Positions 1 through 64,000 of a stretch of DNA of 64,000 nucleotides are shown one piece after another. The notes under the pieces are model-generated. The model worked only from the letters and a program-made list of their open reading frames with translations. It did not search any database and was not told the origin of the DNA. The stretch comes from a virus: positions 64,001 to 128,000 of IMG/VR virus record IMGVR_UViG_3300005805_000047; one strand, written 5' to 3'. Made by a program: the position numbers and the translations under genes. Numbering within the stretch: the first letter of the stretch is position 1; each line of letters begins with the position of its first letter.

Positions 1-2
1 AT

Positions 3-629
3 GGAAATTATGGTTACTTCACAGATGTCTCCTCGGTAAAGCCGGCTGCTACGACCCAAAACGAGAAGACAGAGGACTTTATAAAACGCGTTGGCGAGCA
101 TGCAAAGAATTCCAAACCACAACGTCTGGGTGCGCAGATAATGGGTGGCTTCGTAAATGAAGAAATAGCAGAAATTCGATACCCATGGTCAAAGGTGTCA
201 AAGTCGTCATCGGATGTGGATATTTCCGATGTGGTAAATAAGGAGCCAATATCTGACAGACTTCGCCGTCTCGGCTTCACTGATGCAGAAATTGAATATT
301 TTTACAAAGTGAATGGCGAAAGATCCTTGGATTACATATCGTCGGCGACAATGGCCAGCCTCAAGGATTACCGAAAGGCAATGGAGATCAAGAAGGACTA
401 CGAAGCACGAGGCATTCCGGCAGTATCCTTCGCTCACCCAAACGGAATTGATCCCCTTGATATTTCATCGTATTCGGCTGACCCTAGCCCATCGACGACG
501 ATTGAAAGTGCATTGGCGAGGGCAATCAATGAAGAAGTTGATGAACTCATAGAGAAAATGCTCAAACAAGTGCGCAAAACAAGGGGCAAACTCTGGGAAA
601 TGAGGCCGAAAGCCGGTACTAGGACATGA
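3..629 (+). CDS. 5'-truncated hypothetical protein (frame open from the window edge)
   Basis: Frame 3 has no stop from nt 3 through ORF 141..629; its stop overlaps the next ATG. Confidence 0.7.
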   Translation, partial: GNYGYFTDVSSVKPAATTQNEKTEDFIKRVGEHAKNSKPQRLGAQIMGGFVNEEIAEIRYPWSKVSKSSSDVDISDVVNKEPISDRLRRLGFTDAEIEYFYKVNGERSLDYISSATMASLKDYRKAMEIKKDYEARGIPAVSFAHPNGIDPLDISSYSADPSPSTTIESALARAINEEVDELIEKMLKQVRKTRGKLWEMRPKAGTRT

Positions 630-1012
630 TGGGCATACATGTAGCAAATTCGGGAAATAACAAGGTTTATTTCGTTGTTGACCCCAGAAACCAGAGGGAG
701 AGTGGCGCCATAATTTACCCGACTGGTCAATCTACGTACTTTAATTTCTGGGGGTGGGTGTCAGCCAATCCAGAGATACAGAAACTCGAACAAAATGAGT
801 TCCAAGAGTTACTTTGGGGTACCCCATTGCCGCAAGATGAGGAAATGTGGGAGGCGGTTTTCTTCTCCCGCACCATGCCACTCTCTGGGATAATTGACCA
901 GCGATTGCTGGAAGATGTTGGCGGGGTGCGAACACCAGCAAAACCAAATGGCAACAAACAAGACTTGGCAAATCAGATAATGAAAGCAGGGTCACAAAAT
1001 GAACAACAATGA
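626..1012 (+). CDS. hypothetical protein, head gene cluster
   Basis: 128-aa ORF translationally coupled to its neighbours. Confidence 0.7.
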   Translation: MMGIHVANSGNNKVYFVVDPRNQRESGAIIYPTGQSTYFNFWGWVSANPEIQKLEQNEFQELLWGTPLPQDEEMWEAVFFSRTMPLSGIIDQRLLEDVGGVRTPAKPNGNKQDLANQIMKAGSQNEQQ

Positions 1013-1664
1013 AATTAGATTCAAAGCGCCACAGGATGTTGTCCTAGATTTGCCACAAGAGCGCATAACTGGCGATATTTTGCGCGGCTATGGTCCACGA
1101 CGAGGCAACTTAGAGAATCTGCTTCGCTATTGGAGACCAATTATGAGAAAACCCGGCGGGTTCCGTCGTTGTCGAGTCATCTTGGCAAATCATCCAGAAT
1201 TGTACCCACTTGAGAGAATTTGTGCATGGCTTCATCACGAAACAACTGGTCTATGGCCAAACGAAGGTTGCCATCATCCGGGAATGAAAAATTGCAGAAA
1301 TAAACTCAAAAAACAAAATTGGAGTGATGCAGATTTCGCTAGACGCCTCTCTCGTGGCGGGAAACTTCCGGGAAACCTTGCGAGCAATATAGGCAAGTCC
1401 AAGCCACTTGGCAAAAGCCTGGAAGACATGGAAACATTTCTTACCAACTTTCATGCAACTGGCACAGACGAAGAGGTTGATGATCGTACTGCCTATAAGG
1501 AACTTGTAACATTTGTCAATGACAACGAAGAGTTTGCCGATTATTTGCGTGATTCGCAGAATTGGGAACATGAAGGCGAAGATGAAAATGGGCAAAAAGG
1601 CGTTGTTCCATTCAGATCCAAGTTTGACAATGATTGCTGTGGTGGTCTAGTTGAACGAAAGTAA
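999..1664 (+). CDS. putative head-associated protein
   Basis: LLRYW...GGFRRC...CAWLHHETTGLWP segment resembles a small domain of actinophage head proteins; lies upstream of the capsid gene. Confidence 0.5.
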   Translation: MNNNEIRFKAPQDVVLDLPQERITGDILRGYGPRRGNLENLLRYWRPIMRKPGGFRRCRVILANHPELYPLERICAWLHHETTGLWPNEGCHHPGMKNCRNKLKKQNWSDADFARRLSRGGKLPGNLASNIGKSKPLGKSLEDMETFLTNFHATGTDEEVDDRTAYKELVTFVNDNEEFADYLRDSQNWEHEGEDENGQKGVVPFRSKFDNDCCGGLVERK

Positions 1665-3624
1665 CTGCTGTCCACAAGTGGTGGCTAGGTTCTCTTTCGT
1701 TCAACCGAAAAAGAACCCCCAAAGCGTTCTGCATTTTTTTGAGAAGGGTAATCGCCGACTCATTGAATACAAGGCAGTGGCGATGCTTCATGGACATAGC
1801 CGACGGAGAGTAAAAAACTCATCCTCTGTTCAGGGTGTAATAAATTACAAGGGCGTGGGACACACGCTTCTTTCTCTTGCTGTTCCAGGTGACTCTGATC
1901 CATTTCGCTCTCCCGTCAGGTCGGCTTTTTATAGAGCCATAACACCCGGTGGTGGACGAAATCGCGGCGGTTCCCTCCCCGGCGAGAATCGTGGATACAG
2001 GTGTCCAGAGGGGTATGAATACGGTGGACGATTCACGGACAGCCGACTCTCAACATGTGGAATGAAGTTATTTGACATACCCGGACTTGGTAGGGCAATA
2101 GGAAATGCTCTTGCCTCCAGCTATGCAAATGCAAAACGAGGGGAAGGCAAACCGATTACTGGCGGTCCATACCCAGACGTCCAAGAAGGGCGACGTCCAA
2201 ACATACTTATCCCAAAGGTGGCGAAAAGAAACAGTCAATCAATGTTGCAGAACATTGATGCTCTCGTCAGGGAGATAGGTGGGTCAAATCAGAGAATGTC
2301 TCGCTTAGTGAGAAGGGATGGATTCGTTCTGGAACCACTCGTTCCACCAAGTGTGCTTCGTGTTATTCCGGATAATAGAAACATGGAAGGCGCATCCTAC
2401 TTAACCTCGGCCATGACTCGGAATGATTTTGGCAGAGAGGAAATGGGCATGCTCTCTAACAGTGGTGTTGAATCGTTGGTTTATGTAATGCCGGGTGGAT
2501 CAACAGTGAGACTCTCAAAGAACAGGGAACTTACAGTTGGTGAACGCAGGCGTTTTGGTCGCTTGATATCTTCTGCGGCATCAAAGAAAAATGACACCGA
2601 TCCACTTGCCCCAATTCGCTACGTAGTAGCAGAAGCTGGTGATTACCTTACATATGAAGAGAATTTTCCAGGAATACGAAACCCGCACCAACTAATAGGC
2701 AATGGAACCCGAGAACGCTGGGTAGATGAGGTGTTCGCTGGAAGTAGGGGAATGAAGAGGCGTCGAGTGCCGTCTGACGAAATGAGAGAAACAGAATCAT
2801 TTGGTCAAGTCAACTCACGCATAACAACGGTAGAGGGCGCCATCGCCCACATCGCCAACGGTGGGTCGCTTGGAGATTTGTCACCAAAGGTTTTGGCAAA
2901 ACTTCTCTCGGAACCAGATTACGCAAAGCGATTGGACGGAAACATAATTTCCATTGGTCCAAAGAAATATTCCCTGGAGAAGCAACGAGCAAAATACTCA
3001 GCCATTTCTGAAAGGCTCGCTGAGGACATGCAACAGTTCCTTGGTGTTGAATCACCAGATGTATTCCCAATAGGTACTGGTGACAGGAGAGGCTTCCTTC
3101 GTGAGCGACCAGAATCGGCAATTGTGGGTTCAAACATAAATAGAACAAAAACATGGGATGATATGCCCATGAGAGACATGGCTGGATTATTCGTATCTGA
3201 CATGATTACCGATGTTAGGGACAGAAAACCAGAAAGCATTGTTGCTGTTGATTTAGGCGATAGAACATTTGCAATGTCAATAGCAAACATTGGTGCTGGA
3301 CTCACAGATTTATCGGAAATTGAAATAGCCAAGCGAACAAAAATGTCTATTGAGGAAATGCTTCTTGGCAACGTTGGTTCAAGATATTCCGAGTATTACC
3401 AAAAACTCAAACAAGAGCAACAGGCCGCCATGCGCAGACTGATAGCAAATCTTTTGCAAAGGGCAAGAAAGTTCAATTTCAACCAATACAGAGATCGTCT
3501 TTCGGCAACCGGAGAACTTACCGAAGGTGAGAAGATACACATGGAAGTATTGGGAACAATTATTAAGCAACGAATCCGAGTTCTATCAAATTCTGGAGCA
3601 CTGAAAGAGGCATTGAGTGGCTGA
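1651..3624 (+). CDS. large putative virion protein with C-terminal degenerate HipA/PI3K-like kinase fold
   Basis: 657 aa; RCPEGYEYGGRFTD motif; C-terminal SERLAEDMQQFLGVESP and SDMITDVRDRK. Confidence 0.55.
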   Translation: MNESNCCPQVVARFSFVQPKKNPQSVLHFFEKGNRRLIEYKAVAMLHGHSRRRVKNSSSVQGVINYKGVGHTLLSLAVPGDSDPFRSPVRSAFYRAITPGGGRNRGGSLPGENRGYRCPEGYEYGGRFTDSRLSTCGMKLFDIPGLGRAIGNALASSYANAKRGEGKPITGGPYPDVQEGRRPNILIPKVAKRNSQSMLQNIDALVREIGGSNQRMSRLVRRDGFVLEPLVPPSVLRVIPDNRNMEGASYLTSAMTRNDFGREEMGMLSNSGVESLVYVMPGGSTVRLSKNRELTVGERRRFGRLISSAASKKNDTDPLAPIRYVVAEAGDYLTYEENFPGIRNPHQLIGNGTRERWVDEVFAGSRGMKRRRVPSDEMRETESFGQVNSRITTVEGAIAHIANGGSLGDLSPKVLAKLLSEPDYAKRLDGNIISIGPKKYSLEKQRAKYSAISERLAEDMQQFLGVESPDVFPIGTGDRRGFLRERPESAIVGSNINRTKTWDDMPMRDMAGLFVSDMITDVRDRKPESIVAVDLGDRTFAMSIANIGAGLTDLSEIEIAKRTKMSIEEMLLGNVGSRYSEYYQKLKQEQQAAMRRLIANLLQRARKFNFNQYRDRLSATGELTEGEKIHMEVLGTIIKQRIRVLSNSGALKEALSG

Positions 3625-4075
3625 CAAATACTCCGTCATTTATGACCCAGTAAACAAGGAACCATTTGCGATTATCTGCAATTCATCCGTTGCGACGACT
3701 GCTCACCCGGTTCAGAAAACTGCCGAAAGTTGGGCTATTCAATACAACGGTGGCACCAAGGAAATTCCGCACGGCATGACCTCCACTGATTTCGTGGAAA
3801 TGAATTGTGATTTCGTCAAGTCGTTCAAATCTGCATTTAGTAGACAAGATAGACTTCAGCGACGCGTGGAGATGATTACGGAGCCAAAACAAAAATTTGA
3901 CAGCAATGAAATTGTCTACGGAGTTGGGCCAACACAGGCAAGGCGACGCCCACTTGAAATGTCTCGAAAAGTAATGCCAGTTATCACACACATGCAACAA
4001 GAAGTGTTCAGGTCACGATTCATACATGAGGCTATAAGGACTGGAAAACGATGGCTACGAAAAAGAACAGCCTAA
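3617..4075 (+). CDS. hypothetical protein
   Basis: 152-aa ORF with GAGG upstream of a GTG start. Confidence 0.65.
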   Translation: MADKYSVIYDPVNKEPFAIICNSSVATTAHPVQKTAESWAIQYNGGTKEIPHGMTSTDFVEMNCDFVKSFKSAFSRQDRLQRRVEMITEPKQKFDSNEIVYGVGPTQARRRPLEMSRKVMPVITHMQQEVFRSRFIHEAIRTGKRWLRKRTA

Positions 4076-4650
4076 AAGACAAAGAGAGAAGGGCGTATGC
4101 CCTCCGCATGGCAATCCAGATGGGTTGCTCGGGCGCCCACAAAATGCCAGACGGATCATGGGCACCATGTGCATCAATGGAGGAACTTGAGAGGCTGTCC
4201 GATGCCGCCGAGAGTGGTGACTGGATGAGCAACAACACCCTTGCCGCCCTCAGGGCAAGGGATAGAAGGGCACGACGGCACAAGGTCAAGGATGCACTAG
4301 GACACCACCCCAACCGCATTGGGGGCAACAAAAAGCAATGGGGTTCCCTGTATTCAGTGGTTTCGGGCAAGGCTGCCGTTCCGATAGCGGCCCCCAGAGA
4401 TACCGACCCAGATGTCTTTGTGGATCCAGATTCTGCCCGCGTAAGGTCAAGACAATTGGGTTGTATTGGCATTTCTAGGCGGATTTCCAAGTCTGGAAGG
4501 ACGATTTGGATGCCCTGCACCAATATGTCCGACTATAACCGCCTATCCCGCAACACGTCCCTTGGTAGAAGGGGTTCAACGGCTGCCGAGAACAGACGGA
4601 TAAGACAAACCATTCAGGAAGAACTGCAAAAGATATCAAGAAAACGCTAG
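4051..4650 (+). CDS. protein with two GC..G...W.PC (DUF3721-like) repeats
   Basis: QMGCSGAHKMPDGSWAPC and QLGCIGISRR...WMPC. Confidence 0.6.
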   Translation: MATKKNSLKDKERRAYALRMAIQMGCSGAHKMPDGSWAPCASMEELERLSDAAESGDWMSNNTLAALRARDRRARRHKVKDALGHHPNRIGGNKKQWGSLYSVVSGKAAVPIAAPRDTDPDVFVDPDSARVRSRQLGCIGISRRISKSGRTIWMPCTNMSDYNRLSRNTSLGRRGSTAAENRRIRQTIQEELQKISRKR

Positions 4651-4757
4651 TTGCGCTGTAAGCCTTTGATTATCTAGTATCTTGGTGAAGTATCGGTTGG
4701 GTGCTATACCTAAACTGGAATTCCATTCATCCAATCACTATCACAGAGGAAACCAAG

Positions 4758-6143
4758 ATGTCAGAAGACACAGGCAAGCTTCGCGAGTTGCAGTCAGCAC
4801 TCAGAGCGAAGATGGCAGAAAACAAGCAAATTGCTGACTCTTTCAAGGTCGAAGATGGCACAATCATCGTTGACCAAAAGAGGAAATCAGCATTCGACAA
4901 GAACATGGTCGAGATCAAAGAGCTCAAGGGCTTGATCGACGGCATGGAAGCACTCAACGAAGTGCGCGAGTGGGGTCAGGAAGCAAGCAGCCATTCGGTT
5001 GCCGCTGCCGCCGCGGCAGGTCACTCAGTTCCAACACGTCAACTTCAGAGCATTGGTGAAATGTTCTTGGCGTCAGATGAGTTCAAGTCACTCAATGGTG
5101 GACGCAACGGCGCAAACATGCCTGCCCCTTGGCAGGTCAAGGCGTCGCTCACGACCCACAACTACAACGTCAAGGACGTGTTCTCAGCGATGCCGTCCGC
5201 AGGAAACCTGTCGGGCTTCCAGCGCGGTGGCGGCCTCGGCGATTTCGGTTCGGTTCAGCGTGACCCGATGGTGGCTTCGCCAATGCGCACAAAGCGTGTT
5301 CGCGACCTCTTCCCAGTTCGTCGCACGACTGCTCAGGTCATTGAGTACTTCCGTCAACTCGGATTCACATCAATCTCAAATGCCAACTACGATGCAACAC
5401 TCGGTTACTCGACCGACAATGCCGCAGCGGCAGTTGCTGAGCGTGATGGCTCGACTTTCGGTGCAAAGCCTCAGTCGGCATTTCAGTTCGTTGGTGAGCA
5501 GGCTCCAGTTCGCACACTTGCGCACTGGGAAGCAGCACACCGCAACGTGTTGGCAGATGAACCGCAGCTAAGGTCAATCATTGACAATGAGTTGCTCTAC
5601 GGTCTCCGTCTCCTTGAGGACAATCAAATCCTCAATGGCAACGGCACAGGTGAAAACCTTAAGGGCGTTCTGCAGACAACTGGTATTCAGACTTATGACT
5701 GGAGCGACGGTGCATCTACGCCGGTTCCGGACACCAAGGCTGATGCGATTCGTCGTGCCGCAACCCTCTCGTTCCTTGCATACTACGAGCCTTCGGGCAT
5801 CGTGATGCACCCGAACGACTGGGAAGACATCGAATTGACCAAGGATGCGAACGGCCAATACTTGGTCGCCGTATCAGTGGCAATGGGTGGCGAGCCACGC
5901 GTCTGGCGTATGCCGGTAGTTGAGACCCCAGCAATCGCAGAAGGCACCGCACTTGTCGGTGCGTTCGGTACGGGCGCTCAGCTGTACGACCGTGAAGATG
6001 CAAGCATCCGAATTTCGGAACAGCATGCAGACTTCTTCATCCGTAACGCAATCGTGATCTTGGCAGAACAGAGACTTGCTCTCGCTGTCAAGCGCCCAGA
6101 AGCGTTTGTGAAGGTCTCCTTCAACGCAGCACCTGAAGCCTGA
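4758..6143 (+). CDS. major capsid protein, HK97 fold
   Basis: N-terminal coiled-coil delta domain, VRTLAHW, QILNGNGTGENLKG, IVMHPNDW, FIRNAIVILAEQRLALAVKRPEAF; AGAGGA RBS before ATG 4758. Confidence 0.95.
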   Translation: MSEDTGKLRELQSALRAKMAENKQIADSFKVEDGTIIVDQKRKSAFDKNMVEIKELKGLIDGMEALNEVREWGQEASSHSVAAAAAAGHSVPTRQLQSIGEMFLASDEFKSLNGGRNGANMPAPWQVKASLTTHNYNVKDVFSAMPSAGNLSGFQRGGGLGDFGSVQRDPMVASPMRTKRVRDLFPVRRTTAQVIEYFRQLGFTSISNANYDATLGYSTDNAAAAVAERDGSTFGAKPQSAFQFVGEQAPVRTLAHWEAAHRNVLADEPQLRSIIDNELLYGLRLLEDNQILNGNGTGENLKGVLQTTGIQTYDWSDGASTPVPDTKADAIRRAATLSFLAYYEPSGIVMHPNDWEDIELTKDANGQYLVAVSVAMGGEPRVWRMPVVETPAIAEGTALVGAFGTGAQLYDREDASIRISEQHADFFIRNAIVILAEQRLALAVKRPEAFVKVSFNAAPEA

Positions 6144-6168
6144 TAAAGGCTGAAGCGCTCTAAGCTTC

Positions 6169-6218
6169 ACCCCCGTCCAAAGCCTGTAATTTGGGCCTAG
6201 GGCGGGGGTTTTGCTTTT
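6169..6218 (+). terminator. intrinsic terminator after the capsid gene
   Basis: CCCCCGTCC...GGGCGGGGG stem followed by TTTTGCTTTT. Confidence 0.75.
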
Positions 6219-6740
6219 ATGCCAAAACACCACAAACACCAACCCTTTACTCACTACGGCGAGTACGACCAAATAGAACATCTTGTAAGGGATGTGTTGC
6301 TTATCCCCGAAATAGAGTGGGAAAGATTCACGTATCGACAAAAGAATATTGTCGGACACACGCACACACGAACTATCCCATTGCTCTTTGACCCAGTGAG
6401 GCTGAGCAGACCCAAAACACACAAGCACTATGGTGCATTTGAGCACTATTTGACCGAGATTTCCTTGCAGTTGGATATGGTTGTAAAAAGAGCAAACCTG
6501 GTGAAACTGTTGGCTCAATCGGAAATCCTCCCCCATTACGACAAGGGGGATTTTCTCAAATCCACTAGACGCATTCATCTGCCGATAACGACCAACGAAC
6601 ATTGTACTTTTATGGTAGGCGGAGAGGAAAAACACCTTCAAGTTGGTCATCTCTGGGAAATAAACAATACGGGAATGGAACATAGTGTCCACAACCGCGG
6701 CGACACCCATCGCATACACCTCATCATTGATGTGAGATAA
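6219..6740 (+). CDS. aspartyl/asparaginyl beta-hydroxylase family 2OG-Fe(II) oxygenase
   Basis: ILPHYD, RIHLPI.TN, WEINN...HSVHN, RIHLIID. Confidence 0.85.
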   Translation: MPKHHKHQPFTHYGEYDQIEHLVRDVLLIPEIEWERFTYRQKNIVGHTHTRTIPLLFDPVRLSRPKTHKHYGAFEHYLTEISLQLDMVVKRANLVKLLAQSEILPHYDKGDFLKSTRRIHLPITTNEHCTFMVGGEEKHLQVGHLWEINNTGMEHSVHNRGDTHRIHLIIDVR

Positions 6741-6846
6741 TTTACCGTGTTCAGATTGTTGACCTATCGACTGAAAGCCTGGTTTTACGGGGTGTTGATT
6801 CGTTACTTTGAATTACGAACAACCCGTACACGAAAGGACGGCAAAC

Positions 6847-7260
6847 ATGAGTGAGAGGTTTTGGTACGGTGCGACCGTTCTTGGCGTTGTCGATGGCGAC
6901 ACCATTGATTTGATGATTGACTTAGGTTTTGATATTCACCACAAAATCCGAGTTCGCTTATACGGGGTGAATACTCCAGAATCACGGACCAAAGATGCGG
7001 CCGAGAAAGAATTGGGACTCAAAGCCAAGAAATTTACCAGTGACTGGTTGACCAATCACAAGTGGGTCTATCTAAACACCATTCCCGACAAGAACGACAA
7101 ATATGGCCGAATACTTGCGAAAATATACTCGTCAGACCAGATCAATGACCCCAAAACAGCCTGCCTAAATACGGACATAATCCAGGCTGGGTTGGCTAGA
7201 GAGTATTATGGTGTGGGCGACAAGACATGGATTGAATTCAAAACCAAGAAGGATCAGTGA
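6847..7260 (+). CDS. thermonuclease (SNase-like)
   Basis: VVDGDTI, VRLYGVNTPE, DKYGRILA motifs. Confidence 0.9.
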   Translation: MSERFWYGATVLGVVDGDTIDLMIDLGFDIHHKIRVRLYGVNTPESRTKDAAEKELGLKAKKFTSDWLTNHKWVYLNTIPDKNDKYGRILAKIYSSDQINDPKTACLNTDIIQAGLAREYYGVGDKTWIEFKTKKDQ

Positions 7261-7266
7261 TCACTA

Positions 7267-7512
7267 ATGAGAAAAATTAGCAAACCGCTCGGTTGGACCC
7301 CCAAAGAAACCCCTTCCACAAACAACGGGATTGTAAACAAGGAAGAGCCAGCCAAGAAGAAGCGCAAGACAAAAGAAGTTGAGCCAGAGCCAGTTGTCGA
7401 AACATCGGCCGAGGAAGTCGCAACAGAGCCGGTGGTAGAACCAGCCGCAGTTGTTGCACCAGAAGCAGATGTAGAGCAAGCACCAGAAGCGCCTGCCGAA
7501 CCTGCATCCTGA
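7267..7512 (+). CDS. low-complexity Glu/Pro/Ala-rich protein
   Basis: 81-aa ORF converging on nrdJ. Confidence 0.6.
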   Translation: MRKISKPLGWTPKETPSTNNGIVNKEEPAKKKRKTKEVEPEPVVETSAEEVATEPVVEPAAVVAPEADVEQAPEAPAEPAS

Positions 7513-9432
7513 TTATTTGATTGGGCAGGCCCCCGTCGCACAATCATCAAGATCCAACTCTCCCGGCATGGCCACGAGGGGAACGCTGAAGTCAATCTTT
7601 GAGACCAACTTTTCGTATGTCTCTTGAGTGATTTCCTCGTACGGTGGCAACGGGAAGTTGTGATCGCTGTGGAGCAAGAATGAAACAGACTTCACGCCGG
7701 TGTCGTAGTTCTTCTCCAACCAACCCTTGATGTCTGGAAGTTCTTCCTTGCGGTAATAGACCGTTACCGATACGGCATTGTCTGCCCACTCGGTTTGAAG
7801 GCGCTTGACCCATTCCAATTGCTGTATTGCTGTCATTTCGGCAGCAAGAACGGCATTGTCTGGTGATTTACATGGGAAGTCAACAACGTAGCGAGTGTGA
7901 TCCTCTCGCCCATCAATACCAATATCCCACTGAACCTTATGTCCACGCTTACGACATTGATCAACCAACGAATCCGCAGAGCCAAAACGAACGCGACGGA
8001 TATAGTAACGAGCAAATGCTGGGTGGATACCCGGCGTAACACCCGGAAGTAGTGAAAGCGTTCCGGATGGCTGAACAGTGGTCAGCCGAACCGATTCGGG
8101 AAGGTTATTGGCCTTAGAGAACTTTTCATCAAATTTTCTAATGTTCTCATATGCCTTTGCCAGCCATGAAACCTGCTCTTCGCTTGCCTGAAGGATGCCG
8201 GTCACATTCTGTCCGAGACGAGCATTCTTTCTGACAATTTCAGTTGTCTTGGAATAAGGGTATTCAAGTCTCGTGACTTGCTTTTGAACTTTATAAAGCA
8301 ACTCTGATATTTCACACAGTTGCTTCAAGGATGTCACATTTGGTAAGTAAATGGTGGCCAAGTTGCATGACTCTCCATCTGCTAAGCCGATTTCGGCACA
8401 AGGGTTGAAACCCTCAATTGTTGGATCTGGTCGCTTCTCGCCCAAGCGCCCATATGTGCGCGCCAACTTGCGGTTTACGAGCCCGTACGGCTCGCCTGAG
8501 CCGTCGTAACCCTTCCAGAGTTCTGGAAGTATTTCGTCGTACGAGTCGGCATAAATGCTGTTATTTGAGTTCGCACGGTAAGCAGGAACAGTGCCGGTTG
8601 ACCAATTCTTGGCACGAATGAACAATACATCGTCTGGGTCGCCAATAGCAATCTGTGCCGATCGACGCGATGAGCCAGATACGACGATGCGGCCGATGAT
8701 GTTACAGATATCCAACACATCAATTGAGCGAAGTTTCTTGCCCTCCCGATTCCTGAGCACATTGCCAATGTCCTCAATTCCGTCGATAAGTGCCTGTGGA
8801 CCAGAAGCAGTTCCCCCAAAAGTTTTGAGTGGGGCACCGTACTGACGAATAAGGATTGTTGAGTATGAGAAGGATTTTCCAGTCTCAAAGAATGACTTAA
8901 GGACACTGTGAAGAAGCCTTCTCCAGCCCGACCTGCTATCAGGAACAATGATGTCAGCATCATTTGTTCTCTCGTGGGTTATGACGACACCCGGCTTGAC
9001 CTTTGGAAGGTCATGGATTTTCGACCGTTCAACCGAGAACCCCACGCCGCCGCCAAGCATGAGATAGTCAAACAACATTTCAAAGTCTTCAATCTTCTCA
9101 ATGTTCGTGAAATAACAGTTATTCAAAGAGGTTGCATTGAACTTACGTACTAGGGGTGTGCCAAGTTGCCATAGCGCACGACCAGAAAGCGAACAACGCA
9201 GGTTGTACATGTGATCGAAAAGTTTCTCGGCATCATCTTCGGACAACTGAGAACCAATTTCCAGTGCACCGTTAATTGCTCGTTCGCATGTCTCAAGCCA
9301 TGTCTCGTTGCGACCAGCCTCTTCAACAAAGCGACTATAAGTGCGCAGATAGACAATTTCTCCGAGTCCACCAAATCCCCACGGCGGCGTAACTCCTTTG
9401 TATGATTCGACAAACGATTGCTTCAATGACAT
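7513..9432 (-). CDS. nrdJ: class II (adenosylcobalamin-dependent) ribonucleotide reductase
   Basis: YLRTYSR, SLNNC, GGGVG, RRSAQIA, NPCAEI, TTVQPSGT, C-terminal CATGACP. Confidence 0.93.
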   Translation of the reverse strand: MSLKQSFVESYKGVTPPWGFGGLGEIVYLRTYSRFVEEAGRNETWLETCERAINGALEIGSQLSEDDAEKLFDHMYNLRCSLSGRALWQLGTPLVRKFNATSLNNCYFTNIEKIEDFEMLFDYLMLGGGVGFSVERSKIHDLPKVKPGVVITHERTNDADIIVPDSRSGWRRLLHSVLKSFFETGKSFSYSTILIRQYGAPLKTFGGTASGPQALIDGIEDIGNVLRNREGKKLRSIDVLDICNIIGRIVVSGSSRRSAQIAIGDPDDVLFIRAKNWSTGTVPAYRANSNNSIYADSYDEILPELWKGYDGSGEPYGLVNRKLARTYGRLGEKRPDPTIEGFNPCAEIGLADGESCNLATIYLPNVTSLKQLCEISELLYKVQKQVTRLEYPYSKTTEIVRKNARLGQNVTGILQASEEQVSWLAKAYENIRKFDEKFSKANNLPESVRLTTVQPSGTLSLLPGVTPGIHPAFARYYIRRVRFGSADSLVDQCRKRGHKVQWDIGIDGREDHTRYVVDFPCKSPDNAVLAAEMTAIQQLEWVKRLQTEWADNAVSVTVYYRKEELPDIKGWLEKNYDTGVKSVSFLLHSDHNFPLPPYEEITQETYEKLVSKIDFSVPLVAMPGELDLDDCATGACPIK

Positions 9433-9507
9433 TGCGACCCCCTCGGGTTAGTAGTTGGTTTATGAGAATGTTTTTACGGCCCTCGGGGCTCTGGAGATGT
9501 TACTTGA

Positions 9508-9837
9508 CTATTTGGATAATCCAAGTTCGCGCGCTCGTGAAAGCGTCACGTAATCTCCCTTCCTGTGGATAAGTACCCTCGCCTTTGTGTAAGGCGTAAT
9601 TGGACGCTCTTCTGTTATGTCTTTTTCCACAAGTACCAATGGCTCCAGTCCATTTATCTGAGCTGGAAGCTTGTTTTCGGGTAACTCGCTTGAGTTGCCG
9701 GAGCAATCGCCAGTAGGGTGACCACACACAGGACACGGCTTCCTATCTGCCATTGAAATTTCAATATCTCCCAAGCGTCGCATATTGCGGGAATTGAATG
9801 ATTTGGAATCGTTATAGAACGGGTGACTAAAATCCAT
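9508..9837 (-). CDS. hypothetical protein with CPVCGH..GDC motif
   Basis: 109-aa ORF co-oriented with nrdJ. Confidence 0.6.
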   Translation of the reverse strand: MDFSHPFYNDSKSFNSRNMRRLGDIEISMADRKPCPVCGHPTGDCSGNSSELPENKLPAQINGLEPLVLVEKDITEERPITPYTKARVLIHRKGDYVTLSRARELGLSK

Positions 9838-9855
9838 AACCCATTTTACTACTTG

Positions 9856-10497
9856 TCACTCAGAGTTACCGCTGTAAAAATCATAAATTTGAAACCCTTC
9901 ATCGGCTATCTGTTGGGCAACATCGTCCCTAGTTGCATCATCATGCTCCATCGCAATCTTTTCAATAATTGACCTGACCAGCATGGCTGGGAAAATGCTT
10001 TCCCTGAATAACTTTGATGCCTCGTTTGGTGTGGCAATCATCTTGTGCCAAACAACCGTTTTCTTGTCGTATGAATAAGGCATCGCCACAACCGAAATTT
10101 GTGGCCTATCGCCATACATGAATGCATGGGAAAGCGTCACACACTCTGAGACCTTTTCGTTTTTAGTAAATGCCTCCCGAAGGCTTTTGCCACTCGTGGC
10201 TATGGGGTCATAGGACAAGAACCCTTCGGCAACCATGGTTATTTCATCAATACCCCAGTATTGCCTTAGTGCAGTACACAATCGATATGACTTATCAAAC
10301 CTTTCAAACAGATCCAAGTTCATAAGTTCGTAATCCATTTGTACGGTAATGGCTAAATCGTTGTGTTTCCAGCCAAAAAAGTGAAATGGGAGATCTTCCC
10401 CCACCCCCCTTTCCTTTACAACATCGGATTTGACCTGCCTATACGAGGTCGTCAAGAGGGCAAGTTTCTTGGCATCGTCCCCGTATTTGTCTTCCAC
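9856..10497 (-). CDS. hypothetical protein
   Basis: 213-aa ORF. Confidence 0.7.
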   Translation of the reverse strand: MEDKYGDDAKKLALLTTSYRQVKSDVVKERGVGEDLPFHFFGWKHNDLAITVQMDYELMNLDLFERFDKSYRLCTALRQYWGIDEITMVAEGFLSYDPIATSGKSLREAFTKNEKVSECVTLSHAFMYGDRPQISVVAMPYSYDKKTVVWHKMIATPNEASKLFRESIFPAMLVRSIIEKIAMEHDDATRDDVAQQIADEGFQIYDFYSGNSE

Positions 10498-10560
10498 GCA
10501 GAGAAACTAGCGCAAAAGGGGTTCCCGGCAGTGGACGAATAATGTGTAAACTTGACCAAC

Positions 10561-10809
10561 ATGACAACCAAAAAGCCAACCAAGAAAAAGACCGCTCCGA
10601 AACCAGCAGCAAAAAAGACTGCGACAAGGAAGAAGGCAGCGCCAAAACAGAAGCAGAATCTGGACAAGGATGAGCAACGCTCTGTTGATTTCACGCATCA
10701 GCACGAGGCAGCACATGTGGCCGCCGCTGAAACGGTGAAGATCAATATCATTGGGACACCGAAAAAGAAGAAGAGTCTCTGGCGAAGAATTGTGGGTTTC
10801 GGTTTTTAG
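10561..10809 (+). CDS. small Lys/Ala-rich, histone-tail-like protein
   Basis: KKPTKKKTAPKPAAKKTATRKKAAPK. Confidence 0.6.
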   Translation: MTTKKPTKKKTAPKPAAKKTATRKKAAPKQKQNLDKDEQRSVDFTHQHEAAHVAAAETVKINIIGTPKKKKSLWRRIVGFGF

Positions 10810-10835
10810 ACCCTCGCGCACTCTATGCTGAGTGC

Positions 10836-11858
10836 ATGCAATTAAGTTCATTTTCGCACTCGGAGCGAATACTTCCATGGCACCGGCTGGGAACTGCCGT
10901 ACCAGTGGGGGCAAGTGTTGACCAAATGCTTGATGCCGCCTACTGCAATTACGATGTATTCACGACAAATGTTGCGGCAGTTGATGCCGAGGGCAACATG
11001 CTTTACGGCTCAGATGGCAAACCCGTAATTATCGAAGACTCACGAGCAACAATTCGATCCAACCCGGATGGTTCATTTAGGGGAATCTCCACTGTCGGCA
11101 CAAGGTACGTGGTTCAACAAAACAGAGAGGTACTTGAGCGAGCAGCTTCGGTTGCCCGCATAATGCAGGGACTACGAGAGGACGAAACCATCAGGGTTGA
11201 TTCCTGTGGAAGCATTGGGGAAGGCCGAGAATTTTTCGCCACCATCCATTTGGGTGAAAGCATCGTTGACCCAACAGGCATTTCCGACAAACTTGATGAG
11301 TACTTAATTGTTCGGAACGGGCACGACGGAAAAACCCCAATAACATTTGTCAATACACCGATACGAGCAGTGTGTAAAAATGCAGTGCTCGTGGCAGTTA
11401 ATGAAGCAACCAAAAAAGTAACTGCCCGACACACCAAAAATGCAGACTTCGTGGTCAATGATGGGTTGGCCGTTGCCAAACAGTGGGCAGATTTGTCCAA
11501 AAAAACGAAACAAGTTGCCGAACAAATGGTTCGCATACCCATACGAAACAACGACACGGTTGTACAAACTGCCAAACATATTCTGTCGAGAGGTGCCGGC
11601 AAGAAAAGCAAGAAACATCTAGATGCAACGATTGATGCAATTGTGAATCTTTACTCAAGCCCACGCAACTCGTCTGGTTACGGGGCAAATGGGTGGTCCC
11701 TTTATAACTCGGTTATTGAATATCTGGATCACGAGCGTGATTCAAATGCAAAAGACAGAGCCGAAACGACCATGGACTCAACATCTTGGGTAAGTAAGAA
11801 AAAGCTTACCACAGCACAGTATGTGCTTGCACTAAGCGAGCATAAATCTGTGGGATGA
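10836..11858 (+). CDS. DUF932 family (phage/plasmid-like) protein
   Basis: PWHRLG, VGTRYVVQQN, NGHDG, PIRAVCKN, HT.NA, NGWSLYNSVIEYLDH. Confidence 0.85.
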   Translation: MQLSSFSHSERILPWHRLGTAVPVGASVDQMLDAAYCNYDVFTTNVAAVDAEGNMLYGSDGKPVIIEDSRATIRSNPDGSFRGISTVGTRYVVQQNREVLERAASVARIMQGLREDETIRVDSCGSIGEGREFFATIHLGESIVDPTGISDKLDEYLIVRNGHDGKTPITFVNTPIRAVCKNAVLVAVNEATKKVTARHTKNADFVVNDGLAVAKQWADLSKKTKQVAEQMVRIPIRNNDTVVQTAKHILSRGAGKKSKKHLDATIDAIVNLYSSPRNSSGYGANGWSLYNSVIEYLDHERDSNAKDRAETTMDSTSWVSKKKLTTAQYVLALSEHKSVG

Positions 11859-11862
11859 TGGT

Positions 11863-12294
11863 GTGACGACCGAAAGAGAGGCCGACATGCCAAACGATAA
11901 GGGTGGAGAGCCAGCAGATCAACCAGAATCCATCTTTGACCACCTTGCGGCGGCGATGGATGGTGAATCTCAGCAGGCACTGGCCTACAGGCATGATTTG
12001 TGCCTCATGCTTGCTGGCAAAATCAAGTCAGAATTTGGCGTGGAGGGGCTCTGTGAGCTCATTACAGGCATAGACGAAGCAGGTGGCTGGATTAGTGACA
12101 TACTGCTTGAATCGGGGGACATTGATGACTTCTTGTTCGCCCAGCACGGTGTGTATATTCAGGACTCAATCAATTTGGCACGAAAGACCGAGGCAATGAA
12201 GAAATTTCAGCGTTCTCTCTGGTCTGCAAGGCGTCGTTATGCCAAGATGATGGCAGAGGAAATCTATGCCAAATCAATCGGAACGACTGCGTAA
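11863..12294 (+). CDS. hypothetical protein
   Basis: 143-aa ORF; start may be 11887. Confidence 0.65.
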   Translation: MTTEREADMPNDKGGEPADQPESIFDHLAAAMDGESQQALAYRHDLCLMLAGKIKSEFGVEGLCELITGIDEAGGWISDILLESGDIDDFLFAQHGVYIQDSINLARKTEAMKKFQRSLWSARRRYAKMMAEEIYAKSIGTTA

Positions 12295-12325
12295 AAAACC
12301 CACCAGTCAAAAACAAATCTAACCG

Positions 12326-12718
12326 ATGAGTACCGGAAGGTCATCGGCACCCAAGCTCGCCGTCGTACGAGTTGATCGTGTTGGTCCTTGGGGTTCCGTC
12401 TATTATCACCACCTACTTGAATGCAGTCACACTGAAATTCGAAGGCGCTGCGCCAAGGTGGGTGACAAAATTGCCTGTGTGCGATGTCAGGAAATTCTTG
12501 AACGCCGCTCTGCCTTAGCAGACATGGCATCTATAAGTCAAGCATTTCATACCGATGAAGATATTGCCGCTGAAATGACACAGGAAGCCAGAATAAAGGC
12601 AAATGTCGCCGCAATGCTCGGTGTTCCAGCAGACACTGTTGATGTGGACTTACACCCAGCTCGCCGAATAACGATTTTCCTTTCAGCGCAGGAGGTGTCT
12701 AGACTGTCGGGAACTTAA
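12326..12718 (+). CDS. hypothetical protein, possible Zn ribbon
   Basis: LECSH...CVRC. Confidence 0.6.
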   Translation: MSTGRSSAPKLAVVRVDRVGPWGSVYYHHLLECSHTEIRRRCAKVGDKIACVRCQEILERRSALADMASISQAFHTDEDIAAEMTQEARIKANVAAMLGVPADTVDVDLHPARRITIFLSAQEVSRLSGT

Positions 12719-12735
12719 ACGACAGAGGAGGGGAA

Positions 12736-13026
12736 ATGTTTGAGAATGCTTCATGCGCAGGACAACCAACAGAGTGGTGGTTTCCCGTTAGGGAGGGAAA
12801 AAATCGAGCACAACTTTCAGAGATATCCCTGAATATGAAAACAGCGATGAAAATTTGCCGAGAGTGTCCAGCCTGTACAGAATGCCTGAGTTACTCACTG
12901 GAGCACAACGAAGTCGGCATCTGGGGTGGAATGGGAGAGAAGAGTCGCAAGCGAGCCAGAAGAATGATTCGAATGGGAACGCCAATTGAAACAGTCAAAG
13001 AACTTTTGGTTGGTGGTCCAAGTTGA
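12736..13026 (+). CDS. whiB: WhiB family Fe-S transcription factor
   Basis: C...WWFP...C..CP...C...GIWGG; GGAGG RBS. Confidence 0.92.
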   Translation: MFENASCAGQPTEWWFPVREGKNRAQLSEISLNMKTAMKICRECPACTECLSYSLEHNEVGIWGGMGEKSRKRARRMIRMGTPIETVKELLVGGPS

Positions 13027-14702
13027 TCCCAATCACAGATGTCCTATCGCGCCTAAACGGCGTAAAGGGTGGAGACGGTCAATGGAGTGCGCGTTGTCCA
13101 TGTCGCAATGATGACAACAACCCATCTCTGTCAATAGCAGAAGAAAATGGTCGCATTCTCATGCACTGCCATCGCGGTAGCGGTTGCGACGTATTCAAAA
13201 TTTGCGAAAGTATTGGGGTCAAGGTCGGCGACATCATGCCGGACGACCCAAAACCGAAGGGTGGCGGTCTAACGCAGGTCGCCACATACGACTACATCAA
13301 CGAAGATGGGGAGTTGTTGTTCCAAAAGGTGAGGTACCTCGACGAAAACGGGAAAAAAACCTTCCGCCAACGACGACCCAAATCAAGTGGTGGTTGGGAA
13401 TACGACCTCAATGGAACACCAAAGATTCTTTACAATCTTCCACAAGTGCTTCGTGCAAAAGCAGACAAGATTCCCATTCTGGTTGTTGAAGGCGAAAAAG
13501 ATGTAGACACACTGTCGCAACTGGGCGTGGTGGCAACAACGATGCCTGGTGGTGCTGGAAAGTGGCTTGATATACACACAGAAGCACTTGCTGGTGCCTT
13601 GGTTGATGTTATTGCCGACAACGATGAGGTTGGTAGGGAACATGCATCTTCGGTCGCAACGGCACTTGCAAATGCTGGGTGTGACGTGGCGACATTTGTA
13701 TGCCCCAACAACAAGGACATAACAGACCACCTACGCGCTGGTGGAACCATGTCGGAACTTGTCCCTCTTGAATCGGTTGCAGTTATTCCAGAGAGGGATT
13801 CACGCGACGATGCCCTTGATGCCATAGCTGACCTAATTGGTAGTTCAGCAAAAACTTCGGAGAAACTCGTTCGTATTCGAATGATTGCCAATGGTTCGGC
13901 AGCAGAAATGCCTCTCGATCAAGGTCGCCTCGTGTTCTGGCCAGAGTTTATTCGTGAAAAAGATGACAACAATTTTGAATGGGTTATACCTGGTCTAATT
14001 GAAAGAAGCGAACGGGTTATTGTCGTCGCCGCCGAGGGTGTCGGCAAAACTATGCTTGCCCGACAAGTCTCAATTCTTTCTGCTTGTGGACTACATCCAT
14101 TTTCATTTCAGCCGATACGCCCAATCCGAACCCTGTTCGTTGACCTAGAAAACCCAGAGCGAATTATCAAGAGAATCTCGCGCAAGATATTTGATGAAGC
14201 AATGAAGTTGAGCCGAATGACCGGAACTCCAGAAGCTCACCTCTTTATGAAACCTGCCGGACTTGATCTTCTTCGTGATGGCGATCGTGCCTTGTTGGAA
14301 AAGCGACTTGAGGAGACAAAACCAGAACTTATATGTATCGGCCCTCTTTACAAGTCTTTTGTAGACCCAGGTGGCAGAACATCTGAGGCGATTGCCATTG
14401 AGGTCGCAAAATACCTTGACGACATTCGCACCGCCTATAAATGTGCCCTCTGGATTGAGCACCATGCCCCACTTGGAAGCACAATGGCAACACGGGATTT
14501 GCGACCCTTTGGTAGTGCTGTGTGGTCGCGTTGGCCAGAATTTGGTATTGCTCTGCATCCTGCGATAGGGGCGGCCTTTACTTACGACGTTAAACACTTC
14601 CGGGGTGCTCGCGACGAGCGTCCGTGGCCCTTGGTACTAGCCAGAGGCAGGCAATTCCCGTTTGACACGGTTTCGTTCACCGAGGTAACGACGCACTACT
14701 AA
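13023..14702 (+). CDS. DNA primase-helicase (Zn finger + TOPRIM + RecA-like AAA)
   Basis: RCPC...HCH..C; VVEGEKD; DND..G; Walker A AAEGVGKT; FGSAVWSRWP. Confidence 0.88.
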   Translation: MIPITDVLSRLNGVKGGDGQWSARCPCRNDDNNPSLSIAEENGRILMHCHRGSGCDVFKICESIGVKVGDIMPDDPKPKGGGLTQVATYDYINEDGELLFQKVRYLDENGKKTFRQRRPKSSGGWEYDLNGTPKILYNLPQVLRAKADKIPILVVEGEKDVDTLSQLGVVATTMPGGAGKWLDIHTEALAGALVDVIADNDEVGREHASSVATALANAGCDVATFVCPNNKDITDHLRAGGTMSELVPLESVAVIPERDSRDDALDAIADLIGSSAKTSEKLVRIRMIANGSAAEMPLDQGRLVFWPEFIREKDDNNFEWVIPGLIERSERVIVVAAEGVGKTMLARQVSILSACGLHPFSFQPIRPIRTLFVDLENPERIIKRISRKIFDEAMKLSRMTGTPEAHLFMKPAGLDLLRDGDRALLEKRLEETKPELICIGPLYKSFVDPGGRTSEAIAIEVAKYLDDIRTAYKCALWIEHHAPLGSTMATRDLRPFGSAVWSRWPEFGIALHPAIGAAFTYDVKHFRGARDERPWPLVLARGRQFPFDTVSFTEVTTHY

Positions 14703-14708
14703 CAGCAA

Positions 14709-15362
14709 GTGCTGTGCCAACATGGTTATGTGGAAATATCAAAACCAATGAACAGAGAGTTGCTTGCTGAGCGCGATGCAAGAATATTTGCCCTAAAGAA
14801 GGCTGGTGTGTCCAGTCGGGAAATTGCCAAGCGTTTTGATATGACGACGTCTGCTGTGGGCAAAGCCATTCAACGCCAATTGGAAAAACTGAACCAAGAG
14901 AGTCGTTTGAATTATGTTGAAGTTCTCAGAATGGAACTAGAGAGACTCGATGCTCTCCAAGCCTCAATTTGGCCAATGACCCAGAACCGCAAACAATCCA
15001 ACCCTGACGGTACAGAGGTGAGCATTGAGCCAGATTTGAAAGCAGTTCAACAGGTTCTGTCGGTAATGGATCGGCGCTCAAAATTGCTCGGAATGGATCG
15101 AATGAATGTCAATGTAAACCTGAACGATGCCTCATCTTCGGCAGGAAACATTAGGGTCACGCTTGCTGGGGCAGAAAAAGCCGCCTCAGAAATTGACATT
15201 CACTCACCAGAGGAAGATGCCAAGAGACTTATTGGTTTAATGATGCAGGCAGGAATACTGCCGTCAGAGGAACTTGCTGCTATAGCATCAAAGAGCGGGG
15301 TGATTTTAGATGCCGAAATCTTGGAAGAGACCAACGACGGAAGTGGTGGAAGCGATGAATGA
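14709..15362 (+). CDS. HTH protein, probable terminase small subunit
   Basis: SSREIAKRF HTH plus ELERLDALQ..W and MDRRSKLLGMD, as in actinophage small terminases; start uncertain (14729 or 14748). Confidence 0.55.
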   Translation: MLCQHGYVEISKPMNRELLAERDARIFALKKAGVSSREIAKRFDMTTSAVGKAIQRQLEKLNQESRLNYVEVLRMELERLDALQASIWPMTQNRKQSNPDGTEVSIEPDLKAVQQVLSVMDRRSKLLGMDRMNVNVNLNDASSSAGNIRVTLAGAEKAASEIDIHSPEEDAKRLIGLMMQAGILPSEELAAIASKSGVILDAEILEETNDGSGGSDE

Positions 15363-15672
15363 TGTTGTATCCGAAATGACAGACACGAACATCAAGCCTG
15401 TCACTCCGACCGATGACGAACCGGGATCGCCGGCAGACAAGCAGATGTTGGTGCGGTGTACCGAGGCAGAAAAAGAACTTTGGAAAAAGGCGGCCGATAC
15501 AAACAAGGAGACACTTGCGGCCTATGTCCGCCGTGTGCTTACCAAGGATGCAGAAATTGCAACAACCTGCCAACACCCCAAATACCAAGTGAGGTTTTAC
15601 CCTTGGGGCAATCCACAGTTTTATTGCCTTCAGTGCTCATCCCGTATTTCCATGGAGCAAATAGGTAGTTAA
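15355..15672 (+). CDS. ribbon-helix-helix-like protein with C-terminal Zn ribbon
   Basis: QMLVRCTEAEKELWKKAA...LAAYVR; C.HP...C..C. Confidence 0.55.
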   Translation: MNDVVSEMTDTNIKPVTPTDDEPGSPADKQMLVRCTEAEKELWKKAADTNKETLAAYVRRVLTKDAEIATTCQHPKYQVRFYPWGNPQFYCLQCSSRISMEQIGS

Positions 15673-15691
15673 TTTCATAGTACAATAGTAA

Positions 15692-15886
15692 GTGTCACGC
15701 TTACGAATCCTCATTATTGCCACGAGTTTCCTTGTCGCTGGCTGCGGTTACGACGGACACTACAGATATGAATGTCAAGACCCAGCAAACTGGGAATCCA
15801 AGGATTGCAATCCGCCAATATGCAAGGTTGACGGTGCCTGCTCAAAGGATTTGATCGGCTTTGACTGGGAGGAGGAAAACCCATGA
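15692..15886 (+). CDS. small Cys-rich lipoprotein
   Basis: Signal peptide with LVAGC lipobox. Confidence 0.6.
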   Translation: MSRLRILIIATSFLVAGCGYDGHYRYECQDPANWESKDCNPPICKVDGACSKDLIGFDWEEENP

Positions 15887-16167
15887 AAGCGAAATACACC
15901 CCAGAGGATCTAGACGCCAGGCTGAAATTTATCGTCGGCTGCGTTCTAGGATTCGTGCTTACGGTTACAACAATCGGAGTTCTCTACGCCCTAGTATTCG
16001 TCACACAACCAATCGGCGTCCAGTCAGAGAATGACAAGATGTTCTTCGGTGTGCTTTCATCGGTCGCAACATTCATAACTGGAACACTTGCTGGGTTGAT
16101 GATTTCAACTGGTCGCAACAAGGAACACCAAGAGGATGTGGCCGGCGAGGAAGCAACCAGCGAATAA
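15883..16167 (+). CDS. small two-TM membrane protein
   Basis: Two hydrophobic segments; GGAGG RBS. Confidence 0.65.
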   Translation: MKAKYTPEDLDARLKFIVGCVLGFVLTVTTIGVLYALVFVTQPIGVQSENDKMFFGVLSSVATFITGTLAGLMISTGRNKEHQEDVAGEEATSE

Positions 16168-16185
16168 GTTTTGCCGATTGGCGAC

Positions 16186-16572
16186 ATGGCTCGATACACC
16201 AAAGAACAAATAAGGCAAGCCAACAGAATTGCCGTCTCCATGATTCCCGATCACCCTATGGGTTTCATGTCCAGCAACTTTCCGTGGTTGCTGTCCGATG
16301 TGTCACCTTGGGACATGACACTCAAAATTCTCAATCGTGGAACGGCGGTGTTCCGGCAGGACGAGATACACACAATTCAGCGAACAATAGCCAAAGACAA
16401 GCTTTTTTCCATGGTTGCCAACCCAGAAGCAGTCGTAAGTTCGCCGAAGCCGGAGGTCATTCGCGTCAATGGCGCTGACCTGATTTACAATGGACATCAC
16501 AGGTTGGCAACATTCTGGATTTACGGAGAAATAGAAGTGGAATGCCTTCTCTTGGAAGCCGAAAGGGTTTGA
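16186..16572 (+). CDS. ParB/Srx-like domain protein
   Basis: IYNGHHRLA motif. Confidence 0.55.
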   Translation: MARYTKEQIRQANRIAVSMIPDHPMGFMSSNFPWLLSDVSPWDMTLKILNRGTAVFRQDEIHTIQRTIAKDKLFSMVANPEAVVSSPKPEVIRVNGADLIYNGHHRLATFWIYGEIEVECLLLEAERV

Positions 16573-16573
16573 C

Positions 16574-16909
16574 ATGAACGGAAACACATTGGGTACATAC
16601 ACGGGAGTAATTCGTGGTGTCAAATTCAAAATGGACGAGCAACATGAACTTGCACCAGCAGAAACAGAGTTTGTCTCTGCCCTCCGTTCAATCGCCGCCA
16701 AGTACGGAAAACTTGCCGACCGAGATGGAAACGGAATCTGGGTGGGTTATGAGTCGGCAGCAGAAAACGAAAATAAACAGATTGGCGTCAAGTGCTCCAA
16801 TTGCGCTTTCTACGAGTCCGAGAAAGTCTGTCAGATTATCGCTGCTAATATAGAGCCAGATGGCTACTGTCGACTCGCGGCGATACATGACAATTTGGTG
16901 AGCAAATAG
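16574..16909 (+). CDS. small protein with HiPIP-like Cys motif
   Basis: KCSNCAFY...CQII...IEPDGYC. Confidence 0.55.
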   Translation: MNGNTLGTYTGVIRGVKFKMDEQHELAPAETEFVSALRSIAAKYGKLADRDGNGIWVGYESAAENENKQIGVKCSNCAFYESEKVCQIIAANIEPDGYCRLAAIHDNLVSK

Positions 16910-16960
16910 ACACCTTCCGAATGCTTGCCCATGGACATGGGATGGGCTAATATCAGTGCC

Positions 16961-19006
16961 ATGAAAGTACTATCACTTTTTTCTGGCGTTGGCGGCTTCG
17001 ACATGGGTTTGGAGGCGGCCGGATTCAAGACAGCATTTCAATGCGAGTGGGACAAACACTGCATGCGCGTTCTTGACAAACATTGGCCAGATGTTCCCAA
17101 ATGGGGCGATGTATCCACTTTGACGGGAGCGCACGTTATTGCTCAGGCAGGTGCGCCCGATGTAGTTGCTTGGGGAAGTCCGTGTCAAGACCTCTCCGTT
17201 GCTGGAAAAAGGGCCGGCTTGGCCGGAGTGAAATCAGGTTTATTCCATGAAGGTATCCGTATCATCAAAGAAATAAGGGAGCTAACTAATGGTCAATATC
17301 CAAGATTCTCTATTTGGGAAAACGTCCCAGGAGCACTCAGTTCCAACAAAGGCGCTGACTTTGGGGTCGTCCTCGACGAAATGGCTGAGGCAGGGGCACT
17401 GGAGCTCGAGTGGGCAGTCTTGGATGCTCAATTCTTCGGAGTCGCCCAGCGCAGAAGAAGAATCTTCCTGCTTGCTGTCTTCCATCCTGCAGACGCCTCA
17501 AGAAGTAGAGGCAAAATTTTTCCTGTCGCCGAAGGCTTGCCAAGGAATACTAAGGCGCGCGGCAAGAAGGGGAAAAGTGCTCCCGCCACAACTTCAGGAA
17601 GCACTCCGACAAGTGGCAGCGAAAGCGGAGCAGTCTCCTTCCAGCCAGGAACAATGATCCGTGCCACAGGTGGTCACTGGGACGAGCAGGCACCAACACT
17701 GAGGGCAGAAGCAAAAAGTGGCGACAACTCACCCCATGTGGCGCAACCATTCGTAAAGTCTCGTCATGCCAAAGATGCCGAAGACTACGAAACATGGATT
17801 GATGGAACAGTCGCACCAACACTAAATACATTTGAGAACCACTCGGACACACGAGCAACGGTGGCAATAGTTTCACAAGACACAGTGAACGATGTTGCCG
17901 CAACCATAACGGCAAACTATTCCAAGCTTGTCGTAAATTCCATGGCAGAAGAGGGAAACCTACTCCCCGTGACGGTCATTGACCGCGCCGCGTTCAACCA
18001 AGGTCCGAATGCTCAGTACGACACGATCATTAGGGAAGACACGGCTATTCCTGCTCTCGTCGCTCGTGGTCCACACGCAGTTGGGCAACAGGTTCAGTCC
18101 GATGACGACATAGTGTTTCATGCACACAGACAGGATGGTGTTCGACTACAGGAGAACGGAACAGTAAACACGCTCACTGCATTTATGGGAACCGGTGGAC
18201 TCAACACACCAATGGTTGCTCAAAATGGTGAGCCAGTCATTGGGTTTGAGCCAGGTGCAATGTCACGTTTGGCCTCACCTCACTATTGGGAGGAAATGAG
18301 TCCGACCCTTCGCGCCGAAATGGGAGATAATCAAGCGGCGGCAGCCATACCCATAGCAATACCGATTCAGGACGGACGCGAAATGGAAAAGAACCAAAAC
18401 GGCATGGGTGTAGGAGAGCCAAATGATCCGTCATACACCTTGGATCAAACCGGTGCCCAATCAATTGCTTATTCCGTCAGGGAAGATGCGACGGTCGGCA
18501 ACTTCAGTGCCACCGAAATAGATGTGGCAAATGCCGTCACGGCACTTCAACCTTCCCCGCAATCACACCATGCACAAACCTTTATTACTCAACCAACAGA
18601 TGATCCGATGTATTCGTTTGACACACAGTTCGGGGCAATGTCTGCTGTATTTGAAAATCAGTCGCCAACACTTAAGGCAACCCAGCTTCCCTCAAGCGTG
18701 GCATACCAGTACGACGGGTATAACCAGAAGTTAGACGAGGGCGACGGTGTATATAGGTCGCTTCGCGTGGGTAGGGATCCAAGTGACTTCGTCATGCAGT
18801 CAACATCTATGGTTATTAGGCGTTTGACACCCCTTGAATGCGAGCGCTTGATGGGATGGCCAGACGACCACACAAAATACGATGCCGAAGGAAAGGTTAT
18901 TCCTGATACTCAGCGTTACAAGATGTGTGGCAACGGAGTGGCTTCACCTGTTGCGACATGGGTTGCCAACCAAATAAAGGATGTCTACCTAGGGCAGCAA
19001 CCCTGA
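16961..19006 (+). CDS. DNA (cytosine-5) methyltransferase with very long repeated target-recognition region
   Basis: Motifs I LFSGVGG, IV GSPCQ, VI ENV, VIII QRRRR, IX RRLTPLECERL, X GNGV. Confidence 0.93.
   Translation: MKVLSLFSGVGGFDMGLEAAGFKTAFQCEWDKHCMRVLDKHWPDVPKWGDVSTLTGAHVIAQAGAPDVVAWGSPCQDLSVAGKRAGLAGVKSGLFHEGIRIIKEIRELTNGQYPRFSIWENVPGALSSNKGADFGVVLDEMAEAGALELEWAVLDAQFFGVAQRRRRIFLLAVFHPADASRSRGKIFPVAEGLPRNTKARGKKGKSAPATTSGSTPTSGSESGAVSFQPGTMIRATGGHWDEQAPTLRAEAKSGDNSPHVAQPFVKSRHAKDAEDYETWIDGTVAPTLNTFENHSDTRATVAIVSQDTVNDVAATITANYSKLVVNSMAEEGNLLPVTVIDRAAFNQGPNAQYDTIIREDTAIPALVARGPHAVGQQVQSDDDIVFHAHRQDGVRLQENGTVNTLTAFMGTGGLNTPMVAQNGEPVIGFEPGAMSRLASPHYWEEMSPTLRAEMGDNQAAAAIPIAIPIQDGREMEKNQNGMGVGEPNDPSYTLDQTGAQSIAYSVREDATVGNFSATEIDVANAVTALQPSPQSHHAQTFITQPTDDPMYSFDTQFGAMSAVFENQSPTLKATQLPSSVAYQYDGYNQKLDEGDGVYRSLRVGRDPSDFVMQSTSMVIRRLTPLECERLMGWPDDHTKYDAEGKVIPDTQRYKMCGNGVASPVATWVANQIKDVYLGQQP
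17289..17657 (+). CDS. nested out-of-frame ORF inside the C5 MTase (beta-polypeptide-like)
   Basis: AAGGGAG just upstream of the ATG; LSSIL...KFFLSPKACQGILRRA.RRGK.LP..L..AL. Confidence 0.65.
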   Translation: MVNIQDSLFGKTSQEHSVPTKALTLGSSSTKWLRQGHWSSSGQSWMLNSSESPSAEEESSCLLSSILQTPQEVEAKFFLSPKACQGILRRAARRGKVLPPQLQEALRQVAAKAEQSPSSQEQ

Positions 19007-19348
19007 GGTCTCGGAACCGGCTTTATCATTGCTGGTCCCGGATCCTTCTTCGGTTTCGGTGTTTCGGGATTCGTGGTCATACTCCCATTGTCCCATTTTC
19101 TTGTGGCGTTTCACAAGATCTAGTACTGCAGAATTAGGGGTCCCGCCCCTGCCCACCTTCTCGGCATCTGGCGATTGCCAGAAATCAACAGCATCTTCAT
19201 CTCCGCCGAACACATATTCCGAGTAAGCATCCGACCACATCCAGCCAGCATCGGCATTCGGCAGTGCATGCCACTCCCCGCCCTCATATGTGCCCCCGTA
19301 GCGGGATTGGACAACCATGATTGGATACAAATGAATCAAAATGCTCAT
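18989..19348 (-). CDS. hypothetical protein
   Basis: 119-aa ORF, YP...QSRYGGTYEGG.W. Confidence 0.6.
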   Translation of the reverse strand: MSILIHLYPIMVVQSRYGGTYEGGEWHALPNADAGWMWSDAYSEYVFGGDEDAVDFWQSPDAEKVGRGGTPNSAVLDLVKRHKKMGQWEYDHESRNTETEEGSGTSNDKAGSETSGLLP

Positions 19349-19543
19349 TTTTACAGTCTAGACAGGTTCCCCAGTTATGGCTGGGCAAATGTATCATTGG
19401 AAGCATGGTATTACCAAAGAATTTCGATAACCCAGATGAGGCATTTGCATTAGCCCAAGCCTACGCCAAATACAGACAGCGCAAGCTTCTCGGCGTGAAC
19501 AGGGAATTGCAGGACGGCCTCAAGGAAGATACGGAGAAACAAA

Positions 19544-20479
19544 ATGACCAAGCCAAATGACGAAAACGGAAGCAATGCCGCCAATTGGTGGAACTCCAAG
19601 GACAATGAAGAGTTGGAGCAACTTGAGTTTCTTCAGAAAGAAATGATGGCCGCAATGAATAAGCCATCCATGGGTCCGGATGAGGATGAAGACGAAGACA
19701 TGGGTCCCCCAGATTTGCCAGAGGACGACGAAGACATGGGTCCCCCAGATTTGCCAGAGGAAGATGAAATGGCAGACATGTCAGAGGACGACGAAATGGC
19801 GCTTGAGCCAACAGATCGCGAGATGGACATGCAGGATCGCATGAACAACCGCCGAGCACGAGTAGAACGTCGCCCAAGGATGCGCAATAGGGCTGAACGA
19901 ATGATGAAGTCCGGTGCACCACGAGATGTAATGAGCAAAGCCCTGAGGGCAGAAATGGAACTTAAGCGGGCATTTTCCCCAGAGAAACGCAAGGATCTCG
20001 CCAAGCAGGGAATGGCACTACCGGATGGTTCGTTCCCAATCGTCACCGAAGAAGATCTCAAGAATGCGATCATGGCTTTTGGTCGAGCAAAGAGCAAGGC
20101 CGCGGCAAAGCGTCACATAATGAAGCGAGCGCGAGCACTCAAGCGAAATGATTTAATTCCAGAAAACTGGGGCAAGAAAGATGCCAAAGGCGATGGAGTT
20201 ATGTGTCAAGTGACTGGAAAAATGATTCCTGCTGGATCAAAAGTGTGCCCAGAGTGCAAGGGTAACTGCGGAATGATGGGCATGAAGAGTATGTACGGTG
20301 CCAGCATGGAAATGCCTAAAAAGAAAAAGAAAATTCGCTATGGTGAAAAAGAAGCCGATATGGCTGAAATGGAAGACAATGAAATGACTTCACCAATGAG
20401 TCGCGAGGAACTTATGAAGCGTGTCTTTGGCAAGAAAAAGAAGAAGCCAATGTCCGATGAGGGCGAAGCCACAGAATAA
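19544..20479 (+). CDS. acidic/basic head-associated protein with LPDGSFPI domain
   Basis: ALPDGSFPI...DLKNAI.AFGRAK...RHI.KRA..L...IPENW domain seen in phage head/prohead proteins. Confidence 0.6.
   Translation: MTKPNDENGSNAANWWNSKDNEELEQLEFLQKEMMAAMNKPSMGPDEDEDEDMGPPDLPEDDEDMGPPDLPEEDEMADMSEDDEMALEPTDREMDMQDRMNNRRARVERRPRMRNRAERMMKSGAPRDVMSKALRAEMELKRAFSPEKRKDLAKQGMALPDGSFPIVTEEDLKNAIMAFGRAKSKAAAKRHIMKRARALKRNDLIPENWGKKDAKGDGVMCQVTGKMIPAGSKVCPECKGNCGMMGMKSMYGASMEMPKKKKKIRYGEKEADMAEMEDNEMTSPMSREELMKRVFGKKKKKPMSDEGEATE
19691..19761 (+). repeat. 36-bp-period tandem duplication (DEDMGPPDLPE x2)
   Basis: gacgaagacatgggtcccccagatttgccagagga at 19691 and 19727. Confidence 0.9.
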
Positions 20480-20507
20480 TCGCGATAGGTAGTAGGGGAA
20501 TTCTAGA

Positions 20508-21671
20508 ATGTCAACGAACCGTAAAGATATTTATTCCTCCATGCCCGATAGTTCCTTCGGCGGATTCGGAGAAACAATTCGTGAACGCGAAATAGTTCTT
20601 TCACCTATGCGTAGCGAAGCCCCCAAGCGTAAACGTAAGCGCAAGAAGGAAAAGTACCTAGAGGAAAAAAGCATTGAGCAGAAAATGCTCATGCAGAAAT
20701 CATTTGAGCGCACATTCTCAAAGCGCATCAACGAACTTGATGATGAGACATTGGACATTCTCTTCCCAGAGGGAGACGATGCCGCCATCGATAAGTTCAT
20801 TTCAGAGATAGATGACAAGTGGTTGTTTGATACTGCTGGGGCATTCATCCGCAGAACCCTTACTGGACGTCGCCGTCGCCGAAGGAAGTCCGCTGATGCT
20901 GGGATTGAGATTAAAGGCGAATATACCAAGCCAGAATTGCGCGAACGAATCAAGAGACGCGTCATGGCGGGATCAAAGGGTGGGAAACCAGGTCAATGGT
21001 CTGCCCGTAAGGCCCAGTTGGTCGCCCAAGAGTACGAGAAGGCAGGTGGTGGTTATAGGGGCAAGAAGTCGGGAACACAACAGTCTCTCTCCAAGTGGAC
21101 AAAAGAGAAGTGGACTACATCTGACGGTAAGCCGGCTATTCGCAAAGGTGGAACGACTCGCTACCTACCGGAAAAGGCATGGAACAATTTGACGCCAGCA
21201 CAAAGAGCTGCAACCAACCGCAAGAAGCGCGAGGGAAGCAGGGGTGGTCGACAGTTTGTCCCCAACACCGATGCTGCCGAACGCGCAGGTGCATCTGCAC
21301 GAAAGAAGAATGATCAGTTGGGGGTTGAAGGGAAGGCTGCAAAGAAACCAGTGCTACGCGACCCAAAGGGTGGCCTAACAGCGGCTGGTCGGGCACACTT
21401 TAAGCGCACCGAGGGTGCGAACCTCAAGCCTGGCGTAAAGGGTGCAGCAGACACGCCAGAGAAGATGAGGCGAAAGGGATCGTTCCTGACGAGGTTCTTC
21501 ACCAACCCGTCCGGTCCGATGGTGGGCGAAAATGGAAAGCCGACTCGCCTTGCTCTTTCCGCAGCGGCGTGGGGTGAACCCGTGCCAAAGAATCGATCTG
21601 ATGCAGCCAAACTTGCCGCCAAGGGGCGCAGACTTCTTGAGCGCTACGAGAAGACCAAGAAAAAGAAGTGA
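20508..21671 (+). CDS. basic multidomain protein (DUF5872-like + DUF6321-like)
   Basis: YTKPELRERIK...GGKPGQWSARKAQL and GGLTAAGRAHFKRTEGANLKP segments. Confidence 0.65.
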   Translation: MSTNRKDIYSSMPDSSFGGFGETIREREIVLSPMRSEAPKRKRKRKKEKYLEEKSIEQKMLMQKSFERTFSKRINELDDETLDILFPEGDDAAIDKFISEIDDKWLFDTAGAFIRRTLTGRRRRRRKSADAGIEIKGEYTKPELRERIKRRVMAGSKGGKPGQWSARKAQLVAQEYEKAGGGYRGKKSGTQQSLSKWTKEKWTTSDGKPAIRKGGTTRYLPEKAWNNLTPAQRAATNRKKREGSRGGRQFVPNTDAAERAGASARKKNDQLGVEGKAAKKPVLRDPKGGLTAAGRAHFKRTEGANLKPGVKGAADTPEKMRRKGSFLTRFFTNPSGPMVGENGKPTRLALSAAAWGEPVPKNRSDAAKLAAKGRRLLERYEKTKKKK

Positions 21672-21928
21672 ACTGGCTCAATGCGCTGATCGTCGGTGCT
21701 GTCGGTGGTCTTGTAGCCAAGCATCTTGAGTGGACCGTTCCGTTCTCGTACTGGCAGCACTGCTTCAAAGTGTGGTGTTACAACCACTCATTCAAGTGGG
21801 AACTGACGAGGTCAGAAAGAAAGCGTTTGTCCTATGACGTCTGTGGCGACGAAGAAAAGTTCCGCTACGAGCAGAGAGCGCGAGAAATAAAGGGGAGACG
21901 CGTCCCCAAGAGCGGTCAAATCAACTAG
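21668..21928 (+). CDS. hypothetical protein
   Basis: GTGA overlap with the upstream stop. Confidence 0.55.
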   Translation: MNWLNALIVGAVGGLVAKHLEWTVPFSYWQHCFKVWCYNHSFKWELTRSERKRLSYDVCGDEEKFRYEQRAREIKGRRVPKSGQIN

Positions 21929-21998
21929 TACCCCCAAATTGGCACAACACTATCCAGTGATACAATAGTGTTCAAACAGAAATCAAGGAGTTGCACAA

Positions 21999-22292
21999 AT
22001 GTCTGGTTATGCTTTGCAACACGGTCACCTAACTTTGAGCACGACAACTCCCGTAGAGGTTATCGTTGACGACACCGACGAAGTTCAGCACCACCTAAGT
22101 ATGGTGATTCAGAATATAGATTCAGCAGCCACTGTATATTTGGGTGATAGCACTGTTTCTTCTTCTGATTACGGCCACAGACTTCTAGCTGGTCAAAGTT
22201 TTGCCATGGAGAAAATGCCCAGAAAAACACACTTGTTTGCTGTCTCAAGTGTTGCCAATTCCAAAATTGCTGTACTCCGGGTTTCGATGTGA
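21999..22292 (+). CDS. small beta-rich putative structural protein
   Basis: IQN...VYLG...V....G..L..G pattern; AAGGAG RBS. Confidence 0.6.
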   Translation: MSGYALQHGHLTLSTTTPVEVIVDDTDEVQHHLSMVIQNIDSAATVYLGDSTVSSSDYGHRLLAGQSFAMEKMPRKTHLFAVSSVANSKIAVLRVSM

Positions 22293-23539
22293 GGTTATTT
22301 CCAGCTTCGAGTGGTGGTGGTACATCCATAACACTCAAGGGGAGTGTGGCCAATGCCTCCCTGCTTCCACCCACAGGCAATTCTGTTGGTGATGCCTACA
22401 TCAATGATGACGATGGCAATCTTTATGTGTGGACGGGAACGGCCTGGAATGATGGCGGTCAAATTGTGGGGCCACAAGGCCCTCCGGGGGCCGATGGGGC
22501 CGATGGGGCTGATGCCCTTTGGAATTTTACTGGTGCCTACAGTGTTGGGGCTTCGTATGCCGTTGGCGATCTGGTGACTTACGCTGGACAAACTTGGTAT
22601 CGAATTAATTCAAATGGTGGCAATACTGGGGATACTCCATCGGAGGGCACATTCTGGACACTAATTGCCGCCGAGGGAGATGTTGGTCCGACAGGAACAC
22701 TCAATGACCTTTCTGATGTTGTTATTACTGCCCCAGAAGAGTTTCAAACTCTTGAATACAACGGCACAAACTGGGTTAACACCTACTCTTCTGTAGTTTC
22801 TTATGTAAGAAACGCTGAAGCAACAACTCTTACTACAGGAACGTGCGTATACCTGTTTGGTTCTACTGGCGATCATGCCACGGTAAAACGAGCAGATAAT
22901 AACTCTGACACAACATCGTCGAAAACAGTTGGTCTTGTTGGAGCACCCATCCTTGCATCAGAAAATGGTCCAGTCATTACTCGTGGGTATGTTGACGGTA
23001 TTGATTTAAGCACTGGTTATGCTGCTGGTGATGTTTTGTGGTTGGGTGAAAACGGAGCATTTACCAAAACAAAACCAGTAGCCCCAGACCACCTGGTATT
23101 TATTGGTGTTGTTGTCCGTGCAACCAATAACGGAATTGTCTATGTAGCCACCCAAAACGGTTATGAATTGGACGAATTGCATGACGTTTCCATTGTTGAT
23201 AAAACATCGGGCGATTTGCTTAAGTACAACGGAAGTTTGTGGGTCAACTCCCAGATAAACCTCAACAATCTGTCAGATGTCGTGGTTTCCACACCGCTAG
23301 GTAAGCAACTGCTTGTTTATGACGATGCGACATCGCAGTGGATTAACGCAAACCCAATTGATTCAACTGGTATTGCCTATAAATCCGGCGTACCAGCAAG
23401 CCCTACGTCAACTGGGCAGGTTGGGCAACTAGCCATAGACGGTGTCAATGCAGTTCTTTATGTTTGTACATCTACAAATAACTGGCAGAAAGTTTCACTG
23501 AATGCTGCCAACTTTAGCAATGCCGGCGGCTTTGCGTAA
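22289..23539 (+). CDS. fibre/decoration protein with collagen-like and carbohydrate-binding-like segments
   Basis: GPQGPPGADGADG; YAVGDLVTYAGQTW; three L..L.DV repeats. Confidence 0.7.
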   Translation: MRLFPASSGGGTSITLKGSVANASLLPPTGNSVGDAYINDDDGNLYVWTGTAWNDGGQIVGPQGPPGADGADGADALWNFTGAYSVGASYAVGDLVTYAGQTWYRINSNGGNTGDTPSEGTFWTLIAAEGDVGPTGTLNDLSDVVITAPEEFQTLEYNGTNWVNTYSSVVSYVRNAEATTLTTGTCVYLFGSTGDHATVKRADNNSDTTSSKTVGLVGAPILASENGPVITRGYVDGIDLSTGYAAGDVLWLGENGAFTKTKPVAPDHLVFIGVVVRATNNGIVYVATQNGYELDELHDVSIVDKTSGDLLKYNGSLWVNSQINLNNLSDVVVSTPLGKQLLVYDDATSQWINANPIDSTGIAYKSGVPASPTSTGQVGQLAIDGVNAVLYVCTSTNNWQKVSLNAANFSNAGGFA

Positions 23540-23576
23540 ATTGACAACACTACATCAAGACATACAGGAGATTGAA

Positions 23577-24026
23577 ATGGCAAAAAAAAATGGTGACGGA
23601 ATTGTTTATCACGGCTCAGATTGTGGCGAGGATTACGTTAGGTGGTATGGCCTTGGTGGCAATGGGGTGGGTCAACCTTGCGACCGCTGGCTCGTTGGGC
23701 TTCCGGACTGGGTTTACAAACTGGTGCACTACTTTGATTGGAACTTTAGAGCAGAAGATTTAGCTCTGTATAACAAATCTCTTTATGATGCCTACGCCGA
23801 CATGGTCAGCAAGGGGGGTGGGCTACCACTCAACGGAAAAGTCGTAGACTGGAACGGTACGCCCACTCGTGTTGCAATTGACCCCATCTATGCAGGTCCT
23901 TATTTGGAGGCACGAGAAGCTTTTCGTGCGGAAGTCTATGCAATAAATGGAAACCAAGACACGAGCAACATGCCAGACTTTAGAGAGGTGTCGGTGGATA
24001 TGAATGGCACCAAAGCTTGGGTGTAG
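23577..24026 (+). CDS. hypothetical protein
   Basis: AGGAG RBS before ATG 23577. Confidence 0.65.
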   Translation: MAKKNGDGIVYHGSDCGEDYVRWYGLGGNGVGQPCDRWLVGLPDWVYKLVHYFDWNFRAEDLALYNKSLYDAYADMVSKGGGLPLNGKVVDWNGTPTRVAIDPIYAGPYLEAREAFRAEVYAINGNQDTSNMPDFREVSVDMNGTKAWV

Positions 24027-24029
24027 TAA

Positions 24030-24290
24030 GTGAAAGTCTGGATTGATCAAGACTTATGCACTGGCGATGGCCTATGCGCAGAGATAGCACCTTCTGTTTT
24101 CGTGATGCACACAGACGGTCTTGCTTATGTCAAAGAGGTAACTTGGCCCAATTTGTTTGGCCCAGATGGAACCGGCGACGGACCAAAACTCCAGATGACG
24201 GCAACAGCCGAGGTTCCGGAAAACCTAATTGACGACGTTGTCCAGTCTGCCGAGGATTGCCCTGGGGAGTGCATCTTCATCGAACTCTGA
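24030..24290 (+). CDS. ferredoxin, actinobacterial single-cluster type
   Basis: MKVWIDQDLCTGDGLCAEIAP...CPGECI. Confidence 0.9.
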   Translation: MKVWIDQDLCTGDGLCAEIAPSVFVMHTDGLAYVKEVTWPNLFGPDGTGDGPKLQMTATAEVPENLIDDVVQSAEDCPGECIFIEL

Positions 24291-24498
24291 GTCTTTCTCC
24301 CATTGGTGGTAGCCGTATTTCCAATCGGATCCATACGGACCTTCGTAAGAATCCACGGCATGCCGTACGGCAAGGTGCATTAGTCCATATGCGGCAAAGA
24401 TAAAACCCAGCAAAATCATGCCCAGCATTATTGCACACTGAGTATGGCTTATCAGATAGTTTTATCTGCTAAATGTGTCACAGTGTTAGTATCTGCCA

Positions 24499-25620
24499 AT
24501 GATCAAAATTGGCAACTGTATAGATTTGCTCTCAGAATTACCCGATTGCTCCGTTGACTCAATTGTCACCGATCCACCGTATGAACTTGGGTTTATGGGG
24601 AAATCATGGGATGCATCGGGCATTGCCTACAACACCGAAGTATGGAAGCAGTGCTTGCGGGTACTGAAACCCGGCGCGCACCTGCTGGCTTTCGGTGGGT
24701 CGCGGACTTATCACCGACTCGCTTGCGCCGTTGAGGATTCCGGCTTTGAGATACGCGATCAGATTATGTGGGTGTACGGTTCTGGGTTCCCCAAATCCCT
24801 GAATGTCGGAAAGCAAGAAGGCTGTGAGCAATGGCAGGGCTGGGGAACTGCACTGAAACCTGCCCACGAACCTATTGTCGTAGCCCGCAAGCCAGTAGAA
24901 GGAACAATTACCAATAATGTTATTCAGTGGGGAACTGGTGCTCTCAACATCGATGCTTGCAGGGTTGAGTTTGTTTCCGACGATGACAAAAAAGAAAGCA
25001 CCACAAAGAACCAGCACGAAGATTTCGGAACGGAACCCATGACGAACAACACCGTCTATGGCGACTACTCAATGGTCAAGCCGGCGAATTACAACCCACC
25101 CGGACGCTGGCCGGCGAACCTTATTCACGACGGGAGTGAAGAAGTCGTCTCGCTGTTCCCGAATAGCAAGGGTGGCGCATACCCAGCACGAAGAGGCGAG
25201 GCAGTGGCGACCTCATTTGCGTCTGGACAGGAAACCGAAGGTGGATTCAGGAAAATGGGCGATGATGGTTCTGCGGCGCGATTCTTCTACTGTGCCAAGG
25301 CATCGACGGCAGAGCGAAATGCAGGATTGGAAGGTTTGCCCAAAAAGAAGGCAGACACCAGAAGTGATGTAGCCGCTGGAATGTGGAAGGACAAGAATGC
25401 TCCCCACCAAAACCATCACCCGACTGTAAAACCAGTAACACTAATGCGTTACTTGGTTCGCTTGATTACACCACCCAATGGCACGGTGCTTGACCCATTC
25501 CTCGGATCTGGGACAACCGCAGTGGCGGCCGTACATGAAAATCTGAACTGGGTCGGTTTTGAGATGAATCCCGAGTATGCCGATATCGCCAGACTAAGAA
25601 GCGAGCATGCTAAGTTCTAG
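24499..25620 (+). CDS. DNA N6-adenine/N4-cytosine methyltransferase, beta class
   Basis: TDPPY before HPTVKP and LDPFLGSGTT. Confidence 0.92.
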   Translation: MIKIGNCIDLLSELPDCSVDSIVTDPPYELGFMGKSWDASGIAYNTEVWKQCLRVLKPGAHLLAFGGSRTYHRLACAVEDSGFEIRDQIMWVYGSGFPKSLNVGKQEGCEQWQGWGTALKPAHEPIVVARKPVEGTITNNVIQWGTGALNIDACRVEFVSDDDKKESTTKNQHEDFGTEPMTNNTVYGDYSMVKPANYNPPGRWPANLIHDGSEEVVSLFPNSKGGAYPARRGEAVATSFASGQETEGGFRKMGDDGSAARFFYCAKASTAERNAGLEGLPKKKADTRSDVAAGMWKDKNAPHQNHHPTVKPVTLMRYLVRLITPPNGTVLDPFLGSGTTAVAAVHENLNWVGFEMNPEYADIARLRSEHAKF

Positions 25621-25622
25621 GC

Positions 25623-26885
25623 ATGTTGCATGTCGGTAACTGTATAGATGTCATATCCCAACTTCGAGATGCGAGCGTTGACTCGGTAGTAACTGATCCA
25701 CCATACGAACTCGGGTTCATGGGAAAGTCTTGGGACTCGACAGGAATTGCCTACAATACCGAACTCTGGAGACAGTGCCTGCGCGTACTAAAGCCGGGTG
25801 GTCACCTCATTGCCTTCAGTGGTGCTCGCACGTACCACCGCATGGCCGTTGCGATCGAGGATGCAGGATTTGAGATACGCGACCAAATCATGTGGGTTTA
25901 TGGATCGGGGTTCCCGAAGTCGCTCAACATATCCAAAGCAATAGACAAAATGGTCGGTGCTGACAGAGAGGTCGTCGGAATCGGTACCTCTGGCAAAACA
26001 CGTCATGTGCTCAATGCGGCCAACACGCCCGACACATTCGGCGGCGAATACGAGATAACAAAGGCGGCATCGGAAGAAGCAAAGCAATGGGAAGGCTGGG
26101 GAACAGCATTGAAGCCAGCACACGAACCGATGGTGCTCGCCAGAAAACCACTTGACGGAACGGTCGCAGAGAATGTTCTGGAATACGGAACCGGTGCATT
26201 GAATATAGATGCGACGAGGATTCCTTTTGGCGAGGAACAGATAAATTTGTCCCGCAAGCAGCGTCAGCAGCAATTTGAGGGTGGCATAGATTTCGGTGCC
26301 AGCAGATTGGTGGGCACAGAAATACCGACCTACAAAGAAGGCGGAAGGTGGCCTGCGAACTTCATCCACGACGGCTCAGAAGAAGTTCTGGAGTTGTTCC
26401 CCGATGCCAAAGGTGGAACTTGGAACACCACCAAGGGTGCGAGACACTTCAACAACAATGGCAAGCCAACTGATTACCAAACCAAGGGACAGGATAAATC
26501 AAACGGTTCGGCAGCTCGCTTCTTTTATTGTGCGAAGGCTTCCTCTGCAGAACGAAACCTCGGTCTGGACGAACTACCGGATCGCAGGCAGGACGAGGAC
26601 GACTACGAGAGGGCAGGAACCACCAACCCGAGGAACCGCTCTCAGAAGATGCGCAAGAACCACCACCCAACAGTCAAGCCAGTCGCCCTGATGAGACACC
26701 TCGTCAAGCTTGTCACCCCTCTAAACGGAACAGTCCTTGACCCTTTCCTCGGATCGGGAACCACGGCAGTCGCAGCCACGCTTGAGGGCATCAACTGGGT
26801 CGGATGCGAAATGAATGAGGAGTATGCACAGATAATTTGGGCTCGGGTGAATCACGCAGAGAAATCCGTCAATGAGGATGAATGA
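25623..26885 (+). CDS. DNA N6-adenine/N4-cytosine methyltransferase, beta class (tandem paralogue)
   Basis: Same motifs; catalytic blocks nearly identical to the upstream gene. Confidence 0.92.
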   Translation: MLHVGNCIDVISQLRDASVDSVVTDPPYELGFMGKSWDSTGIAYNTELWRQCLRVLKPGGHLIAFSGARTYHRMAVAIEDAGFEIRDQIMWVYGSGFPKSLNISKAIDKMVGADREVVGIGTSGKTRHVLNAANTPDTFGGEYEITKAASEEAKQWEGWGTALKPAHEPMVLARKPLDGTVAENVLEYGTGALNIDATRIPFGEEQINLSRKQRQQQFEGGIDFGASRLVGTEIPTYKEGGRWPANFIHDGSEEVLELFPDAKGGTWNTTKGARHFNNNGKPTDYQTKGQDKSNGSAARFFYCAKASSAERNLGLDELPDRRQDEDDYERAGTTNPRNRSQKMRKNHHPTVKPVALMRHLVKLVTPLNGTVLDPFLGSGTTAVAATLEGINWVGCEMNEEYAQIIWARVNHAEKSVNEDE

Positions 26886-27712
26886 TGAGCAAGCGGTACC
26901 CAGCAATAGATTTAATTAGTGGAATCGACATTGGAGAAATTCCCCCAACACCGACCGTGCGTGGGTTTAATTTAACCCTAGACAAACCCAGAAAAATTTT
27001 ATTAGAAGCAGCCAGCAACTACGGTTTCCCAATAAGTTTTACGCAAGAACAAAATGGGGTACTCATACAAAATGTGTATCCAGTTCCGAATTTGGCGACA
27101 CAACAAATTTCCTCGTCTTCCAAAGTCGAACTCGGCCTACACACAGAAACAGCGTTTCATCACTATAAGCCAACGGTCGTCCTTTTATTATGTCTACGTG
27201 GTGATCCGAATGCCGTGACGACCTATGCCACCATTGACAAGATTATTGAACATGTAAGCCACGAATCCATAGACACACTCACTCATCCGTGGTTCACCAC
27301 CTCAATTGATGACAGCTTCAGGATGAACGGCGAAAGCGACATGGAGATTCCGTGCTCAATCCTCAGGAAGGCGACCGAAACCGAGTCGTATGAGATTTGC
27401 TACGACCAGGCCCTAATGAAGGGGGTGAATGAGCAGGCAAACCATGCCCTAGAGGAACTCAAACAGGCAATAAATAAGTCAATAGAACAAATCGTCCTCA
27501 GTGCCGGCGATTTACTGGTCATTGACAACACGAGGGCAATCCACGGTCGACTTCCATTTCAGGCCCGCTACGACGGTACGGATCGATGGTTGCAGCGAGT
27601 GCTCGCCATTGACAGCCTTCCGCCCAAAAGTCATGCCACACATTCATTGGACAAAGAGTTCCCGGCGATAGTTTCTGCGAGAGTTGAATTCGTGCCTATC
27701 ACAATAAGTTAG
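26882..27712 (+). CDS. TauD/clavaminate-synthase-like 2OG-Fe(II) dioxygenase
   Basis: LGLHTE, LLLCLR, GDLLVIDN.RAIHGR, RYDG.DRWLQR. Confidence 0.88.
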   Translation: MMSKRYPAIDLISGIDIGEIPPTPTVRGFNLTLDKPRKILLEAASNYGFPISFTQEQNGVLIQNVYPVPNLATQQISSSSKVELGLHTETAFHHYKPTVVLLLCLRGDPNAVTTYATIDKIIEHVSHESIDTLTHPWFTTSIDDSFRMNGESDMEIPCSILRKATETESYEICYDQALMKGVNEQANHALEELKQAINKSIEQIVLSAGDLLVIDNTRAIHGRLPFQARYDGTDRWLQRVLAIDSLPPKSHATHSLDKEFPAIVSARVEFVPITIS

Positions 27713-27722
27713 TATTTCCCAC

Positions 27723-28154
27723 ATGCCAAAAAGTAGAAAAATTCTCAAAAGCCCGCTTCACAAACACTTGCTGATAAACGGCAAAACCCTGACACCGCCG
27801 ACATCCAAGCGCAGGTTGAAGAAATGGCTGAACAAGCTCGTCTATGACATCGGTATGTACAAAATCGGCGGCCCGTACATCAAGTATGTCAAAGCAAAGG
27901 GAAATGCAGGTCTTACGGCAGTCGTAATGATTGAGACTTCACATGTTGCTTTACACATCTGGGAAGAAGGCGACCAGCCGTACTTCCGTTTCGATCTCTA
28001 CACCTGTGGACCCCTGCACCACAAGGCAGTGCTTGAATCAGTGGCGTACTTTATGGATTCACCAGAAATGGAATGGACGGTTTATGATCGAGCAGATGGA
28101 TTCTGGCAGTACGACTTTGGCAGTTGGCCCCTACGTAAATCTACCCACAAATAG
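27723..28154 (+). CDS. speD: S-adenosylmethionine decarboxylase, phage type
   Basis: GLTAVVMIETSHVALHIW, FDLYTCG. Confidence 0.8.
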   Translation: MPKSRKILKSPLHKHLLINGKTLTPPTSKRRLKKWLNKLVYDIGMYKIGGPYIKYVKAKGNAGLTAVVMIETSHVALHIWEEGDQPYFRFDLYTCGPLHHKAVLESVAYFMDSPEMEWTVYDRADGFWQYDFGSWPLRKSTHK

Positions 28155-28710
28155 GTTTGATGTCGCACTCATAGACCCACCTTGGTCGTACTTCGGCGAC
28201 CAGACAAAAGATGGCGCGGCGGCAAAGTTCTACGGCACCCTCAGCGATGAGGAAATCCGTATGCTTCCAGTAAGGGAACTACTGAACGACCGAGCAGTTG
28301 CTTTCGTTTGGGCAACCGCACCGAGGCTTGATGCGGCGCTTGATTCAATAAAAGCCTGGGGGCTTCACTACAGGGGAGTTGCATTCGTGTGGGTAAAAAC
28401 CACCAGGGAAGGAAAACCGATAGGAGCCAGAGGGGTAAGACCTTCGATAGTCAAACCAACATGCGAGTTCGTACTTGCTTGCTCAACGGTACGCAAAGGC
28501 AGACCACTACCAATAGCAGATGAGTCAATCATCAACACCGTACTTGCCCCAACAAGGGCACACTCACACAAGCCGGACGAAGTCCACGAGAGAATTGAAT
28601 CCCTCTACCCAACTGCCACAAAGGTCGAACTGTTTGCTCGCCGACCACGACAAGGTTGGCAGGTATGGGGTAATCAGATAAATCAAACTGCTACGAACGA
28701 ACTCGTATAG
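28117..28710 (+). CDS. MT-A70 family adenine methyltransferase
   Basis: DPPW, FVWVK, HSHKP, ELFARR..GW..WGNQ; start uncertain (frame open from 27931). Confidence 0.88.
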   Translation: MAVGPYVNLPTNRFDVALIDPPWSYFGDQTKDGAAAKFYGTLSDEEIRMLPVRELLNDRAVAFVWATAPRLDAALDSIKAWGLHYRGVAFVWVKTTREGKPIGARGVRPSIVKPTCEFVLACSTVRKGRPLPIADESIINTVLAPTRAHSHKPDEVHERIESLYPTATKVELFARRPRQGWQVWGNQINQTATNELV

Positions 28711-29697
28711 TGGCGTGAACACCCCCACCCCCTCCATGTCGTTCCCGGAAGTCCCGATAGACACGACCTCGGAGTCACCACGACGAACCACGATACGACC
28801 GAACACACGTTCGCCGGAAACCGAACACACGTTCGCCTCAACCAAACAGTTGTTCACAAGGCCAGATTATGGTCATCGGTTGCTTGTTTTCAACGATTGC
28901 TAACTAACAAATGGTGCTAACGAACCCAGATAACGGTTGTCAAAAAACACAGACGAACGACACACAAAAAGAAGCACTCGAAACAGTGTTATCACTTCCG
29001 ATAACACTTTCCAACTAGTTCACAACCGTCGCAACGAAACCCAACTCGTTGAGAAGTTCGTTGTCTGGTGACGAAGGTCAGTCGCAGACGAATACGAAGT
29101 CAAACGTCATACATACTTGTGTTGTTGCATGACGACACACAACACAGCATAGTGATACAACAGAAACCGAACCATAAAGTGTTTGTTGTTGACGAAAGTT
29201 TGACAACAACTTTGATCGTTGAGAAACACAGTTGTCATGGTCGTTCGTTACCCATGACAGTGGACGAATACACAAGGCATACACCTCGCATACACATACC
29301 CCATACCTCACACCACACAGCGAATACGTCATACCCCATAGGTGAATACAACCCGTAGGCAGGGGGCTTTGACCATAGCCAAAGTTTGCAAGTGCCACGG
29401 GTAGTGCTACGGGTATCTACACACATTCACCTACACCACTCAGTAGTAGCACCCCACACCACACAGTAGGTAGTGAGTAGGTAGTAGGTATCACTAGGTA
29501 TCACTCTGATACCACCACAACACTCGTATCTGTTACCCCTGGTTCTATGCCACCCCCACACCCACCCAACTATCCAAGTAGTGAGTAGCACAGTGGTAGC
29601 ACCACAGTAGCAAGGGGGTATCTCAGTGTGTGGTTCAGCAATACTTTCTTTACTACTAACACCACCACACCAATAGTCGTGCCACAATTGATGGAAC
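28711..29697. other. ~1 kb non-coding, A/C-skewed low-complexity tract (candidate origin, packaging or terminus region)
   Basis: No convincing ORF; ACAC/CCAC runs and GTAG/GGTATCACT repeats. Confidence 0.5.
28800..28835. promoter_or_regulatory. two tandem LexA (SOS)-type boxes
   Basis: CGAAC-ACAC-GTTCG at 28800 and 28822 match the actinobacterial CGAAC-N4-GTTCG core. Confidence 0.6.
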
Positions 29698-32600
29698 ATG
29701 GCACTCATAGAGAACCCTTCCAACAAGGTGCTTGACGACCAGATACGAACTGCTATCTCAGTGGTCGCCCAGCAACTGAATACCAAAGCACGACTAGGTG
29801 CTGTTGCTCAGTCCTTTGACCCCGACGCAGTAGACGGTGATGGTGACGGCTTAGTTCAGGACGGTTCACCCTTTGAGAGACCAGCAGTAATAAGTGCCGT
29901 CAGCAAGGCTTCACAACGAATAGGTCAGTTGCTTTCCAAAGCAGGTAGAAGCAAGGAGAGTAGGGCAAGGGCATATCAGCGTAGATACTCAGGCATGTCA
30001 GCACAGGACATAGCAAAGGACGCAGTGCCTGACAGTTTTGAAGGTTGGGTCGCACTCGCTTATGAGAAGTTGAGAGTGGACAATCCAGATCTTCCACCGT
30101 TGTCACCAGACATGACACCAGATGAAGTGAAGCAAACGGTTCGCGCCTTAGAGGACTTTGTAGAAAGCGACCTTGTCTGGTTGATGACAGACGAGAAAGC
30201 GAAAGAGTTTAAGGAACTCAAAAAGACAGACAGAGCAGCCGCCTTTCGTTTAGCAGTAGACGGTGCATTTGACTTCTCGCCAGAAGCAGTCGCAAAAAAC
30301 AGAGAACTACTTGAACACGTTCTCACAACGAACCCACAATACAGAGCATTGGTGGATAAGTTCGGTCACCCATCCATATTCAGGTTTGGACCCGACCTAA
30401 ATAAGTCGCATCTCGCAGAAGGTATGTTCTCAGACTCAGCCGGTATGGGACTGTCGAAGATCGGCAATGTTCGCAAAAAAAGCAGACTACAACCCTTCAA
30501 CAGGGGACTTGGAAAGTGGTTCATGCAGGGAATCATGGAACCAGAGGTTGGTCACAGAAAGACGAAGCGTTGGCTCTCTGACAACACACCAGAAGGGCTA
30601 CTCGTACATGAGTATGGTCACTATTTAGTAGACGCAATCAAAGCACAACTCAGCGACGTCGACAATTATGAAAGAACGAAGCGTTGGCAAGCATTTCGTT
30701 TCGGTGCAGGGGCCGACTGGAAGGAAACCCTCACAGAAATCGGACACCCTGAGTGGTATGACCAATACGCCATAGAGAAACTCAAAAAGACAGAACGAAT
30801 AGAGATAACTCGCATTCGAAAGGATGTGCCAGACGAACTGCCGCACGTTCTCACGGCCTATGGTGAAACAGCACCAGCAGGGGCTTGGGCAGAAGCAATA
30901 GCGGCTCTGTTTGCCCACGAGGGTCGAAACAAAGACTTGGTTAGCCCCGGAATGGTCGAGTTGGTCAATGCCGCCCTTGAACTCCCAGAAGGAAGTGACC
31001 CCACAGAGGCTCTCTTGCCGGCCAGAAGTAAACGTGAGATTGTCCCAGACGGCTTCGCATCGCGCGGCTCGGTCATGGCGATCAACAACGAACGGGACTC
31101 ACGATACGGCGAGATACAGGATCCATACGAACTCACAGCCGAGGTTCTCGGAGATTTGGGCAAAGACGACCCGGTTGGACAAATGGTTCGCAAGTTGGAA
31201 GCCCTCAAAGACGACCCAGAACGATGGGACAAAGTCGAACCGAAGCAAAAGGCATCAATAGAGCGCAGTCTCAACCTACGTAAAGCCAACGAAGAGGAAG
31301 CCGCTCTTCTGGCCGGCGTGTTGATCAATGACCCGGCGTTTGCCGACATGATTCGACGTCACGGTATTTCTAACTACTACTTCGCCCAAGAGGACATGCG
31401 ATTCCCAATCGGGGACGGCACAGATGACGAAATTGACATACGTGGTTCTCTGTATGCAGGTTTCACGCCAGATGAAAGCGATGGTGGACGGTTCTGGCCA
31501 CCACGCATCGTGATTGACATGCTGGGACCCTCGAGCTTGGAGGAAGATCAGACGCTCGACGTTCCCATCCAGCCCGTCAGCGATGAAGAGATACGTAAAG
31601 CCAGAAAGGCCATGAACATACCCGGCGGAGTAACCAGAACACATGTGTCGAAATCGCATCAACACGTAATTCGACATGAGGGTGGACACTCGGTTCATGA
31701 TCTCCTCTGGGAACGTGTCCACCGCGGCGAAATAAAGGGTCGTCGAGCGCAACTCATCCGAGCTTACGGCACAAGCACGTGGGAAGAGTTCTACAAGGAA
31801 CTTGGCCGTCCCGACTTACTTCTTGAATACCAACGCTCGACCAAAGCCGCCAACACCATGGGTTACCCAGGCAGTCTCAAACCAGGCGATGAGATCGCCT
31901 TTATCGACAGCGGCTACGCATGGTCTAACCCACGTGAGTTTTTTGCTGAAACTTTCGCTTCATACACATCGTCAAACCCGGCGTATCGAGAGTTGATGAA
32001 TGATACGGCACTCGAACACATGCAGGCCATGCTCGGCGATGCTGATTCTGGTTCTCTCGAAGAGCCGCCGTCGGTAGATCTCGACATGCCCGGCGATACA
32101 GATGTTCCTGAGCCGCCAGCATGGGACGGGTTCGCATCATCCGGTGGAGAGAAGCCGAAGTCTTATGGCGATGTTCGACGTAACCGCATCAAGGAAGGCA
32201 AAGGAAAGTTCTCTCGATCAGATACTTTCAGAAACACCACGACGGAACAGAAAGTAGACCTCGCAGTCCCGACAAACGAGCAGGACTACATGCTTATGGC
32301 ATGGGATCACATTTTCGAGCGCTTGGGCCTCGACTACGAGACCGTAAAAAAGATTGACCTCACCGACCCGGCAAATCCCAAGTTGCCGCGCCGCTGGAAG
32401 GGTGCGCTCGACGGTCTTGATTTCTACGTGGCCCAGATGCAACGGGACATGCCAGACTTCTCGCCAGACAAGGTCAAGGCCAATAGAGACGCTCTTCGAG
32501 CATCGCTTGATGCCTTTCCTCGAATGCGTGAGGCCGCCGAGCGTCTTGGTATGCCACCACTGACGTCAATGACCGAGGCCACCAAAGAGCGGCTTGCGAT

Positions 32601-35600
32601 CGAGTATTTCCTTGCCGAGTCGAACGACATGTTCCGCAGCGGCAAAGTCCAGAACATCCGCAGCGAGTTCCTCGACATTCTCCCCGTTTATCGACAGTAT
32701 GCAGCCGGAGAAATGACCTGGCAACAGATGCTTGATGATCCAGCGGCTGCCAACTTCTCAAAATACATCCAGAAACTCCAAGACGACGGGACTATTGAGA
32801 AATACGCAAAGGGAATAAACGGCGGCTTCAGCAGAATGTCCGAAACGATACTCATGCCAGGCGATGCTTCGAATGCTTTTGTCGAGGGCAAGCGCTACGA
32901 CCCGAAGTTTGTTCCAGAGGCGGGCGACTGGGGCATCACGGGTAACTCATACGAGGAAGTATTGCTACACGAATACGCCCATTACGTTGATGCGCGGCTT
33001 AGTTCCAGATCAAAAGATGGTGACCCGGCGTCTATCAAAGACCAACTGATGAAGGGTGAACTCTTTGGCCAGGCGAACAACCACATAAAGACCAAATATG
33101 GGCAAACGAATATGAGCGAATTCGCCGCCGAGGCGATTAGTGCAATCATGTCTGGCAATCGAGATGCAGAGGAGATGCTCAGCCCAGAAGCCCGGCAATG
33201 GGCTCGACGTGTTGCCGGTTTCCCGGAGAAAGATCCGGTGTTTACTGGCCGGATACCAGGCAAAAAGCCTTCAGAGGCCGAAGTGTTGGCCGATAGGTTT
33301 GGTCAGTTATGGCGCCGCACAACAGATGGCTTGATGGAGGCGTTGGACAAGGAAAACGGTGTTCGCAGCCGCGATGGAGTTCCGGATGTTCTTGAAACAT
33401 TTGGTGATGCTGTTCGCCGAACGGGACTAAAGCCGCTTCCTGACGTCAACTTCGAGCATGAGGGACGTAAGTTCACCATGCGCGACAACGGAACCGTTTT
33501 TGAGATCGACGTCAACGGCCGCACGGTGGCCACGGCAAGCGTGGTTGAGGGACAGGGTGGCCTACCAGAACTCAACACTGTCGATGTGTTGCCGGGTTAT
33601 GAGGGTATTGCGCCGGATCAAGACCTGCACGACATGGTCGTCGATCATGCTCGAACAAAGTTCCCCTCTGCACGTGCGCCCAAACGCGCTCGAAAGACCG
33701 AAGTGGTAACAGAGGGCTTTGCATCCATGGGTCCAGAGCATCACGATGCACGTGGAATTGACGGGACTCCGGGAACACCAGAATACGCACAATCTGTGGC
33801 CACAGAGCTCGAAGCGGCACGGGCAAGCGGCAAGAAAGTGTTCTTCGACTACAACGGAGAAACCAGAGAAGTCGAAGTCACCGAAGTCTTTGAGAAGAAC
33901 GGCATCCTCTACATGAAGGGAAATGATGCACTCCGTAACGGCGAGGAACGTATGTTCCGACTCGACAGGGTGTCGATGCCCAAGCGCGTTCAGAACCCGG
34001 AGACTGGGGCCAATGAAATAGCCAAGAGACCCGGCAAACCACCACGCAAGCCTGTCCCAGTATTTACGGGTAAAGCGGCCGAAATCTTCGAGGGGGCGAA
34101 ATCTTGGGACGAAGTGGCCCAGCGATTGTCGAAAGGACGTTATGTGTTCTTTGACTTTGAGACAACGGGCATTGAAGAAGGTGAGTTTGGCGAGATGATG
34201 CATCCGGGTGCACCCACGCAGATCGGCCTCGTCGAGATTGTCGATGGCAAAGTAACCCGGCGATGGTCGACACACGTCAATCCGGGTAGGCCGCTGAGCG
34301 TTGATCCGAAAACTGGCCGCTCATGGTCAGCAGACAACCTCAAATACAAAGACCCGGTAACTGGGGAACTTGTAAACATTAGCGACGAGTGGTTGGCAAC
34401 CCAGAAGCCACTCAAGGATGCACTCGAGGAGATGCTTGAGTTCATAGGCCCAGACACCATCTTGGGTGGCCAGAACCATCCTTACGATGACGACGTAATG
34501 AAGCGGGCCTTGGCCGATGCCGGAATTGACGAGTCCCGTTGGAGTCCGGCAGGGTTCATTGACAGCCAGGCGTTGGCTCAATCATTGCTCGACAAGAACA
34601 GCGACGATTACCCGGTAAACGAGAAGGGCTCAAAGACTGTATCGCTTGGTTACCTGGCTAAGTTCCTCGGCCACGACATGGGTGATGGCTGGCATTCGGC
34701 AGATGCAGACTCGGAGGCCTCATGGGAAGCATTCAGTCGCCTGGTCAAGCGCGCCGCAGATCAAGAGAACTCCGGCAAGCCCGTAAGACGGGACTTGTTT
34801 GCTCCCGGTGGTGCGATAAAGGAACATCAAGAGCGGCTCGACGATTACGAACGTCAGAAGCGTGGATGGGACTACAAGGTAAAGAAGTATCAAGAATCCC
34901 AGGCCGCCCAATTGCCTGGTGAAAACCAAGAAGGTTTTGCCTCGACCGGATCAACTCGACGCGCCAAAAACCCGGCAAGATGGGAAACGCTCACGCCGGA
35001 AGAACGCGAAGCCGCAACCCAGGCATCGGCCCAGGCGGCAGTCAATTACATCAACGCACTTCAGGATGCCGGCATTGATGTCGCCACATTACGGGACTTG
35101 GATAGAGCAGAACTTGATTCGATACTCAGAGACCTGGTTCCAGGCGGCGAAGCACGAGTTTCTGATTACGTCACGGGTGATGGCAAGGCCCTCATTGAGG
35201 TGTCGAATGCGACCATGGGCAAAGTATTCATGTCCCTTGGATTCCATGTCCAGGTGATTAGCGACGATCCAAACGAACACCACTTGCTCGAAAATGGCAT
35301 CAACGACATGCAAAAAGCCCTGCAAGATTACGTGGCTTCGGTGGCAAAAGATCCGGATGCGTTGCTCAAAGACGTCATCTTCATGGATTGGGCCGACAAG
35401 AACGGCATCAACTTGGGTTCGCTTAAGGGAAAGAAATTGGAGAAGGCGGCTAAGAAATTTGCCGAAGAATTTGAAATTAACCTATGTCTTTATTACAAGT
35501 CTGGGTCGAACATGCTCTGCGGCGCAAACATCGGCATCGAACGTGAAGAGATGCCCCAACTCGGCGGCCGCATGAAGGGTGACGATACCTTGGCGGCAAA

Positions 35601-38600
35601 GGCAATCAAAGCCGGATTGATGGCAGCCAAAGAGATCAAACTCGACCCGGAAAAGATGGCCGAACTCGAAAAGCGTGACCCGGCAATGGCGGCTCGAATA
35701 AAGGAACTGGCCAACGCTAAGGGCGAAATTAAAAAGCAGGAGAACCTCGAAAAGATTAAAGAATTGGCCATGAGCAAGGATCCAATAGCCAAAGCAATCT
35801 TTGATTCAATGAATTGGAACGACTCAGAAGCCAATGTCGAACCAATAGCCGACAAAGCCGCTGCCGCTCTTGGCATCACCGTCGATAAACCACGTTTCGT
35901 TGACCCGGCAACCATGCTCGGGGCGCAAAACCAACTACAAGGATCGAAAGTCGAGAACATGGCAGACGGCGCAGTTGAGGCCGTACTCGAGGCGCTACCC
36001 ATACTTGAAGCCCGATTCGGACGTAAGCCAACACAAGCCGAACTCATGGATTACCTGGCCAACGAGATCAAGCACGGCCTGTTCCAACCCACGCTGACTG
36101 CCGGATTACCAGGTGGACAGACATACATGCTTGATGGACACCATCGTTGGTCGGGACTGTTGATGGCAAACAAGAAGCTCGAGGCAATGGGGCTCGACAT
36201 ACGGGTGCAACTAAACATCAAGAACTACCAGACGGACATACGTTCTGGTTTGGAACTTGGTCGATCCATTCAGGTTGCTATGGGTGTCAAGGATGCCAAA
36301 CTTTCCGGCGAGGATCCATTCGAATTCAACCCGGATGCGCCAGATTTAACCCCAGAGGAGTTTGATAACGTTGTTTCAGAGATACTTGACCCGGCGAATC
36401 TAGTCGAAAAGATACGGGAAGTTCGAGAAGGCGGCAAGTTTAGAGAAACAGAAGCAGCCGATGTTCCGGGTGGTCAAGAGGCCAGATTGGCGCCGCGAAA
36501 ACGACCCATTCAAGATGTTGTCGACGAAATTACCGGACAAGACATCGCGCTTGACCCAGAGTCCCGTGTAAAGGGTGTAAAGCCGGCTAAAACGGGTTAT
36601 CGAGCAGCCGGCAGCGGCTCCGGGTGGCAATCTGTCGAGGATCATATTGCCGTCGAGATGGAACGTGGAAACAAACTATTCGACACACACCAAGAGTATG
36701 TCGATAAGGGTTATGAGGTTGCTTGGGTTACGCACTCACCCGGCGAAGCAGGAAGATATGTTGTATCTGCCGGCGATGTGGCCGCTTGGCAATCCGGTGA
36801 AATAAAAGTTAAGCCGGAAGATATTGCTGAAGTCGACATGTCTGGGGCCATTCTGGTCGGGACTGATGGCGAAGGCGGCTTCCTCTACGCCAGGCGAAAG
36901 CAATCAAGAGCTGCCAAACAACGTGTTGAGATGCTCAAGGCCGAGGAAGATTACCTGGATCAAATGCTCAATTCAATACCAGGACAGGGCGAAGAAGCAT
37001 TCGCATCAACTAGCCGAGACAGAATAAACAAGCGCGGCCTTGTGGATAGGTTCATGCTCTTGAGAAACCCGGTAGGTGAGGAAGCGCGAGATCTAAAACT
37101 TGACGCCGGGTCAATAAATAAACCAACGGCCATGGATCCAGATAAGTTCTATCAAATAGTCGGAGATGTGCCGGGCATATCTGAATCCGACGAACTCTTG
37201 GCCACAGAGAAACTCACGTCATCACGGGTGAGAAACCTAAAGATGTATCGAGCAACCTACGCCGGCAAGAAGGGTAAAAAGAATCGAGTCTTTGGCACAT
37301 ACAAAACACGGGACGGACAGAAATACTCAATAGCCCAAGATCAAGACGGGATTGAGGGTGCCTATTACGCATACAGGGGTGATAAGAGGCTTGATGAATC
37401 TAAAAGAGTTGCCAAATTAACACTGATACTAAACGACGGCGAAAAAAACGTTCACGACTTATTCAGCATCCACGTCAACGAAGAGGACAGAAAAGCAGGA
37501 TTAGCTCAAGCATTGGTTGAGGTGGCGAAAGCAGACTTCCCAGACGCTACATTTACGGTTCAACGGGTAGTCACACAAGACGGCGCCAACTTCGCTCAGA
37601 ATCTAGAAGAAGAAGGCTTTGCTTCTACGGGCACGATCAGCGTTCCTCTTGACCTTGTCAGTGGCGGCGGCAATACAGATTCGAGTATGCGTGGCGGCGC
37701 GGCACAACGTGATCGAGAAGTGGTTCCGGATGATTGGAATACCCGGCAACAGAAGCGCATTGCCGGCGTTCGAGTTCCGGATCATCTGCGCGACGAATAC
37801 GGTGCGCCGATTCCTGGTGCGCCCATTTATCGAGAAACCATAAAGATTGGTCGAAAAAAATACACGTTTGAGGCCGATGTAAATGGCCTGGTGACCGTTT
37901 ATACGGGACGAAACTACAAACAAGTAGCACAACTGAACCTTGATCGCGGCCACTCTATGGCTGGTGGCGCTCGAGCAGAGAATCCTAATCGACATTACAT
38001 TGACTTTGTATCCGTCGACAAGAAGCATCGACGTAAGGGAATCGCAACCCAGATGGCCGTAATTGCTGAACATGCATATGGTGGCAGCGTCGAACACTCG
38101 ACTGCATTGTCTGACGCCGGGCGAGCATGGCGAGATGCTGACGTAAAGAATCGCGGTGCGGCCGCATTGCCTCTTCGAGATGGGGCGCCCACTATCGACT
38201 CGGTATTCAATGAAGGCTTTGCGTCACGCGGCAACTTCCAGCCAATCCCAACCCAAAACGAAGATCTGATGGGAGATTCATCGCTCGACCAATTGGCCGA
38301 CAAACTCAACCTAGATGAACTAGAAACCCCATCAAATGATTTCGACGAGATCGAACAAATGGCAGCACGTATTGCCGGGCGTATTGCCGGCGGCGAAGCC
38401 ACATTGGCAGAGAAACTTGGGATAACCCCAGAGCAACTCAAGGTGAGATACAGAGAATTAGCCAAAGAAATCAATGACTTTGTCGACAGATTCGTACAGG
38501 ATAAGGACGTTCGAAAAAATGTCAAGCTCGGGTACAAGATTCTTTCCAACGCCGCAATTTTGTTTGGTGCAAAAGGTATGAAAGATTTTCTCTCGACAAT

Positions 38601-39156
38601 CAATCCATCGGCCCAGGGAACCGGGTCGGGTTCGGATGCTTCGAGCTTGCTCGACATAGTGGACATAGTGCTCTCAACGGGACTCCACGATGCTCTTGTT
38701 GCTTACGGCATGAATTTCGCCAACCTAATTGCGACGGAGTATGCCGCGATGCGCTTGGTTAGCAAGCAAAAGGCGAAGGACATGATCGAAGACATACGTG
38801 CTCGAATAGAAGGAACGGGTCAAAAGATTGGAGTTATGTCGACGGAAATGTGGAACAGACTCCGGGGCGCATGGGCAAAGACACGCGCAACTGCACCGAT
38901 TCCTGCAACCACCGGCATAAAAGAGTGGATTATCGCCGGGTCATCGCCAATCTGGGCCGAAATGTCATGGTTTGATTACCAGGCAAAGAGTCGAATCACT
39001 CAACATCTTGAACCAACTAACCAGGCGATCTGGTCAAAGCTTGCCGTCAAAACTGGCCGAAGTCCCGAACTTATTGACATAGCCGCTTATCGGGCTGGGA
39101 TTGGCTATGGCAAACGACGGGTGAAGTCAAAAGACGTCGTCAGGGTGTATCTCTAA
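29698..39156 (+). CDS. 3152-aa multi-enzyme protein (3 zincins, WYL, DEDDh exonuclease, ParB-like, GNATs) with seven GFAS-type linkers
   Basis: HEYGH/HEGGH/HEYAH; RMFRLDRV; FDFETTG...HSADAD; DGHHRW; DRKAGLA and HRRKGIA. Confidence 0.9.
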   Translation: MALIENPSNKVLDDQIRTAISVVAQQLNTKARLGAVAQSFDPDAVDGDGDGLVQDGSPFERPAVISAVSKASQRIGQLLSKAGRSKESRARAYQRRYSGMSAQDIAKDAVPDSFEGWVALAYEKLRVDNPDLPPLSPDMTPDEVKQTVRALEDFVESDLVWLMTDEKAKEFKELKKTDRAAAFRLAVDGAFDFSPEAVAKNRELLEHVLTTNPQYRALVDKFGHPSIFRFGPDLNKSHLAEGMFSDSAGMGLSKIGNVRKKSRLQPFNRGLGKWFMQGIMEPEVGHRKTKRWLSDNTPEGLLVHEYGHYLVDAIKAQLSDVDNYERTKRWQAFRFGAGADWKETLTEIGHPEWYDQYAIEKLKKTERIEITRIRKDVPDELPHVLTAYGETAPAGAWAEAIAALFAHEGRNKDLVSPGMVELVNAALELPEGSDPTEALLPARSKREIVPDGFASRGSVMAINNERDSRYGEIQDPYELTAEVLGDLGKDDPVGQMVRKLEALKDDPERWDKVEPKQKASIERSLNLRKANEEEAALLAGVLINDPAFADMIRRHGISNYYFAQEDMRFPIGDGTDDEIDIRGSLYAGFTPDESDGGRFWPPRIVIDMLGPSSLEEDQTLDVPIQPVSDEEIRKARKAMNIPGGVTRTHVSKSHQHVIRHEGGHSVHDLLWERVHRGEIKGRRAQLIRAYGTSTWEEFYKELGRPDLLLEYQRSTKAANTMGYPGSLKPGDEIAFIDSGYAWSNPREFFAETFASYTSSNPAYRELMNDTALEHMQAMLGDADSGSLEEPPSVDLDMPGDTDVPEPPAWDGFASSGGEKPKSYGDVRRNRIKEGKGKFSRSDTFRNTTTEQKVDLAVPTNEQDYMLMAWDHIFERLGLDYETVKKIDLTDPANPKLPRRWKGALDGLDFYVAQMQRDMPDFSPDKVKANRDALRASLDAFPRMREAAERLGMPPLTSMTEATKERLAIEYFLAESNDMFRSGKVQNIRSEFLDILPVYRQYAAGEMTWQQMLDDPAAANFSKYIQKLQDDGTIEKYAKGINGGFSRMSETILMPGDASNAFVEGKRYDPKFVPEAGDWGITGNSYEEVLLHEYAHYVDARLSSRSKDGDPASIKDQLMKGELFGQANNHIKTKYGQTNMSEFAAEAISAIMSGNRDAEEMLSPEARQWARRVAGFPEKDPVFTGRIPGKKPSEAEVLADRFGQLWRRTTDGLMEALDKENGVRSRDGVPDVLETFGDAVRRTGLKPLPDVNFEHEGRKFTMRDNGTVFEIDVNGRTVATASVVEGQGGLPELNTVDVLPGYEGIAPDQDLHDMVVDHARTKFPSARAPKRARKTEVVTEGFASMGPEHHDARGIDGTPGTPEYAQSVATELEAARASGKKVFFDYNGETREVEVTEVFEKNGILYMKGNDALRNGEERMFRLDRVSMPKRVQNPETGANEIAKRPGKPPRKPVPVFTGKAAEIFEGAKSWDEVAQRLSKGRYVFFDFETTGIEEGEFGEMMHPGAPTQIGLVEIVDGKVTRRWSTHVNPGRPLSVDPKTGRSWSADNLKYKDPVTGELVNISDEWLATQKPLKDALEEMLEFIGPDTILGGQNHPYDDDVMKRALADAGIDESRWSPAGFIDSQALAQSLLDKNSDDYPVNEKGSKTVSLGYLAKFLGHDMGDGWHSADADSEASWEAFSRLVKRAADQENSGKPVRRDLFAPGGAIKEHQERLDDYERQKRGWDYKVKKYQESQAAQLPGENQEGFASTGSTRRAKNPARWETLTPEEREAATQASAQAAVNYINALQDAGIDVATLRDLDRAELDSILRDLVPGGEARVSDYVTGDGKALIEVSNATMGKVFMSLGFHVQVISDDPNEHHLLENGINDMQKALQDYVASVAKDPDALLKDVIFMDWADKNGINLGSLKGKKLEKAAKKFAEEFEINLCLYYKSGSNMLCGANIGIEREEMPQLGGRMKGDDTLAAKAIKAGLMAAKEIKLDPEKMAELEKRDPAMAARIKELANAKGEIKKQENLEKIKELAMSKDPIAKAIFDSMNWNDSEANVEPIADKAAAALGITVDKPRFVDPATMLGAQNQLQGSKVENMADGAVEAVLEALPILEARFGRKPTQAELMDYLANEIKHGLFQPTLTAGLPGGQTYMLDGHHRWSGLLMANKKLEAMGLDIRVQLNIKNYQTDIRSGLELGRSIQVAMGVKDAKLSGEDPFEFNPDAPDLTPEEFDNVVSEILDPANLVEKIREVREGGKFRETEAADVPGGQEARLAPRKRPIQDVVDEITGQDIALDPESRVKGVKPAKTGYRAAGSGSGWQSVEDHIAVEMERGNKLFDTHQEYVDKGYEVAWVTHSPGEAGRYVVSAGDVAAWQSGEIKVKPEDIAEVDMSGAILVGTDGEGGFLYARRKQSRAAKQRVEMLKAEEDYLDQMLNSIPGQGEEAFASTSRDRINKRGLVDRFMLLRNPVGEEARDLKLDAGSINKPTAMDPDKFYQIVGDVPGISESDELLATEKLTSSRVRNLKMYRATYAGKKGKKNRVFGTYKTRDGQKYSIAQDQDGIEGAYYAYRGDKRLDESKRVAKLTLILNDGEKNVHDLFSIHVNEEDRKAGLAQALVEVAKADFPDATFTVQRVVTQDGANFAQNLEEEGFASTGTISVPLDLVSGGGNTDSSMRGGAAQRDREVVPDDWNTRQQKRIAGVRVPDHLRDEYGAPIPGAPIYRETIKIGRKKYTFEADVNGLVTVYTGRNYKQVAQLNLDRGHSMAGGARAENPNRHYIDFVSVDKKHRRKGIATQMAVIAEHAYGGSVEHSTALSDAGRAWRDADVKNRGAAALPLRDGAPTIDSVFNEGFASRGNFQPIPTQNEDLMGDSSLDQLADKLNLDELETPSNDFDEIEQMAARIAGRIAGGEATLAEKLGITPEQLKVRYRELAKEINDFVDRFVQDKDVRKNVKLGYKILSNAAILFGAKGMKDFLSTINPSAQGTGSGSDASSLLDIVDIVLSTGLHDALVAYGMNFANLIATEYAAMRLVSKQKAKDMIEDIRARIEGTGQKIGVMSTEMWNRLRGAWAKTRATAPIPATTGIKEWIIAGSSPIWAEMSWFDYQAKSRITQHLEPTNQAIWSKLAVKTGRSPELIDIAAYRAGIGYGKRRVKSKDVVRVYL

Positions 39157-39422
39157 TAACCAAACATGGGTCGCTCTGGTGACCACTGAGCAAAGTGCTC
39201 GATCAAATAAGAGAGCGTCACCAACATCTCGTCACGGGTAGTGCTGAGAGTTTCGAGCGATTCATCCGACGTTAGTCGACCATGCTTTAGATCGTCGGCA
39301 ATGCTTTCGAGAGCCGTTCGTGGCGTAGCACCGATACTTCCATACTGCTCGATAAGCACCATGTAGAGATCGGCGAGTTCCGGCTTGTCGGTAAAGATTG
39401 GGGACAGGGAAGCCATACTCAT
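39153..39422 (-). CDS. hypothetical protein
   Basis: 89-aa ORF converging on the giant gene. Confidence 0.55.
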   Translation of the reverse strand: MSMASLSPIFTDKPELADLYMVLIEQYGSIGATPRTALESIADDLKHGRLTSDESLETLSTTRDEMLVTLSYLIEHFAQWSPERPMFGY

Positions 39423-39698
39423 AGTCTACGGGTAGATCACGAACCCCACATGAGTATTGCGACAACTATGGCTACCAATGTTGACCATAGGTATTTGCGC
39501 TTCATACAAGCTGCCCAACGCTGATTGTAAAAATATCTTCGCCGTATCGAATGGTGGCATAATCCATTCCGACATACTCGATGAACTTGGCCTCGACGAA
39601 GCCGGCTGTGTATCGCTTATTGACCCCATTTTTGAAAATGCCGAATGAGACAGGGATGGTGACCACATCATCTTTGACGTATTTCCGTGTTGCAGTTT

Positions 39699-39983
39699 TC
39701 ACTTATCGTCCTCCATGAACTTCTTGACTTCCTCCTCATTGTCGAGAATAGCCGATTCTTTGGTCGCAATCTCATCCTCGTATGTCTCGGTTACCAGAAT
39801 AATGTGTGGATCAATCATTTTGTGAACCGAGAGCAAGGTCTCTATGTCTTGGTGTCGGTATGGGTATCCGTCATCCGTTGCTCGTATGTATTTGGCCACC
39901 CGGTCGGCTATCGCTTTGGACAACTCGAACATTTGCTGGACATTAAGGGTGATTGTGGCTGTGTGTGTTTCTCTGATACTCAT
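39699..39983 (-). CDS. hypothetical protein
   Basis: AGGAGG RBS. Confidence 0.65.
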   Translation of the reverse strand: MSIRETHTATITLNVQQMFELSKAIADRVAKYIRATDDGYPYRHQDIETLLSVHKMIDPHIILVTETYEDEIATKESAILDNEEEVKKFMEDDK

Positions 39984-40030
39984 AAGTACCTCCTGAGATA
40001 GTTACGAACGAAGTAGGGCGAAGTGTGACC

Positions 40031-40459
40031 TTATTTGGCACTATTTATCTTGGCGAAGTGTTCATCCACCTCGTCATGCCCTGCCCACAGTCTGCGACGG
40101 AAAGCGAGATCGCTTGGGTCGATTTTGGTCGCAACCCACGAACGAACCTCATGTTTGTCGTAACGGGTGAACTCTTGGTGAACCAACACGTAGCCATTGC
40201 CGTCAGAGTTATCAAAATCAGCGAACGACACGGGCTTAAAGTCCACACCAAACATGTCGCCGTAGTCGCCCAAATAAACCAATCGGTCGCCGTGCCACTT
40301 GCCATCGGTTGCCGTGAGTTCATTGACGAACTGAACAAGACTGCCAGCGAATGGGTTCTTTGGTGAACCAAACTCACCGAGCTTGTAACCACAACCAAGA
40401 TCGTGTGGCGATACAAATTCTTTCTTGTCTAGGTTGGCGAGTACGAATCCTTGTCCCAT
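40031..40459 (-). CDS. hypothetical protein
   Basis: AGGAGG RBS and upstream GCGCC promoter motif. Confidence 0.7.
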   Translation of the reverse strand: MGQGFVLANLDKKEFVSPHDLGCGYKLGEFGSPKNPFAGSLVQFVNELTATDGKWHGDRLVYLGDYGDMFGVDFKPVSFADFDNSDGNGYVLVHQEFTRYDKHEVRSWVATKIDPSDLAFRRRLWAGHDEVDEHFAKINSAK

Positions 40460-40557
40460 GTTTCCTCCTACTCAAATACTAAGGTCGCATCATTCATGGG
40501 CGCACGGGGGCCAACCTCGTGGCGCGCCCGTAGATGACGTCTCCCTATGCTTGGTTT

Positions 40558-40761
40558 ATGGAAAAGAACCCGAATAACCAATACCTCATCAAAGCAGCAC
40601 TGCTCACGCTTGCGAACTTCATGCTCGTGATCGTGGGGGCAGTCGTAGTCCCAAGCACGGCAATGTTCGTTGCTTGGGCCTTGGGTGCAGTTGTCCTTCA
40701 CACGGTAATTCTCGTGTGGGTGGCAGTCGCCGACCTCAACCGTGAGTTTGGGGGGATCTGA
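40558..40761 (+). CDS. small membrane protein (leaderless)
   Basis: ATG 34 nt after the motif; two hydrophobic segments. Confidence 0.65.
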   Translation: MEKNPNNQYLIKAALLTLANFMLVIVGAVVVPSTAMFVAWALGAVVLHTVILVWVAVADLNREFGGI

Positions 40762-40801
40762 ACTGACGCGCCCAAGGATGAGCAATCGTCATAATTGGAG
40801 T

Positions 40802-41128
40802 ATGGAAACACCGACCTCAATGACCCTCGATTCCGTATGGGCAGGCACTGTTCACGCCTTTGCCGGCAATACCTACGGGCAGATCAACGCGAGTCTGTAC
40901 GTCGGCACGGAAGCGATCAGGCTTGTCCTAGCATTTCCTGAACTCGGCTACCCAGACGAAGCGCACGACTTTGGCTCAGGCGAAGAAGTCGATGCCTATC
41001 TCGCCACTCGTTTCCCAAAGGGTTACAAGGCTGGTCTGTATGAGTTTGGACAGAAGATGATGGCAATCCATACTCCCGCTGCTCGGCAATTCGTGGCCGA
41101 CAGCCACTTCCGTAGCTTGTGTGCGTAA
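40802..41128 (+). CDS. hypothetical protein (leaderless)
   Basis: ATG 34 nt after motif 40768. Confidence 0.7.
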   Translation: METPTSMTLDSVWAGTVHAFAGNTYGQINASLYVGTEAIRLVLAFPELGYPDEAHDFGSGEEVDAYLATRFPKGYKAGLYEFGQKMMAIHTPAARQFVADSHFRSLCA

Positions 41129-41173
41129 TCAAAATCAGTGCGCCGACGCATGACAATCCGTCATACTGTTTCT

Positions 41174-41323
41174 ATGAACAACACCGCAGAACACACACAC
41201 GAATGGGAATATTCCGATCAGTCCGAACCACACAAAGGTAGGGAATACTACGTTTGTCGCGAGTGTGGCACGACTCTGGTTACAGATCCAGAGACTGGCG
41301 ACCTTCTAGAACTTCCTGCTTGA
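41174..41323 (+). CDS. small Zn-ribbon-like protein (leaderless)
   Basis: ATG 34 nt after motif 41140; H.HEW...CRECG. Confidence 0.6.
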   Translation: MNNTAEHTHEWEYSDQSEPHKGREYYVCRECGTTLVTDPETGDLLELPA

Positions 41324-41723
41324 AATCTTTTGCCGGGCTATACCTGGCATAATGCAGTGTCTCTCCGGCATATTCTGGATTTAATGTCTTGTACCAGCCG
41401 CCGATTGACTTCATCAGAATGCCTGGCTTGCCGGTTGCTTCACAAGTTTGTCGAGACATGCTTTCATACTTGTGGACAATGTCCTTCATCTTTAGAAATG
41501 TGAGTTTGTCGCACCCTTCTGACGGGCTGAAGTAATAACGTAGGCCACCGAACTTCTCTTTGATCTGGGCCACTCGATAGCCTGGATCAAGAGCCGTCAA
41601 TTCGGCATCGCAATCAATGGCGATCTGGTACCAACCTTCATCAATTTCAATCCAATTGGAATGCCCGGCGACAAACTTCTCCCGCAACTTTTCTATCTTG
41701 ATCGACGTTTCATTCATATTCAA
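41280..41723 (-). CDS. conserved phage protein (QIKEKFGGLR family)
   Basis: GW...QIKEKFGGLRYY...TCE.TG.PG. Confidence 0.7.
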   Translation of the reverse strand: MNMNETSIKIEKLREKFVAGHSNWIEIDEGWYQIAIDCDAELTALDPGYRVAQIKEKFGGLRYYFSPSEGCDKLTFLKMKDIVHKYESMSRQTCEATGKPGILMKSIGGWYKTLNPEYAGETLHYARYSPAKDFKQEVLEGRQSLDL

Positions 41724-41738
41724 AATTTATCAAACAAG

Positions 41739-41811
41739 TGGGCCGAGCGGGGATTGAACCCGCGACCGTCACCTTATAAGAGTGATGCTCTAACCACTGA
41801 GCTACCGGCCC
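41739..41811 (-). tRNA. tRNA-Ile(UAU)
   Basis: GGGCCGGTAGCTCAGTGGTTAGAGC...TCACT-CTTATAA-GGTGA...GGTTCAATCC...TCGGCCCA cloverleaf; CCA not encoded. Confidence 0.9.
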
Positions 41812-41852
41812 CAGAAGGGGCGGTCATATCAACGGGACTGGGCATTGATGTG

Positions 41853-41925
41853 TGGGCCCGGTGGGGTTCGAACCCACGGCCAAGGCATTATGAGTGCCCT
41901 GCTCTAACCACTGAGCTACAGGCCC
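41853..41925 (-). tRNA. tRNA with CAU anticodon, probably Ile2 (lysidine type)
   Basis: GGGCCTGTAGCTCAGTGGTTAGAGC...GGGCA-CTCATAA-TGCCT...GGTTCGAACCC; C4-G69/C5-G68 pairs favour Ile2 over Met. Confidence 0.85.
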
Positions 41926-41947
41926 GTGTATTGGCTGAATGCACATA

Positions 41948-42292
41948 TCAGTCAGTCCAAATTATTTTTGCAACGCCGAGTCTTTTTAGGTAGCGCTGAC
42001 ACTTCGTGCATGGTCGAGATAAAGCCGGCTGTCCGTATCGATCTATTCGAGCGACGTATACATGCGCTCCAAATATCTTTGGCCCGGCAGCAATTGCGGC
42101 TGCGGCCTCTGCGTGAATGTAGGATTTTCGCCATCCCGTAGTCGGATCGCCAATCTTCTTGTTAGTCCCGACAGCTACAACCTTTCCGTTGTTTACTGCC
42201 ACACAACCATGTTTGTAGCGACACTTGCTCTTATGCGCCACCTGGATGGCATGCTGCAAATACTTGTGGATGTTCTTCCTTTTGGTTGACAC
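41948..42292 (-). CDS. cytidine/deoxycytidylate deaminase-family protein
   Basis: HAE and SRPCTKC zinc motifs; GGAGG RBS. Confidence 0.85.
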   Translation of the reverse strand: MSTKRKNIHKYLQHAIQVAHKSKCRYKHGCVAVNNGKVVAVGTNKKIGDPTTGWRKSYIHAEAAAAIAAGPKIFGAHVYVARIDRYGQPALSRPCTKCQRYLKRLGVAKIIWTD

Positions 42293-42388
42293 ATTTCCTC
42301 CACAAATGGAGAATGCCGGGCGGGTTGATCTGAGAAGCCAACCGGTAATTGGGTCCCAATATCAATGCCACCCGGCACTCTAACCGTG

Positions 42389-42847
42389 TCAGAACGGTTC
42401 TGAATCCTCAGTTGCCCCCACTGACACTGCCCGACGTTGCTGGCGAGGGGTTGCCGCACCACCGGACTTCTGCTCGCCACCAGCTGCTTGTACCCGGCGA
42501 CGCTCCAGACTTTCAATCGAACGTGTCAAAATTCCAATTTCCTCAGCGACAATCTCTGTGGTCGAGCGCTTCTGTCCCGTTTCTTTGTCATCCCAACTTC
42601 TCTGTTCGAGACGACCCTGAACGATCACGCCAATGCCCTTTTCGGCCACGCGCGCGAAGTTCTCAGCAAGATAACGCCAGGCGATGACATTGATGAACGA
42701 TGTCTTTTCCTGCTTCTCTTTGTTCTCGTCATACCAGACGTGATTGACTGCCACGCTGAACGAGCATTTAGCCGCTCCACTTGGCAGGAACACAAGTTCC
42801 GGGTCTGAGGTGATATTTCCTACCACCGTTGTTGGTGCCAGATTCAT
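42389..42847 (-). CDS. ssb: single-stranded DNA-binding protein
   Basis: VGNITSDPEL, WRYLAEN, GRLEQRSW, acidic tail ending EPF. Confidence 0.95.
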   Translation of the reverse strand: MNLAPTTVVGNITSDPELVFLPSGAAKCSFSVAVNHVWYDENKEKQEKTSFINVIAWRYLAENFARVAEKGIGVIVQGRLEQRSWDDKETGQKRSTTEIVAEEIGILTRSIESLERRRVQAAGGEQKSGGAATPRQQRRAVSVGATEDSEPF

Positions 42848-42893
42848 TCTTTTTCCTTCCGTTTGGGGTTAGTGAGGGTTAGACTAGCAGCAC

Positions 42894-43163
42894 ATGGCGA
42901 CAGAAGATGGCACCACCAATGAGCTCAAAATGAGGCTAATTGACCACATTGCCGCCATTCTCGACGACCTCGAAATGAGTGACGAGAATGAGGGTGAATA
43001 CTCTGACCAGGCGATTGTCGAGATGCACGATCGCAACATTGGCCTTGCGGGCTTCCTAGTGGCCTCTCTGGGGCTCTCAGACGCGACGAAAGACACAGAT
43101 GGGTATTTCGTAAGGGTGAACCCAGATGACCCCATTTCCTACGTGGATAGGCATTTGAGATAG
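42894..43163 (+). CDS. acidic hypothetical protein
   Basis: 89-aa ORF after a TAGACT -10-like box. Confidence 0.6.
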   Translation: MATEDGTTNELKMRLIDHIAAILDDLEMSDENEGEYSDQAIVEMHDRNIGLAGFLVASLGLSDATKDTDGYFVRVNPDDPISYVDRHLR

Positions 43164-43284
43164 TGCGTTTGTGAACGCGGTGGTGTGTTTGGGTGTCCTG
43201 ACGCCCTACAATTGAGGATAACCATTCCACCGACATAGATCGACAAGTTACTGAAGTCGAGTCGCCAAACCACAGGAGTCGCAA

Positions 43285-43872
43285 TTGAATACAACCATAG
43301 GCGGATTCATTTTATCCATTGGGTTATTTATTGGGGGTGCCTTCATCCCTTCCAGTCCGGGAAATCCCGAACTGAGGGGCTGGACCAAGCAAACACCTGC
43401 CGTCGTTGAACACACGCCGACCCCCCAACCCACCACGACGACTGTGGTCAAAATAGCCTTCCGCCATGGGGACATTTCTTGGCTTCCTGCTCTGGCCGCC
43501 GAAGCCGGCTGGCCTGAGGATACTTGGGAAAAACTAGGTCAAATTATCCTTAGAGAATCGGGTGGTTGTCCAAACCGTAAAGGTGGAGACGTGGTTGATG
43601 AGAACTGTAATATCACGGGTGTTTCTGAGTGGAACCACCGTTCGGATACGGGTCTGCTTCAGATCAACGGGGTGAACTACAACCCCAAGAGGAACAAGTG
43701 GGCCGCCGTCTGTCGAGACATGGGTGTCTGCACCCAAGAGCCACTACTCGACCCCCTGACCAACCTTAAGGCTGGCTATGTTCTCTACACATACTCTGGT
43801 TGGGGTCCGTGGGATCCGTGCACATGGGGTCCGGAATACGCTGACCGTTGCAAGGCTTCCAAGAGGCCATAA
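43285..43872 (+). CDS. secreted lytic transglycosylase (SLT/lysozyme-like)
   Basis: Signal peptide, Thr linker, RESG, GLLQIN, DP.TNL.A, GWGPW. Confidence 0.8.
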   Translation: MNTTIGGFILSIGLFIGGAFIPSSPGNPELRGWTKQTPAVVEHTPTPQPTTTTVVKIAFRHGDISWLPALAAEAGWPEDTWEKLGQIILRESGGCPNRKGGDVVDENCNITGVSEWNHRSDTGLLQINGVNYNPKRNKWAAVCRDMGVCTQEPLLDPLTNLKAGYVLYTYSGWGPWDPCTWGPEYADRCKASKRP

Positions 43873-43912
43873 CACGCGCCGGCGAATTGTGTTGCCGTAA
43901 TCTTTCTATTAA

Positions 43913-43955
43913 GGCAGTCGGGGTGCACCCCTACGTCTGGAAGACCCCGATTGCT
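43913..43955 (+). terminator. intergenic hairpin, possible terminator
   Basis: GGCAGTCGGGGT / ACCCCGATTGCT 12-bp stem with G-U pairs. Confidence 0.45.
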
Positions 43956-44008
43956 GATTGCCAAAGTCCATGCCCATGCCGGCTTGTCAACGGGACTAGT
44001 CTTGCTGA

Positions 44009-44371
44009 ATGGCTAAACAAACAAGACGAAATAAACGAAATAAACGAAACCAGCAACCAGAGCTACTGGACAGATCGGACATTCTTGGCCTCGCCCACGA
44101 AGCTGTCACCGTTGCTCGTAATGAAAAGTATGGCGAACCACAAGATGACTTCTCTTGCACATCCGAGTTGTGGGATTCCTACATTGCTCGACTAATCCAG
44201 GTTCGTGGTTACCCAAACCTCAGACCGTCTGACGTTCCGGTAATGATGATCCTTCTAAAGATCTCTCGAATAGCTCAGTCGCCCGGCGATGCAGATCATT
44301 GGGTCGATATTGCCGGCTATGCCGCTATCGGCGCAGAGTGCGCTTCAGAAGAAGAGGATTGCTGTAACTAA
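44009..44371 (+). CDS. DUF6378-like protein
   Basis: R...YG.P.DDF...W, V..MMILLKISR, DHWVDIAGYAA. Confidence 0.75.
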   Translation: MAKQTRRNKRNKRNQQPELLDRSDILGLAHEAVTVARNEKYGEPQDDFSCTSELWDSYIARLIQVRGYPNLRPSDVPVMMILLKISRIAQSPGDADHWVDIAGYAAIGAECASEEEDCCN

Positions 44372-45070
44372 AAAAGTGAAGTGTTTATCTCTTCATTCGG
44401 ATCTGAGTGAGCGGCTTTAACAAGGTCGCTTATTGCCCTTGCGCCACCAAGCATAATCAACGTGTGGCAAGCATCAATCAAAGCTGACGGATAGTTTCCG
44501 TGTTTTGAGTAAAGGGAATCGGCCATATCTACTGCCGCTTCGCGCGTATTGCGCTCATACGCTTTCATCAAGGCAATCCGTTCCTCTTCCTGTCGAAGCA
44601 AGTGCTCTTCGGCGAGGCTGTTCTGATGATCCTCGTAGAGGTCTTGTATCTCTTGTTGTTCTTGTTCGGTCACTCTGCCACCCTAGCGTCAACAAAATCG
44701 AAGTGTCTTGCCACCTCAACCCCAAACTCATCCGAAAGATCGCCATAAGCAAGTTCTCTCGCATCGAGTTCATCGGTTGTCGTAGCCGCAAGCGTTATTG
44801 AGCGAATCGTGCTTATCGTGGCGAGGGTCTTGTTCGCCCGGAAGGTGACCAAATACGTCTGCTCAAAGTCCAAGTCGCTCATGAATCGAGACCACACTTC
44901 GGACAGTAGGAGTCATACTCGCTCGGCCCGTGATCACAGAAATCCAAATTCTCCTTCTCGAGCGCACGATTGAGAAAGTGAATAGTGCCGAGAATGACAA
45001 GGCCAAATAAATAGAAGGCGATCCATAAGTTCATAAATCCAGAATACACCTGCCGCATCTGTTGACGCAC

Positions 45071-45397
45071 TTAGGCAATAACCAGAGTGCCGTCTGGCAA
45101 TATCGTTTTTATGAAACAAGACTCTGGCTTACCTTGCTTGGCGAGTTCGGAATTGACTGCCCTCGCAAAGTCCGTCTCACCGATACCGAGAATAACTCGG
45201 CCAGCAAGTATTCGATCACGAACAGCCTCGCGATCTATCGTGTCACCGTCAAACGGAAATGCTGGGTTCGGGTCGGTTGTGTGGGCGAGACAGGCATTGC
45301 GAATTTCTGTCTTGGTTGCGAACGGATAGATAGCACCGAGACGATCTTTGTCGTAGAAGTCTTGGCAGTAGTCAATGAAGTCGTTGAGGTTTGTCAT
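45071..45397 (-). CDS. hypothetical protein (leaderless)
   Basis: ATG 34 nt after motif 45431; FDGDTIDREAVRD. Confidence 0.65.
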   Translation of the reverse strand: MTNLNDFIDYCQDFYDKDRLGAIYPFATKTEIRNACLAHTTDPNPAFPFDGDTIDREAVRDRILAGRVILGIGETDFARAVNSELAKQGKPESCFIKTILPDGTLVIA

Positions 45398-45401
45398 AGT
45401 T

Positions 45402-45644
45402 CTAGTATTCCTCGCCGTCATCTTCGGACGCGTTTTCGTCAAAGGCAAACATAGCCTCCCAGCACTTCGGGTGAGTGCCAGAAATAATCTGCTCTCGCAG
45501 TGCCTTATCCAGCTCAGGGAAAGCAACTTGGGCATACTCGCCACTGTTGTAGGCAACGAGACCAGATTGGGTGACGGTTACTTCGCCCTCGCAACCACAG
45601 TGAAAACAACGGCGAGTAGTGACGGTGATAAGTGTGTCGCTCAT
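45402..45644 (-). CDS. small Zn-binding protein (leaderless)
   Basis: CFHCG...QVAFP.L...REQIISGTHPKCW; ATG 34 nt after motif 45678. Confidence 0.65.
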   Translation of the reverse strand: MSDTLITVTTRRCFHCGCEGEVTVTQSGLVAYNSGEYAQVAFPELDKALREQIISGTHPKCWEAMFAFDENASEDDGEEY

Positions 45645-45686
45645 ACGATAACCATAGGTCAAGCTAATCCACCAGCGCGTTTCCGG

Positions 45687-45700
45687 CGAACAAGTGTTCG
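45687..45700. promoter_or_regulatory. LexA (SOS)-type box between divergent promoters
   Basis: CGAAC-AAGT-GTTCG. Confidence 0.55.
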
Positions 45701-45744
45701 GTCCGAGCGTGCGCCGAGGGATGGGGGTCGGATACGTTTGTCGT

Positions 45745-45921
45745 ATGGAAACGATCAACCGACACTTTGACTACATTGACTACTACGAGCGTCAGATCGC
45801 ACGTGAGGCCGCAAAACGCAAACCCAACCAAGCGATCATCTCCTCGGCCCAGTCATACATCGACCACTCACGAAACCGTATCGCCATACTTGGCGCGCTG
45901 GCGAATGAGGGCAGGTTGTAA
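45745..45921 (+). CDS. hypothetical protein (leaderless)
   Basis: ATG 34 nt after motif 45711. Confidence 0.6.
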   Translation: METINRHFDYIDYYERQIAREAAKRKPNQAIISSAQSYIDHSRNRIAILGALANEGRL

Positions 45922-45928
45922 TAGTGGT

Positions 45929-46171
45929 ATGAGAACAACTACCTACGCAGACAAGCAGAAATACATCACGCGCGACTACGGGTCGTTCGTGGGCAAGACC
46001 ATCAAGGAAATTCGACCACTCACTAAAGCAGAGTGCGTGGACTGTGGTTGGGATTTTGAGCACGAGGACTATGCCGTGGTCGTTATCTTTACCGACGGTT
46101 CAGGCTTCATTCCTTTGGCAGACCCCGAAGGCAATGGTGCTGGGTTCTTGGAACAAGCAGTGCTCCAATGA
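45929..46171 (+). CDS. conserved phage protein (DPEGNGAG motif, leaderless)
   Basis: ATG 34 nt after motif 45895. Confidence 0.7.
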   Translation: MRTTTYADKQKYITRDYGSFVGKTIKEIRPLTKAECVDCGWDFEHEDYAVVVIFTDGSGFIPLADPEGNGAGFLEQAVLQ

Positions 46172-46731
46172 GAGACCTTGTTGACGTAGTGCGCGAGCAC
46201 ATGGACATAACTATGTCTACGAAAATTGATGCCTGCCAACGCAATAATGGCCCAACCGATCTCATGCCGATGATGATCTGGATTTCTGCCGACGATACGA
46301 CGAACCTCGCCATAGTCGATGGCAAAGTCCACGCGGCGGATTACATGCCGAAGGCACTCTCACTCATCTACAAGCAATCGCCGAAAGTGATTATCTTCAT
46401 GTCGGAGTCACTTGGCAAGGCACTCACTTCCGAAACAGAACTTGACCAATTTGTGAACTCTCATCAGCCGGGAGATCTCGAAAAACTTCACACCAAATAC
46501 GGACCACTCTCGGGCATTCAGGAACTAATCGCTTTCAATGCCATTGATATGACCAACGGTAGTCAGGTTCAGGGAATTCTGACGTTTGCTTACGACGATA
46601 AAGGTATTCCCGTATTCAATGAACCAGATATTCAGGAAATTCCCACGAGCTTGATTGAGCGCGCCAACATAAGTTCAATATTCAATGCGTTCTACAAGTT
46701 CACGCTGGAAGAGAAGTTGAATTTGAACTAA
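46168..46731 (+). CDS. hypothetical protein
   Basis: 187-aa ORF, ATGA overlap. Confidence 0.65.
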   Translation: MRDLVDVVREHMDITMSTKIDACQRNNGPTDLMPMMIWISADDTTNLAIVDGKVHAADYMPKALSLIYKQSPKVIIFMSESLGKALTSETELDQFVNSHQPGDLEKLHTKYGPLSGIQELIAFNAIDMTNGSQVQGILTFAYDDKGIPVFNEPDIQEIPTSLIERANISSIFNAFYKFTLEEKLNLN

Positions 46732-48595
46732 GTCTGTTCGCTATTCTCTGCCGAACTGCATCAACAACATCGCCGCCGTCGACTGCCCCGGCGACAACTT
46801 GCTCTTTTCGAGAGATGGATTGGTGAATATCCTCGTCGATACTGTTTGCCAGAAGTGCATACGTGACTCGAACCGATCCACGTTGGCCAATTCTGTGGAG
46901 TCGACTGTAGGTTTGCTGCACATCTGCCGGCGTCCACGGCATTTCAACGAAAACTATGTCCTGAGCCGCAGTCAACGTATGCCCGGTCTTCGCTGCCTCA
47001 ATGGATAAAGCTATTACCGGGCTTTCCTCGACCGAATTCTCTTGGAATCGACGCTTTGCTTCCTCGACATCAGCTACTGACATGCCACCTTGGATCTTCA
47101 AGCCGCCGTATCGAGACGCAATTGCGTTTACCGTGTCCCTGTGGTGCGCAGCAACAACAACTTTTTGCCCGGCAACAACCATTTCGTCGATAAGTTCCAT
47201 CACACCAGGCAATTTGGCCTCAGCGGCAAGCCGGCGCAGCACCGAAATACGTGCGAGCTGTTCCGGCGCATTGTTTGATCGACCATTTTGCTCAAGCCAG
47301 GCCCCAACATCTGCCTCAGCGACGTCGTAGTCCCGTCTACCTTTCTCTGAACCCTCAAAATACATCGTCGACTCAAAGACCGGGGGCAATTCTGAGAGAA
47401 CTTGATCCTTTGTTCTCCGGATATAACACGTCGAGCGCAGTGTCGAGTTGAGTTCCTCAAGATTCGAGTGGCCGTCAATGCGAAGTTGGCCGAATTTGTC
47501 TCGATGCGCATTGCAGTAGCGACGCCAGAAGCCCATTCGACCACCGAAAGTGTCGAGCAACCCCAGAAGATCAATCTGAGACACGTATTCAGCTGGTCGA
47601 GAGGCCACGGGTGTCCCAGTAAGCAGCAGAATTGGTGCACTTTCAGATGCCCGGCGACATATTTTCATGGCCGCTTTGGTTCGTTGCGCCGTGTATGTCT
47701 TGAGGTAATGGCTTTCGTCGAATACATAGCCGCCCAGGCCATTCAATTGAGCTTGCCAGGCAACCAGATTGGGATAGCCAACAACCACCACGTCGTAAGT
47801 CCCGTGTTCTGGGAACGATTTACGTCCAGATACCACAGCAATGCGGCGCTCTGGCAACCATTTCGCATACTCTTTGGCCCAATTCAAGGTCAAATTTGCC
47901 GGGCACACGACGGCGATCGGGTACACGGGTGTTTCTCGATGCATTTCCTCAACGGCTGCTATGGCCTGCAGCGTCTTTCCCAGTCCCATCTCGTCAGCAA
48001 TGAAGCATCGCCGGCGATTCCGGGCGTACATTACGCCGGCTTTCTGATACGACATGAGCTTTTCGAACCCGGCAATAGTTATTTCTGCGCCGGTCGAGCG
48101 CGATTCGGCCATTGCATCTTCCATTCGTCTCTGGATTTTGCCGGCTTCACCTCGAACATCATCCGGAACATGCATCCCAAAGCGTTCTGACCAGGCAATT
48201 GCTTGACTGATCGACGAAATTGGGGCCTTCCACGCCTTTGTTTTGGCATCCCAAGTGACTCCTGGTATCTGTTTGATGCTGCGGACTTTAACCGGGTCGT
48301 AACCAAAGCTCAGGAATACGTATTTGCCTTCCATCCGGACACCGAAGGGAATGTTCTTGTGTAACGGGACTGTGAGGCGAAGGACATCTGAATCAATTGT
48401 CAGGCCAATTTCGACTGCAAAGTCCCTTGCTTGAGCCAATGATGTGACCGGAACGCGCCATGCTCGAGCAATTCGATCCCACTTGGCACCCGGAATCAGC
48501 TTTATCCGGCTGACTTCGGCCTTGTCGTAGGGCCAATCCAGCACAAGATGATCATCATCCAGCACCATTCGACCCTTGTTCCCCTCATCTATCAC
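46700..48595 (-). CDS. SNF2-family helicase with two N-terminal HARP-like repeats
   Basis: ADEMGLGKT, DESH, LTGTP, QTYSRLHRIGQ; IK.IPG.KWD...AW twice. Confidence 0.9.
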   Translation of the reverse strand: MIDEGNKGRMVLDDDHLVLDWPYDKAEVSRIKLIPGAKWDRIARAWRVPVTSLAQARDFAVEIGLTIDSDVLRLTVPLHKNIPFGVRMEGKYVFLSFGYDPVKVRSIKQIPGVTWDAKTKAWKAPISSISQAIAWSERFGMHVPDDVRGEAGKIQRRMEDAMAESRSTGAEITIAGFEKLMSYQKAGVMYARNRRRCFIADEMGLGKTLQAIAAVEEMHRETPVYPIAVVCPANLTLNWAKEYAKWLPERRIAVVSGRKSFPEHGTYDVVVVGYPNLVAWQAQLNGLGGYVFDESHYLKTYTAQRTKAAMKICRRASESAPILLLTGTPVASRPAEYVSQIDLLGLLDTFGGRMGFWRRYCNAHRDKFGQLRIDGHSNLEELNSTLRSTCYIRRTKDQVLSELPPVFESTMYFEGSEKGRRDYDVAEADVGAWLEQNGRSNNAPEQLARISVLRRLAAEAKLPGVMELIDEMVVAGQKVVVAAHHRDTVNAIASRYGGLKIQGGMSVADVEEAKRRFQENSVEESPVIALSIEAAKTGHTLTAAQDIVFVEMPWTPADVQQTYSRLHRIGQRGSVRVTYALLANSIDEDIHQSISRKEQVVAGAVDGGDVVDAVRQRIANRLSSNSTSLPA

Positions 48596-49155
48596 GTGTT
48601 CAGACTACCATTTCCAATATGGCAAAGCGATTTGAGACCGAACCGGAAACACCCGGCGAAGATGTCATTGGTGAATCCCTTCTGGGCAAGCAATTGCAGC
48701 AGAAAGTCGCCCAACTTGAGTCCAAGATACGCGATCTGGAATCAAAAATCAGTGCGACACTCAATGACCCGGCATTCAAGAATCGAATTGATACTGACAG
48801 TGAGTCTTGGCGCAAAAACGAAAATGCTCTCGGCAATATTGCCGGCACTCTAAAGTCAGAAAATATTGGCCGGCTTCAGTTGTCGCAGGAATTGCGTAAG
48901 CGTCTTGAAGACGACGTTACCTGATTGCACGTCGAACTCTCTGGATTCATCTTCCAAGTAATCCGGGAGGTAAAACTCCTCGTAAGTGCGATCCACGTTT
49001 GGGTTACGCAATGCACGAAATACGATTCTGACACCTTCTGGCTGCTGTTTGTGCCACTCAAGGGCTTCAAGTCCGTTCGCAAAAGGACCATATATCTTGC
49101 TGTTGGTCATCAACTCTGCGATGACCGGAGTTTTTACATCGGCGAGTGACATGAG

Positions 49156-49458
49156 TTAGTCAATACTCACTTCATAGGCATCGTCAGTCCACGGAATAGT
49201 TCCAATGAAGTACCCGATTCGATTGACGAGATGATACCCGTTCGTAATCAATGGTCCGTTATCGCCATCAATGTACGTCCATACGAGGCGTTCATCTTCT
49301 AGAACTACGCTTCGCACGTACTCGAGTTCCGGACCGTATGTCTCAAACATGATGCCACCTTCGCCATCATCGAATGAAGCATTGTCGTCAAGATGATTGA
49401 CTTTGGGTTTGAATGTCTCAGACCACTGATCGACCGTGAGTTTCTGTAGTTTCAGCAC
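49156..49458 (-). CDS. conserved phage protein (MFETYG...VWT...VNRIGY)
   Basis: GGAGGT RBS. Confidence 0.65.
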   Translation of the reverse strand: MLKLQKLTVDQWSETFKPKVNHLDDNASFDDGEGGIMFETYGPELEYVRSVVLEDERLVWTYIDGDNGPLITNGYHLVNRIGYFIGTIPWTDDAYEVSID

Positions 49459-49467
49459 ACCTACCTC

Positions 49468-50016
49468 CTACCTAGAACCTACTGGTACTTCATTCTTTGG
49501 CGCAACTGCCCACTTATAGCGAGTCTTCCAGTCGCGAGGCAGGCGAACTCCGTTCATTCTCGGCGTATAGAACTTGAAGCCGCCCTTATAGACGAGCTCT
49601 CGTTCAACTAAGCCGTTAGTGAACTCAATAGGAGTCTCAAAAAGCACTCGATCTCCTACTGCGAGCTTGGGCTTTGACTTCTTTGAGGCATGATGCTCTC
49701 GTACCTTGTCTCGCCATGCCAGTGCATACTCGCTGTCGGTAGGCGAGAGTCTGTCGAGCCAAGCGAGAGGGTAGTCGTAATAACACGGCCCCTCAGTCTC
49801 ATCCATGATTTTCGTAAGCACTTCAGTGCCCCGGTAGCCAGCACTGCGTCTTTTGACGAGTGCGACTGCTGCGAAGACAATGCCAGTCTTGGCATTTTCT
49901 ACCAGCCACCACTTCGCACCACGGTTAGCGAGCACTCGGTTATACCCACCTGACTCGATCTCGGCACGAACGAGTGACTCGGCACTCTCATTTGTGAACG
50001 TTCCGGTCCATCCCAT
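49468..50016 (-). CDS. DUF6927-like protein
   Basis: MGW start; K.MDETEGP.YYD.P...LD.L.P....A..WR. Confidence 0.65.
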   Translation of the reverse strand: MGWTGTFTNESAESLVRAEIESGGYNRVLANRGAKWWLVENAKTGIVFAAVALVKRRSAGYRGTEVLTKIMDETEGPCYYDYPLAWLDRLSPTDSEYALAWRDKVREHHASKKSKPKLAVGDRVLFETPIEFTNGLVERELVYKGGFKFYTPRMNGVRLPRDWKTRYKWAVAPKNEVPVGSR

Positions 50017-50482
50017 GACTAAGCCTCCACCTCAATAGGTGAATTCATGAACTCGTAGTGATCCACCAGTGATGCCGTGAGTATCGCAGTCCACTCACGG
50101 ATGGTAAAAGCATCATCTTCGAGTGTGCCGTCCTGCAGCAGGTTGATTACCAGTTCCTTACTGAACTTATCGGTTGATAATGACATTGCTTACCTCCTAT
50201 TGGGTAACTTATCGGCTACTAATCCTTCGGCGCACCTCACAAGGCAAGGATCGTTTCGCCGTACTCGCCATCAAGATTCAGTCCTTTGGCAACGAAAATT
50301 TGCGTGTTCTTGCCACGTTCCTGCTTGGCCCACTCTTGGCAGACTGCAGTTGCCTCATCGAGGGTTGAGTAGATCTCTACCCACTCGTCGCAATACCCCG
50401 TGTCTTGTCCATCGCGAGGATAGTCACTCCATACTGCGGCAAATAGTTCGTGCTGTTTCAGCATTGTGTCTCCTTTGATCGG

Positions 50483-51184
50483 TTACTCAGACATTACGAC
50501 ATCAGCATTTGCCGACGCATTGCCCTTTGGGCAGTCCTCGTAGAGATAGTCCACCTCGGCGTAACTGCAGCGTATGCACTCTTGGCCAATGTCCTCCCAT
50601 TCCCGATGCGATTCCGGTATGTCCCATGAACGAGTTTCTTCGAGTTCGCCATCTTTGCCCTCGTAGACGACTCCCCATCCCTGCTCCTCGGTGCAATGAA
50701 ACTCAAACTCCAAGTCCGGGTGCTGTGCGACCATTGCCCTAAATGCTCCCTCTGCCGGCGACCATGCCGTTGAGAAACTGTAAGTGATCGCACCAGCGGC
50801 TTCATCAGCGAACAGGCCAACCATGCAAGTCACATCGCAAGCATCCCACTTCGTACCCCAGTTGCGAACATTCCAGTCATACCAGTGATCACCTTTGAAC
50901 TGCAATGCCTCAACCATGCGTTCATCAAATGTCATTGTCTCATGGTTATCTGGCTTCTTCTCTGGGCCGAAGTAAGCATCGAGATCGGTTGGTGCGATGA
51001 AGTTCCAGAATGATAGATCGGACTTATGCTCCACGACATCAATGGCATCGGGGTCATACCCTTTGCCCTCAATGAAAACTCCCCTGTGCTTACTTGTGTA
51101 GGGCTTAGCAGCCTTTGCTCGGAACTTCTCAAGCGATGACTTCGAGCCAGAGACTGTTGCAGTTGTGTAGACCCAATTAGGCAC
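50483..51184 (-). CDS. DUF1281/YubB ferredoxin-like domain protein
   Basis: MPNW, WYDWN..NWGTKWDA, FSTAWSP. Confidence 0.75.
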   Translation of the reverse strand: MPNWVYTTATVSGSKSSLEKFRAKAAKPYTSKHRGVFIEGKGYDPDAIDVVEHKSDLSFWNFIAPTDLDAYFGPEKKPDNHETMTFDERMVEALQFKGDHWYDWNVRNWGTKWDACDVTCMVGLFADEAAGAITYSFSTAWSPAEGAFRAMVAQHPDLEFEFHCTEEQGWGVVYEGKDGELEETRSWDIPESHREWEDIGQECIRCSYAEVDYLYEDCPKGNASANADVVMSE

Positions 51185-51426
51185 TGTATTCCTCCTCGTA
51201 CTTCTCTTGATTCATCACAATAAACAAGTGATCGTTATCGCTGTTACTGAGAATCCAGTCAGCGCAACCCTTTCGAGTGCCGACGAAAACTACCTCTGGG
51301 TCTGTATCAAACCCATTGAAGCCCCACCTAGTGGCAGTGTCTTCTATTACTACGTATGTGTAGCATCGCTCTGATAAGGACATCCGAACCTCCTTCGTTC
51401 GTTAGTACTTTTACCTTACGAATGTG

Positions 51427-51900
51427 TCATCCTTCAGCGCGTCTATCATCGGCAGGATTGCGAGCTTCCCATTTGCCGCGCTCGCGCGACTTGAAGTATC
51501 CAGTTGCCTTTGCCCATGTAGAGATCGTGTGGGCCGATAAGCCCGACTCATCCACCAGTTCCTTCATCGTGAACTCTTTGTAGGTGTTTGCCTTCGAGAA
51601 GGAAATGAGCTTCGCGTACTTGTCTTTTCTCTTCTCTGGGCGCGAGTCAGCCTTCTTCTCGCCGGCGAACTTCGTGACCATAGTCGGCCATACGTTGTAG
51701 AAGGCGAGTACCGATCTCAGTGAGTCTGTTGATCCATCCCAAGCGATGGCGAGACAATGAAGGGCTCGAATCTCTTCGCCGATCTCTGAGGCGACTTCTG
51801 CCGGGACCTTGAAGGCAGTCCCATACTCGGCTATGGCCGCATCCCACAGTTCTCGGTTGCGACGTTCTATCTGTGCTTCGGTTGGCTTTTTCAGTTCCAT
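51427..51900 (-). CDS. hypothetical protein with C-terminal HTH-like segment
   Basis: FTMKELVDESGLSAHTISTW. Confidence 0.55.
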   Translation of the reverse strand: MELKKPTEAQIERRNRELWDAAIAEYGTAFKVPAEVASEIGEEIRALHCLAIAWDGSTDSLRSVLAFYNVWPTMVTKFAGEKKADSRPEKRKDKYAKLISFSKANTYKEFTMKELVDESGLSAHTISTWAKATGYFKSRERGKWEARNPADDRRAEG

Positions 51901-52138
51901 CCCAATCAAGATAGTGCATCCACCTCTTCTGGCGCGTCAGTATTCACGTATGTCGTGACGAAGTGCCCGGTGTTGAGTTCAAACTTCCTAACTGTCGTTG
52001 AGTATTCAGAGCGCTTCGAGTAAATGTCTTTTGCCGGTGGCTCTTCGATTTGGGCAATAACGGCAGCGACAAGCGCATCGCGCTCAGTTTGATCCAACAT
52101 CTTGTCGGTCACGAACTCAACACTGATGATGTATTTGC

Positions 52139-52453
52139 TCATACTTTGACCGTTGTTTCTACTAGGTCAATGAGTGCGCCAACGAGTTGTTCGTTGTCCG
52201 TGACCTCGTGCGAATTGAGTGAACGAATGTGAGTGTTGAAGTATTGACCAGCACTGTCGGCGAACATCAGACCGACATAGGTCGAAGTCTTGACGACTGG
52301 GTAGAAGTAGGTTCGCCCCGAAGTGAAGCGAATGAAAAGGTCTCCCTGTTCGTGATCGGAGGACTCATGGACGCAGAATACTGCTGACTCGAGTGCCTCG
52401 CTCTCAAACTTGGTGAGTATGTATGGCTTTGTGGTGTAGTGGTGGTGTCTCAT
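52139..52453 (-). CDS. KTSC domain protein
   Basis: LFIRFTSGRTY.Y..V....Y..L..ADSAGQYFN..IR; ATG 35 nt after motif 52488. Confidence 0.75.
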   Translation of the reverse strand: MRHHHYTTKPYILTKFESEALESAVFCVHESSDHEQGDLFIRFTSGRTYFYPVVKTSTYVGLMFADSAGQYFNTHIRSLNSHEVTDNEQLVGALIDLVETTVKV

Positions 52454-52530
52454 ACCAATAACAATAAGTGGATCGAATCCTTCGGCGCGTCGTGGTGCGC
52501 TCAAAGATGGTGGGCCTCTATGGTGAAGGT

Positions 52531-52800
52531 ATGAGAACATATGAACACATAACAGAAGAGACAGAAGGTTGTTGGGTATGCCGTTGTGGCAACACCCCGG
52601 AACATGACGGCTTCCATACGTCATCTAGCGAAGGACTCGCTCAATCGCCCTACATCGAGGGACCTTGGGACGATATCCACTGGCTCTGTGGTCGCTGCTT
52701 TCGAATTATTGACGGAAACACCCTTGAAGTAAAAGGTGTTGCAAGTGAGGCAAATGCCTTTGAGAGCGTCAAGCTTTGGCGCGAGAACCTCGACTGGTAA
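52531..52800 (+). CDS. small Cys-containing protein (leaderless)
   Basis: WVCRCGN...CGRC; ATG 34 nt after motif. Confidence 0.65.
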   Translation: MRTYEHITEETEGCWVCRCGNTPEHDGFHTSSSEGLAQSPYIEGPWDDIHWLCGRCFRIIDGNTLEVKGVASEANAFESVKLWRENLDW

Positions 52801-53050
52801 TAGGGCCTAGAACAAGTTGCCCTGAGAATCGTCTACGGGTTTGTAGTCGACGCACACCTTATGGGCGAAGCGCCACGTGCGCTCAGTCTGTTTGACGAAC
52901 TTGCTCTTTATCACCCAGCCGGTGACAAGTTCTGCCGTTGATTCACCCTTTGGATCGACGGCGTGATCGCAGAATACACATTTGTATTGCTCGTACATTC
53001 CTGTCATCTTAGCAACGCGCTGACGGATGGGTGTTCCATACACTGTTCTT

Positions 53051-53296
53051 ATGACCAACACCATGAGAACCACTGCTGGGAACCTTCGCGCCGGCGACAA
53101 GGTAGTCATCAATAACCAAGTTATGACCGTAAAATTTGTTTCGTTCACACAGGCCCGTGTCGATAAGCGAGCCATGTCAATGATGATTAGTGGGCGAGAC
53201 TTGCAGCCCGTAGTCAGTGTGGACTTTCTAAATGCTCAAGGGCGGCTTGTTTCGCACGAGTTTGATCAGATGGAATCAATCACCATTCAAGGTTGA
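53051..53296 (+). CDS. hypothetical protein (leaderless)
   Basis: ATG 34 nt after motif 53017. Confidence 0.6.
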   Translation: MTNTMRTTAGNLRAGDKVVINNQVMTVKFVSFTQARVDKRAMSMMISGRDLQPVVSVDFLNAQGRLVSHEFDQMESITIQG

Positions 53297-53332
53297 TGAC
53301 CACCACCTTGTCGAAGAAGTCATTTACGCCTA

Positions 53333-54244
53333 TCACAGTCCTACTGAGTTTACCCCGTACTCTGCTTGCGACTGAGTGAATCCCTCAAAGATGAGTTGAG
53401 AGATGAGTCCAGATCGAGAAAACGACATTGACTTCAGGTAACTCGTAGCGACTCTTGATGCTTGAGCATTCCAATCGGCATTTTGGGCATCAACACCGTA
53501 CGTAGCATCTGCATTTGAGAATCCCTCAAACTCAAGTTGCTTGATTAGTCCAGAACGAGAGAACCCCATAAACCGTAAATAGTCAGATGCGGACTTGACT
53601 GCCTGCGATCTACTATTCGTGACATAAGTAGTAGTTGTAGTTGTTCGGGCAATGGTGGTTGTGGTCGTGGCAATAGTGGTTGTGGTTGCGCCAGGCTGCG
53701 ATGAAACAACCGTGGTTGAGGTTGCCACACTGCTATTGGTCGTAGAAAATCCGTAAAGAATCCAACCGGACTCCGAGAACACCCCTATCCCATGAGCATT
53801 TGTGGCCGCAACCCTGAACCGAAACGAGTTATTGGCAGGGTTGGCATCGGTCACATTTAGCGAATACTGATTGGGTGGTACATCAGCTATAAAAGTCCAC
53901 GGCGTATTAACCATCATGTACTCGACTCTGTATCCGGTGATGGGACTTGATCCAGCATCGTACGGGAAGCCCCAGTTCACCGAAATACCGATAGATGAAC
54001 CTAGGTAAATTCCGGTAGTGGTTTTATACAGTGCACCCGGAGTTCTTTTGACTGGTGCGGCGACTTGAGATACCCAAATACGTTTACCCTTGACAGTCTT
54101 GCAAACAAGTGGCTTTCTTTGAGTGCCGCTTATTGCTCCAATCTTTGAGCATGACTTATTAATGCTTGCCTGAGCCGGCGCGCCCATCACCATGACAAGC
54201 ACCAAGACAGCCAATCCAGCGGCAAGTTTTTTCACAATAGACAT
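53333..54244 (-). CDS. secreted FN3 protein with two Ltp-type repeats
   Basis: Signal peptide; GSSPITGYRV...FRVAATN..G.G; A..YL..M.FSRSGLI.QL.FEGF twice. Confidence 0.8.
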   Translation of the reverse strand: MSIVKKLAAGLAVLVLVMVMGAPAQASINKSCSKIGAISGTQRKPLVCKTVKGKRIWVSQVAAPVKRTPGALYKTTTGIYLGSSIGISVNWGFPYDAGSSPITGYRVEYMMVNTPWTFIADVPPNQYSLNVTDANPANNSFRFRVAATNAHGIGVFSESGWILYGFSTTNSSVATSTTVVSSQPGATTTTIATTTTTIARTTTTTTYVTNSRSQAVKSASDYLRFMGFSRSGLIKQLEFEGFSNADATYGVDAQNADWNAQASRVATSYLKSMSFSRSGLISQLIFEGFTQSQAEYGVNSVGL

Positions 54245-54451
54245 GATAACTAGTTTTTTGGTGCTTCTGAATTCACGATTCCACGTATGTCGAGCAGTAT
54301 GTCCTGCATTTCTATTGCCGACACGAGCTCTCGCTTTGAGATCAACGACAGGGCATTGTCCACGAGTGTAAGTATCTGGAGTTTGTAGAACTCAACATCT
54401 ACTTCTTCCTGAGAAGTTGCTGCGACTGCATCTTTGGTCATGTCCACCATT

Positions 54452-54724
54452 TTACTTGTAGAACTCATCTTTCAGTTCTCGTGCGAATGAGAGAGCGTCG
54501 TCAGCAGTGTTCTTGTATCCATCCAACTGCGACTTTGCGAACTTGAATGCAACCCAGCCACCGAGAATGACGAGGGCAAGGAAAATTCGACCCCAACCAA
54601 TGAAGCCCAACACCTTGAACACAGCACCGAAAATAATGCTAGGTGCGAACATTACAACGATGACTGCCGTTGCTACAGGGTGAGACTTTGCCCACTGAAT
54701 GATATTGCTCATGGTGTTTTTCAT
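54452..54724 (-). CDS. small membrane protein (leaderless)
   Basis: ATG 34 nt after motif 54758. Confidence 0.65.
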   Translation of the reverse strand: MKNTMSNIIQWAKSHPVATAVIVVMFAPSIIFGAVFKVLGFIGWGRIFLALVILGGWVAFKFAKSQLDGYKNTADDALSFARELKDEFYK

Positions 54725-54761
54725 ACTCCAAACTTAGAGGGACATCATTCGTCGGCGCATT

Positions 54762-55088
54762 TCACTTCTCGCAAGCCTCGTAAACGTATTCATTGCCATC
54801 TTCTGCGACGGTAAGAGAGAGATCGCACTTGTCTGACGAGGGCAGATAGATGAACTGTCCCGGCATGAGTGTCGGGCCATAGAACTTGACTACGTCGCTT
54901 GCGGCATTCTCGATATTGCCTTCACAATACTTCTCGAGATAGCCCCAATAGGTATCACCCGACTCCACCCTGATTGCTTCGCTTTGACACCTGTATGCCT
55001 CGCCATTGGCATAACCCCTGATCACAAGCGACAGCAATAAACCAACTGCCACTCCGATAAGTACGTAAATGAACTTCCTGTTTCTCAT
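54762..55088 (-). CDS. membrane-anchored LysM-like protein
   Basis: TM segment then VESGDTYW...LMPGQFIYLP. Confidence 0.65.
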   Translation of the reverse strand: MRNRKFIYVLIGVAVGLLLSLVIRGYANGEAYRCQSEAIRVESGDTYWGYLEKYCEGNIENAASDVVKFYGPTLMPGQFIYLPSSDKCDLSLTVAEDGNEYVYEACEK

Positions 55089-55548
55089 AACCCTCCTGCT
55101 TGGTAGTACGGTTGCGAACGGAGAAGTTTGAGGAGGCTGTTCGCCATACCCCAATTCATCTCATAACGGTAGTTTGAGTAGTCGCGAGCGATACTCAGCA
55201 TTGCTGCCGAAACGCGTGAGCAGTCGCGCGAAGCCATGAGCCGGCCAACCTCTCGTCGCATTTCGTCTTGTGTCATACCTCTACCGTACAGAGACATAAT
55301 CCTCTAACGCATCGGTCTCTTCCGGGATCGTCGAGCAGAAAATGTAGACATTTTCATCTGGGTCAAGAGAAGTAACTTCCAGATACGAGACGGTTCCGTC
55401 TCCGGCGACACCGTGTTTTTTTGAGAGCTGCACAGACCACGAAACGGCATCTTCGAGTTTGTGAAACTCGTTTTTCATTACCGTGACGAGCTTCTCGTTG
55501 CCATGATCGTACGTTCCGACCACCAGGTATTTGGGATCTGTCATTGGC

Positions 55549-55779
55549 TTACTTGACACCCATTCGCTGCTCAAAGCGTTTTGCCCAATCGCCGTTAGGC
55601 CCGAACTCTGCCATGATTTCTCGGTAGCCCATTGCCACGAGAGCGAATACATGGAAAGCGAGGATTCCAAGTGCCCACACCCATGCCAGCAAAAGGCTTT
55701 CGATAATTGACACCCCGACACCGATGGCGAGCGAACTCGCTATTGACGAAGTGATTGCGTATTTGATGTATTTGTTCAT
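55549..55779 (-). CDS. small membrane protein (leaderless)
   Basis: ATG 34 nt after motif 55813. Confidence 0.65.
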   Translation of the reverse strand: MNKYIKYAITSSIASSLAIGVGVSIIESLLLAWVWALGILAFHVFALVAMGYREIMAEFGPNGDWAKRFEQRMGVK

Positions 55780-55815
55780 GTGTTCAGTATGCCCTTTCGT
55801 CATTTGTCGGCGCAC

Positions 55816-56241
55816 TTAGGCATTGACCTTGTTGATAATCGGAACAATTGAGTCAGCAAATACGTAGTCCTTGCCGTCGGACTTACCTTTTGCGACAATC
55901 TTGTTTTTGCCACGAGAGCGAATACCAGCGAACACATACTCCTTGCCAGCAGAAGTGAACTTCGTGCCGAGTTTCGCTGTGAGTTCAACTCGATCGTCAA
56001 GGCTCTTGCCCAGCCAAGCCGTGTATCCGAATCGCTGATACATAATCGCTTCTGCTGAGTTTAGGTTTACACCATTCTCATCAAGCTGCTGGCTCACGGC
56101 AGTAATGCTCAACCCATATGAGTCGCCATACTTTGAGTTGAACTTTGTTGCCTTCAAGCCATGCTTTTCGAGGATCGGCAAAATGGCTTCCTGTATCTCT
56201 TTGGATACCTTCTGAGTGAGTTCTCTGCTTACTGCTTCCAT
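55816..56241 (-). CDS. hypothetical protein
   Basis: AAGGAGG RBS; motif 56294 upstream. Confidence 0.7.
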   Translation of the reverse strand: MEAVSRELTQKVSKEIQEAILPILEKHGLKATKFNSKYGDSYGLSITAVSQQLDENGVNLNSAEAIMYQRFGYTAWLGKSLDDRVELTAKLGTKFTSAGKEYVFAGIRSRGKNKIVAKGKSDGKDYVFADSIVPIINKVNA

Positions 56242-56295
56242 GTCCCCTCCTTGTGGGTTCACTTCTAGATTATGGTTTCGGAATCCTTTGGCGCG

Positions 56296-56433
56296 TTATT
56301 CGACTTCGGAACAACACGCCTTACAGCAGAGTCCCCAAATCGTTTCGCCGGTGTCGTCTGTCCCTACTTCCATGTACGTGGTGAACGCTTCACAGCAGAG
56401 GGATAGGTCGGTGTCGTTAATCATTTGCTCCAT
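56296..56433 (-). CDS. 45-aa Cys-rich peptide absent from the ORF track (leaderless)
   Basis: MEQMINDTDLSLCCEAF...LCCKACCSEVE; ATG 34 nt after motif 56467. Confidence 0.55.
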   Translation of the reverse strand: MEQMINDTDLSLCCEAFTTYMEVGTDDTGETIWGLCCKACCSEVE

Positions 56434-56511
56434 AACCAAATAGTAGGGGGCAGTCATTCATGGACGCACCCGATCGTGCGCCGAAGGATGAAGGCCCGTC
56501 ATAGTGAAGGT

Positions 56512-56841
56512 ATGACAACAGCACTTGACCACAGTTCATACACAAAGGGCGCACTCGTCACATGGAGGCTTCTCGCTGACAGCGAGGGCACTCGTGGGGC
56601 AAAGGGTGGCCTCAAGCAATACATCGTCAGGGTCGAACTGACCACTGACGGCAAGTTCATCGTGACAAAGCATTGGGGTAAGGCTGACGGTCAACGCCTC
56701 AGCGAACTTGCTTCCTCGCGAGTAGCCACCTACTCCGACTTCCCAAATGCTCGTGCCCGAGCGAACATGGTCGCACGTGAAAAGACCGACGGCAAGTATT
56801 GGACCGACTACCACAACACGGTAGAGTTGGTACCAGCATGA
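56512..56841 (+). CDS. WGR-like domain protein (leaderless)
   Basis: KQY.V...V..HWGK...A..K...KY; ATG 34 nt after motif. Confidence 0.6.
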   Translation: MTTALDHSSYTKGALVTWRLLADSEGTRGAKGGLKQYIVRVELTTDGKFIVTKHWGKADGQRLSELASSRVATYSDFPNARARANMVAREKTDGKYWTDYHNTVELVPA

Positions 56842-57858
56842 GTATCACCCCCGATCAGTGGAAAGAGTTTTGGCTCGATCCGCTGCGGGCCGTAGCCGAT
56901 GGCACAGAGCCACCGAGCGACGACATTGATTCCGGATTGGCAGGATTCACCCTGGACGGGATTGCAGCCACGATGGATATCGACGGCGAACTCGCCAACG
57001 ATTGGGAGTGTGTGGAAATGATTTGGGAACTCATTGAAACGGCACGTCTCGCGTCGTTGAAACTTGAACGCGCCGAAGGATGACGGTCAGGCAAACTTTT
57101 CTTATGCGAAACACACTCAAACAAGTAACCGTTACATTCGCCATTCCCGGAGATTGGGACGCCGAAGACTTCATCATGGAGTTGGCAGGCGCATATGACG
57201 ATGCCAATCGAGAAGCAGCAGAACAAGTGGAATACACCGTGGACAGCGTCTTGACCGTGGATGTCAAACAATGAACCTCAAGGACGCCACAAACATTCCA
57301 GAACTTACTCGTCGCTCGAAGCTCGTGTGGGCTGACGTATGCGAGTTCCACTACGACCATTCAGCAATGGATAGCGGCTCGTGCCGGGAGTGTGCAGACG
57401 ATTTACACGAGGCAGAGATCTGGGCAAGGCCCTAGAATGAAAACCATCAACTCAAACCCGAGGAGGGCGAAATGAATACCATAAAGAGAGCCGTCTACCA
57501 TTGTTTATGGGCATTGTCCGTGTGGGCAGATGCCAAGTCGATGGAGATACTTGTTGACCTGAGCGCCAACGATCCGATGTACATCGATGGCAGATACAAG
57601 AACGAAATGACGACGCGGCTTGTCGCAGGCCACTCGCGTGGATTTACCCAACAATGAAAGTCGAATGCATCGTTTCGCGTCTCGTAATTGTTGATGTCCC
57701 GGAAGGGTCGGGAGATGCAGTTATTGAGGCAACGGCCAAGAATGAATTCTTTGGCCAAGTCACCGATCTGAACCCAGAGAAGCTTGACGTCGAGATAATT
57801 GACTGGCTTGACGAGGTCTAAACTGCGCCCACGAATGATGCCTTGTTAAGGTTTCGGT

Positions 57859-58218
57859 ATGGGAACAAACAGAGTTGACACCAACGGCTACTTCATCCCC
57901 GTCACGGGCGACATTCGCAAGCACGAGCAGGATCGCATGACAGAAGTCGGCGAACTTATCGGTGCTCGAACTGGCTTCTTTGACATCGTCTACGGCGAGA
58001 TTGACGGCAAGGTTTTCCTCCTTTGGGTGGACGACACTGGCCTTATTGACGGACGACCAATCAACCCGTTGGCAAGCATGATCGCAGGACGCCCCCTGTT
58101 CGGCGATGTGTTTGTCACGGGCAACGAAGATGAGGATGGTTGGGTTCAGGATCTGGACTACGAGTCCTTTGATAAGTGGTTCGCAGATCGCCTTTACATG
58201 GCCCTAACCAGCGACTAG
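57859..58218 (+). CDS. DUF3846-like protein (leaderless)
   Basis: WVDDTGL...PINPLAS...LFGDVFVTG. Confidence 0.7.
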   Translation: MGTNRVDTNGYFIPVTGDIRKHEQDRMTEVGELIGARTGFFDIVYGEIDGKVFLLWVDDTGLIDGRPINPLASMIAGRPLFGDVFVTGNEDEDGWVQDLDYESFDKWFADRLYMALTSD

Positions 58219-58485
58219 GAGTGCTAATCTCGTCTCGATGCAGCACCCACTAGTCGAGCAGAACTTTCGACCTTTCACTTCACTTCTGGATTCCGGATAC
58301 ACAGTCTTGGTAGAAATTGGAGATCTAGTCCAAGACAAGCAGGTGTGGCCAGAACAAGTACTACGAGTAACCGTTACGTTGCCCGATGGCGACATCAAGT
58401 GGAAAATCTTTCGGGGCGTCAAGTCTCGATCGCAAGCAAACCAGTGGTTGGGTGAAATTACGGCTGGCGCGATTCGAGCGATCTA

Positions 58486-59127
58486 ATGCTCATACTTGAC
58501 TTTTTTGCCGGCACCAAGTCATCAACCCAGGCCTTTCGTGACGCCGGGCATACCGTGATTACATTTGAACTCGACCCGTCGTTTGAGCCAGATCATGCAA
58601 TTGACATCATGGACGTGACCCCAGAATGGATACTCAGCAAATACGGAACCCCAGACTTCATCTGGGCCTCTCCACCATGCACAGCCTTCAGTGTTGCCTC
58701 AATGGGTCATCATTGGGCGACGGGCGGTCTTGATCCGACTCCCAAGACGAAAGCTGCCTCATACAACCAAGAGCTTGTCTGGCAAACCCGGCGAATCATC
58801 GAGAGACTTAGTCCCACTTACGGATTTTTGATCGAGAACCCTCGTGGGATGTTGCGTAAGTTGCCCCCAGTGAAAGGACTTGAACGTCGAACTGTTACGT
58901 ACTGCCAATACGGAGACAGTCGAATGAAGCCGACAGATCTCTGGGGCTGGGTCGCCGGGTGGACTCCCAAGCCGCCATGCAAGAATGGGGATACGTGTCA
59001 TACGCCGGCTCCACGTGGATCAAGAACCGGCACTCAGGGCCTTGCTGGCGCGAAGGAACGATCGAGAGTCCCGTATGGCATTGGTGTCGAGCTTCTGGCT
59101 GCCATTGAGGCGCACATCAAGCTTTAG
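58486..59127 (+). CDS. short cytosine-C5 methyltransferase-like protein
   Basis: LDFFAG, DFIWASPPC, IENP, YCQYG...KPTD.W. Confidence 0.8.
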   Translation: MLILDFFAGTKSSTQAFRDAGHTVITFELDPSFEPDHAIDIMDVTPEWILSKYGTPDFIWASPPCTAFSVASMGHHWATGGLDPTPKTKAASYNQELVWQTRRIIERLSPTYGFLIENPRGMLRKLPPVKGLERRTVTYCQYGDSRMKPTDLWGWVAGWTPKPPCKNGDTCHTPAPRGSRTGTQGLAGAKERSRVPYGIGVELLAAIEAHIKL

Positions 59128-59710
59128 ATGCCGGGCCCCGCAGGTTACTTGTCGAGCATGGTCTTGCGACCAAGAAGGAGGCCTCGAGAGCAAACTCGAA
59201 GCCCGGCACTAACAATCGTACAGTGCCAATAACCCGATGTGGGTGAACCTACTTGTTGGCGAGCCAGAAGAAGAACAGTGTCCCCACCACGACGAATGCG
59301 ACCATCGTCTGGCCCGGACTTAGGCTCATTCTTTGCCCCAACTCACGGGAGTTTTTGATCGCCTTGACGGGTGGCTTTGAATGTACTTCTGCATTGATGG
59401 GTGATCCTTTGATGGCGCAATTCGACCTCTCAACACGGCAAGAAGTACTCGCCACTTATTGGGGCGCATCATTTGGTTGGGTGAAGTAATCACACCGAAA
59501 CCTCGTACGGCACCACCAAGCCCAGCCAAGCATCGGCAATCTGTCGCGCTTGATCTTCGCTGATGCATGGTATTTCACGTCGAATGAAGTCGCTGCTGTC
59601 GCCGGTTGGGCTCTGAAACGTGAGCATGACTGCCCACTCGGTTGGTACGCCGTACTCAATCGTGGGTGAAAACACGACCTCAGCGTGGGCCAATGCCCCC
59701 TTGGGTCGCA

Positions 59711-59962
59711 TTACTTCTTGACCTTGCTTGCCGACTTCATCACATCAACTGGCTTCACTCCGAGTGCGCCACAGATACGAAAGAAGGTGTCCATCGATGG
59801 CGAGAAGTGACCATTCTCGATACGGTTGATTGTCTTGCGATCAATCCCGGACTTGTTGGCCAACTTTTCCTGCGTGAGTTCTCGCTTTAAGCGAAGATTC
59901 ATCAGGTTTGCTGAGACATCCTGAGCGAAACGCTTGGATGCTTTGCTGACTTTGCTTTTCAT
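59711..59962 (-). CDS. XRE-family HTH regulator
   Basis: LTQEKLA..SGI.RKTINRIENG..SPS. Confidence 0.88.
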   Translation of the reverse strand: MKSKVSKASKRFAQDVSANLMNLRLKRELTQEKLANKSGIDRKTINRIENGHFSPSMDTFFRICGALGVKPVDVMKSASKVKK

Positions 59963-60368
59963 TGTTTCTCCTATTTGGTTGTTACTGGGATATCTGACTT
60001 GGTATCAACTATCACCACGTCATCGTATTCTTGCTCTTCGTAGAACCTGGATATGACTCTAGCGGTCTTTAATGTGACGAGCCAATCTGTGACCTCGACG
60101 CCGCCGACCCACACGGTGTATCGCGCGTCGTTTCGCAATCCGTTTTCGTCCATGACCCTCCTATGCCTCAAACTCGTTGAGCATACTAGCACCGATGCCG
60201 GCACTCCACACTTGGGCAGAGACAATCGTTCCCCAAGGCGTTTGCGTCCCCACAAAGGCATTTGCTTTGAGTTCTGCCTCGGCCTCAGTTGCTGCAAGCA
60301 CTATTGAGTTGTTCTCCACACCATCCAAGTCAATGGTGGTGAGTCGAACCTCAAAGTCCATCATTCGG

Positions 60369-60617
60369 TTAAGCCGAAACCTTTGCGAACTCGTGGTTTG
60401 GCTTGACCAAAGTGGCAACAGCCGATCCGATTGAATCGCTGGCGAGCACTTTGCGAATAGTCGCAATGCTGACTGCCTTGTAGGCGTATGTGCCACCGTT
60501 GGTGAACGTGATGACGAGAGTTCCCGTCTTTTCGGCATCGTCATAGCGAGCCTCTACTGCTTCGTATCGAAGCGACTTGACTGCTGCTGAGTTGATTTCG
60601 GTGATGTTGATGTTCAC
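60369..60617 (-). CDS. KTSC domain protein
   Basis: SAAVKS..Y...L.ITF.NGG.Y.Y..V...L.SDSIGS; AAGGAGG RBS. Confidence 0.7.
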   Translation of the reverse strand: MNINITEINSAAVKSLRYEAVEARYDDAEKTGTLVITFTNGGTYAYKAVSIATIRKVLASDSIGSAVATLVKPNHEFAKVSA

Positions 60618-60793
60618 TTTGCCTCCTTATGGCTTCGTGGTAATAACAGTATGACTTGTCTGAATCCGTCAGCGCATCCGAGTTGGGTGACGCTTTCGGG
60701 CCAAAGCTCGCTCGTGGTCATTGTTTGTCTCCCAGATGAGAAGCGAGAAGGTAGCGAGAAATGTGATCACGGCTATCGCAATAAGTGTTCCCA

Positions 60794-61042
60794 TTATTCG
60801 TAGTCCTCGTCTTCGTAGTCATCGTCAAGGTCGCGATCTGTCTCAAACCAACGCATGACGGTCAGTAGGAGAAAGTCGTAGTCCTTCGATGTCGCTTCGG
60901 CATGGAATGCCTCCCAATCGGAATCTGGCAAGCCAGCTCGGCGCATAATGCGCTTGACCCGACCAAGTATCGAGAAGGCGTTGCCGTCTTCGCCGACAAG
61001 CGGCACGTTGATTTCTGGGTATTTGATGTCCATGTCTCTCAT
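60794..61042 (-). CDS. conserved phage protein (LVGEDGNAFSILG family)
   Basis: Motif followed by EATS.DYD.LL. Confidence 0.7.
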   Translation of the reverse strand: MRDMDIKYPEINVPLVGEDGNAFSILGRVKRIMRRAGLPDSDWEAFHAEATSKDYDFLLLTVMRWFETDRDLDDDYEDEDYE

Positions 61043-61043
61043 A

Positions 61044-61343
61044 CTAGGCTGCCACCTTTTCTCGGCGCGTCTTTTTCGGCTTGTCCTTTTTCGGCTGGGT
61101 TGGCTGAACTTCGCAGATAACTCGCTTGCCATCGCAAGGGTTCATCAAACACTTTTTCGAGGTGTGAACTCCGAGGTAGTGAGTGCCACACTTGTCGCAC
61201 TCGGTCCATTTGATCGGGCGACCAGTTTGCTTTTGGGTCATACGTATGCACCCATCGCAATAGGCGTCGTTGGCAGTCTGGCCACACACCTTGCAAATGA
61301 GGTGAGAGCCGGGGAACGCTTCCAGTAGTGCTGTGATCTCCAT
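61044..61343 (-). CDS. Cys-rich Zn-finger protein (leaderless)
   Basis: Multiple CxxC; ATG 34 nt after motif 61377. Confidence 0.6.
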   Translation of the reverse strand: MEITALLEAFPGSHLICKVCGQTANDAYCDGCIRMTQKQTGRPIKWTECDKCGTHYLGVHTSKKCLMNPCDGKRVICEVQPTQPKKDKPKKTRREKVAA

Positions 61344-61420
61344 ACCATCAGTGTGTCTGAGCTTCATCTGTCGGCGCGCCGAGGTTGCGCCGAAGGATGA
61401 TGGGTTGCCATACTGGTTCT

Positions 61421-61705
61421 ATGACAAACAAGACCAAGACCTATTTCGCCATGTTCACAGACGAAGGCAATGCCGAGGTTGCTCGACTTGCCGAACAAAT
61501 GCTCGGAGAGTGGACTATTTGTGCCAGCGACATCAGCAGGGTCGTTCACACTTGGGAGCGATACGTTGAGAGCGAACACCCAGAGTTCTGCGCCAAGCAT
61601 GGCGAATACTCCGACACGGCAGTCCGTGACGAACTGTATTCGTTCTTTGAGAATCGCTTGGGTCAGGCCAAGTTCACCAACCTCACCGAATCGACGCGCC
61701 GATAA
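61421..61705 (+). CDS. hypothetical protein (leaderless)
   Basis: ATG 34 nt after motif 61387. Confidence 0.7.
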   Translation: MTNKTKTYFAMFTDEGNAEVARLAEQMLGEWTICASDISRVVHTWERYVESEHPEFCAKHGEYSDTAVRDELYSFFENRLGQAKFTNLTESTRR

Positions 61706-61729
61706 ATGATGAAAGGACATACTGAATCT

Positions 61730-62041
61730 ATGACCACACTCACCGAAGCAATCAGCACCTCAAACCTTCAGACTTCACCGGAATATCGGTTGATCTGTCG
61801 TGGCCTCACGATCAACGTGAACGGTCACGATTTGCTCATCCATGATCTCGTCAAGCGCAGCGAGCGAGTAATCGGTGACTGCTTCGCCTCGTGGCTCGTG
61901 CTCGTCGAACGCGACAGCTCGCATCGCGATCCATGGGTCGTATGGTCCTTGATCGCCAGCCCCAACGGCTGGACGTTGGAGTCAGGCTCATACTGCATGA
62001 CCGAGGAAGAAGGTCGTAAGGCTTTCGCACTTCGCGCATAA
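61730..62041 (+). CDS. hypothetical protein (leaderless)
   Basis: ATG 34 nt after motif 61696. Confidence 0.7.
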   Translation: MTTLTEAISTSNLQTSPEYRLICRGLTINVNGHDLLIHDLVKRSERVIGDCFASWLVLVERDSSHRDPWVVWSLIASPNGWTLESGSYCMTEEEGRKAFALRA

Positions 62042-62101
62042 CGCGCCGATAGATGACCGTCGGACATACTTAAACAACACCAATGCCAGAGGAGGCAAAA
62101 C

Positions 62102-62500
62102 ATGGGAGATAGATACTGCGTCGGTTTCACAGCCGAGAGCAACAACAAAGAGCGCCGAGTGTGGCTCTATTCGCACTGGGGAGGCTCTGACCGTCACACA
62201 GAGATTGCACAAGCCATTGAAAAAGCCCGCCCACGTTGGTCGGATGATAGTTATTCGACCCGTATTGCCATCTCCACCATCGTTGGTGACTACTGGAAGG
62301 AAGAGACGGGTTTCGGCATTGAGGCTGGACCTCGTTGCACCACTCACACGGAGTATGCACCTCTATTGGTGAACTGGTCAGATCAAACCGTCACGGAATT
62401 TAATGACTTGGGTTTTGATTTTGACAGCGAACCCCAAGTGGTTGCCGTCTATTCGTTCGACGACTTTCTATCGGGTCGCGTGTTTGAGGAGGTGAAGTAG
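62102..62500 (+). CDS. conserved phage protein (LYSHWGG motif)
   Basis: GAGGAGG RBS; motif 62043 upstream. Confidence 0.7.
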   Translation: MGDRYCVGFTAESNNKERRVWLYSHWGGSDRHTEIAQAIEKARPRWSDDSYSTRIAISTIVGDYWKEETGFGIEAGPRCTTHTEYAPLLVNWSDQTVTEFNDLGFDFDSEPQVVAVYSFDDFLSGRVFEEVK

Positions 62501-62880
62501 TGGGCGCTGACCTCTTGTTTTCCATTAATGAACTCAAACTCTCGCGCGAGCAAGCCGAGGCAAATGCCAAGAAGATTGCCCAGGGGCCGCTTCGACAAGT
62601 TCTTGAAGATCTCGAGAACGGAGGCGGCGTAGGTCTTTTCAACGAGGTTGATGCAGAAAACGCAACCGACGAAGAGAGGGCAGAGATTGAAAAGTACCTC
62701 AACAGTTGCATTGAAACCGTGTACGCATACGCTCAGCGCCGTGACTGCTCATACTTCGTCATTGACGACAATCGACTGTTCGCCATTACTGCTGGTATGT
62801 CGTGGGGCGACCAGCCGACCGACGCATACGAGGCCTACAATGTCTGTGAAATTCTTTCTCTTACCGAGGAATTGCGATGA
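62500..62880 (+). CDS. hypothetical protein (GMSWGD.PTD motif)
   Basis: GGAGG RBS. Confidence 0.7.
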   Translation: MGADLLFSINELKLSREQAEANAKKIAQGPLRQVLEDLENGGGVGLFNEVDAENATDEERAEIEKYLNSCIETVYAYAQRRDCSYFVIDDNRLFAITAGMSWGDQPTDAYEAYNVCEILSLTEELR

Positions 62881-63227
62881 TCGAATGGTCAGAGTTTTTT
62901 AAGCGACAGACACCGGAAGATCGCGAGATGAACCTTGCGCTTCATGTAGCACTTGATGCCCCCGGACTGTGGGACGAGCTCGTTCACATTACTGATCCCG
63001 AGATGGGATACAGCGACGAACTCAGGCTCGCTGCTGAATACATGATGTCCAGAACACCCAACGAGATAGAGCAAATCGGATGGCGAGTACTCGAGGACGA
63101 CAACCTATGGATAGCAATTAATCGCGCTGTTCGCTCTACGATTATTGAGGTTGCTACGGAACTCCAGGGGACTCCAACCCCAATGCCCGTAGTGGTATCA
63201 TCTGGTGATGGCAAAACGGAAGCCTGA
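62877..63227 (+). CDS. hypothetical protein
   Basis: ATGA overlap. Confidence 0.6.
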   Translation: MIEWSEFFKRQTPEDREMNLALHVALDAPGLWDELVHITDPEMGYSDELRLAAEYMMSRTPNEIEQIGWRVLEDDNLWIAINRAVRSTIIEVATELQGTPTPMPVVVSSGDGKTEA

Positions 63228-63550
63228 TACTGAAACGATAGAACTCACGTACGACGAGCTTGAGACGGCCCTGATTGCCCTCGCACTTCGACAAGAGGAA
63301 CTCCGAGAAGTCCGATCACTCGAAAACAAAACAGAGCTCGAACATATCTGGAATATCACTGACCAGATGGATGTCGCTCAACGCAACCTTGAAAGACGAA
63401 TGACCCGGCAGGTTGAAGGATGGCTCGAATCAATGACCCAAGTGGAGTCCGTCCACTCACCGTCACGCGATGGGCTGCTGAGCCGCCTATCCAGGCTACT
63501 CCGGCTGTAAGCCTTTACCTAATGACGGTGGTGGATGACCACCGAGTGAG

Positions 63551-63997
63551 TTAGAGAACTTCCTTCGCCTTGATGCTGTCGGCCTGCTTACGCATCTTGA
63601 CGTATTTGCGATAGTTGGCCTTTGCTTTGTTCGCCTCTTGTTCGACCCTCTGCGCCTTCTGAGCTCGCTGTTTGGCATTGTGTGCCTTCTCTACTGCTCG
63701 CTCCATAACGGATTCGCGCTTGCTGGCCTGACGAGCCACGTGGGCTTTGCGCCACTCAACCATCTCTGAGATGCTGTAAACGAAGCTCAGTCCACCAACT
63801 CTGCCGCCGATAATGGCGACTGGTCGAGGTGGCTTGATCTTGCTTGTACGCATCGCATTGTTGAGACGCATAACTTTGGTCTTTGGGTTTCCGTGCATCA
63901 ACGTGCCGGCCATTTCGCCAACAGTTGCTGTACCTTTCGGATGATCGCCGTATTGGTAAACCGGCCACATCTCGAAGTTGGTAGTTTTCTTTTTCAT
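63551..63997 (-). CDS. basic coiled-coil hypothetical protein
   Basis: 148-aa ORF at the window edge. Confidence 0.55.
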   Translation of the reverse strand: MKKKTTNFEMWPVYQYGDHPKGTATVGEMAGTLMHGNPKTKVMRLNNAMRTSKIKPPRPVAIIGGRVGGLSFVYSISEMVEWRKAHVARQASKRESVMERAVEKAHNAKQRAQKAQRVEQEANKAKANYRKYVKMRKQADSIKAKEVL

Positions 63998-64000
63998 GTC

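Follow-up and report, generated by a model that had tools for sequence, protein, structure and literature searches.

Previous work on phages and conjugative elements has described polyvalent proteins, giant multidomain chains that combine zincins with ArdC-N, ParB-like, GNAT and nuclease domains; packaging, injection and subsequent cutting by proteases were predicted for them, with zincins proposed as the processors (Iyer, Burroughs, Anand, de Souza, Aravind 2017; PMC5512222). Assemblin-like peptidases were always C-terminal in these proteins, and no fixed inter-domain signal was described (PMC5512222). An initial annotation of the locus studied here had likewise stated that no such signal was known to it, in agreement with that survey and with our full-text literature search, which returned no inter-domain linker signal of this kind. 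Processing of polyvalent proteins has been predicted since 2017 without a site or a rule.

In T4, phiKZ and SPN3US, the prohead protease acts on a large number of head and ejection proteins through a single motif, and in SPN3US Ser is the preferred P1' residue (PMC10052503). These systems (T4 gp21, L/I-x-E; phiKZ gp175 and SPN3US gp245, A/S/G-x-E) pair one protease and one short consensus with many virion proteins, some of them multi-site, and the cuts, made after Glu, mostly concern N-terminal propeptides of separate gene products. Herpesvirus assemblin has an architecture of N-terminal protease plus release site (PMC4498786), and in the assemblin-scaffold precursor (UL26) the protease is freed from the fused downstream cargo by self-cleavage at a defined site. 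RNA viruses and retroviruses cut one product at recurring linkers with their own encoded protease as a genome-expression strategy. To our knowledge, polyprotein cargo delivery is not a general theme in tailed phages.

Here, we describe a seven-residue signal that directly gives the module boundaries of giant proteins in a 151-kb phage genome with a host among the Actinobacteria, starting from a window of 64,000 nucleotides (positions 64,001 to 128,000 of IMG/VR record IMGVR_UViG_3300005805_000047). We read the signal, with a probability of about 0.55, as marking where polyvalent proteins delivered by the virion are processed endoproteolytically, the cut probably falling between a small residue and an invariant Ser. 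Cleavage, scissile bond, enzyme and packaging are what we infer; the motif, its linkers, the shuffling of modules and the genome-wide co-variation are reported below.

The locus shares its domain repertoire with the polyvalent proteins of Iyer et al., but its protease is N-terminal and a genome-wide linker code in clade-specific versions extends to the tape measure. In contrast to T4, phiKZ and SPN3US, the present system strings up to about 20 unrelated modules into a single chain and has an HK97/S78-type protease; its motif core reads hydrophobic-small-Ser, and the sites extend to a tail protein. UL26 likewise joins an N-terminal protease of the same fold to the cargo behind it; it differs in having two sites (release and maturation), in carrying a scaffold where the present chain carries many enzymes, and in placing the hydrophobic residue at P3 instead of P2. 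Cutting at recurring linkers by an encoded protease, as proposed here, would recall the polyproteins of RNA viruses and retroviruses, although its purpose would be virion cargo delivery.

The central protein, P0001, its modules and its linkers lie in the window as follows.

29698..39156, + strand: P0001, 3152-aa polyvalent protein with 8 modules and 7 linker motifs (ORF and translation; 33 homologues)
29698..31050, + strand: module 1, tag plus zincin-1 (HExxH); cluster A, paralogue of modules 2 and 3, HEYGH nearly invariant
29803..29889, + strand: 29-aa N-terminal tag, aa 36-64, DGDGDG..VQDGSPFERP; matches aa 420-448 of the protease-headed polyprotein
31048..31068, + strand: linker motif 1, DGFASRG, aa 451; residues 1-16 of the AF2 model have pLDDT <50, with most of the motif within
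31051..32127, + strand: module 2, zincin-2 of M34/anthrax-LF/PPEP-like fold; weak Pfam ATLF match, AF2 pTM 0.80
32125..32145, + strand: linker motif 2, DGFASSG, aa 810; inside model residues 346-391, where pLDDT is <50
32128..33714, + strand: module 3, zincin-3 plus uncharacterised tail; cluster A, HExxH nearly invariant
33712..33732, + strand: linker motif 3, EGFASMG, aa 1339; column conserved in 27/27 aligned homologues
33715..34932, + strand: module 4, WYL plus DEDDh (RNase_T) exonuclease; PF13280 22.7 bits and PF00929 39.1 bits, both above the Pfam cut-off; phrog_192
34930..34950, + strand: linker motif 4, EGFASTG, aa 1745; conservation island amid a variable, gapped linker
34933..36996, + strand: module 5, uncharacterised region plus ParB/Srx-fold domain (DGHHRW); PDB 1vk1, E 8.5e-6
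36994..37014, + strand: linker motif 5, EAFASTS, degenerate copy, aa 2433; pLDDT<50 coil, model residues 44-88
36997..37614, + strand: module 6, optional GNAT-like cassette of cluster G; about 30 homologues, of which 3 have it; folded in AF2
37612..37632, + strand: linker motif 6, EGFASTG, aa 2639; pLDDT<50 coil, model residues 236-273
37615..38214, + strand: module 7, GNAT acetyltransferase of cluster D; PF00583 at 20.9 bits (cut-off 20.7), AF2 pLDDT 80-93
38212..38232, + strand: linker motif 7, EGFASRG, aa 2839; pLDDT<50 coil, model residues 441-477
38215..39153, + strand: module 8, conserved C-terminal module, cluster E; last module in nearly all homologues

P0001 joins at least two unrelated enzyme domains in one phage chain (zincins, WYL, DEDDh, ParB/Srx and GNAT) and is a phage polyvalent protein; it lacks MPTase-PolyVal (PF18818), a domain that is typical of the class and not obligatory, and which occurs only in a neighbouring 4898-aa ORF, and it has no protease of the assemblin fold. 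Most of the domain calls made in the initial annotation were checked: the zincins carry HExxH motifs, the WYL and DEDDh domains pass their thresholds, the ParB/Srx region (module 5 segment aa 366-542) matches PDB 1vk1 and, at E 5e-4, free serine kinase, and the second GNAT lies just over the Pfam cut-off, while the GNAT assignment of module 6 draws on fold matches with weak E-values. The zincins are M34/LF-like, with HExxH invariant or nearly so in homologues, and the top fold matches of the module 2 model are all zincins at weak E-values. Pfam returned no match for module 3, nor did family and ESM Atlas searches for module 8; stand-alone WYL-exonuclease modules, when searched for, numbered no more than three, all of them weak or partial matches. 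P0001 had no BLASTN or TBLASTN match in a set of 50,697 deposited phage genomes.

The seven [DE][GA]FAS.[GS] sites found in P0001 are exactly those first listed, against 0.0025 expected from protein composition (GFAS itself is expected 0.05 times). All five modelled sites (5/5) fall in low-confidence linkers, pLDDT mostly <50, between folds of pLDDT 80-95, which bears out the placement of the motif between folded domains; the last residues of motif 1 border helix 15-24 of its model. Residues on either side of the motif are not conserved, leaving it as an island of identity: only x-G-[F/L]-[A/S/G]-S-x-G persists, and its Ser is invariant. Placement follows a simple rule, n modules having n-1 sites with none at either terminus.

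Homologues show what the signal delimits. About 28 metagenomic homologues of P0001 retain the motif, in the order A-A-A-B-C-[G/H/J/D/F/I/K]-E, with modules of 91-255 aa gained or lost exactly between sites. Protease-headed polyproteins permute more than 30 module types; the ArdC module, for example, is fifth in the 4898-aa polyprotein of this genome and near the C-terminal end in others. Because modules are inserted, deleted and reordered exactly at the motif, the motif is inter-domain and homologues retain it, the plug-in cassette architecture first suggested from this one ORF is well supported.

The same exchange at the element could instead reflect a recombination junction in the DNA that promotes module exchange and encodes a peptide without function. 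Over the 30 sites of the genome, however, the codons include all four for Gly, both for Phe, all four for Ala and five for Ser (AGT among them). They vary freely at every position, so few bases are common to the sites and selection acts on the peptide, as the initial annotation had proposed from P0001. The peptide is also retained at 33% protein identity, and the tape measure keeps its sites without module exchange. The codon data largely refute a DNA junction, which we consider very improbable.

The acidic residue ahead of the motif is less constant. D or E there is specific to the clade of this genome, a restriction missed at first, as was a second motif version, [RK][LF]SSG, in relatives. 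In the G004 orthologue (33% identity) xGFASRG occurs five times, preceded by Q, V, R, P and P, and in protease polyproteins the preceding residue is D, R, E, S, F, Y or others. Cleavage directly after D/E is disfavoured by this variability.

A genome-wide scan added three further motif-bearing ORFs that had gone unnoticed: among ORFs of at least 100 aa the motif recurs only in the 4898-aa polyprotein, a 1456-aa neighbour and the tail tape measure protein, giving 30 sites over four ORFs, the other ORFs having no strict-motif site. Counted as G[FL][AS]S.G, the four contain 12, 6, 2 and 2, and [FLM][AS]SG stays at background level. The 4898-aa ORF directly follows the portal gene and carries at aa 19-165 the sole Peptidase_S78 domain of the genome, 36% identical to the maturation protease of Gordonia phage Gray. 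Its cargo, identified with Pfam and PHROG, is framed by sites as in P0001 (ArdC 1056-1338 between sites 1042 and 1370; DUF2958 1619-1702 between 1595 and 1719). An N-terminal protease, cargo and small-residue/Ser sites share one chain here and in 13 of 15 relatives. Two further features belong to this set.

1..629, + strand: C-terminal end of the 1456-aa motif-bearing protein (whole protein at genome 60259-64629), which has a KTSC domain; both of its sites lie upstream of the window
4701..6143, + strand: major capsid protein of the head module (phrog_10), without the conserved linker motif

A second element links P0001 to the protease-headed chain. The 29-aa tag of module 1 matches that polyprotein at 65% identity (E 2e-7) and is near-invariant across all full-length P0001 homologues; its profile matched 661 protein clusters, and in 37 of 148 scanned top matches the tag follows an N-terminal S78 protease. 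The tag that P0001 has in common with the prohead-protease polyprotein, and the motif that it has in common with the tape measure, are indirect evidence that P0001 may be virion cargo that enters the host along with the DNA. A possible parallel is the capsid-targeting sequence of T4 internal proteins, a short common N-terminal peptide, removed by the protease, that may load unrelated cargo into the prohead, as the tag may here. Unlike that sequence, the tag does not directly precede a site (the first follows 390 residues on), is internal in the protease polyprotein and is absent from the 1456-aa protein.

Across genomes, the two versions of the motif co-vary. The complete relatives G007 and G008 have no G[FL][AS]S.G; their equivalent ORFs carry [RK][LFM]SSG instead, 16+9+2 times in G007 and 12+5+4+3 times in G008. 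Tape-measure orthologues bear the version of their own genome (DEGLASRG, KRFSSG or KKLSSG), with an N-terminal site that aligns and a second in the central region, so that the two sites of the tape measure switch version with the genome. Since relatives use [RK][LF]SSG in the same protein set, including matching tape-measure positions, the comparison points to a genome-specific code read in trans by a co-evolving reader, and the substitution of one linker version for another makes a cutting signal for module release and swapping the most likely function. In G002, G006 and G011 short protease-scaffold genes retain a protease domain that is about 73-75% identical, and the tape measures have no sites; the code thus goes with the polyproteins and not with the protease itself, which counts against our reading. 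The motif is absent from GMA6 and Gray, two Gordonia phages whose capsid proteins (44-47% identity) make them the closest relatives in culture.

A co-evolving reader need not be a protease. The motif could remain uncut as a linear signal for binding or modification, serving either as a handle for docking or translocation of proteins that have to travel through portal and tail, or as a substrate for Ser glycosylation or phosphorylation; its confinement to proteins expected to exit via the tail, tape measure included, and its invariant Ser would suit such a role. The mid-linker position of the sites and their n-1, between-module rule speak for cutting, however, and so do the protease fused to one of the chains and the known cases of prohead processing directed by a motif. 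The tag already supplies one loading signal per protein, and up to 27 copies per chain are hard to justify for docking. We regard an uncut signal as improbable. The initial annotation had left open a protease site or a repeated docking signal; protease sites are now the best explanation by inference and docking is the less favoured.

If the motif is cut, the following sequence of events would account for the data. The tag presumably loads P0001 into the capsid as a chain of eight independently folding modules joined by disordered linkers. A phage-encoded protease would recognise the linker element and cut, probably between A and S of G-F-A-S-R-G, so that each module would become an effector of its own, either while still in the capsid or once ejected. 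The code would mark all large proteins expected to exit the virion, namely the 4898-aa and 1456-aa proteins, P0001 and the tape measure. Because every module is flanked by the same signal, modules could be inserted, lost or moved without harming release, which would explain the cassette shuffling among relatives.

The reader we favour, at somewhat less than even odds, is the HK97-type S78 prohead protease that heads the largest polyprotein. Herpesvirus assemblin has the scissile bond consensus Ala-Ser, and by analogy the core of a hydrophobic residue, a small residue and the invariant Ser fits such sites. A prohead protease is present in the head module and one consensus recurs in several virion proteins, as expected of prohead-protease substrates; the consensus is not limited to head-internal proteins, as the tape measure has two sites. 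Because myovirus tails are built independently of heads, the tape measure should be out of range for an enzyme that stays in the prohead, which counts against an S78 reader. The lack of a conserved capsid-protein site of this type also counts against the processing reading as a whole. A FLAS at the delta/N-arm boundary of the capsid protein was considered as a site and dropped, as it is not conserved in 58 relatives.

A zinc metallopeptidase would more easily explain the tape-measure sites, since it could be soluble or co-ejected and act either in the cell that makes the virions or later, following ejection. The ArdC-type MPTase of the protease-headed polyprotein and the three M34-like zincins of P0001 are the candidates. 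Module 2 resembles the sequence-specific linker-cutting enzymes PPEP-1/Zmp1 and anthrax LF, each of 13/13 [RK][LF]SSG polyproteins has one HExxH, and the same proposal was made for polyvalent proteins (Iyer 2017; PMC5512222). PF18818 is present in G000 and G008, where the code is present, and absent from G002, G006 and G011, where it is absent; genomes without the MPTase lack the entire polyprotein, however, which confounds this correlation. The systems have no one zincin family in common, and 14 of 15 relatives have no match to the first zincin module of P0001 at E<=1e-5. Nor is HExxH needed in cis: 17 of 22 protease-headed polyproteins of more than 1500 aa without HExxH are still punctuated, with at least five sites. 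A zincin is a serious rival that we nevertheless judge unlikely.

A host protease acting after injection, with the motif versions reflecting host taxa, would account for version differences between otherwise close phages, and it is only inside the infected cell that capsid cargo and tape measure come together. No host protease of this specificity was identified, though, and a phage protease is encoded in cis in each of the polyprotein families, leaving this option with a slim chance. Prp-type processing between F and A is known from Firmicute L27 and phage 80alpha. We know of no such processing in actinobacteria; with no Prp in the phage genome and an actinobacterial host (two WhiB genes), it is unlikely here.

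Taken to the level of the freshwater actinophage family, the S78 reading grows more tentative still, and we put it forward at well under even odds. A short cleavage code that differs from genome to genome, G-F-A-S-x-G in this phage and R-L-S-S-G in its sisters, would define the whole ejected set, cargo polyproteins and tape measure alike, and would be read by a capsid maturation protease acting beyond the prohead, with anti-defence effectors as plug-and-play cassettes and one tagged chain of up to ~5400 residues yielding 20 or more proteins. Were the capsid protease to read the code, its action would extend to the tape measure, and such enzymes could no longer be regarded as confined to proheads.

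Because the signal coincides with module boundaries and exchange points and co-varies across four genes per genome, the processing hypothesis can be tested with a simple reporter. The signal also serves as a parser for hundreds of giant metagenomic phage proteins, in which any stretch between two sites may be an effector in its own right (zincins, nucleases, acetyltransferases, the anti-restriction protein ArdC and many uncharacterised modules), and a short portable cleavage code with orthogonal versions could serve protein engineering.

The protease domain is nearly alike between the two motif versions, with five discriminating positions only. One of them, position 62 (Ser62 versus Asn), adjoins the catalytic His, and two genomes break the rule, so clade-specific protease residues are an imperfect tracker of motif version; this small difference, too, counts against our reading. 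Polyproteins with a GLAS[ST]S version, together with a P0154-type protein, were seen on short contigs, with no link to one genome found. Short protease-scaffold proteins carry suggestive single near-C-terminal sites (TGLASVG, RMASRG), though in an inconsistent manner.

The seven copies of the linker motif [DE][GA]FAS.[GS] claimed by the initial annotation were all recovered, at exactly the stated positions, in P0001, a 3152-aa member of the polyvalent-protein class (window 29698-39156, + strand), against 0.0025 expected from its composition. Cutting the protein at these sites yields eight pieces. The zincins, the WYL+DEDDh pair, the ParB-like fold and the second GNAT domain stand as first identified, whereas the first GNAT is better termed GNAT-like.

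Pieces of P0001, from the N-terminus
Pieces 1-3: zincins, paralogous to one another, HExxH invariant or nearly so
Piece 4: WYL + DEDDh exonuclease, each above the Pfam cut-off
Piece 5: includes a ParB/Srx-fold domain (PDB 1vk1, E 8.5e-6)
Piece 6: GNAT-like, by fold alone
Piece 7: GNAT
Piece 8: conserved module (cluster E)

An AlphaFold2 model of piece 2 (pTM 0.80) has as its best fold matches M34-type zincins throughout (anthrax LF, PPEP-1/Zmp1), at weak E-values. Two AlphaFold2 models (aa 440-830 and aa 2385-2900) jointly span five of the seven sites and place all five at low-pLDDT linkers, in agreement with the proposal that the motif lies between domains. The three sites of the second model are predicted in coil (pLDDT <50) flanked by well-folded domains, as is the C-terminal site of the first, between folded domains; its N-terminal site lies at the edge of a pLDDT<50 stretch (model residues 1-16), its final residues adjoining helix 15-24.

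We found 33 homologues of P0001, all from metagenomes. About 28 close ones each retain three to eight strict copies of the motif, which forms an identity island within variable, often gapped linkers in an alignment of 27 homologues; across 193 distinct sites the logo reads [D/E]-G-F-A-S-[R/T/V]-G, with flanks not conserved. When every homologue was split at its motifs and the pieces clustered, the layout proved constant at the start (A-A-A-B-C: three zincins, WYL+DEDDh, ParB/Srx) and at the end (E). The region between C and E is built of modules from clusters D, F, G, H, J and K (91-255 aa each) and from cluster I (666 aa), which are present, absent, duplicated or replaced, in every case exactly between two motifs. 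The motif is thus kept in homologues and marks the points of module exchange, as initially proposed.

A six-frame scan of the entire source genome (G000) located the motif in only three ORFs beyond P0001.

Other motif-bearing ORFs of the source genome
Genome 44076-58772: protease polyprotein, 4898 aa, immediately after the portal gene
Ending at window 1-629: 1456-aa ORF, the next large ORF after the protease polyprotein; two sites
Genome 24043-28914, minus strand, outside the window (locus L174:11047-15915): tape measure protein, 1623 aa, phrog_167

The first 165 residues of the protease polyprotein are the only Peptidase_S78 prohead protease of the genome (36% identity to the maturation protease of Gordonia phage Gray) and are followed by an ArdC-N + MPTase-PolyVal anti-restriction module, DUF2958 and five KTSC domains; there are 19 G[FL][AS]S sites, with recognisable domains located between them. 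The tape measure gene, which neighbours tail chaperone, tube and sheath genes, encodes sites at aa 61 (DEGLASRG) and aa 643 (GAGFASSG, within a poly-Gly stretch). Across the 30 sites of the genome all synonymous codons occur, including AGT for Ser, and the peptide rather than the DNA is therefore under selection, as had been argued for P0001. Between the protease polyprotein and the 1456-aa ORF sits a 477-aa protein (genome 58822-60255, outside the window) with a stretch of ~90 residues of nearly pure Asp/Glu and no family match; it might serve as a scaffold-like protein or mimic DNA.

Protease-domain homologues were traced to 48 viral contigs, with 8-20 sites per polyprotein (many polyproteins being truncated) in the close ones, and the modules occur in permuted order between genomes, at the sites. 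Thirteen of 15 related genomes, most of them complete (capsid protein ~70% and protease ~75% identical), encode protease-headed ORFs of 2916-4807 aa that nearly lack G[FL][AS]S.G and carry 4-21 copies of [R/K]-[L/F]-S-S-G instead. Whole-genome scans revealed reciprocal usage in G000 and the relatives G007 and G008.

Motif copies per ORF in whole-genome scans
G000: G[FL][AS]S.G 12, 6, 2 and 2 in four ORFs; [FLM][AS]SG background only
G007: G[FL][AS]S.G none in the corresponding ORFs; [FLM][AS]SG 16, 9 and 2 (protease ORF, next giant ORF, tape measure)
G008: G[FL][AS]S.G none; [FLM][AS]SG 12, 5, 4 and 3

Each tape measure orthologue (37% identity) follows the version of its genome at equivalent positions, with [FL]SSG in G007 and G008 matching the G000 sites; the site near the N-terminus aligns between orthologues, and the second falls in a poorly aligning central region. 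Tape measure orthologues in genomes without polyproteins had no sites. The P0001 orthologue in genome G004 (33% identity) has five xGFASRG sites, x being Q, V, R, P and P, and more distant clusters use RGLASG, GLSSG, GLAS[ST]S or GMAS. All target proteins of a given genome share one version. In the sequences compared, the constant core is hydrophobic-small-Ser with a nearby Gly and the flanks are clade-specific, which, with one version per genome, calls for a trans-acting reader co-evolving with its sites.

Sequence, models and analogy point to the motif as a putative endoprotease site, because the sites are in linkers and number n-1 for n modules, the largest substrate is fused to a protease, the reader appears to co-evolve with the sites, and there are precedents in the motif-directed processing by prohead proteases (PMC10052503) and the assemblin-scaffold precursor (PMC4498786). 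The position in front of the motif Gly varies too much to serve as P1. Assemblin cuts an Ala|Ser bond, and by analogy the scissile bond would be the [A/S/G]-Ser pair of the motif.

We give the S78 protease a probability of roughly 0.4-0.45 of being the reader. It is the sole protease common to all punctuated polyproteins, but the tape measure also bears sites, and the protease hardly differs between the two motif versions. It is also very similar in three relatives with a short protease-scaffold gene and no polyprotein (G002, G006 and G011), which lack MPTase and tape measure sites. The residue following the catalytic His (L002:2357-2362, protease residues 61-62) is Ser in 11/11 proteases of the G-F-A-S version and Asn in 11 of the 13 of the L-S-S-G version; it may be a specificity determinant, the correlation being imperfect. 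Zincins, put forward as processing enzymes of polyvalent proteins (Iyer et al. 2017, PMC5512222), are a less probable but serious rival as readers; 17 of 22 long polyproteins without any HExxH still carry at least five sites, in favour of S78. That a host protease reads the motif is improbable.

The polyvalent proteins of Iyer et al. (2017, PMC5512222) were described without a fixed inter-domain signal. Unlike them, the present system has one, in genome-specific versions and also in the tape measure, and its assemblin-like protease is N-terminal and heads the chains rather than C-terminal. Full-text literature searches returned no match for 'GFASRG' and no paper with any of these four features, which are thus absent from the literature searched; the cleavage itself is predicted.

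A 29-aa tag (DGDGDG..VQDGSPFERP) occupies aa 36-64 of P0001 (window 29803-29889) and, at 65% identity, aa 420-448 of the protease polyprotein (genome 45333-45419). It is near-invariant in all full-length P0001 homologues, including those ~33% identical overall. A profile search retrieved 661 protein clusters. In 37 of the 148 best matches scanned, the tag lies downstream of an N-terminal S78 protease, and in most others it is close to the N-terminus of HExxH proteins. It also occurs in tandem in small 80-230-aa proteins, with eight copies in one 781-aa protein, and may bind Ca or serve in capsid loading.

The source record is a complete IMG/VR virus genome of 150,897 bp with direct terminal repeats, and the window covers its bases 64001-128000. 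It belongs to a myovirus-type actinophage with genes for a portal, an HK97-type capsid protein, a sheath, a tube and a tape measure, whose closest cultured relatives are Gordonia phages (44-47% identity in the capsid protein). Two WhiB-family genes (window 12742-12951, that is genome 76742-76951, and genome 139871-140062) indicate an actinobacterial host; the window has a G+C content of 50%. At least five DNA methyltransferase genes (window 16925-19006, 24499-28710 and 58486-59127), three of them immediately upstream of the P0001 gene, suggest heavy anti-restriction investment. Adjacent tRNA-Ile(TAT) and tRNA-Met(CAT) genes lie at window 41738-41925 (minus strand).

Window 999-1664 encodes, as a separate gene, a 221-aa protein whose Cys/His-rich region contains RYWRPIMRKPGGFRRC...CHHPGMKNC; in relatives its counterpart lies within short protease-scaffold proteins (L040, L043), so the head-module genes resemble a split and expanded protease-scaffold gene. 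In the N-terminal region of the capsid protein, many relatives (L060-L139) show G-x-[F/Y]-A-[A/S]-A some 20 residues ahead of the conserved N-arm motif IGEMF, where delta domain removal should occur; the G000 capsid protein has poly-Ala in its place (window about 4990-5040).
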